Counted from the first letter of the stretch, positions 1 to 32,000 are shown. The stretch: 32,000 nucleotides of DNA from Candidatus Kuenenia stuttgartensis (GCF_900232105.1 NZ_LT934425.1:210001-242000), one strand, 5' to 3'. Numbers and translations are program-made. Notes: generated from the sequence alone by a model not told the origin.

Positions 1-67
1 TTTTCTCTTCCTCGTTTAGTTTTTGCAAAACGCCTACCAAATCACCATCGCGCTGTTTGAGATCCAT
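1..67 (-). CDS. 5' end of an unidentified gene that runs off the window (MDLKQRDGDLVGVLQKLNEEEK...)
   Basis: ATG at 67..65 is preceded by AGGAGG about 11 nt upstream on the minus strand. The frame is open to position 1. Only 22 codons are visible. Confidence 0.3.
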   Translation of the reverse strand, partial: MDLKQRDGDLVGVLQKLNEEEK

Positions 68-155
68 ATGAACCACTGCCTCCTATATGTTTAATTTGTA
101 TAGGCTGGGCGATCCCTATATCGCCTAGCCGGAATAGCTACACGCCCAAATATGG

Positions 156-533
156 TTATATCTTTTCCGCAGATGCCTCTACTCCAAACCAATTTTTCAA
201 TTTCACCGAAGTCTTAGTCTTTACTTCATCATTGATGTATACAGCCACTGTTGCAAGCGCAGCCGCCAAAGCGCCCAGGTCATCTGCAAAGCCGACAACC
301 GGTATCACGTCGGGTATCGCGTCCACCGGACATATAAAATATGCCAGTGCGCCGTAAATAACAGTCTTTGCCCACAGGGGCGTTTCCGGTCGCTGGGCAG
401 CATAGTATAGCCACAAGCTTTTTTCGATTACCTCCTTGCCTGCAACTTTTGCAAATTTTTTAACCTTTTCCCAAAAACTTTCATCCGAATACCCATCCGG
501 AATAGCCACCTGCAATTCACCATCTTTGCTCAT
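156..533 (-). CDS. DUF1232 / YkvA-family small membrane protein
   Basis: 125-aa ORF with the motif YFICPVDAIPDVIPVVGFADDLGAL typical of DUF1232. AAGGAG lies 8 nt upstream of the ATG. Confidence 0.8.
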   Translation of the reverse strand: MSKDGELQVAIPDGYSDESFWEKVKKFAKVAGKEVIEKSLWLYYAAQRPETPLWAKTVIYGALAYFICPVDAIPDVIPVVGFADDLGALAAALATVAVYINDEVKTKTSVKLKNWFGVEASAEKI

Positions 534-612
534 TTCAAAATCTCCTTTCTAAGAAAAAACCTACCGCACAAATCCTATAGTAATTATGGAAAGATACATT
601 TTTCGCCACCGA

Positions 613-894
613 TTAATTTCTTTTCCTCCGAAGCCATTTAACGAGTTTATAAACACCATAGCCAGCGCCAGCAGCAGCAATTGGCGCAGCGGCTACAACT
701 GCAAGTCCAGCCGCCATACCCCCACCGACCACGGTACCAACTGCGGCCAGGCCGGAAGTAATTCCAGTTGCCCCAAGCCCGGAAACACCACCTACGGCAA
801 CCGCCGTTACAGCGCCGCCTGCACCAGCTACAGCACCGGTGCCCGTTGAAGCCATTACGCCTACCACGGAAGAACCATCTTTATCGTTGCCCAT
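613..894 (-). CDS. small Gly/Ala-rich (glycine-zipper-like) membrane protein with a basic C-terminal tail
   Basis: The internal start MGNDKDG at 894 is preceded by GGAGGAG. About 70 residues are G/A/V-rich and the protein ends KLVKWLRRKRN. It lies 79 bp upstream of the DUF1232 gene on the same strand. The longer 125-aa version in the track has no RBS. Confidence 0.6.
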   Translation of the reverse strand: MGNDKDGSSVVGVMASTGTGAVAGAGGAVTAVAVGGVSGLGATGITSGLAAVGTVVGGGMAAGLAVVAAAPIAAAGAGYGVYKLVKWLRRKRN

Positions 895-1103
895 CAACTC
901 CTCCTTTGAAAAAAACAATGATAACCGCCCCCACACTTCCCATACCCTTACTCCCCAAACCGGAATCAAATGATCTTGCCTCCAAAACATTCAACAGCCT
1001 TGCGCTTTTTTATGTCCGCATCCTCCTGCATGATGTAGGGCGATGGACGATGGACGATGAATTACGGACATCCTTCGTGCTTCGTCTCTCGCTCTTACGT
1101 TTT

Positions 1104-1624
1104 TCAAAAGACTAAAGTGTTATGAATATTCTTCTTTAAGTCCTCAAGACATTTCCGGTCGAACTCCCCCATACCTCTGCAAAGCTGGTGAAAAAAGGTA
1201 ATATTCATAATCAGCGAATCCTTGTCCAGCTTATTTTTTGGGGATATAGTATCAGAATCTTTGGCAAACACAACATCTTTCCAGTCATTTATCGAATCGT
1301 TTATTCTCACGATAATTTCTTTTCTGTTAATTTCATCTATTTTTTTAGCCCTTGAGCCACCCTTAATTTGCTTCTCCTGCGATATGGCGTTTTTTACGTC
1401 ACGAAGTATCTCGTAGTATACTGATTGCTTCGGAAAAAACCCTCGCAATGACAAGCTGAGACCCTTGCGATGACAAGTTTTGTAACATTATACTTTTTTG
1501 TAAACCCCTCGACCCTTTTCTCTCTATGCTCATATACTCTTCTTTTAAGATTATTCGTAACCCCTGTGTAGAGTACGGTATTATTTTTATTCGTCATTAT
1601 GTAAACGGAGTATAATTTATCCAT
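1104..1624 (-). pseudogene. GIY-YIG nuclease family gene (UPF0213/YhbQ-like) interrupted by a 53-bp repeat insertion
   Basis: The N-terminal half reads YSVYIMTNKNNTVLYTGVTNNLKRRVYEHREKRVEGFTKKYNVTKLV (ORF 1394..1651, likely start M10 at 1624). The expected continuation YYEILRDVKNAISQEKQIKGGSRAKK is in ORF 1104..1454 in another frame. The halves are separated by 1419..1471, and 53 is not a multiple of 3. Confidence 0.7.
1419..1471. repeat. two-unit copy of the 'cttgtcattgcgaggg...ccgaagcaatc' hairpin repeat inserted inside the GIY-YIG gene
   Basis: The sequence tactgattgcttcggaaaaaaccctcgcaatgacaagctgagacccttgcgat matches the units at 1651-1746 and 1951-2016. Confidence 0.75.
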
Positions 1625-1650
1625 TACAATTACCTTGATTGAATCTGGCA

Positions 1651-2016
1651 TTATGAGATTGCTTCGGAAAAAGCCCTCGCAATGACAAGCTGAGACCCCT
1701 GTAGTGCTCCTGCAATAACAAGCTGAGCCTCCTGCAATGACAAGCTAACACTTTTTGGATGGCCCTATAAATTTGAACCGGTACAGAAACATAAATGCCA
1801 GACGTTTCCGACTCGAAAGTAAGACTACAAAAAATAGCTTAAGTACAGATACTACAACACGATATGGTTATAAAACCATTTTCATCGTTTCTGGATGTTG
1901 CAAATGAAACATGATGACTGGTGGCTTATTTTGTCAACACAAGGGTATCCGCTTGTCATTGCAAGGGTCTTTTTCGGCTTGTCATTGCGAGGGCTTTTTC
2001 CGAAGCAATCTCATAA
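1651..2016. repeat. 366-bp element bounded by perfect 40-bp inverted repeats of the same hairpin-repeat family (MITE-like)
   Basis: 1651..1690 (ttatgagattgcttcggaaaaagccctcgcaatgacaagc) is the exact reverse complement of 1977..2016. Extra degenerate units (ctgcaataacaagctgag, ctgcaatgacaagct) lie at 1712-1746 and 1951-1976. Confidence 0.8.
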
Positions 2017-2244
2017 ACAGTCATAGAGAGCCTTCCATCCTGCATCATTCCATTAACTAATTCTATTTTTTTGTAACACTTTAGTTCTATGAAAAAAACG
2101 CTCGTTACCAAGCTCCGGCTTGGGAACGGGATTGTTTGAGAAGCTCCAGCTTCGAATGGAAAAGAGAATGGGTCCATGTCAGCTTGTACTTTTCAGTATG
2201 TTATCAATATATTTGGAGTCCCATTTTGAGCCAAATAATTCTTG

Positions 2245-3123
2245 CTAAATTGAAGCGAGAGCTTCCAGTCTTTTTTTTAATTTTCCTATCAATTTGTCCT
2301 CATCCATTTCAACCTGATTTGAAGAATCGCACGAATTCAGAAATTCTGTAATATCTTTCTTACGCATGTTTGTCTGATAAAAAACGGTTATGTCCGGCGT
2401 TGATGTGGCAGGAGTCCTTGTTGTCATTTCATACAGGACGTAGTCATTCAGGTTTTCAGGCAGGTTTATCCGGTGCACCCTAAAGATTTCCCCTTTATGA
2501 AAGAATTTTCCTTTAAGATTGGTCAGTAATTTTCTTATGCTGTCAACAATTGGCTGCGCTTCGGATGCATACTGTCTTGTCGCATCCCGAAGGCATGGAT
2601 CACTGTTAATCTGATTAAGGATAGAGGCGATTATTGAATCTTTGGCGCTGGAGACAAATTGTCCTACTAAGTCCTTGCGCTTATTGCGCAATTTGAATAT
2701 TTTCAAGCCGATTGTTTTATCAAAGGCCGATGTGTTTATTTCACAAAGATTGCCATGCAAAATATTCTCTAGCCAATTATTGAATGCTGATTCGGTTGCC
2801 CTTCCAACGTTCTCTGCATATTTATCCTTAATTCCCGAAAGCCGATTGCAAAGGGCTTCCATATTCATGGCAACATCATATTGCCCTCCTTTCATGTAAC
2901 GTTTCTTAAAACACGGCTCGCAAATGATTTCATTATGCAAGTAGTAGCCTTCAGTATTGGGATTTGCAGTTGGTTGGCCGTATCTTTTTGTCAGCGCTGT
3001 TTGTTCGTATATCCGATTATCTCCGATTTGAGTTAGGCAAGCGCCACCCTCGTATTCGACCTTAACAATTTCGGAACATTTCAGGCAATGGTACCTATTT
3101 CCCTGAATATTCAGCCATGACAT
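2245..3123 (-). CDS. hypothetical protein with an N-terminal CxxC...CxxC zinc-ribbon-like motif
   Basis: 292-aa ORF with Cys pairs C13/C16 and C68/C71. I recognise no family. It lies downstream of the XRE-HTH gene on the same strand. Confidence 0.55.
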   Translation of the reverse strand: MSWLNIQGNRYHCLKCSEIVKVEYEGGACLTQIGDNRIYEQTALTKRYGQPTANPNTEGYYLHNEIICEPCFKKRYMKGGQYDVAMNMEALCNRLSGIKDKYAENVGRATESAFNNWLENILHGNLCEINTSAFDKTIGLKIFKLRNKRKDLVGQFVSSAKDSIIASILNQINSDPCLRDATRQYASEAQPIVDSIRKLLTNLKGKFFHKGEIFRVHRINLPENLNDYVLYEMTTRTPATSTPDITVFYQTNMRKKDITEFLNSCDSSNQVEMDEDKLIGKLKKRLEALASI

Positions 3124-3199
3124 AATTTGGTTTCCTATTTGTGGTTGTTGGTGTTTAAGGTAGCATGTGGAAATACAGTCTCTATTTTCTTTAAAAAGC

Positions 3200-3267
3200 A
3201 GGGGCGAAGCATTTGCTGTTTGGGTATGAACGCATTTGTGACAATTTATAGCAAATGCTTCGCCCCT
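3200..3267. repeat. long hairpin repeat (17-bp arms aggggcgaagcatttgc / gcaaatgcttcgcccct, 34-nt loop)
   Basis: The arms are perfectly complementary. The same arm sequence recurs at 4628-4738. Both copies are followed by ctacaat. Confidence 0.8.
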
Positions 3268-3293
3268 ACAATATGCGTGGCAAATTATTGTTT

Positions 3294-3659
3294 TTATTTC
3301 GGTTTTTTATTCTTTTTGAAAAGGTCCAATATTTTTCCGGTGTTTGAGGATTTTTTTATGAGTGAAGTTATTGCCGCCCCCCATGGATTCGTTATGACAA
3401 ACCCTGCGATTACTGCCGTGGCTATAACGCCGCCTATGCCCATCAATCCCAGCATCTTCCGGATTTTTTTCTGATCTACGTCTTTATTATCAACCAATTG
3501 CTTCAGCGCAATGAGCTGTTCTTCCTGTGTATCGTCAGGCTGTGAAATGCCGCTTTCCCACCTGCTCACTGTTGAAAAGCTGATTCCCAATGCCTTTGCA
3601 AACTCGGACTGGGTTGCACCCAGCTTTTCACGAAGTTCCTTAATTTCTTTTGCACCCAT
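3294..3659 (-). CDS. XRE-family helix-turn-helix regulator with a C-terminal transmembrane segment
   Basis: LREKLGATQSEFAKALGISFSTVSRWESG is a classic HTH_3 motif. The hydrophobic stretch LGLMGIGGVIATAVIAGFVI lies near the C-terminus. Confidence 0.85.
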   Translation of the reverse strand: MGAKEIKELREKLGATQSEFAKALGISFSTVSRWESGISQPDDTQEEQLIALKQLVDNKDVDQKKIRKMLGLMGIGGVIATAVIAGFVITNPWGAAITSLIKKSSNTGKILDLFKKNKKPK

Positions 3660-3743
3660 TATGCCACCGCTCTTTCACAAAATTTAAAAGGTATTCATAG
3701 TGAATACTTGTGGAAGTATATCACAAATTAACTATTATGCAAG

Positions 3744-3773
3744 GCAAATAATTTGCATATGCAAATTATTTGC
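3744..3773. promoter_or_regulatory. perfect 30-bp palindrome, candidate operator upstream of the XRE gene
   Basis: gcaaataatttgcatatgcaaattatttgc is self-complementary over all 30 bp and lies 85 bp upstream of the HTH start codon. Confidence 0.4.
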
Positions 3774-3842
3774 GGCTGATTTAACGTTTTTTCTTCTCGC
3801 TTCCATGTGAAGCCGGAGCTTGGGAACGAGTGTATACTGGTG

Positions 3843-4580
3843 TTATTTTTTACCTGCGGCTGCCAAATATATTACAAATTCCTCATCGCCATCGAGAGAG
3901 AGTAAATCGTTTATATTATCATCAGAAAACGCCGCAATTGCGCATGCCCCGCAATCAATTGATTCTGCGCTTAAATACAAATTCTGGCAGACGTGTCCTG
4001 CATCCAGATGCATATATCTGTATCCGCGTTCTCCATATCGCCATTTCATACGGTAAGCTACCGCAGACCAAATGAAAACAACATCGCATAGTTTTATTAT
4101 ATTCTGCCCCAAACACGCTTCTGTAATTTTATCAGCAATATCCGGTTGTAAATTTACCTCCATCAGCTTATGTTTAGATGCAAGAAATCTGTATACGCCT
4201 GGCAACAAACCCGTTATGTTATTTATCAATAAATACGTTTCCAAAGAATGCCGCGCCCCCGCTGACGGCACGTTTCGATACGTTGCAGTCCCGGGTATTA
4301 CTTCTTTTACATCCTGAGTGCACCACAGCAGGTAAGATAATTCTTCAAGGGTTAATGGTTTTTTAGAATAATTACGTATACTTGTTCTTGATTCTATCAC
4401 TCTTCGTACATCAGCATTTTTTACAACAATATCCTCCGGTTTCGGTAAAGCTATAATCGATTTTGACCGGTCATAAGGAAGCTCCAAAGGCGGCTGTTGT
4501 ATCCCTTTCATCTGATCCGATGCCGCTAAATACTGATATTTTGTCATGTGCATAAACTCTTTTCCAATTCCGTTTGACAT
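3843..4580 (-). CDS. SagB/ThcOx-type dehydrogenase (nitroreductase superfamily)
   Basis: Motifs IESRTSIRNY, VPSAGARHSLETY and RYGERGYRYMHLDAGHVCQNLYL are present. The start MSNGIGKEF at 4580 has AAGGAG 8 nt upstream. The longer ORF to 4751 reads through a repeat. Confidence 0.8.
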   Translation of the reverse strand: MSNGIGKEFMHMTKYQYLAASDQMKGIQQPPLELPYDRSKSIIALPKPEDIVVKNADVRRVIESRTSIRNYSKKPLTLEELSYLLWCTQDVKEVIPGTATYRNVPSAGARHSLETYLLINNITGLLPGVYRFLASKHKLMEVNLQPDIADKITEACLGQNIIKLCDVVFIWSAVAYRMKWRYGERGYRYMHLDAGHVCQNLYLSAESIDCGACAIAAFSDDNINDLLSLDGDEEFVIYLAAAGKK

Positions 4581-4627
4581 AATCACACTCCTTTTTTGGC
4601 AAAAATTTATTTTTTTAGAAAAAGCAT

Positions 4628-4738
4628 GGGGCGAAGCATTTGCCTGCGTACAGTATACTCGTTCAGTGGAACGGTGCCGGCGCATATACAGACAACTTTT
4701 TACGTCTTTGTTCCCTATGCCGGCAAATGCTTCGCCCC
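4628..4738. repeat. second copy of the ggggcgaagcatttgcc / ggcaaatgcttcgcccc long hairpin (77-nt loop)
   Basis: 17-bp perfectly complementary arms lie at 4628-4644 and 4722-4738, immediately upstream of the SagB-type gene. Confidence 0.8.
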
Positions 4739-4858
4739 TACAATTTATCATTTTGCGAATAAAAAGCTATAGCTTTATGCAGTGAAAAACATGTACAATT
4801 TGCTTCCACTGTATTTGATGTATAGGAATTTCAATATTTTTAGTTAAGCAATGCATAA

Positions 4859-4928
4859 ACCCACCCCCTGCCCCTCCCAGGAGAGGAATTTGATAAGTCC
4901 CCTCCTGGGAGGAGATTGAGGGGTGGGT
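4859..4928. repeat. G/C-rich imperfect palindromic module (acccacccc...cccctcc...ggaggag...ggggtgggt)
   Basis: Seen in the divergent intergenic region between the SagB-type gene and the debranching-enzyme gene. Related modules occur at 13803-13875 and 30889-30956. Confidence 0.7.
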
Positions 4929-5008
4929 AAAAATAAATGCCGTTGGATTTTTTGTCTTTTAAAAACCCGGCATAATTTATATTTTAATCGTAAACAGCAC
5001 TTATTTAT

Positions 5009-7039
5009 ATGACTATCGTTTTTAAAAAGAATATCTGTCAAACGGTTTCTCTTTCTTTAGAAAAAGAATGGCTGGAGGCAAACGGGATTGGTGGCTATGC
5101 CTCATCTACAATTATTGGCGCCAATACAAGACGTTATCATGGGTTGCTTATGGCGGCAACAAAGCCGCCCCTGGGAAGAATGTTAATGCTGTCCAAATTA
5201 GAAGAAGCGCTCTTTGTTGATGGGCGGGAATATCCTTTGTCCACGAACATTTATCCTAATACGATCTTCCCGGAAGGATACAAACATCTCGTTCAATTCC
5301 AATCAGATCCGTTTCCTGTATGGGAGTATTCTGTAGAAGGAATGCTGATTAAAAAAACGGTTTTTATGGTGTATGGTCAAAATACCACCGTGATTATGTA
5401 TCAGATACATCGGGAGAATGAAATGCTTCCCCCCCCTGTTTTATCAATTCGTTTTATGATTGCTTTTCGTGATTATCACAGTCTGACTCATGAGAATCCC
5501 TGTTTGAATACCGGTTATACAAATCTGCGCAATGGGGTTTGTTTAACGCCATACAAGGAACTCTCATCTCTGTATGTTTTTTTTAATGCAACATCAATCG
5601 ACTCAAATTGTTTTTGGTATAAAAATATGAAATATCCTAAGGAGATTGAACGGGGAATGGAGGCCTATGAGGATCATTTCAGCCCTTTTGCTATCAACTT
5701 CAGTCCAATACAAAACGATGCAATCTATTATGTTGTCGCATCAACGGAAAACTATGATTGCATAGATATTAATGAACTCTATGAAAAGGAAACAGGACGC
5801 AGAAATGCGTTGAACAACAATATCCAAAGAAATCAAATAATTTTCCCCTTTGTTTTTCCAGGAACAGGAGACGAAAACACCGGGAATTCTGACATTCTGA
5901 ACTGCTTACTCTCCACATCAGACACTTTTATTGTAAAGAGGGGGAATTGCAGGAAAAGTATTATTGCCGGATACCATTGGTTTGCTGATTGGGGAAGGGA
6001 TACGATGATTTCGCTTCCAGGCTTAACCCTTGTTCAGGGGAAATATGATACGGCAAAAGAAATATTGCTTACGTATGCCGGCCATGTCAATAAAGGCATG
6101 ATTCCTAATCGTTTTCCCGACTACGGAGAATTGCCGGAATACAATACAGTGGATGCGTCTTTGTGGTACATACATGCGGTGTATAAGTATTATCTCTATT
6201 CTAAAGATATACTAACAATTCAGAATAAGCTGTATCCGGTTTTACACGAAATCGTCTCCTATTACCGTAAAGGCGCCCGCTATAATATTCACATGGAGAG
6301 CGACGGTTTAATCTATGCCGGTGAAGAAGGCATTCAACTGACATGGATGGACGCAAAAGTGGGTGATTGGGTGGTGACCCCCCGGATGGGCAAGGCGGTT
6401 GAGGTCAATGCCCTTTGGCATAATGCATTGAGGATTATCTCTTTTTTTGCGGAAATCATGGATTTAGAAAATGATTACCGTGAATATTCTGCGTTATCTG
6501 TAAAGGCAGGCAATTCATTCAATGAACTGTTTTGGTTCGAAGAAGGCGGCTATCTTTACGATTATGTTGACGGCGGAATGAAAAACTCTTCAATCCGCCC
6601 GAATCAGATATTTGCCATAAGTCTGCCATTCGTGTCATTACCCTTCAGAAAACAACAGGCTGTTTTTGAGATCATAAAAAAACATTTATTAACACCTTAT
6701 GGATTGAGGAGTCTTTCCCCCGCCGATAAAGATTACATTGGTGTTTATCGAGGAAATGTTTATGAGAGGGATAGGGCATACCATCAGGGTACCGTATGGG
6801 CATGGCTGATAGGGCCATATCTTGATGCATTTTTTAAAATATACGGCAACAATATTCATACAAAAAGAATGATGGTTGAATTACTACAACCATTGTGTAA
6901 TCATATTTACGATGCCGGAATTGGTTCTATTTCGGAGATTTTTGACGGAGATTATCCCCACACGCCGCGCGGATGTATATCACAGGCCTGGAGTGTCGGC
7001 GAATTGCTGCGGGCAATGTTTGAAAATTTGGCAAAGTAG
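5009..7039 (+). CDS. glycogen debranching enzyme, archaeal type (amylo-alpha-1,6-glucosidase, GDE_N/GDE_C)
   Basis: 676-aa ORF with EWLEANGIGGYASSTIIGANTRRYHGLL at the N-terminus and GYHWFADWGRDTMISLPGL and AYHQGTVWAWLIGPY in the C-domain. Confidence 0.9.
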   Translation: MTIVFKKNICQTVSLSLEKEWLEANGIGGYASSTIIGANTRRYHGLLMAATKPPLGRMLMLSKLEEALFVDGREYPLSTNIYPNTIFPEGYKHLVQFQSDPFPVWEYSVEGMLIKKTVFMVYGQNTTVIMYQIHRENEMLPPPVLSIRFMIAFRDYHSLTHENPCLNTGYTNLRNGVCLTPYKELSSLYVFFNATSIDSNCFWYKNMKYPKEIERGMEAYEDHFSPFAINFSPIQNDAIYYVVASTENYDCIDINELYEKETGRRNALNNNIQRNQIIFPFVFPGTGDENTGNSDILNCLLSTSDTFIVKRGNCRKSIIAGYHWFADWGRDTMISLPGLTLVQGKYDTAKEILLTYAGHVNKGMIPNRFPDYGELPEYNTVDASLWYIHAVYKYYLYSKDILTIQNKLYPVLHEIVSYYRKGARYNIHMESDGLIYAGEEGIQLTWMDAKVGDWVVTPRMGKAVEVNALWHNALRIISFFAEIMDLENDYREYSALSVKAGNSFNELFWFEEGGYLYDYVDGGMKNSSIRPNQIFAISLPFVSLPFRKQQAVFEIIKKHLLTPYGLRSLSPADKDYIGVYRGNVYERDRAYHQGTVWAWLIGPYLDAFFKIYGNNIHTKRMMVELLQPLCNHIYDAGIGSISEIFDGDYPHTPRGCISQAWSVGELLRAMFENLAK

Positions 7040-7075
7040 CATCTATTTTGTGACACTTTAGTCTTTTGGAAAGGC

Positions 7076-7119
7076 GAAAACGCTCGTTCAGGAATTCCTG
7101 CCTGGTAACGAGCGTTTTC
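7076..7119. repeat. 13-bp-stem hairpin between the convergent debranching-enzyme and bfr genes
   Basis: gaaaacgctcgtt / aacgagcgttttc with an 18-nt loop. No U-run on either strand, so it is not a canonical intrinsic terminator. It is related to the ctcgtt...aacgag repeat family. Confidence 0.6.
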
Positions 7120-7151
7120 TAAACGAGCGCATCTTCCGCTATTTCTTTACA

Positions 7152-7628
7152 CTACTCATCTTTTTTTATTACCTGAACAGACAAATAATTTTCAATCCCC
7201 ATATCCTTAATTTGCTGCAAGTGTTCCTCCAAATCATTTGCGTGTTTTTCTTCATCGGTCAAAATATGTTCAAGCAACTCCCTGGAACCGGCGTCTCCAA
7301 CCTCAGCGCACAAGGTGATTGATTTTTGGAGTCTCTGAATTGCAATTTTTTCCAAAGCGTAATCATTCTCCAGTTGCTCCTTAACAACCTTTCCTACAGT
7401 AATTTTACCAAGATCCATTTTTGGTATGCCTTCTAAATACAACAAGCGTTCAATGAGTTTTTCCGCATGCTTCATCTCTTCTATGGAATTTTTCTCATTA
7501 AATTCATACAGGCGTTTATATCCCCAGTTTTCACACATCTTGGCATGCACAAAATATTGGTTAATCGCTGTAATTTCAGCCATTAACAACTCGTTTAAAA
7601 CCACAATAACCTTTGGATTTCCTTCCAT
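7152..7628 (-). CDS. bfr: bacterioferritin
   Basis: 158 aa with VIVVLNELLMAEITAINQYFVHAKMCENWGY and the EEMKHAEKLIERLL haem-Met/ferroxidase motifs. AAGGAGG lies upstream of the ATG. Confidence 0.95.
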   Translation of the reverse strand: MEGNPKVIVVLNELLMAEITAINQYFVHAKMCENWGYKRLYEFNEKNSIEEMKHAEKLIERLLYLEGIPKMDLGKITVGKVVKEQLENDYALEKIAIQRLQKSITLCAEVGDAGSRELLEHILTDEEKHANDLEEHLQQIKDMGIENYLSVQVIKKDE

Positions 7629-7678
7629 AAAACACCTCCTTTATGTAATAAAATAATACTTATGTAATAAAGAGGAAA

Positions 7679-7724
7679 TGGCGATAGTATCGCCACTCCG
7701 TAAACTTATGAAAGTATTATAACA
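7679..7724 (-). promoter_or_regulatory. candidate bfr promoter (extended -10 TGTTATAAT, 7716-7724) with a 17-bp palindrome in the leader (7679-7695)
   Basis: The minus strand reads TGTTATAAT about 88 nt upstream of the ATG. tggcgatagtatcgcca has 8-bp perfectly complementary arms and lies between that -10 and the RBS. Confidence 0.35.
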
Positions 7725-7776
7725 TTGAATTAATGTTTTTTGCATAGGGAATTAAATACTTTTTATCGCAATAGTT

Positions 7777-8523
7777 TTAGTCAAATAATAAATCTATAAG
7801 GGAGGGATTAGACCGCATAAAACGCTGAGTTCCTGATGCTGTTCTTTCTTTTATGCATTCATTCTCAGGGAATGTAAGCCAAAATATGCTCCCATTGTCA
7901 ACATTGCTTTCTACACCTACCATTCCTCCATGTAATTCAACCAGTCTGCGTGTAAGTGCAATCCCGATTCCGGCGCCGTTGGAATCTTTATCTTTTGTGC
8001 TGTTTGACCGGTAAAATGCCGAAAATATTTTGTCTTTTTCATCATCCTCAATCCCAATACCCGTATCTCTCACCTCTATTCGTATGGATGATTACCATTC
8101 TTTAGAGATAATAACATCAACGGTACCGTATTCAGGGGTATATTTGAGCGCGTTGGAAGGCAGATTATACATAATTTGTTTGCACTTCCTGATACGGGAA
8201 AAACGAATATCAAACAAGGAATTATGAATGTCGAAGGGCAAGAAAACTTCGTAATTCGAAATTCCTTGTTCTGCTGTACGATATTCTCTTTTCATCCTAC
8301 TAAAACGACGGGTTACAAAAAATCGGGAATGCTCCCGAAAACACTCGATTTCCCAGTTCTTTGCCTGGAAGCGGGAGCAAGGCATGAGCGGACGCTGTAA
8401 GGCGTCAGCTGCAGCCAGTTGTTCGGCCAGGTGCATCTGGATAGTAGCAGTGCGGCAAACTCCTGCCATGTCTCCCGTGGGACATGGAGAGCAAGACGAC
8501 GTCATAACTGCTAAGCCCCACAA
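7777..8523 (-). pseudogene. decayed sensor histidine kinase (HATPase_c split by an in-frame TAA; HisKA region degenerate)
   Basis: N-box KQIMYNLPSNALKYTPEYGTVDVIISKEW, then a TAA at 8092-8094, then in the same frame SSIRIEVRDTGIGIEDDEKDKIFSAFYRS...GAGIGIALTRRLVELHGG (G1/G2 boxes). The segment between the FDIHNSL region and the N-box is much too short, and no intact H-box is visible. Confidence 0.75.
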
Positions 8524-8877
8524 TAAATGAACCTGGAATTCTCAGATTAAGTGGAATTAATATATTGAGGTAAAACAGATTTTAGCAGATTGACAGCATC
8601 TGGGAAAGAGGAGTTGGAATCTACCATGACGATGTCGATGGTATTAAAGTTTTTTTTACAACGGAAACACTGGGTCGTTATGGCAATAGAAAAGTGTACC
8701 AGATGGCAAAGTAAAATATACTCAAGAAGTTCACAAAATGTGATTTCAGAAATGCTATAACTATTTATATCAACAAAAGTTAAATCTAATTTAGAAATCT
8801 CTATTTGTGAACCCTTACAGTATAGTACCACTCTGGACAAAAAAAATTTATTATCACAATATGATATTGTCGACTAC

Positions 8878-8938
8878 AGGCTTCTGTGATGCAACGGAAG
8901 GAACCCGTAGGGTGACTGGAGTTGCATCACAGAAGCCT
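8878..8938. repeat. perfect 18-bp-stem hairpin (aggcttctgtgatgcaac / gttgcatcacagaagcct, 25-nt loop)
   Basis: The arms are complementary. It lies 70 bp beyond the istB stop and may be part of the IS21 terminus. A 15-bp palindrome acaatatgatattgt sits at 8856-8870. Confidence 0.6.
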
Positions 8939-9008
8939 CAATTTTGCAATCTCCAATTCACCGATAAAACAAAAGATGTTTTTCCCTCTTACACCTCCTT
9001 CCCTTTTT

Positions 9009-9746
9009 TATTCTTCATACTCTGTTTAAATCGATAGCTTTCTCCATTGAACGTAAGAATATGGCTATGATGTGTTATTCCGGTCTAAAAGTGCCGACGT
9101 CATTGTGGGATCATTCATAAATTTCGTCCAATCAGCAAATTCCAGGTTGGAACTAATAATGGTCGCTCCATTTTCGTAGCGATCTGCAAAAAACTGAAAC
9201 AACAACTCTGATCCTTCTTTAGACAAGGGTAAATACCCTAATTCATCCAATATTACCAATTCGGCCTTGATGAGTCTTTTCTGTAGTCGAGACAATTGCT
9301 GCTCCGATCTGGCTTCCAACAACATATTCACCAGCTTCGCGGCAGTAAAAAACAATACGGTTTTTTTCTTCTTGCAAGCCTCAACTCCCAACGCTATCGA
9401 CAAGTGTGTCTTTCCCGTTCCTGTCTGACCTATAAAACAAATATTTTCTGATCTTTCTATATAACCACATTCACTCAGTCGAAATACCTCTTTGGCGTTT
9501 AAACCAGGAATCTCTTCAAATGCAAAATCAACAAGCGTTTTGATGAATGGAAAATTGTGCTTGTTTTATTAAATTCTTCACCCGATTCTGGTCCCGGTTT
9601 ACAATCTCCTCTTCGCTTAACGCTCTCAAATACTCTTCATACGGCTGGTTGTTTCGTGTCGCATACTCAGCAAATGATTTATGATGCTTCGAAAACATGG
9701 GAAGCTTTAATTGTTTTAAATTCAGTTCCAATATTGCATGATTCAT
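9009..9746 (-). pseudogene. istB: IS21-family IstB ATPase with two single-nucleotide frameshifts
   Basis: Walker A GQTGTGKTHLSIALG and Walker B LVILDELGY are present. The frame changes at the A4/T4 run 9551-9554 (..IKQAQF | PFIKTLVDFAFEE..) and at about 9076-9080 (..ALLDR | ITHHSHILTFNGESYRFKQSMKNKKGKEV*). The ATG at 9746 overlaps the istA stop as ATGA. Confidence 0.85.
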
Positions 9747-11276
9747 TCGCACTCCCTCCCCAATTGCATCAAAGAATTATAACGATTTAATGCTACATGA
9801 GGCACGTGCACATCGAGACGGGAGCTCTCAGACACATCCAGCCGCTCACTACGTACTACTATCCATCAACTTCTTGTTTTTTATGCTCGTTTTTCAAAAT
9901 GCATAACCGTAAGGCATTGATTAGATGAGGATTACGTAAAGTTTGGAGCATTGGGTTTTTTGTCATTTGAATTTGTTTCGTATTTCGATATTCGTATTTT
10001 GAATTTGGTTGCGGCCAAAGGCCGCGCCAAGGACTACTATGTCTTAATTGAATTAATACCTGTTTGACTCCTTCCACATCATACTGCTCATACGACATGG
10101 CCATTTCTATTGCAATTCCTAACTCTTCTACCGAATAGCTCCTCAATAATTCCAACACCTTTATACATTCCCTGGCAGTTCCATATCCCTTATGATATGC
10201 ACACTCAAAAAACTTCCTGAATATTGCCGGCAATTGACGAATCGGCTTGCTATTGATTGCAGTATACGGCTTCTCCGTATATACCGAAAGATAATGCAGT
10301 GGGTCGAATATTTGCCTGCCCTTCTGATCTGTCCTTTGATGGCGGGCAATCTCTTCTCCCTTGTAACTGGCTATTACCTCCTTTATCGTTATGACTATAT
10401 CCACTTGATGGTACGCATATCTGGTTGGCACAGAATAAAATGCTCCTTCCACTGATATCAGAGAATAGTGATTGGCTTTCGCGATCGCATGTATACCGAC
10501 ATCTATCTCCTTCAACGGCAATGCACGAAAACACCTTCTCTCTTCTTCGTAACGCTCACCAACAAGCTCCCCTGTCCCATATACCTTACGCTTTGCCCGA
10601 AGACTTTTACACCACTCAGATAATTCCCGATTACATTCTTCTAAATCACGTATCGTTGGCACTGGAGAAAAACAATTCCTCCTGACGTACCCTACCAGAC
10701 CCTCGACATCTCTCTTTTGCCACCCCTTGCCTCTTTCACAAAATTCTGCTTCAAACCCATATAGCTCACGAAATGTTCGAAAATGATCAGACTCCTCTCG
10801 TAACTTCCCCCTCAGGATCCGCTTCACCGCCTGGCTTAAATTGTCATACCGTACCTTTTGTGCTATACCATCAAAATATTCAAAGGCCAATTTGTGAGAA
10901 TAAAACAACGCTTCCTGTCGTTCACTCTCAGACACATATACAAAAATATCGTTTGAGTAGATTAATTGATAACAATGCAGACACAATTCTACCTCTTTAC
11001 CCTTGTAACACGCCTTTATATAACCAAAATCAAATTATATATACTCTCCTGGCGTAACTATTCCGCGAAAATAATTTAGAATTTACTTGACAGCAGAAAT
11101 GTTATAAACAAGCAATTTACCTGGTAGTGTATGTATATGTTTGTAAATGCGTTAAAAACAGGCAGCAAGATGCCGTGCATAGAGACGTGTGTGGGGTCTG
11201 TTCAGTGATAGAATTTCGAGCCTTTGTGGTGTGTTATAGAGCGAAAGAAAAGGGTGAAAAAACCTGTGGTATAATA
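9743..11276 (-). pseudogene. istA: IS21-family IstA transposase remnant (in-frame stops, internal repeat insertion, 5' end cut by IS630)
   Basis: DDE region ..FDFGYIKACYKGKEVELCLHCYQLIYSNDIFVYV..FEYFDGIAQKVRYDNLSQAV.. is present. In-frame TAA codons lie at 11035-11037 (PGEYI*FDFG) and 11083-11085. The true C-terminus LDVHVPHVALNRYNSLMQLGRECE* is in a different frame at 9743-9850, separated by the 156-bp repeat 9853-10008. The upstream part ends at the IS630 terminus, 11277. Confidence 0.8.
9853..10008. repeat. about 155-bp dispersed repeat, copy A (inserted in the 3' part of istA)
   Basis: By my hand alignment it is about 88 % identical to 28687-28840 (gtactactatccatcaacttcttg...aatgcataaccgtaaggcatt...gaatttgtttcg...). 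Confidence 0.75.
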
Positions 11277-11415
11277 TAGTCAAACAAATCAGATTTTCGA
11301 AATTTGCTCGCCAATAATTTGAAAATTTTCAGTTAAAAGAGTAGACAATTCATCTGTATACTCGTTAATATTTTTGAAAAAACTTAAACATTTGTTTTTA
11401 AACTTCTCATAAGTA

Positions 11416-13298
11416 GTGTCTGAACGAAAACTATCTTTTTTATGCAAGATTCTTTCTCTGAGCAAATTTAAATTTTTTTAAATTGCCCCTTTTTCAACTT
11501 TTTCTTCTACGCTTTAATCTATGATACGGTTGTTTTATTCATTTCCCTCGTTTTTACCATCTTTTCATGTTCTCCGGACATACTATCCCTCATGGATTTT
11601 TATTCGAGAGTGTTTTTACGCTGCCTTACGTACTGTTTCTTTTTCTTCCCGGACTTTCTTCTGCAATATACTCCCCATCGTGTGCAAATTTGCCGCCAGC
11701 ACTCCTAATGCGCAGTATCTTTTAAATCCTTCTATCCCTTTGTCTAAGCATCTGTCCAGCCCATGATGTTCTAACCGGTTAATATCTGACTCCACCGCTG
11801 AGTGCTTGTGCCTGAGTTTTTTAAATGTACTCTCCGATTCTTCTTCTGTCTCCGCCTTATTCCTTTTTCCTTTCTTCGGTATGATCACTTTCGGTATATA
11901 AAGACTTATCAGTTCCTTGTATTCCTTCTTGTAAAAACCCTTGTCTGCACTTATACTTTCTATCTCTTCTTCACCAAACAAATTTAATAGCTTGTCTGCT
12001 AACGGCAGAATTAACGCCACATCTGCTTCTTTTTCCACTACTTGGTGATATCCGATAAACCCCCATTGGTCACTTGCTATCACCAGATTGTGGCCTAATT
12101 CCACCCTCTTATTCGCCTTCCCTTTACTCAACCATTCTGTGTGTGGTTCAAACAGTGAATATACCTTTTCCCCTACCGGTATTTGCTCTTCCTTGATAAT
12201 TCTCCTCTCTACCAAATCTCTGTGCTTCTCCAGCATCTGATAAAAATATTCCATCGACTCCAATGCCTCTTTCTGCATTTCTTCCGCACCCATTGTTAAT
12301 ATTTTTTCGTACACCGCTATTATGCTCGCACCTATCTTCTCACTTAATCTCTTTGCTAATCCAAGATACTCTTTTACTTGCTTCTTAACCGCCTCCTCTT
12401 TCTTGTTTCCACCACCACTTGCCGCTTTCGAACTACTCCTCATCAGACTCTTTAGCTCTTTCCTCCAATTCTTTACCTTTCTCCATCCTTTCCCGTTCAA
12501 TACCCCTCCCTCTATAAATGCCTCTATCCCATCAAGGCACTTCCTACCCGCATCCCACAGCAAATTCATGTCCGTAGGAAAATGTACGTTTGTCTCCACC
12601 ACATACGTATCCGTCTTTATGCGGAGCTTCTCCTCCCGTCCGTTCTTTGCCAGCCTCTGGCCTGCCTTTACCACCACATCATTAATCTTCCCCAACGTCT
12701 CCTCATCGAGCAATCTTACGTTATCCTTGATGCTTTGCAGCGAATACTTCTTACCCCTCCCAAATACGGTATCTACTCCCATTATCTGACGAATCAGACT
12801 ATGGTGATTCACCATATCTTCCAACCTGTCATAATCCGCATCTAATCCCAATCTCACCACTCCTATTACCATTATCTGCCATAACTCCATACCATTACGC
12901 CCTGTCTCTTTCTTCCCACCCTTTACCTTTGCTTCCAATACCCTGAATACTTCCTCTCGTAATTCCTCTGTAACAAATATGTATTGTAATGCCCTCAAAA
13001 TCGGCGCTAACTCATCCCTGCTCTTTTCGGGAATTTCTACCTCTGATATTGGTGTGCTTCCAAGTCTCCTTTGCGGCTCGAATCTTTTTCTCATGGCGTG
13101 GCAGTTCTCCTTTTGATGACTCTGTTTTTCTGATGTTTTGGGCGAATGTTTGTCTCTTTTCACCCCTTGGTACCCTCGCTTCCCTTATTCTACGCCCTAA
13201 GTTTAACATCTACTCACTATACTTTCAACCCTTCATGCAGATACTTTCAACCTCCTTTACCACGTATTTCAAGGCTTACAGCGTTTTCGTTCAGACAC
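11416..13298 (-). mobile_element. 1883-bp IS with 16-bp perfect terminal IRs and a 6-bp target duplication (ISNCY/ISDol1-like or IS5-like)
   Basis: gtgtctgaacgaaaac at 11416-11431 is the reverse complement of 13283-13298. TAAGTA is duplicated at 11410-11415 and 13299-13304. The element is inserted inside the IS630 transposase gene. Confidence 0.85.
11616..13163 (-). CDS. DDE transposase (IS4/IS5-type DDE_Tnp_1 fold), apparently intact
   Basis: 515-aa ORF with TDTYVVETNVHFPTDMNLLWD, SADKGFYKKE and HSAVESDINRLEHHGLDRCLDKGIEGFKRYCALGVLAANL. An alternative start at 13094 (MRKRFEPQ) has AAGGAG upstream. Confidence 0.75.
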   Translation of the reverse strand: MKRDKHSPKTSEKQSHQKENCHAMRKRFEPQRRLGSTPISEVEIPEKSRDELAPILRALQYIFVTEELREEVFRVLEAKVKGGKKETGRNGMELWQIMVIGVVRLGLDADYDRLEDMVNHHSLIRQIMGVDTVFGRGKKYSLQSIKDNVRLLDEETLGKINDVVVKAGQRLAKNGREEKLRIKTDTYVVETNVHFPTDMNLLWDAGRKCLDGIEAFIEGGVLNGKGWRKVKNWRKELKSLMRSSSKAASGGGNKKEEAVKKQVKEYLGLAKRLSEKIGASIIAVYEKILTMGAEEMQKEALESMEYFYQMLEKHRDLVERRIIKEEQIPVGEKVYSLFEPHTEWLSKGKANKRVELGHNLVIASDQWGFIGYHQVVEKEADVALILPLADKLLNLFGEEEIESISADKGFYKKEYKELISLYIPKVIIPKKGKRNKAETEEESESTFKKLRHKHSAVESDINRLEHHGLDRCLDKGIEGFKRYCALGVLAANLHTMGSILQKKVREEKETVRKAA

Positions 13299-13718
13299 TA
13301 AGTATCATAATACTTGTTATACAATATTTTTTTGCGAAAGAATTTCCATAATCTTTCAATGAGATTTAAATTGGGTGAATAGGAAGGGAGAAATTTGATC
13401 TTTATTCTCGAATTTGCAAGGTATTCTTTGACCAACTTAGACCTGTAATATTTAGCATTATCAGAGATTATGTAAATAGTACCGGCTTGAGCATACCTTG
13501 ACTCTATTTCATGGAAAAGCTTTATTGTTGATTGAGCATTGATGCTTTCATCTTCCCGGATTGTTACTTCAAAGGTTTCTATGTCAATAGCACCGTTTAA
13601 ATTTATTCTTTTCCTGCCGGTATTAGAGGGTATTTCCTTCTTTTTGCCTTTCTCTATCCAGCAATATGCAGACGTAGAATTGTGCTGTGGATGAACTCCA
13701 TCCATAAAAAGTATCTTA

Positions 13719-13906
13719 TAGCCAAACAAATATGATTTTAGAGATTTGGCGATAAAATGGCTTTCTAAAAAACAGATTTATTTGACTAGGCATATTATCA
13801 AACACACCCCTAAATCCCCTCTTGATAGAGGGGACTTCTTATCTCCCCCCTAAAAAGAGGGGCCGGGGGTGTGTAAATTTTTCGAAAACCTTATTTGTTT
13901 GACTAT
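13719..13906. mobile_element. 188-bp MITE with IS630-type termini, TA target duplication, inserted in the IS630 transposase gene
   Basis: The termini tagccaaacaaatatgatttt and aaaaccttatttgtttgacta are inverted repeats that match the IS630 end at 11277. TA lies at 13717-13718 and 13907-13908. Removing the MITE restores ..KAPGDKILFMDGVH.. in frame. It carries a G/C-rich palindromic module at 13803-13875. Confidence 0.85.
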
Positions 13907-14561
13907 ATCTCCAGGGGCTTTCTCTTCTTTGAGTTGTTTGTAGTTTTCGATAAATTCTTTTTGTTTTTCAGGGTTTGCTTTGCCTGGAACTATTGTGGTT
14001 TTCTTGTAAGTAAAGCCTAATCTATCGAGGGTATGTACCATTCCTTCGGGTGTATAGGTCTTATTGAATGTCTGTTTTACATATTCAACAATTTCTTTTG
14101 CCGCGCTATAGTTGTTTTTCCTGATATGATCTTTTAATTGTTCTTCTTGTTCGCAAGTGAGTTTTGGCATACAGCCAACATAATTGTCAGATAAAAGCCC
14201 GTCGAAACCTTTATCTTTGTATAGTTTTTCGTAATTCCTGATTGTTTGATCGTCTAACAAGAGCGCTTCTGCTACTTCTTCATAACTCCATCCTGAATCA
14301 AGAAGAAGTATAGCTTTGATTCGGTCGGCATGACGTCTATGAGGCTCTTTCTTATGTGCTTTTTTAAATTCTATTCGGGTTTTTTCACTGAGAAATGGAT
14401 TCATGCAGAATTTAATACTCTAGAAACAATTCAAATGCAAGAAAAAAACAGATTTTTATAAAAATAAATGCTTTTTACTATATTTTTCGATTTTCTTTTT
14501 CCAACGTTTTTATTTGCTCAGCAAACTCTTTTTTCCCTTTGAGTTCTTTTTTATACTTTTC

Positions 14562-14834
14562 CATTACTTTGTTAAAAATCAACTTAGCTCACGACAAAGT
14601 CTTTGGCTTGTTGCATGGACTTTCACCTATTGGATCAAACAAAATGCTTATCTTACGAAAATCCTAGAAACGAAGCCTACTACCTTCAACGAAATCAAAC
14701 AGGCGGCCATTCCTTACTCGGATTTGCCTCTACCAACGCCTTATCAAAGAACGAAAAACTCGCCAATGACTATTTTAAATTTAAATCCAAACACTTAAAA
14801 AGAAATTGGTCACTTAATTTTTAACAAAGTAATG
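14562..14834. repeat. 273-bp segment bounded by perfect 18-bp inverted repeats (MITE-like or IS-end remnant)
   Basis: cattactttgttaaaaat at 14562-14579 is the reverse complement of 14817-14834. No convincing coding content lies inside. Confidence 0.6.
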
Positions 14835-14928
14835 TACGACATGTCTATACCAACAAACTATTTTACTTTTTTCAACACTTCAACCCTAAACAGAAACTTC
14901 TATTTTGTACACACCTCAAAACAGTACT

Positions 14929-17900
14929 TCAGCGGCAGGGTACAAAGCGTACCATGGTTTTCTTGTCTCTGATAACTTCTCCAAGAAGAGTAATGGTGCG
15001 GTCAATTTCTTCCATCATATTACCAAATCCCAGTGAGAAACGCAGTGCACAATGCGCCTCTTCTTCTGTAAGTCCCATTGCCAGCAAAGCGTGTGAAGGT
15101 TTAGGTGATCCGGCACGGCATGCAGAACCTGAAGAAAGGCTTATACCTTTCTGGTCCAGAGCAAGAACCACCGACTCTCCACGTATACCAGGCAAAGTCA
15201 TGTTTAAAGTATTTGGTAATAGTGCCTCTGGATTTCCGTTCATTTTTGCCTCGGCCATTAACTCTCGTATGCCTGCTTCCAACCTGTCTCGCATCCTCTT
15301 GATTCTATCCATTTCATGAATGCGCCGTACAGCCAGTTCTGCGGCTTTACCGAGCCCCACAATTCCTAACACATTTTCTGTCCCTGCACGCATTCCACTC
15401 TCCTGTTTACCTCCATTCACTAAGGGTTCCAGAACAATTCCTTTACTAATATACAAAGCACCAACACCCTTCGGACCGTATAATTTATGCCCTGACATTG
15501 TAAGCAAATCCACGCCAAGAGCTTCCACATCTATTGGGATCTTACCAACCGCCTGCACACAATCAGAATGAAATAGAACGTTGCGTTCCTTCGCTATACG
15601 GACCAGAGCTGCTATAGGATTAATAGAACCTGTCTCATTGTTCGCCATCATCACACTTATCAGGCATGTTTTTTCTGTGATTGCTGATTTCAAATCTTCC
15701 GGATTAAGCTTCCCGGTTTTATCAATTTTAAGGTATGTTACCATAAATCCATGTCTTTCAAGCCACTCGCATGTATTGATAACTGAAGGATGCTCTATGG
15801 TGGTTGTAATAATATGGTTTTTAGAATTCCAGTTTGCAAAGGCCACACCCTTTACAGCAAGGTTATTGGCCTCGGAACCACCACCGGTAAATATTATACG
15901 CCTTGCAGTACAATTGAGCAGCTGAGCCACACTCCGACGTGCCGCCTCAACTGCAAACCGAGCATCTTTTCCCTCGGTATAGATGCTCGAAGGATTTCCG
16001 TGACCATTCTCTATAAACTGCAGCATTATTTTCTTTACTTCAGGGTCAAGGGGAGTGGTGGCATTGTGGTCAAGATATATACGCTTCTCAATGTGCCGAG
16101 GCTTTACACTGGATTCTACCATGCCAGCAGTATCACAGTATTCACCGGAATCTACTTCAACTATTTTCTCTCTTTCTGTTGCCTTGGCCACGTCACACAG
16201 AAGGGTTTTATATACAGGGAAGCCTGAGATTGGATCATATCGCTGGAGATCTGTTAATTCATTTACATTGCAGTTCTGCCACTTCTCCGGTCCAACCGGT
16301 CCTCCACCACCCATATTGGCATCAATGGCGCCCTGAACAATATCATCAGTAACCAGCGCACACATCGTAACTGTACCGCGCTTTGTCATAATATTTACCA
16401 GATCTCCACTCTTAATGTTACGGGCTTCCGCATCCAGGGTATTAATCGTTACAGTCGGTTCGGGTCTTTCTTTCAGTAATCCGGATATACCATGATGCTG
16501 AGAACGGAAATCCGTGGTTACTCGCGACCCCGAATTGAAAACAAGTGGAAATTCCTCTGCAAGATCAGGCTGTGAATGAGGGCCTTCTCCCGGTTCTGTG
16601 TAGATGGGTAAAGGATCATAACCGTGCTCCTCAAGTATAGTTGAAGCTATTTCAAATTTTCCTGTTGGGGTATCAAATCCGGGCTTACCATCAGTGCGCA
16701 ATAATCCCTTTTCCCATTTCTTATACTGCATCATTACTGTAGGCGTCTGCACCGTTCCTTTTGCATGCTGAACATCTTCCAGTGCGAATCCTGAACCCTT
16801 TAATACATGCCTAAGGAGCTCTTCCTCATTCTTCGGATAAAGGTGTCCATATCCAAGTCTCCTTGCCAGTTCCGACAGGATAAAGAAATCATTGCGAGCT
16901 TCTCCAACAGGCTCAATAACCTTCTCTCTGATTCGAAAGATTGGACCATATGTCATGTATGATTCAATTTCATACATGGTAGTTGCCGGAAGGACAATAT
17001 CTGCATAAGCGGCATCTGCCGTTAATTGGCGATCGACAGATACAAGAAAATCAAGTTTATTCAATGTCTTACGCCAGACAGCAGGTTGAGGCCAGGCGGT
17101 AATGATTGACCCTCCAAGAATGATGAGAGATCGGATACGATAGGGTCTTCCCTCAAGTACAGATTCCGGTAACGCAATTGCATGAGATTCACCACGGTAT
17201 GCACTGTAAACAGGAAAGCGTTCTCTGCCCAATGCTTTTCGTACATCAGGATTGGCAATGCGATCTTCACGATTGATAGGGAAATTGTTCTGGTGCATGG
17301 TAAAACAACGCCCACCTGGCACATCAAGCTGTCCTGCAAGCGCCCAGAGAACCATTGTTGCGCGTATTGCCTGAACGCCACTGTCACTATACTCAAGTCC
17401 GCTATACATGATGGGTGAAGCGCCGTTTGCCTCTGCAATTCTCCTGGCAAGAGATTTAATTGTCTCTGCCGGCACACCCGTAATGCTTTCTACGGCATCC
17501 GGCCCGAAGTGTTGAACATATCTGGCAAGGTCATCAAAACCAACTGACCAATTTTTTACAAAGTCCTCGTCATATAATTCCTCTTCTATGATAACATTGC
17601 ACATACCAAGAGCAAGGGCTCCATCAGTACCAGGGCGTATTGGAATCCACTCCGCATCGGTAAGCTTTGCTGTCATGGTTCTTCGTGGATCAATTACGAC
17701 AATCTGCGCACCTTGCTTCTGTGCATTAACAATTCTATTAAGATCAAACGGCGGACAATCGGTAGCAGGATTTGTCCCCCAGACTACTATCATCTGGGCA
17801 TTTTCAAGATCCGAAAACATATTAATCAGCATCCCCCCCATAGTAGTATGAGGAGCAATCATAGCAAATGAAACGTAACAGAGAGCCCCCACACCAAGAG

Positions 17901-18336
17901 TATTTGGTGAACCAAATGGAAACAAAACGCTTGATGCCGATGAAACAGCCACGCCCTTCGGCTGAAAGATGTCACACATGGCAAGCTCAAAGCTTCCCCG
18001 TCCGGTATAAATAGCAGTAGCCTCCGGTCCTGACTCTTCTTTAATTTTATTAAGGTTTTCAACGATAATATCATAAGCATTATCCCAGGAAATCCTCTCA
18101 AACTCATATGTCCCCTTTGGACCCTTTCTCCGCATCGGGTAGCGAAGTCGATCTTTGGAATATACAATTTCCGCAGAGTGTTCTCCGAGCTTGCAAATCA
18201 TCCCCAGATGAGAGCTTCGATCAGGGCATACTTTATCAATCATTCCCTTCTCATCGTAGGTAACGGTAACCCAGCAGCCTGCCGGGCAGATTCCGCAAAT
18301 TGCATGTTTATCATTAATACTGCTTCTTGATTCCAT
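14929..18336 (-). CDS. fusion protein: Mo/W-bis(pyranopterin guanine dinucleotide) oxidoreductase (acetylene-hydratase/formate-dehydrogenase-like) N-module plus class-V cysteine desulfurase (NifS/IscS-like) C-module; candidate metallopterin-dependent ergothioneine synthase
   Basis: 1135-aa uninterrupted ORF. The N-terminal Fe-S motif CGICPAGCWV...C is followed by typical MopB segments (VVWGTNPATD, VVIDPRRT, IRPGTDGAL) and a C-terminal molybdopterin-binding barrel (..VTINTLDAEARNIKSGDLV..). From about residue 750 it reads IYLDHNATTP, GGGSEANN, the PLP-lysine SGHKLYGPKGVGALY and the catalytic Cys SSGSACRAG. Confidence 0.8.
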   Translation of the reverse strand: MESRSSINDKHAICGICPAGCWVTVTYDEKGMIDKVCPDRSSHLGMICKLGEHSAEIVYSKDRLRYPMRRKGPKGTYEFERISWDNAYDIIVENLNKIKEESGPEATAIYTGRGSFELAMCDIFQPKGVAVSSASSVLFPFGSPNTLGVGALCYVSFAMIAPHTTMGGMLINMFSDLENAQMIVVWGTNPATDCPPFDLNRIVNAQKQGAQIVVIDPRRTMTAKLTDAEWIPIRPGTDGALALGMCNVIIEEELYDEDFVKNWSVGFDDLARYVQHFGPDAVESITGVPAETIKSLARRIAEANGASPIMYSGLEYSDSGVQAIRATMVLWALAGQLDVPGGRCFTMHQNNFPINREDRIANPDVRKALGRERFPVYSAYRGESHAIALPESVLEGRPYRIRSLIILGGSIITAWPQPAVWRKTLNKLDFLVSVDRQLTADAAYADIVLPATTMYEIESYMTYGPIFRIREKVIEPVGEARNDFFILSELARRLGYGHLYPKNEEELLRHVLKGSGFALEDVQHAKGTVQTPTVMMQYKKWEKGLLRTDGKPGFDTPTGKFEIASTILEEHGYDPLPIYTEPGEGPHSQPDLAEEFPLVFNSGSRVTTDFRSQHHGISGLLKERPEPTVTINTLDAEARNIKSGDLVNIMTKRGTVTMCALVTDDIVQGAIDANMGGGGPVGPEKWQNCNVNELTDLQRYDPISGFPVYKTLLCDVAKATEREKIVEVDSGEYCDTAGMVESSVKPRHIEKRIYLDHNATTPLDPEVKKIMLQFIENGHGNPSSIYTEGKDARFAVEAARRSVAQLLNCTARRIIFTGGGSEANNLAVKGVAFANWNSKNHIITTTIEHPSVINTCEWLERHGFMVTYLKIDKTGKLNPEDLKSAITEKTCLISVMMANNETGSINPIAALVRIAKERNVLFHSDCVQAVGKIPIDVEALGVDLLTMSGHKLYGPKGVGALYISKGIVLEPLVNGGKQESGMRAGTENVLGIVGLGKAAELAVRRIHEMDRIKRMRDRLEAGIRELMAEAKMNGNPEALLPNTLNMTLPGIRGESVVLALDQKGISLSSGSACRAGSPKPSHALLAMGLTEEEAHCALRFSLGFGNMMEEIDRTITLLGEVIRDKKTMVRFVPCR

Positions 18337-18356
18337 AAATATTCCTTTTACTACTA

Positions 18357-19358
18357 TTAATCAATAGACGGCGCAAACAGGTTCAGGCTGAAAAACCGTT
18401 CAGGGTCAAACCATTGCTGTTCCACATAAAGGCCTGTCTTTTCTGCCAGCGTATCAATATCGTCGAGTGAATACTTGAATGAGTTTTCCGTGTGGATAGT
18501 TTCATTCGCCTTAAAACAAACCTCTAATTCAATGTCACGGATGAAGACCTTCTGATCAATATTACTGATCAGGTACATCTCAATTCGTCCAACTTTTTCA
18601 TTGTAAATTGCCTTATGATCAAATTTTTCGATATTAAAATTACCTCCAAGTTCTCTATTCACGTGTGTGAGGAGGTTCAGGTTGAACTCAGCAGTGATAC
18701 CCTGTGAATCATTGTAGGCATTTTCTATAATAGTTTTATCTTTTTGTAAATCTATGCCGACCAGAAACCTGTCATTGGGGAGCATTATTTTCTGTATATG
18801 TCGTAGAAGAGTCGTCACCTCTGACCTACCAAGGTTACCAATACTTGACCCTAACCATATAATGAGTTTCCGTTGTGCTGCCTGGATATTTAATTGATGA
18901 ATTCCTTCATTATATCGAGCGGCAATTGCATTTATTTCCAGATTCGGATATGCCTTGAGCAGAGAATAAGAACTTTCCTCAAGCATTTGGCGAGACACAT
19001 CTATAGGAGAATAATAAGCCAGACTTTGATGTTTAAGGAAGGTCTCTATTAAAATTCTTGTTTTTGTTGAGCTCCCACTTCCTAATTCTATAAGAGCAGT
19101 CTCTTTCGGAAATCGAGAGACAATATCATCCACGTTTGTCTCAAGGATATTCGTTTCTGTGCGCGTCGGGTAGTATTCCGGGAGTTCACAGATTTTCTCA
19201 AACAACTGTGATCCGATATGATCATAGAAATAAACAAAAGGAAGGTATTTGGACTCAGAGGCAAGACCGATTTTGACGTCTTCGGAGAAGTTATTTATGA
19301 AGATCTCGTCATCGGTTGTTGTAAGCATAAACCGCTCTTCAATTTTTGAAGTTGGCAT
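18357..19358 (-). CDS. egtD: EgtD-type SAM-dependent L-histidine N-alpha-methyltransferase (Methyltransf_33)
   Basis: Motifs FYDHIGSQLFEKICELPEYYPTRTE, LIELGSGSSTKTR, WLGSSIGNL, AYNDSQGITAEFNLNLL and TENSFKY are present. The preferred start is the ATG at 19358 with GGAGGA 10 nt upstream; the track start at 19376 is a TTG. The stop is 20 bp upstream of the fusion gene. Confidence 0.85.
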   Translation of the reverse strand: MPTSKIEERFMLTTTDDEIFINNFSEDVKIGLASESKYLPFVYFYDHIGSQLFEKICELPEYYPTRTETNILETNVDDIVSRFPKETALIELGSGSSTKTRILIETFLKHQSLAYYSPIDVSRQMLEESSYSLLKAYPNLEINAIAARYNEGIHQLNIQAAQRKLIIWLGSSIGNLGRSEVTTLLRHIQKIMLPNDRFLVGIDLQKDKTIIENAYNDSQGITAEFNLNLLTHVNRELGGNFNIEKFDHKAIYNEKVGRIEMYLISNIDQKVFIRDIELEVCFKANETIHTENSFKYSLDDIDTLAEKTGLYVEQQWFDPERFFSLNLFAPSID

Positions 19359-19588
19359 TAGATGTTTCTCCTCCAAAGATGACAGGAAATTGCCTTTTTC
19401 TATCGGGTGTTCAGTTTAATAAAAACAAAGAAAATTACAAGATCTTTTTATTTTATCAGCCCTATTGAACACCAAAGAAGAGAGGCGTAGGGAAGAAGGA
19501 TGTGGAATTATAGGTGAACTATAAGAAAATGGATAATGTGCAGCACATTACCCGATTTTATACAAGAAATTGACAAAGGCTTGCTCCC

Positions 19589-20127
19589 ATGCAAATGGGG
19601 AACGGCAAGACCTTCCCCATATCCTGCAGAGAGAGTATGCGTGCCGTTTTAGACGGTTATAGCAGACAAATAGTCCATTGGGAAATCCGGAAAACAATGA
19701 AGGAAACGGAGGTGGAAATTATCCTGAAACGGGCTAAAGAGAAGTATCCAAATGTCAAACCAAGGATCATTTCTGACAATGGTCCACAGTTCATAGCAAA
19801 GGATTTCAAGGACTATCTCCGGATAAGCGGGACGGCACATGTTAAAACAACACCTTTCTATCCTCAAAGTAACGGAAAAATAGAAAGATGGCACAAGACA
19901 ATAAAGCAGGAAGTATTCGCTCCTATTGCCCTGTAAACCTGCAAGATGCCCGGCGAATCGTGGATGAATTTGTTGTGCATTACAACACGAAACGATTACA
20001 TAGCGCAATAGGTTATATCGCCCCGCAGGACAAATTGCTCGGACGTAAAAAAGAAATCTTTTTGGAACGAGACCGAAAATTAAGTGAAGCGCGGCAACGG
20101 CGGGCGGCTAAACGAAAGATCGTTTGA
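19589..20127 (+). pseudogene. rve (integrase-core) DDE transposase remnant, 5'-truncated and frameshifted (IS3/IS481-like, family unresolved)
   Basis: AVLDGYSRQIVHWEI..PRIISDNGPQFIAKDF..FYPQSNGKIERWHKTIKQE, then a -1 shift near 19905-19915 into SIRSYCPVNLQDARRIVDEFVVHYNTKRLHSAIGYIAPQDKL. There is no N-terminal HTH region. Confidence 0.75.
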
Positions 20128-20385
20128 CAGAAAGGCGGTGAAGGAATAGAATCGTGCCGTCCGACAAAACAGAGGCGGGCTCTGCTGGGGAGCAATCCGC
20201 CGAGGGATAGCCGGACGAGGAACGACGGATCGTCATTCCGAGAGAGGAGGCAAATCGATCCTATTTCGCTCACAACCAAAGAATGACGAACCAGAGTTCC
20301 TCTTATACCTAAAATAAACCATGGGGGTCTGGGGTAAAGCTACAGCTTTAGTAGTTTATTTTAAATTCGAAAATTCCCATTTACG

Positions 20386-20691
20386 GTGAATCAACACAAG
20401 ATGAACCGTAGAAATCTTGTCCGGGCGTTTGATATTGCCAAGGAAAATGCCAGCATACAAAACTTTCATTTCCACGATGTACGCCATTGCTTTGCGACAA
20501 GGTTAGCGCAAAGGGGCATTGATATTTACAGAATATCAAAACTGCCAGGGCATCTTAACATCACCATGACCCAGCGTTATGCACATCATTGTCCTGAAAG
20601 TTTAAGGGGTGGGATCGAGGTTTTAGAGAAAGTTGACTACAGTGGGGGTAAACAGAAATGTATCAACGGCCTGAAAACCCTTATAAAATAA
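20386..20691 (+). pseudogene. C-terminal fragment of a tyrosine recombinase/phage-type integrase
   Basis: Only about 100 aa are present: FHFHDVRHCFATRLAQRGIDIYRISKLPGHLNITMTQRYAH (the catalytic H-x-x-R, H and Y region). The N-terminal two thirds are missing. It ends 1 nt from the tRNA 3' end. Confidence 0.75.
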
Positions 20692-20692
20692 G

Positions 20693-20765
20693 AGCCCGCG
20701 ATCGGAGTCGAACCGACAACCTCATCATTACGAATGACGTGCTCCGCCAATTGAGCTACGCGGGC
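20693..20765 (-). tRNA. tRNA-Thr (anticodon CGU)
   Basis: Hand-folded cloverleaf: acceptor GCCCGCG/CGCGGGC, D-arm GCTC..GAGC, anticodon stem CGTCA/TGATG with loop TTCGTAA, T-arm GTCGG TTCGACT CCGAT. There is no encoded CCA. Confidence 0.9.
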
Positions 20766-20836
20766 TTATTGCATAATAAAATTATGTCGCGATTATAAAA
20801 CAAATTTACCGATTTTCAATCTTTTATAGCAAAGTA

Positions 20837-21670
20837 TTACAATTTTACAGATTTTCTTACAATGTTGTAAATATCCTTCGTTTGTTCTATAAGGAACTGC
20901 AAATCATTCAACGGCAGCATTGTGGCGGCATCGGAAAGCGCCCGTTCCGGATGCTCATGCACTTCCAGGAAGAGTCCGTCACACCCACCTGTTGCGATAG
21001 CCGCTCTTGCAAGCGGCGCTACCATAGTTCTATCACCGCCGGACATGCTTCCCTGCCCTCCAGGAAGCTGTGTACTGTGGGTTGCATCAAAGATAACAGG
21101 ACAATTTAACGTTTTCATAATAATCAGGGAACGCATATCGCTTACCAAATTGTTATATCCAAAACACGCGCCTCGTTCTGTGAGAAGAATCTGCCCGTTT
21201 CCGGTGCTTCTTATTTTTTCAACAACCGATTTCATATCCCAAGGCGATAAAAATTGCCCTTTTTTTATATTAACAGGTTTACCGGTATCTGCCGCAGCGA
21301 CGATTAAATCCGTCTGCCTGCACAAAAAAGCGGGGATTTGAATAATATCAAGCACATCCGCCGCCATTGATATCTCTTCCGTGCAATGTACGTCGGACAG
21401 GATTGGAATCTTCAACCGTTCTTTAATCTTACGTAATATTTCCAGCCCTTTTGTAATGCCGGGGCCTCTGTACGAATGGACGGAAGTCCTGTTTGCCTTG
21501 TCATATGAAGCTTTAAATATGAAAGGTGCCTTATTTTTAAGAAAAATGTCCTTTAACGTTTCCGCTAACCGAAAACAGCTTTCTTCGCTTTCTATTATGC
21601 AAGGCCCTGCGATAAAAAATAATTCAGATTCGCCTATCGAAAAGTTATTTAATGGTATTTTATTTGACAT
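20837..21670 (-). CDS. kdsA: 3-deoxy-8-phosphooctulonate (KDO8P) synthase
   Basis: Motifs FFIAGPCIIES, FKASYDKANRTS, IQIPAFLCRQTDL, KKGQFLSPWDM and VIFDATHS are present. The start MSNKIPL at 21670 is preferred because the longer ORF start reads through a repeat and overlaps the upstream gene. Confidence 0.9.
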   Translation of the reverse strand: MSNKIPLNNFSIGESELFFIAGPCIIESEESCFRLAETLKDIFLKNKAPFIFKASYDKANRTSVHSYRGPGITKGLEILRKIKERLKIPILSDVHCTEEISMAADVLDIIQIPAFLCRQTDLIVAAADTGKPVNIKKGQFLSPWDMKSVVEKIRSTGNGQILLTERGACFGYNNLVSDMRSLIIMKTLNCPVIFDATHSTQLPGGQGSMSGGDRTMVAPLARAAIATGGCDGLFLEVHEHPERALSDAATMLPLNDLQFLIEQTKDIYNIVRKSVKL

Positions 21671-21716
21671 AGTTTCGGGAGTTTGGGAACGAGTTGTGCT
21701 TCGGTAGTTTAATAGA

Positions 21717-22187
21717 CTATGCCGAAAAGCTACCAATTTCCTTAAATACCTTCTCTATTATTTCAGGTATTGCATTTTTTAATTCCATGGAAAGTTTCAT
21801 TCCGTATTTAACAGTTTTTGGCTGGACTCCAATAATCCTTATCTCTGGGAGATTGTCGAGAAGTGTTGCCATTTTAATCACTTCCAACAAGTCAGTTTCG
21901 TGTAAGGAATATCTGATTTTTCGATAAGAAGAATAAATGGCGTTGCCTTTGAAGCTGATTATTGCACCGGGTTTCTTACCATTATCAACCGCATCTATAA
22001 AGATAACCCTGCCTGCTTCATACATAAGTTCAAGAAGTTTAAACCCGCCGGTACCACCGTCAAATATTTCGATATTTTCCGGTAATTTATGCTTCAACAA
22101 TTCATTTACTGCATGGATTCCAATACCTTCATCCATTAAGAGAAGATTGCCAATTCCTATGATTTTTATTTTATTGTATTTCCCCAT
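21717..22187 (-). CDS. hydrogenase maturation endopeptidase (HyaD/HybD/HoxW family)
   Basis: 156 aa with the IIGIGNLLLMDEGIGIHAV motif, FIDAVD, and SLHE with a downstream conserved pattern. Confidence 0.8.
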   Translation of the reverse strand: MGKYNKIKIIGIGNLLLMDEGIGIHAVNELLKHKLPENIEIFDGGTGGFKLLELMYEAGRVIFIDAVDNGKKPGAIISFKGNAIYSSYRKIRYSLHETDLLEVIKMATLLDNLPEIRIIGVQPKTVKYGMKLSMELKNAIPEIIEKVFKEIGSFSA

Positions 22188-22237
22188 CCATAATATGTTC
22201 TGGTATGTGAAAACAGAGGGTTCATCCTAATGTATTT

Positions 22238-25200
22238 CTACGGCTTCCATTCTGCCATATGTTTTAACAATTTCCATTTCCTTTGGATATCTGCTTCCGC
22301 AAGCTTCATCAACTCTTTTGCCATCTCAGGATTGGCTGACCTAAGGGCCTTATATCTATTTTCGCGGTAAGCATATTCTTCAAATGGGATTGATGGATCC
22401 TTACTGTTGATTACGAAAGGATTTTCGCCTTGTGCTTCAAGGTCAGGATTGTAACGATATAGGGGCCAATATCCACAAGCAACGGCCTTTTTTTGCGCCT
22501 CTATTCCCTTGCTCATATCCATACCGTGCGCAATGCAAGTTGAATATGCTATGATTAAAGCAGGGCCTTTATATGCATCCGCTTCAATAAATGCCTTGAG
22601 CGTTTGTGCCTGATTCGCTCCAAAAGCTACCTGGGCAATATAGACATTGCCGTAATTTGACATAATCATGCCAATATTCTTCTTTGGAGTCCGTTTCCCG
22701 CCTGCAGCAAATTGTGCAATTGCCCCTAAAGGGGTCGCCTTTGACATCTGCCCGCCCGTATTTGAATACACTTCTGTATCCAATATAAGCAGTTTAATAT
22801 TTTCCCCGGACGCCAAAACATGGTCTACGCCGCCATAGCCGATATCGTATCCCCAGCCATCGCCACCTACAGACCATACAGATTTTTTCACCAGATAATC
22901 TGCAAGAGAAAGCAGGTGTTTTGCTTCTGAAGAACCATCATTTTTTAACAACTGTTTAAGTTTTTCAACACGCTCTCTTTGTTCTTCAATTGATTTCTGA
23001 TTCGATTGGTCTGCATCAATTAGCGCATCAAATAGTTCTTTAGAACCAGCATAAGTATCTTTTACTGATAGTTTATTAATAAGTTCTACTGCCTGTTTGT
23101 GGAAATTATCCACCGCTTGCCGCATACCAAGGCCAAACTCCGCCGTATCCTCAAATAATGAGTTTGACCATGCAGGCCCCCTTCCGTCATCCCGCTTTGT
23201 GTAAGGAGTAGTTGGCAGGTTCCCACCATAAATAGAACTGCAACCAGTTGCGTTTGCTATCAATAACCGGTCGCCAAATAATTGTGTAAGTAATTTAATA
23301 TATGGGGTCTCCCCGCAACCAACACAGGCGCCGCTATATTCAAAGAGCGGCTTTACAAATTGACTGCCTTTTACGTTCGAAATACTGAACCTTGATGTAT
23401 CGGTTTCCGGCAGCTTTAAAAAGAAATCATAATTTTCTGCTTCAATGCATCGTAAAGGTTCTTGTAATTTCATATTAATCGCCTTAACCCCTGGTATCTT
23501 ATTACCGTTAGAGTCCTTTTTCTGACCAGGGCAATTGAACACGCAAGATGCACATCCGGTACAATCTTCAGGAGCAACCTGTACCGTAAATTTAAGCCCC
23601 TGAAGATCTTTTCCCGTCGCATCTATGGATTTGAAAGCACGAGGAGCATCTTTGAGCAACGAAGGATCATATGCTTTAATTCTGATTGAAGCATGAGGAC
23701 ACACAAAAGAACACTGACCACATTGTATACATGCGTCAGGTTCCCATTCAGGAATATGGACGCCAATGTTTCTTTTTTCATATTGCGTAGTTCCTGTTGG
23801 CCAGGTCCCGTCATCCGGGATTGCCGATACCGGCAATGAATCTCCTTTATTTGCAAGCAATTTTGCTGTTACATTCCTGACAAATTCAGGTGCATTATCC
23901 GGTACAGGCTTAATCATCCTTACCTTGCTCTTGGCTTTATCAGGAATCGGCACCTCGATAATACTTTGCAGCGCCCGGTCAACTGCTTCATAATTCAACT
24001 TCACCACTTCTTCGCCCTTCTTTATATAAGTCTTTTTAATCTCTTTTTTAATAGACTCTATTGCTTTTTCTTTTGGGATAATACCCGATATAACAAAAAA
24101 GGCTGTTTGCATTATCATATTTATTCTTGCGCCAAGGCCAATTTCTTCGGCAAGTGAAATGGCATCGATTATATAAAGCTTCATTTTTTTCTTAATGAGT
24201 TGTTCCTGGACTTCAACGGGCAGTGAGTCCCATGCGTCATCCCTGGTATGCGAAGTTGTGAGAAGAAAGGTTGCGCCTTCTTCTGCATTGGATAACATAT
24301 CAATTTTTTCAGGGAAAGCGGGATTGTGGCAGGCAATAAAATTCGCCTTTGAAATAAGATAGGGTTTATTGATTTTTTCTTTCCCAAATCTCAGATGTGA
24401 TACGGTTGTAGCGCCGGCTTTCTTCGAATCATAAACAAAATATGCCTGTGAATAATTATCCGTTTCATCGCCAATAATTTTTATAGTGTTTTTATTGGCG
24501 CCTACCGTGCCGTCAGAACCTAATCCGTAAAATAATGCCCGAAATACCTTGCTTTCATCATTATTAAAGTTTTCATCATATTCCAGGCTCGTATTACATA
24601 CATCGTCATCAATACCAATGGTGAAGTGATTCTTTGGGGTCTCTTTTGAAATATTATCATATACGGCCTTTACCATTGCAGGGGTAAAATCTTTTGACCC
24701 AAGTCCATATCTTCCGCCGACTATCTTTGGATACTCCCTGAATTTTGCAATGCCTTTTTCCATCGCCTCGCTTATCGCAGTTCTCACATCAAGATAGAGT
24801 GGTTCACCAATCGCACCAGGCTCCTTTGTCCTGTCAAGCACCGCAATAGCTTTTACGCTTACCGGCAATGTTTTTACAAACGTATCAATATCAAAAGGTC
24901 TGAACAACCTGACCTGCAGAAGCCCAAGTTTTTTACCGTTTTTATTAAGGGCGCTAATGGTGTTTGCAACTGTTTCACCGCCTGAACCCATAATGACGAT
25001 GATATTTTCCGCATCGGGCGCTCCATAATAATCAAATAGTTTATATTGGCGACCAACAATACCTGCAAATCTGTCCATCACTTTTTGCACTATCGCGGGA
25101 GTTGCGTTGTAGTATTTATTCACCGTCTCCCTGCCTTGAAAATACACGTCAGGATTCTGTGATGTGCCTCTGATAGCGGGATGATCCGGGGAAAGCCCTC

Positions 25201-25816
25201 TTTTGCGATGGGCAATAACAAGATCGTCATTTATCATCGCACGCATATCATCAAAGCTTAGTTCCTCAATCTTCTGTACCTCGTGAGAGGTTCTGAAACC
25301 GTCAAAGAAATGAATAAATGGAATCCTAGACTCAAGAGTCGCTGCCTGTGATATAAGGGCAAAATCCATTGCTTCCTGAACATTCTGGGAACACAACATT
25401 GCGAATCCGGTAGCACGGGCAGCCATTACGTCAGAATGATCACCAAATATCGACAGCCCCTGGCATGCAAGCGAGCGAGCTGTTATATGAAAAACAGTAG
25501 GCGTTAATTCGCCTGCTATTTTATACATATTCGGTATAATAAGTAACAGCCCCTGGGAAGCAGAATTAGTCGTGGCTAATGCCCCTGTCGTTAAAGACCC
25601 GTGGACAGCGCCTGCGACACCGGCTTCTGACTGCATCTGACTCACTTTGGGAACTGTGCCCCATATGTTTACTTGTCCTTTTGCTGACTTAGCGTCGCAA
25701 ATCTCCGCAATTGGGGAAGACGGGGTTATTGGATAGATTGTAATTATTTCGTTTGTAGCATGTACTACATGTGCGCATGCGGTACAACCATCGACGATTA
25801 CTGTCCTACGATTCAT
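22238..25816 (-). CDS. nifJ: pyruvate:ferredoxin (flavodoxin) oxidoreductase, homodimeric single-chain type
   Basis: 1192 aa. N-terminus DGCTACAHVVHATNEIITIYPITPSSPIAE. Two ferredoxin-type clusters, CIQCGQCSFVCPHA and CTGCASCVFNCPG. TPP-binding region GGDGWGYDIGYGG. Confidence 0.95.
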   Translation of the reverse strand: MNRRTVIVDGCTACAHVVHATNEIITIYPITPSSPIAEICDAKSAKGQVNIWGTVPKVSQMQSEAGVAGAVHGSLTTGALATTNSASQGLLLIIPNMYKIAGELTPTVFHITARSLACQGLSIFGDHSDVMAARATGFAMLCSQNVQEAMDFALISQAATLESRIPFIHFFDGFRTSHEVQKIEELSFDDMRAMINDDLVIAHRKRGLSPDHPAIRGTSQNPDVYFQGRETVNKYYNATPAIVQKVMDRFAGIVGRQYKLFDYYGAPDAENIIVIMGSGGETVANTISALNKNGKKLGLLQVRLFRPFDIDTFVKTLPVSVKAIAVLDRTKEPGAIGEPLYLDVRTAISEAMEKGIAKFREYPKIVGGRYGLGSKDFTPAMVKAVYDNISKETPKNHFTIGIDDDVCNTSLEYDENFNNDESKVFRALFYGLGSDGTVGANKNTIKIIGDETDNYSQAYFVYDSKKAGATTVSHLRFGKEKINKPYLISKANFIACHNPAFPEKIDMLSNAEEGATFLLTTSHTRDDAWDSLPVEVQEQLIKKKMKLYIIDAISLAEEIGLGARINMIMQTAFFVISGIIPKEKAIESIKKEIKKTYIKKGEEVVKLNYEAVDRALQSIIEVPIPDKAKSKVRMIKPVPDNAPEFVRNVTAKLLANKGDSLPVSAIPDDGTWPTGTTQYEKRNIGVHIPEWEPDACIQCGQCSFVCPHASIRIKAYDPSLLKDAPRAFKSIDATGKDLQGLKFTVQVAPEDCTGCASCVFNCPGQKKDSNGNKIPGVKAINMKLQEPLRCIEAENYDFFLKLPETDTSRFSISNVKGSQFVKPLFEYSGACVGCGETPYIKLLTQLFGDRLLIANATGCSSIYGGNLPTTPYTKRDDGRGPAWSNSLFEDTAEFGLGMRQAVDNFHKQAVELINKLSVKDTYAGSKELFDALIDADQSNQKSIEEQRERVEKLKQLLKNDGSSEAKHLLSLADYLVKKSVWSVGGDGWGYDIGYGGVDHVLASGENIKLLILDTEVYSNTGGQMSKATPLGAIAQFAAGGKRTPKKNIGMIMSNYGNVYIAQVAFGANQAQTLKAFIEADAYKGPALIIAYSTCIAHGMDMSKGIEAQKKAVACGYWPLYRYNPDLEAQGENPFVINSKDPSIPFEEYAYRENRYKALRSANPEMAKELMKLAEADIQRKWKLLKHMAEWKP

Positions 25817-26109
25817 TCCTTTCTCCTTGCAGATTATATTTATCCATTACTAAAATACTTAATTGGGGCCAGAAAAGCATAATTTCTTCATTAATAGTAA
25901 CTATTCAGCGTAATTTATTAAACTACCGGAGCTCAGAACGTAACTCGTTCCCAAACTCCACAGACTGAGTCAAATAAAAGTTGCAGCGATGGTGTATATT
26001 CGGCTTAAAAAGTATAGATAATTTTTTTCTACACTTTATTTTGTATCAGGTCTAAAAATTCCCGTAATATATCTTTATTAGTGCATTCCGGTGTCTAATC
26101 CCTCTGGTT

Positions 26110-27705
26110 TTACATGCTATTGAACTTTGCAATCAACATTGGCACACCAATTATGGTTATCATTCTCGCCATGTTAAAACAGGTTGATAGAATTGATAGT
26201 TCTGCATCAACCCCTTCCCTGCCCCGCAATAAAAATTGACCGGCTCCTAAATTCCGTTTCATATGACCAAATTGTAATTCTACCTTTTCTTTACGCAATT
26301 TATAGAGCTTCTGGCTTTCTTCCTCGTGGTATATTTCTTCGAGTCGCTCTTTAAGTTCTTCTAGTTTTACCATTCGCACTACCCGCCTACCATCTTTGCA
26401 GGTAGTGCATTTTCCAAAATGCCGGCATTCACGACACTCTTTACCTACGGCCTTGTAACTTACTTTCTCCTCAGAACCAAATGCGAATCCTTTCTTCTCA
26501 AGTATCTTTCCTTCAGGACAAATATATACATCCTTTTCCTTATCGTAGCTAAACTCTTCCTTACCAAACGGCTCTAACTCCGTTTTCTTGTTCTCTTTTT
26601 GCGCCTGCCTTCTGCCCGGCATTATTACCTTTACATCTTCCGGTACTTTCTCTATATCTTTAAGACTGAAATATCCCGCATCGCTCACTACCTCTGCCGG
26701 CGGCTTCCCCAAGGTTTCTGTACACTGTTTCACCTGCCCTGAGAGTTGATTCAGATCGTTGTTCTGACTAACGGCTTCGCTGTTTACTATTAATCCGTGT
26801 TTCTTGTCCGTGCTTACCTGGCAATTCATTATTGCATGACTCCCCTGCCTTCAGACTGGGTCAAATGAACTTTGTTGTCTCAAAAGTGGGGGCAACTCCT
26901 CGCATTATGCCTGTTTTAGACCATATTTAGTGCTGTTTTCCCATTAAAGTGGAGAATGCCTGTCGTAAAATAGGATAAAATTGTCCATTTGACCCAGTCT
27001 GCTTGTCTTGCCATTGACACTATCACTATCCGTAGTATTGATCTTCTCTTTACCGCTCTCCTTGAGTTTCTTCGATATCTCTTTTACCTTCGCCTGCAAT
27101 TTCTCATTGCTCTGAAGCTCTTCTTTTAGCTTCACTAATGACCCCTTACTGTCTTCTTCCTTGTCTATCCGTTCGGCTTCTTCCATTATCCTTTCTATAT
27201 TTTTCTCCGCTATCTCTAAATATTTCCCGCACTTCTTTTCATCCCACGTATTATTTATAGAGGCATTCGCCCTGAATTTACTCCCGTCTATAAACAAGAT
27301 GTTTCCCGCTATCAATCCAATCTCTATACAGAATTTTACATTCTGATTTAAAACCTGCTTTATCGCTTCTTTATTCTCTCTGCGAAATCTCGATATCGTA
27401 CGGTAATCAGGTTTTATACCGGATACTAACCACATGAAGGATAGATTATGATAGTACGCCCTTTCCAGTCTGCGGGAACTCCTTTCCCCATAGGCATATC
27501 CATATACGATTAATTTTAAGAGCGCCCTTGGATGATATTCATGCGCACCGGCTTTATACGCATTGATCTCAAAACCCATTTCCTGAAGGTCTAAGCTCTC
27601 TATAAATGCATCATACGCCCTCACAGGATCTTCTTTTCCTACATAATCTTGTATTACCGGTGGAAAAAGTGTGTTTTGATCTCTGTTCCCTATAATATAT
27701 GCCAT
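26110..27705 (-). pseudogene. IS1182-family transposase split by a MITE insertion
   Basis: N-part (27004-27705): HPRALLKLIVYGYAYGERSSRRLERA..DYRTISRFRREN..INTTDSDSVNGKT. C-part (26110-26848): RQGSHAIMNCQVSTDKKHGLIV..VVSDAGYFS..CRECRHFGKCT..FGHMKRNLGAGQFLLRG. Removing 26852-27000 plus one CTT restores the frame. Confidence 0.8.
26852..27000. mobile_element. 149-bp MITE with the IS1182 element's own termini, 3-bp duplication CTT
   Basis: cagactgggtcaaatg at 26852-26867 is the reverse complement of 26985-27000. CTT lies at 26849-26851 and 27001-27003. Confidence 0.85.
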
Positions 27706-27996
27706 ATTCCCCTTGTCTCCTCGTTTAATGCAATCATGTGTGATGAAAACAAACCGTAAAATAGATTTATCTCTTTATTTTACAAGTGGTTATGTTAGCA
27801 TAAACCATACGGATAGTCAAGGGTTTTTTGACTTTAATTTGTTGATTTATAAATACTTACGTCATTTTACCTATGTCTGGCCAAAACCTGTACACAACGA
27901 CTGCCTGGCGAACGGTTGTTTGGCTGAAAATAGTTTCTTATTTCCCTATGTGACCTTTTTAGGCCATAAATGTTTTTCATTTGACCCAGTCTGCCA

Positions 27997-28162
27997 GTTT
28001 GGGAACGCAATTGCACTGGAAACTTTGTTTCCAGTGAGGGTCTGACTTGACAAATTACAAACTGTCTGAACCCTGTGATTTTATTTCCTATCTATCAGCA
28101 AACAGGCGAGAAACCGGAGTTTCTCGAACAAATGCATTCCCAAACTGGAGTTTGGGAACGAG
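27997..28162. repeat. cluster of short REP-like hairpins sharing an AAAC-loop-GTTT core
   Basis: gtttgggaacg (the half left by the IS insertion); cactggaaac-ttt-gtttccagtg at 28014-28036; gagaaac-cgga-gtttctc at 28108-28125; ttcccaaac-tgga-gtttgggaa at 28137-28158. Related copies lie at 2101-2129, 3809-3830, 21678-21714 and 25917-25959. Confidence 0.7.
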
Positions 28163-28309
28163 CCGTGTATCGTTTACGCTGAATAGTTACCATTAATAAT
28201 AATAAAAAGAAAATAATTTTACACGTAAAAACTGAATTTTATCTTACATTAAATTAGATTAGATTAGATTAACGTCGCTATGTCCGAAAGATGGACATTG
28301 CGTTGAAAC

Positions 28310-28350
28310 AAAAAAAGCCACACAACGATTATTACTTTTCATTGTGTGGC
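28310..28350 (-). terminator. possible rho-independent terminator (9-bp stem followed by T7 on the minus strand)
   Basis: gccacacaa / ttgtgtggc with a 16-nt loop. On the minus strand it is followed by TTTTTTT (28310-28316). The loop is large and no clear upstream gene is visible. Confidence 0.3.
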
Positions 28351-28500
28351 CTATCCTTTGACAGGCAACATAAAACATTGCCCCTCTCGTTTCTGCCCCC
28401 AACCTTTGCCATTAGGTATGCTATATAAAAAATCTATGAAGTCAAACTAAAAAATAACACAAAAACGCAACTATTCAGCATAAACATTACACAACTCCCG

Positions 28501-28530
28501 GCGTGTTCAGGTTTGCAAACCTGAACACGC
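28501..28530. repeat. perfect 30-bp palindrome gcgtgttcaggtttgcaaacctgaacacgc
   Basis: Self-complementary over all 30 bp. It lies in a noncoding stretch. Confidence 0.7.
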
Positions 28531-28686
28531 TAAGGAAATATCATTAGTCACATTGGTCATTGGTAAATTTGTAGTGAATTTTTTAATCTGTGCAATCGTT
28601 CGACTGAGCTCACGACGAAGTCTGTGTAATCTGTGGTTCCCCTTTTTGTAAGTTTTTCTTTGTGTCATTTATGTTCTGTATCCTTT

Positions 28687-28840
28687 GTACTACTATCCAT
28701 CAACTTCTTGTTTCTAATACTCGTTTTTCAGAATGCATAACCGTAAGGCATTAATTAGATGAGGCTTCCGTAAAGTTTGGAGCATTTGTTTTTTGTCGTT
28801 CGAATTTGTTTCGGATTTTGATATTAGAATTTCAAATTTG
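28687..28840. repeat. about 155-bp dispersed repeat, copy B
   Basis: Aligns with 9853-10008 in the same orientation. This copy has no IS21 context. Confidence 0.75.
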
Positions 28841-28930
28841 TCAAAAAAACAAACGATAGTATTCGTTATTCAGTACCAAGTAACTTTTTTAGTTGCGGCT
28901 ATAGTGCACTAGCCCCAGTTTATAAATTAG

Positions 28931-30828
28931 GTTGGGTTTTTAAAACGGATGTTCACCCCTGCCAAAACGCATAAGTGCTTAATACATAGTTTGTTAAGGC
29001 TGTATTTTTAATAAATATGTAGTCACTAATATATTGTTATTATACGACAATATACTTGACGGATAATGGTTGTTATCTGTACAATGGTGGACATGCATAT
29101 TGTAGAGAACAAGTCAAAATCCGGTAAAAAAATCTATCGATCTACCCTTCTGCGGGAATCGTACCGTGAGGATGGGAAGGTCAAGAAACGCACCATTGCG
29201 AATCTGTCGAATTGCACTCCCCTGGAGATTGAAGCGATAAGACTTGCACTCGCACATAAAGACGATCTCTGTGCATTGGGCGCATTGTCAGAATCGGTGA
29301 AACTCCATGAGGGTTTGTCTGTGGGAGCAGCGTGGAGCGTGTACCAAGTGGCAAAGGAATTAGGGATAGAAGAGGCATTGGGAAAGGACTTTGAAGGAAA
29401 GCTGGCGCTTTGGCAAGTAATGGCAAGGGTAATAGGCCGGGGGTCAAGACTGTCTGCAGTAAGGCTGGCGCAGATACATGCTGCGGGTGACGTCCTGGAT
29501 ATGAAGCGTGGGTTTGACGAGAACAATCTGTACGATAATTTGTCATGGTTGTCAGAGAATCAGGCAAAGATAGAGCGAAAGCTGTTTGAGTTAAGACGAG
29601 GAGGCAATAAGCCGAAGTTGTTTTTGTATGACGTGACGAGCAGTTATTTAGAGGGGAAGTCGAATCATTTTGGTGAGTACGGGTATAATCGTGACGGCAA
29701 AAAGAGGAAAAAACAGATAGTGATCGGTATGCTTTGTGATGAATCCGGGGAGCCGGTATCAACAGAAGTATTTAGGGGCAACACCCAGGATCCGAAGACC
29801 TTTGAATCTCAGGTAAAGAAGGTATTAGAGCGGTTTGGATGCAAAGATGTAACGATTGTAGGAGATCGTGGGATGATCAAGACGGTGCAAATCGAAAGTT
29901 TACCGGAAGGGTTTCATTACATAACGGCGATAACTAAGCCGCAGATAGAGTCGTTGATAAATAAAGGGATACTGCAATTAGGATTGTTCGAAGAAAAGCT
30001 CTGCGAGATAAAGGATGATGAGGTTCGATATATTCTGAGGCGCAATCCGGTAAGGGCGGAAGAGATGTCAAAGACCCGTGTATCAAAATTACAGAGTATA
30101 GAGAAATACATCGTGAAGAAGAACAGTTATCTGAAGGAACATCCTAAGTCGTCAGTATCGAAGGCACTGGAAACAACAAGGGAAAGGCTAACGAGATTGA
30201 AACTTGATGGGTGGGTGCAGATAAAAGAAGAGGATAGGACGCTAAAGATAGAGAGAGATGAGGAAGCATTAAAGGAGGCATCATACCTTGATGGTTGTTA
30301 CGCAATCAAGACTGATCTTGAGGAGAACGAGGCGGATACCAATCTGGTACATGAACGATACAAGGATTTAACGGAAGTGGAGAAGGCGTTTCGGGACTGT
30401 AAGACGGTGAATTTGGAGGTTCGTCCGGTGTATGTAAGAAAGGAGGATAGTACACGGGGACATGTGTTTGTGGTAATGCTTGCGTACATGATAATTCGAA
30501 GGCTGCGCAGAGCGTGGAAGAATTTTGACTTGACGGTAGAGGAAGGTCTCGCACAATTGACGACCATTTGTTCGATGGAAGTAACAATCAAAGGCCAAAA
30601 AGCTAGTTGCCAGAAGATCCCGCGTCCGCGGCAACAATCACATGAATTATTAGAGGCATTACAGATAAAGTTGCCAGAAGTATTGCCAAGCCGGAACATA
30701 CGGGTAGTCACTAGAAAAAAGCTTGCTGTTCGGCGTAAAAGTCAATAAATATAAGGCTTTTACGGCACTTTTGTTTTTTGACTTGGGGTGAACATCCGTT
30801 AAAAGACAAAAACCCAACCTAATTTATA
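28931..30828 (+). mobile_element. IS1634-family (IS4-related) element, 1898 bp
   Basis: Terminal IRs: tataaattaggttgggtttttaaaacggatgttcacccc at 28931 versus ggggtgaacatccgttaaaagacaaaaacccaacctaatttata ending at 30828. I see no clear target duplication. Confidence 0.8.
29066..30748 (+). CDS. IS1634-family DDE transposase, apparently intact
   Basis: 560-aa ORF: HIVENKSKSGKKIYRSTLLRESYREDGKVKKRTIANLS.., YDVTSSYLEG, VGDRGMI, LDGCYAIKTD and VEKAFRDCKTV-LEVRPVYV. The true start is probably the M at 29093. Confidence 0.85.
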   Translation: MVVICTMVDMHIVENKSKSGKKIYRSTLLRESYREDGKVKKRTIANLSNCTPLEIEAIRLALAHKDDLCALGALSESVKLHEGLSVGAAWSVYQVAKELGIEEALGKDFEGKLALWQVMARVIGRGSRLSAVRLAQIHAAGDVLDMKRGFDENNLYDNLSWLSENQAKIERKLFELRRGGNKPKLFLYDVTSSYLEGKSNHFGEYGYNRDGKKRKKQIVIGMLCDESGEPVSTEVFRGNTQDPKTFESQVKKVLERFGCKDVTIVGDRGMIKTVQIESLPEGFHYITAITKPQIESLINKGILQLGLFEEKLCEIKDDEVRYILRRNPVRAEEMSKTRVSKLQSIEKYIVKKNSYLKEHPKSSVSKALETTRERLTRLKLDGWVQIKEEDRTLKIERDEEALKEASYLDGCYAIKTDLEENEADTNLVHERYKDLTEVEKAFRDCKTVNLEVRPVYVRKEDSTRGHVFVVMLAYMIIRRLRRAWKNFDLTVEEGLAQLTTICSMEVTIKGQKASCQKIPRPRQQSHELLEALQIKLPEVLPSRNIRVVTRKKLAVRRKSQ

Positions 30829-30839
30829 TTATTCCATTA

Positions 30840-30956
30840 TAGCCAAACAAATCAAGTTTTGGAAATTCAGGATAACGCAGCATGTAATACACACCCCGTC
30901 TGCTCCGCTACCACCCCTCTTTTTATAGGAGAAAGCCGGAAGTCCCCTCTAAAAAG
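30840..30956. mobile_element. truncated second copy of the IS630-type MITE
   Basis: It starts TA|tagccaaacaaatcaagttttgg, the same terminus as 13719, and contains the G/C-rich module at 30889-30956. The distal terminus is missing, cut by the Tn5-like IS end at 30957. Confidence 0.65.
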
Positions 30957-32000
30957 CTAATCTTTACCCACAAATTTCAAGAGCACCGTAGTTGTACGGC
31001 CAATTGAGCTGAAGGCTAAGTGGTGTAAAGTTCGTAAGCAACTTCAATATCAGCCAAACGTGACATGCCTCGCCAAAGTACTTCACTTCCGGGATGGCCA
31101 TCACCACGGCGACCCAGATGACCGCCAAGTTTACCTAAAAGCCGCACGGCATCATTGAGGCTTGGAGGTAAATCAGGAGGCTCCTTGACCTTGTTCGCAA
31201 AAGTTGTCAATGCTTTCCATTCAGAATCGCTGAAGTAGACAGTACAAGGGACATCAGGTGTTTCTTGTCCTAAAGTAGTCAGGTAATGGATACGCCAAGC
31301 TATAATCATATCAATGGCCAAAGCGTTGCACAGACGACGGGCACTCTCCAACTGCCGGGACTCGACACGACAACCGCTCTTGATAATACGATGATAACAC
31401 TCAATACCCCATCGGCGAGCATACCATTCCAAACGTTCGTAAGCATCTTTTTCATGCTTAACCGCAACTGTAGTTAACAGCATCCATTCTAACCCATCAA
31501 TTCCGATAGGCGGATTGACTTCCTGCGCCAGCACCGCCCACACCCTGACCGCAGGCATATTCTTTTTTAGCATAGGTGGGCGTAGCGTAACAGGCATCGT
31601 TCGTACCATAAGTATTGCCTGACGTGCGGAGCGTTTCTCACTCGGAGGTATCAATATTTCGCGGGTACCTATAACCGGTTGCTGTTCCAGTTTAGTCCAC
31701 AAAAACTCGCATGATTCTTTATCATCAACAACCGTTCTATTGCGCGAACGTTCTGCACGGATCAGCAACTGAGCGCCATCAGGCGTATTATACTGCTCAG
31801 CGAATACCTCGTGAATATCGGCCTCACGATCTGCCACAACCACCAGCAAAGATTTGTTTCGACAGCGTTTCTGTACTTGCGATACTGCATGGTAACTCTC
31901 CACCCATTTCCAGCTTTCCTTCTCTTCGATAGGCTTCTTGTGTCGTTCATGTTTGCTGCCTATTCCGTCCCGCGCCCAGCATTGCACATTCAGAAGTCCC
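30957..32000 (-). mobile_element. IS4-family, Tn5/IS50-like element (one end visible; continues beyond the window)
   Basis: The terminal sequence ctaatctttacccacaaat resembles the Tn5 outside end (CTGACTCTTATACACAAGT), and the transposase gene lies 60 bp inside it. Confidence 0.65.
31016..32000 (-). CDS. Tn5-like IS4-family transposase, partial (N-terminus outside the window)
   Basis: VVADREADIHEVF (second Asp region), YARRWGIECYHRIIKSGC (the Glu/YREK region) and a C-terminal dimerisation-type tail LWRGMSRLADI. The frame is open to position 32000. Confidence 0.85.
   Translation of the reverse strand, partial: GLLNVQCWARDGIGSKHERHKKPIEEKESWKWVESYHAVSQVQKRCRNKSLLVVVADREADIHEVFAEQYNTPDGAQLLIRAERSRNRTVVDDKESCEFLWTKLEQQPVIGTREILIPPSEKRSARQAILMVRTMPVTLRPPMLKKNMPAVRVWAVLAQEVNPPIGIDGLEWMLLTTVAVKHEKDAYERLEWYARRWGIECYHRIIKSGCRVESRQLESARRLCNALAIDMIIAWRIHYLTTLGQETPDVPCTVYFSDSEWKALTTFANKVKEPPDLPPSLNDAVRLLGKLGGHLGRRGDGHPGSEVLWRGMSRLADIEVAYELYTT

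Follow-up and report, generated by a model that had tools for sequence, protein, structure and literature searches.

Two adjacent genes of Candidatus Kuenenia stuttgartiensis very probably constitute an oxygen-independent pathway to ergothioneine, in which the methyltransferase EgtD is paired with a metallopterin-dependent ergothioneine synthase (MES); the function of the Kuenenia enzyme is predicted from its sequence. Both genes lie on the minus strand of a 32,000-nucleotide stretch of DNA (the window, to which all positions refer) that agrees with Kuenenia assemblies at 99.97% identity. The best named matches come from Scalindua, but an origin of the window in that genus is rejected by the exact protein look-up and the DNA comparison. 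The MES family, its mechanism and the Kuenenia accession itself (A0A2C9CAM6) were all published in 2022; the reading is correct and the finding is known. The modestly new part is the route by which the gene pair was acquired.

The MES open reading frame (14929..18336, minus strand) begins with ATG and encodes 1135 amino acids. As described in an earlier note made from the sequence alone, it joins a bis-pterin enzyme to a cysteine desulfurase. The N-terminal metallopterin (bis-MGD) module comprises residues 1 to ~718 (16183..18336, minus strand) and matches the Pfam families Molybdopterin (PF00384; residues 63-492, E 5e-46) and Molydop_binding (PF01568; residues 601-711, E 4e-16). Residues ~746-1135 form the C-terminal module (14929..16101 including the stop codon, minus strand), a PLP cysteine desulfurase that matches Aminotran_5 (PF00266; residues 753-1113, E 3e-82). 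The domains are matched over their full length, at significance well outside what chance would give. Module boundaries were set after those of CaMES, the enzyme from Caldithrix abyssi. Between the modules lies a poorly conserved linker (~residues 719-745; 16102..16182, minus strand) that aligns weakly with CaMES in BLASTP. Its length varies between 28 and 41 aa with the domain boundaries chosen (the Pfam gap extends from 711 to 753), which is consistent with the earlier estimate of about 35 aa.

The fusion retains all nine residues that define MES (Cys14/17/21/48, Cys153, Lys951, Cys1073, Cys1096 and Cys1134), and these are invariant in 36/36 diverse homologues from at least 10 phyla. The Fe4S4 cysteines follow the pattern C14-x2-C17-x3-C21...C48, at positions identical to those in CaMES. 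The metal-ligand cysteine C153 is found in GVGALC(153)YV and aligns with the corresponding Cys of acetylene hydratase; the PLP lysine K951 is part of SGHK(951)LYGPKG, and the persulfide cysteine C1073 is part of SSGSAC(1073)RAG, so that all motifs quoted in the earlier note are present. Two further family cysteines are C1096 and the penultimate C1134. The C-module matches NCBIfam models for NifS/IscS with E values from 1e-145 to 1e-114, and cysteine desulfurases in the PDB with E ~1e-105. For the N-module, a comparison with known pterin enzymes had been suggested; the nearest solved structure is acetylene hydratase (2E7Z, E 5e-72), and the PDB holds no solved MES structure.

Aligned end to end, the fusion is collinear with CaMES at 68% (BLASTP) to 70.9% (MAFFT) identity; these values are approximate and represent minima, the CaMES sequence having been read by machine from a PDF, with errors. 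Since egtD is adjacent as well, the likeness to the C. abyssi layout to which the earlier note had pointed is borne out. The fusion sequence is exactly that of UniProt A0A2C9CAM6, which Beliaeva & Seebeck 2022 (PMC9516567) print as an MES homologue in their Table S1; the criterion for inclusion in that table was conservation of Cys153, Lys952, Cys1074, Cys1097 and Cys1135 (PMC9516567). This membership supports the proposal, also made from the sequence alone, that the locus encodes a third route to ergothioneine. According to the same paper, E. coli expressing any of four MES homologues (Ca, Ab, Ea and hv) produced ergothioneine, the substitutions K952A, C1074S, C1135S and C153S in CaMES each abolished this production, sulfur transfer in MES is intramolecular, and EgtB-like and EanB-like enzymes were absent from the genomes surveyed (PMC9516567). 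In agreement with the earlier note, no EgtB-, EanB- or OvoA-like gene was found in the 32-kb window, where scanned ORFs of at least 110 aa gave no FGE-sulfatase, DinB_2 or rhodanese match. The searchable literature yielded no link between ergothioneine and anammox. Public databases name the MES protein 'IscS/NifS cysteine desulfurase' or 'aminotransferase class V', the kind of generic annotation that had been anticipated, and NCBIfam is without a model for MES.

The upstream partner, egtD, encodes an L-histidine N-alpha-methyltransferase of 333 aa (18357..19358, minus strand). The protein matches Methyltransf_33 (Pfam, E 6e-109) and scores 366.7 bits against the NCBIfam model TIGR03438 (egtD_ergothio), for which the cut-off is 290.9; it barely passes the EasF subfamily-domain model (208.2 vs 205.55). 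The family assignment in the earlier note therefore stands, but probably not the extent of the gene to 19376. The mechanical ORF does run to a TTG at 19376, which is probably not a start codon. The most likely start, judging from the sequence, is the ATG at 19358, because it is preceded by GGAGGAG and because the resulting 333-aa form is an exact match to the public entry 'L-histidine N(alpha)-methyltransferase [Candidatus Kuenenia]'. Identity to Mycolicibacterium smegmatis EgtD (4PIM/4PIO) is 38.6%. In M. smegmatis / M. tuberculosis numbering, histidine is bound by Tyr39, Phe47, Tyr56, Thr163, Asn166, Tyr206, Thr213, Glu282 and Ser284 (PMC8593015). Loss of these residues had been named as grounds for abandoning the reading; Kuenenia EgtD keeps Y39, F47, Y56, G161, N166, Y206, T213, M252, E282 and S284, and the only change is the conservative replacement of T163 by S.

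The two genes are separated by exactly the 20 bp that had been noted (18337..18356, minus strand), a spacer that contains the ribosome-binding motif AAAGGAA for MES. In Scalindua loci L002-L004, egtD is likewise placed tightly upstream of MES, with gaps of 18-24 bp. Together, egtD and MES probably form one operon. Promoter and terminator scans of 14300-19700 gave counts at or below shuffled expectation and are therefore uninformative on operon structure. Across species-level loci, an egtD homologue adjoins MES in 61/80; in all but two of the remaining 19, the contig ends right next to the gene. The gene order varies: egtD is upstream of MES in the Scalindua-type subclade and downstream in many other lineages.

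By analogy with CaMES biochemistry, MES would place sulfur on C2 of the imidazole. The C-terminal PLP desulfurase (Lys951) would take sulfur from cysteine onto Cys1073, as a persulfide, and this sulfur would then be relayed, within the same polypeptide, via the penultimate Cys1134 to a Mo or W centre. This centre would be held by Cys153 in the N-terminal bis-pterin module, beside an Fe4S4 cluster on Cys14/17/21/48. Attack on its terminal sulfido ligand by the imidazole of trimethylhistidine (TMH) would yield ergothioneine. The chemistry has been demonstrated by others for four MES homologues; for Kuenenia, the case consists of architecture, residues, family membership and synteny.

The surroundings of the gene pair are rich in remnants of mobile elements. 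A tRNA-Thr(CGU) gene (20692..20765, minus strand; ARAGORN) directly abuts, with its 3' end, the stop codon of a truncated tyrosine recombinase, a 101-aa phage integrase C-terminal fragment (20386..20691, plus strand) that covers only positions 102-169 of PF00589 (E 3e-16). Immediately upstream of egtD lies an integrase-core (rve) transposase fragment (19589..19936, plus strand; PF00665, E 1e-11); in public gene calls on Kuenenia loci, this fragment is continued by rve_3. Immediately downstream of MES there is an IS630-family element (11404..14404, minus strand; Pfam matches to an HTH ORF at 13850-14404 and a DDE_3 ORF at 13298-13729), interrupted by an IS4-like element with 28-nt terminal inverted repeats (11404-13310). 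The tRNA-Thr gene is the probable integration site of an island bearing the cassette; no second copy of its 3' end that could serve as a far att site was found in the window when as many as 3 mismatches were allowed. A composite transposon around the cassette was considered and rejected, because the IS elements on either side differ in family.

Kuenenia MES is 89-91% identical to its counterparts in marine Scalindua, 80-82% to those in other Scalindua and 71-72% to those in Jettenia/Brocadiaceae (MAFFT). In a neighbour-joining tree it nests within the Scalindua clade; bootstrap values are 100% for Kuenenia with marine Scalindua and 0% for Kuenenia with Jettenia/Brocadiaceae. At the DNA level, homology to Scalindua (82-86%) is confined to the two-gene cassette (14835/14929-19377). 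PFOR, taken from the same window as a baseline, is about equally close to both families (82-85% and 80-83%); as a single gene with 80-85% identity to Brocadiaceae and Scalinduaceae it is too conserved, and so backs the argument from asymmetry only indirectly. Because MES nests in Scalindua, DNA homology stops at the cassette, and IS remnants and a truncated integrase lie at the tRNA-Thr gene, the sequence data point to lateral acquisition of the egtD-MES cassette from a Scalindua-like anammox lineage, within a tRNA-Thr island that is now degraded. In its wider form, which we favour with some reserve, the proposal is that anammox bacteria pass anaerobic ergothioneine synthesis on laterally as a self-contained trait of two genes, and that Kuenenia, a member of the Brocadiaceae, received its cassette from a marine Scalindua-like donor via an integrative element at tRNA-Thr, leaving the donor's betaine-type ABC transporter behind. 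If this is true, selection would repeatedly have favoured ergothioneine as a protectant in anammox metabolism, with reactive nitrogen intermediates as one conceivable target, although this is pure speculation.

Such an origin invites the question of whether the cassette is an inert passenger on a decaying mobile island, intact in sequence and either unexpressed or physiologically irrelevant. Around it lie fragments of IS630, IS4-like, IS21, rve and integrase type, it lacks the betaine-type transporter to which it is linked in Scalindua, and the promoter and terminator scans gave no more than chance counts. Yet both ORFs are intact and have good ribosome-binding sites, and 114 contigs carry an identical MES, among them contigs of several independent Kuenenia assemblies in which the neighbouring IS vary; this constancy amid varying IS content argues for purifying selection, and we regard inertness as very improbable. 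A different product is slightly less probable still. The pair might make selenoneine, with selenium that the NifS-like module draws from selenocysteine, or might thiolate another imidazole or betaine; the relatives of NifS-type enzymes include selenocysteine lyases (SclA and a PDB selenocysteine lyase are among the matches), and the accessible portions of the MES paper do not treat the selenium question (PMC9516567). The conserved histidine site of EgtD, with its single T163 to S change, speaks against this, as does the fact that four diverse MES homologues all gave ergothioneine from TMH (PMC9516567), and no selenium-metabolism gene (selD, senA/B/C) was found in the window. Least probable of all is that the fusion is a metallopterin hydratase or oxidoreductase of the acetylene hydratase/formate dehydrogenase type acting on some other substrate, with the NifS part serving its own Fe-S cluster or cofactor and egtD an incidental neighbour: in NCBIfam, the matches to NifS, Fdh-alpha and PhsA all stay below threshold, and cofactor activation was indeed raised as a role for the desulfurase before testing (PMC9516567), but identity to a characterised MES is 68-71% with every relay cysteine conserved, the conserved C-terminal Cys is unneeded by a stand-alone NifS, linkage to egtD spans many phyla, Pro18 stands where acetylene hydratase has Asp, and in an isotope experiment the pterin module of K952A still passed sulfur back and forth between ergothioneine and TMH (PMC9516567).

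As a discovery, the ergothioneine assignment adds little, since enzyme family, mechanism and accession have been available since 2022. Its relevance lies more in distribution and annotation. MES relatives are now found in at least 590 species-level genomes, compared with 55 genomes in 2022, and with generic public names and no NCBIfam model, the ergothioneine capacity of anaerobes is systematically missed by annotation. The best-studied anammox organism, Kuenenia stuttgartiensis, is amenable to enrichment culture, which puts a direct search for ergothioneine, and for what it does in anammox physiology, within reach. The signs of transfer between anammox families and the Scalindua-linked transporter suggest that the trait is traded among anaerobes.

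The transporter in question resembles OpuC/EgtUV-type quaternary-amine ABC transporters: in the closest Scalindua loci, egtD-MES is flanked by a ProV-like ATPase and a fused OsmF-like binding domain/permease, in which the binding domain precedes the permease. The same ATPase and binding-domain/permease fusion also flank egtD-MES in four other lineages. When the Scalindua flanking genes (ABC ATPase, binding-domain/permease fusion, an MscS-like protein and others) were compared with the window by tblastn, neither a match nor a pseudogene remnant was found. For the first step of the pathway, M. smegmatis EgtD is the closest functional parallel; its substrate-contact residues are shared by Kuenenia EgtD, which is thus predicted to catalyse the same reaction. 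The sulfur-inserting partners known from other pathways, the O2-dependent non-haem iron enzyme EgtB and the rhodanese-like EanB, are unrelated to MES.

The N-module of MES shares its bis-MGD fold with the tungsten enzyme acetylene hydratase from Syntrophotalea/Pelobacter acetylenica (2E7Z), although identity between the two is only ~27%, as given in the MES paper (PMC9516567). Both have an N-terminal CxxCxxxC...C Fe4S4 motif and an aligned Cys metal ligand. Acetylene hydratase has no fused desulfurase and carries out a hydration, in contrast to the sulfur transfer in MES. Directly after its second Fe-S cysteine, acetylene hydratase has an Asp, the catalytic Asp13, and Kuenenia MES has Pro18; among 36 MES homologues this position is Pro in 30 and Asp in none. 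With C17-P18 in place of C-D, MES is therefore related to acetylene hydratase without being one.

The C-module matches class V desulfurases of the NifS/IscS type over its full length (E. coli IscS, 1P3W; H. pylori NifS, 5WT2; E 1e-90 to 1e-105) and has the PLP lysine and the persulfide-loop cysteine in common with them. What sets it apart from NifS/IscS is its fusion to a pterin enzyme and the presence of C1096 and C1134, and by analogy with characterised MES it would deliver sulfur within one polypeptide. Its score against the NifS equivalog model TIGR03402 is below the cut-off (484 vs 530.75 bits), which indicates a NifS-like domain rather than a housekeeping NifS orthologue; the public name 'IscS/NifS cysteine desulfurase' is thus incomplete. 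The characterised enzyme used for comparison, CaMES (UniProt A0A7V4WV16), has 1136 aa compared with 1135 aa in Kuenenia, the same two-module architecture and co-encoded EgtD. The two proteins share the Fe4S4 cysteines, Cys153, the PLP Lys, the persulfide Cys, the equivalent of Cys1097 and the penultimate Cys. Unlike CaMES, the Kuenenia enzyme has a linker of unrelated sequence and an extra, non-conserved Cys37, and it belongs to the Scalindua-type subclade.

The locus comprises two minus-strand genes separated by exactly 20 bp, as the earlier note had read them. In the mechanical ORF listing, the fusion (14929..18336, minus) encodes 1135 residues from an ATG, and the ORF upstream of it runs 18357..19376. 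Three Pfam domains lie within the longer frame, namely Molybdopterin (PF00384, residues 63-492, E 5e-46), Molydop_binding (PF01568, residues 601-711, E 4e-16) and Aminotran_5 (PF00266, residues 753-1113, E 3e-82), and thus bear out the description of a complete MopB oxidoreductase joined to a PLP cysteine desulfurase. The motifs quoted for it were all found (C14-x2-C17-x3-C21...C48, SGHK951LYGPKG, SSGSAC1073RAG). The EgtD-family motifs noticed upstream are matched by Methyltransf_33 (Pfam E 6e-109) and by the NCBIfam equivalog TIGR03438, whose curated cut-off of 290.9 bits is exceeded (366.7). The proposed span of 14929-19376 holds for the fusion but not for the outer end of egtD. Translation most likely starts at ATG 19358, whose GGAGGAG Shine-Dalgarno sequence is overlapped by the TTG at 19376; the resulting protein of 333 aa is an exact database entry, 'L-histidine N(alpha)-methyltransferase [Candidatus Kuenenia]'; egtD is therefore placed at 18357..19358 (minus). 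G+C content is uneven within the pair (45.4% in the fusion gene, 38.9% in egtD; 41.2% in the whole window).

The fusion layout named in the earlier note is confirmed by Beliaeva & Seebeck (JACS Au 2022, PMC9516567), who describe it in CaMES, the Caldithrix abyssi metallopterin-dependent ergothioneine synthase (MES). The Kuenenia protein aligns with CaMES end to end, at 68% identity by BLASTP and 70.9% by MAFFT; both values are approximate, as the reference is a machine-read and slightly noisy supplement sequence, of which a cleaner copy was used for MAFFT. Every MES-defining residue is present (C14, C17, C21, C48, C153, K951, C1073, C1096 and C1134, with C-module numbering offset by one position relative to CaMES). 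None of the nine varies among 36 aligned homologues (36/36), which represent Planctomycetota, Nitrospirota, Desulfobacterota, Chloroflexota, Gemmatimonadota, Actinomycetota, Bacillota, Bacteroidota, Spirochaetota and two archaeal orders. The C-module matches solved cysteine desulfurases at about 1e-105 in a PDB search.

The partner enzyme is 38.6% identical to Mycolicibacterium smegmatis EgtD (PDB 4PIM/4PIO). In EgtD crystal structures, histidine is contacted by Tyr39, Phe47, Tyr56, Thr163, Asn166, Tyr206, Thr213, Glu282 and Ser284 (PMC8593015); Gly161 and Met252 were also examined. The counterparts in the window are Y45, F53, Y62, S172, N175, Y215, T222, E291, S293, G170 and M261. The histidine-binding residues, on whose presence the earlier note had let its reading depend, are thus all kept except for one conservative Thr-to-Ser replacement (Thr163 to S172). 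No EgtB-, EanB- or OvoA-like ORF was found in the 32-kb window, in agreement with the claim that it holds neither of the usual sulfur-inserting partners of EgtD (O2-dependent EgtB or rhodanese-like EanB). The interpretation of the pair as an oxygen-independent ergothioneine module is supported.

Published biochemistry (PMC9516567) provides a framework for function. Tungsten acetylene hydratase is a relative of the N-terminal module of CaMES (residues 1-718). The substitutions C153S, K952A, C1074S and C1135S each lower activity about 2000-fold and C1097S costs only two-fold, so that three of the four mutated cysteines, and the lysine, are essential. Sulfur has to be transferred within one and the same polypeptide. 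In E. coli, four homologues drawn from different phyla convert trimethylhistidine to ergothioneine. The C-module has been shown to be an active cysteine desulfurase in homologues, and sulfur is exchanged reversibly at their pterin site. In the window, the architecture, residues, linkage and identity of the pair are established. By analogy, Kuenenia EgtD would convert histidine to trimethylhistidine; sulfur from cysteine would pass as a persulfide from C1073 to C1134 and on to a Mo/W sulfido ligand, which would then be attacked by C2 of the trimethylhistidine imidazole to give ergothioneine.

This pathway assignment is already known. Database entries with the same sequence as the fusion include GJQ49685.1, MBE7547047.1 and UniProt A0A2C9CAM6 (Candidatus Kuenenia stuttgartiensis); the two gene products are also listed as GJQ49684.1/GJQ49685.1 and, in the original genome, as UniProt Q1Q5D7/Q1Q5D6. 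A0A2C9CAM6 is among the accessions that the discovery paper prints in its Table S1, alongside two further Kuenenia, three Scalindua, three Jettenia and one Brocadiaceae entries (PMC9516567); the finding is therefore correct but not new. An exact-sequence look-up places the identical protein on 114 contigs, including a 4.4-Mb chromosome. Over more than 22 kb, the DNA of the window matches the Kuenenia assemblies GCA_027493735.1 and GCA_900232175.1 at 99.97% identity. A homology search had pointed to a Scalindua genome, with Candidatus Scalindua as the best named hits (80-82%) and the best unnamed hits at up to 89%; the exact protein match and the DNA comparison rule against that reading. What remains of value is an annotation gap, physiology in a tractable anammox organism, and a signal of lateral transfer. 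NCBIfam release 20 contains no MES model, and public names include 'IscS subfamily cysteine desulfurase', 'cysteine desulfurase NifS', 'aminotransferase class V' and 'molybdopterin-dependent oxidoreductase'; the UniRef name of Kuenenia EgtD is '4-dimethylallyltryptophan N-methyltransferase'. A literature search for ergothioneine in anammox bacteria returned nothing relevant.

At least 590 species-representative genomes encode a MES relative; PMC9516567 counted 55 genomes in 2022. Among the best 80 of these relatives, an EgtD homologue adjoins MES in 61. It lies upstream in 25 loci, including ones from Kuenenia and Gemmatimonadota and every Scalindua locus (with gaps as short as 18-24 bp), and downstream in 36, mostly from Nitrospirota, Desulfobacterota, Chloroflexota and archaea; in all but two (L015, L044) of the 19 loci lacking egtD, a contig end lies beside the gene. 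Across the same 80 loci, MES (59-91% identity) is far better conserved than the adjacent EgtD (32-83%). The change of side and the unequal conservation suggest that the gene pair has been reshuffled or put together anew, or else that constraint on its two members differs greatly. Just two other neighbours recur in these loci: a ProV-like ABC ATPase (250 aa, 14/80) and a 505-aa protein in which an OsmF-like betaine-binding domain is fused to a ProW-like permease (7/80). Both join egtD-MES in a four-gene cluster in the Scalindua loci L001 (ATPase and permease fusion at 7241-9507), L002 (2592-4858) and L005 (2060-4326), and the two also flank egtD-MES in four other lineages (L041, L054, L067, L076). 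They may form a transporter for ergothioneine or trimethylhistidine; neither gene, nor a remnant of either, was found in the Kuenenia window. One close relative (L004, CAXMPV010000076.1) is labelled 'uncultured Thermodesulfobacteriota bacterium', and its MES is about 90% identical to that of the window. Its downstream genes match Scalindua loci L003 and L062, and it is probably a mis-binned Scalindua contig.

Kuenenia belongs to the Brocadiaceae and Scalindua to the Scalinduaceae. The PFOR gene 3 kb away, a single baseline gene, is about equally similar to Scalindua (82-85%) and Brocadia/Brocadiaceae (80-83%), with a closer group of Kuenenia relatives at 92-96%. Kuenenia MES, however, is 89-91% identical to a marine Scalindua MAG group and 80-82% to other Scalindua/Scalinduaceae, and only 71-72% to Jettenia and Brocadiaceae, whose sequences cluster with those of Nitrospirota. 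In a purely distance-based tree, Kuenenia MES groups with marine Scalindua in 100% of 200 neighbour-joining bootstrap replicates and with Jettenia/Brocadiaceae in 0%. DNA homology to Scalindua loci (82-86%) covers 14835/14929-19377 only, which is exactly the two genes; in the flanks, the tRNA alone matches. These four results conflict with vertical inheritance.

Upstream of egtD, an rve fragment (19589-19936) is followed by the truncated C-terminal part (101 aa, 20386-20691) of a tyrosine recombinase, with its stop codon immediately adjacent to the 3' end of tRNA-Thr(CGU) (20692-20765, minus). Integrative elements at tRNA genes usually show such a signature; a further copy of the tRNA-Thr 3' end (att site) was not found in the window. 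Beyond the tRNA, housekeeping genes follow (kdsA, a hydrogenase maturation protease, PFOR). Taken with the four results, this remnant makes lateral acquisition the simplest reading: judging from sequence, a Scalindua-like donor probably passed the egtD-MES cassette to the Kuenenia lineage within an island that has since degraded. The evidence for this acquisition is secondary, and partly new.

Downstream of MES, an IS4-like element with 28-nt inverted repeats (11404-13310) breaks up a member of the IS630 family (13298-14404); IS21-type fragments (IstB and a Mu-transposase-like ORF, 9065-10986) follow. IS-derived DNA makes up roughly a third of the window (9065-14404, 19589-20127, 26110-27705, 31016-31987), with further material from an IS5/IS1182-like element with split ORFs and a Tn5-like transposase, and IS content varies among Kuenenia strains (L083 versus L081/L082/L084). 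Just past the MES stop codon, a pair of 21-nt inverted repeats (14562-14834, 95% complementary, 231 nt apart) ends with its right arm at 14834, exactly at the limit of DNA homology to Scalindua L001 (14835). The pair may represent a small MITE-like insertion at the edge of the cassette. Elsewhere, Pfam gave no significant family for a 560-aa ORF (29066-30748, plus) or a 292-aa ORF (2245-3123, minus), whose sole matches are weak (DUF7117, E 0.005; ZZ-finger, E 0.008).

The PDB holds no MES structure, and the solved structure nearest to the N-module is acetylene hydratase (2E7Z, E 5e-72), followed by thiosulfate reductase (4e-54) and formate dehydrogenases (about 1e-53). The metal-ligand cysteine of the fusion, whose conservation the earlier note had proposed to check, aligns with that of 2E7Z. 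The two differ after the second Fe-S cysteine, where acetylene hydratase has an Asp, the catalytic Asp13, whereas the fusion has Pro18. Asp occurs at this position in none of the 36 homologues (0/36), and the N-module, as judged from this alignment, is therefore hydratase-like but not a hydratase.
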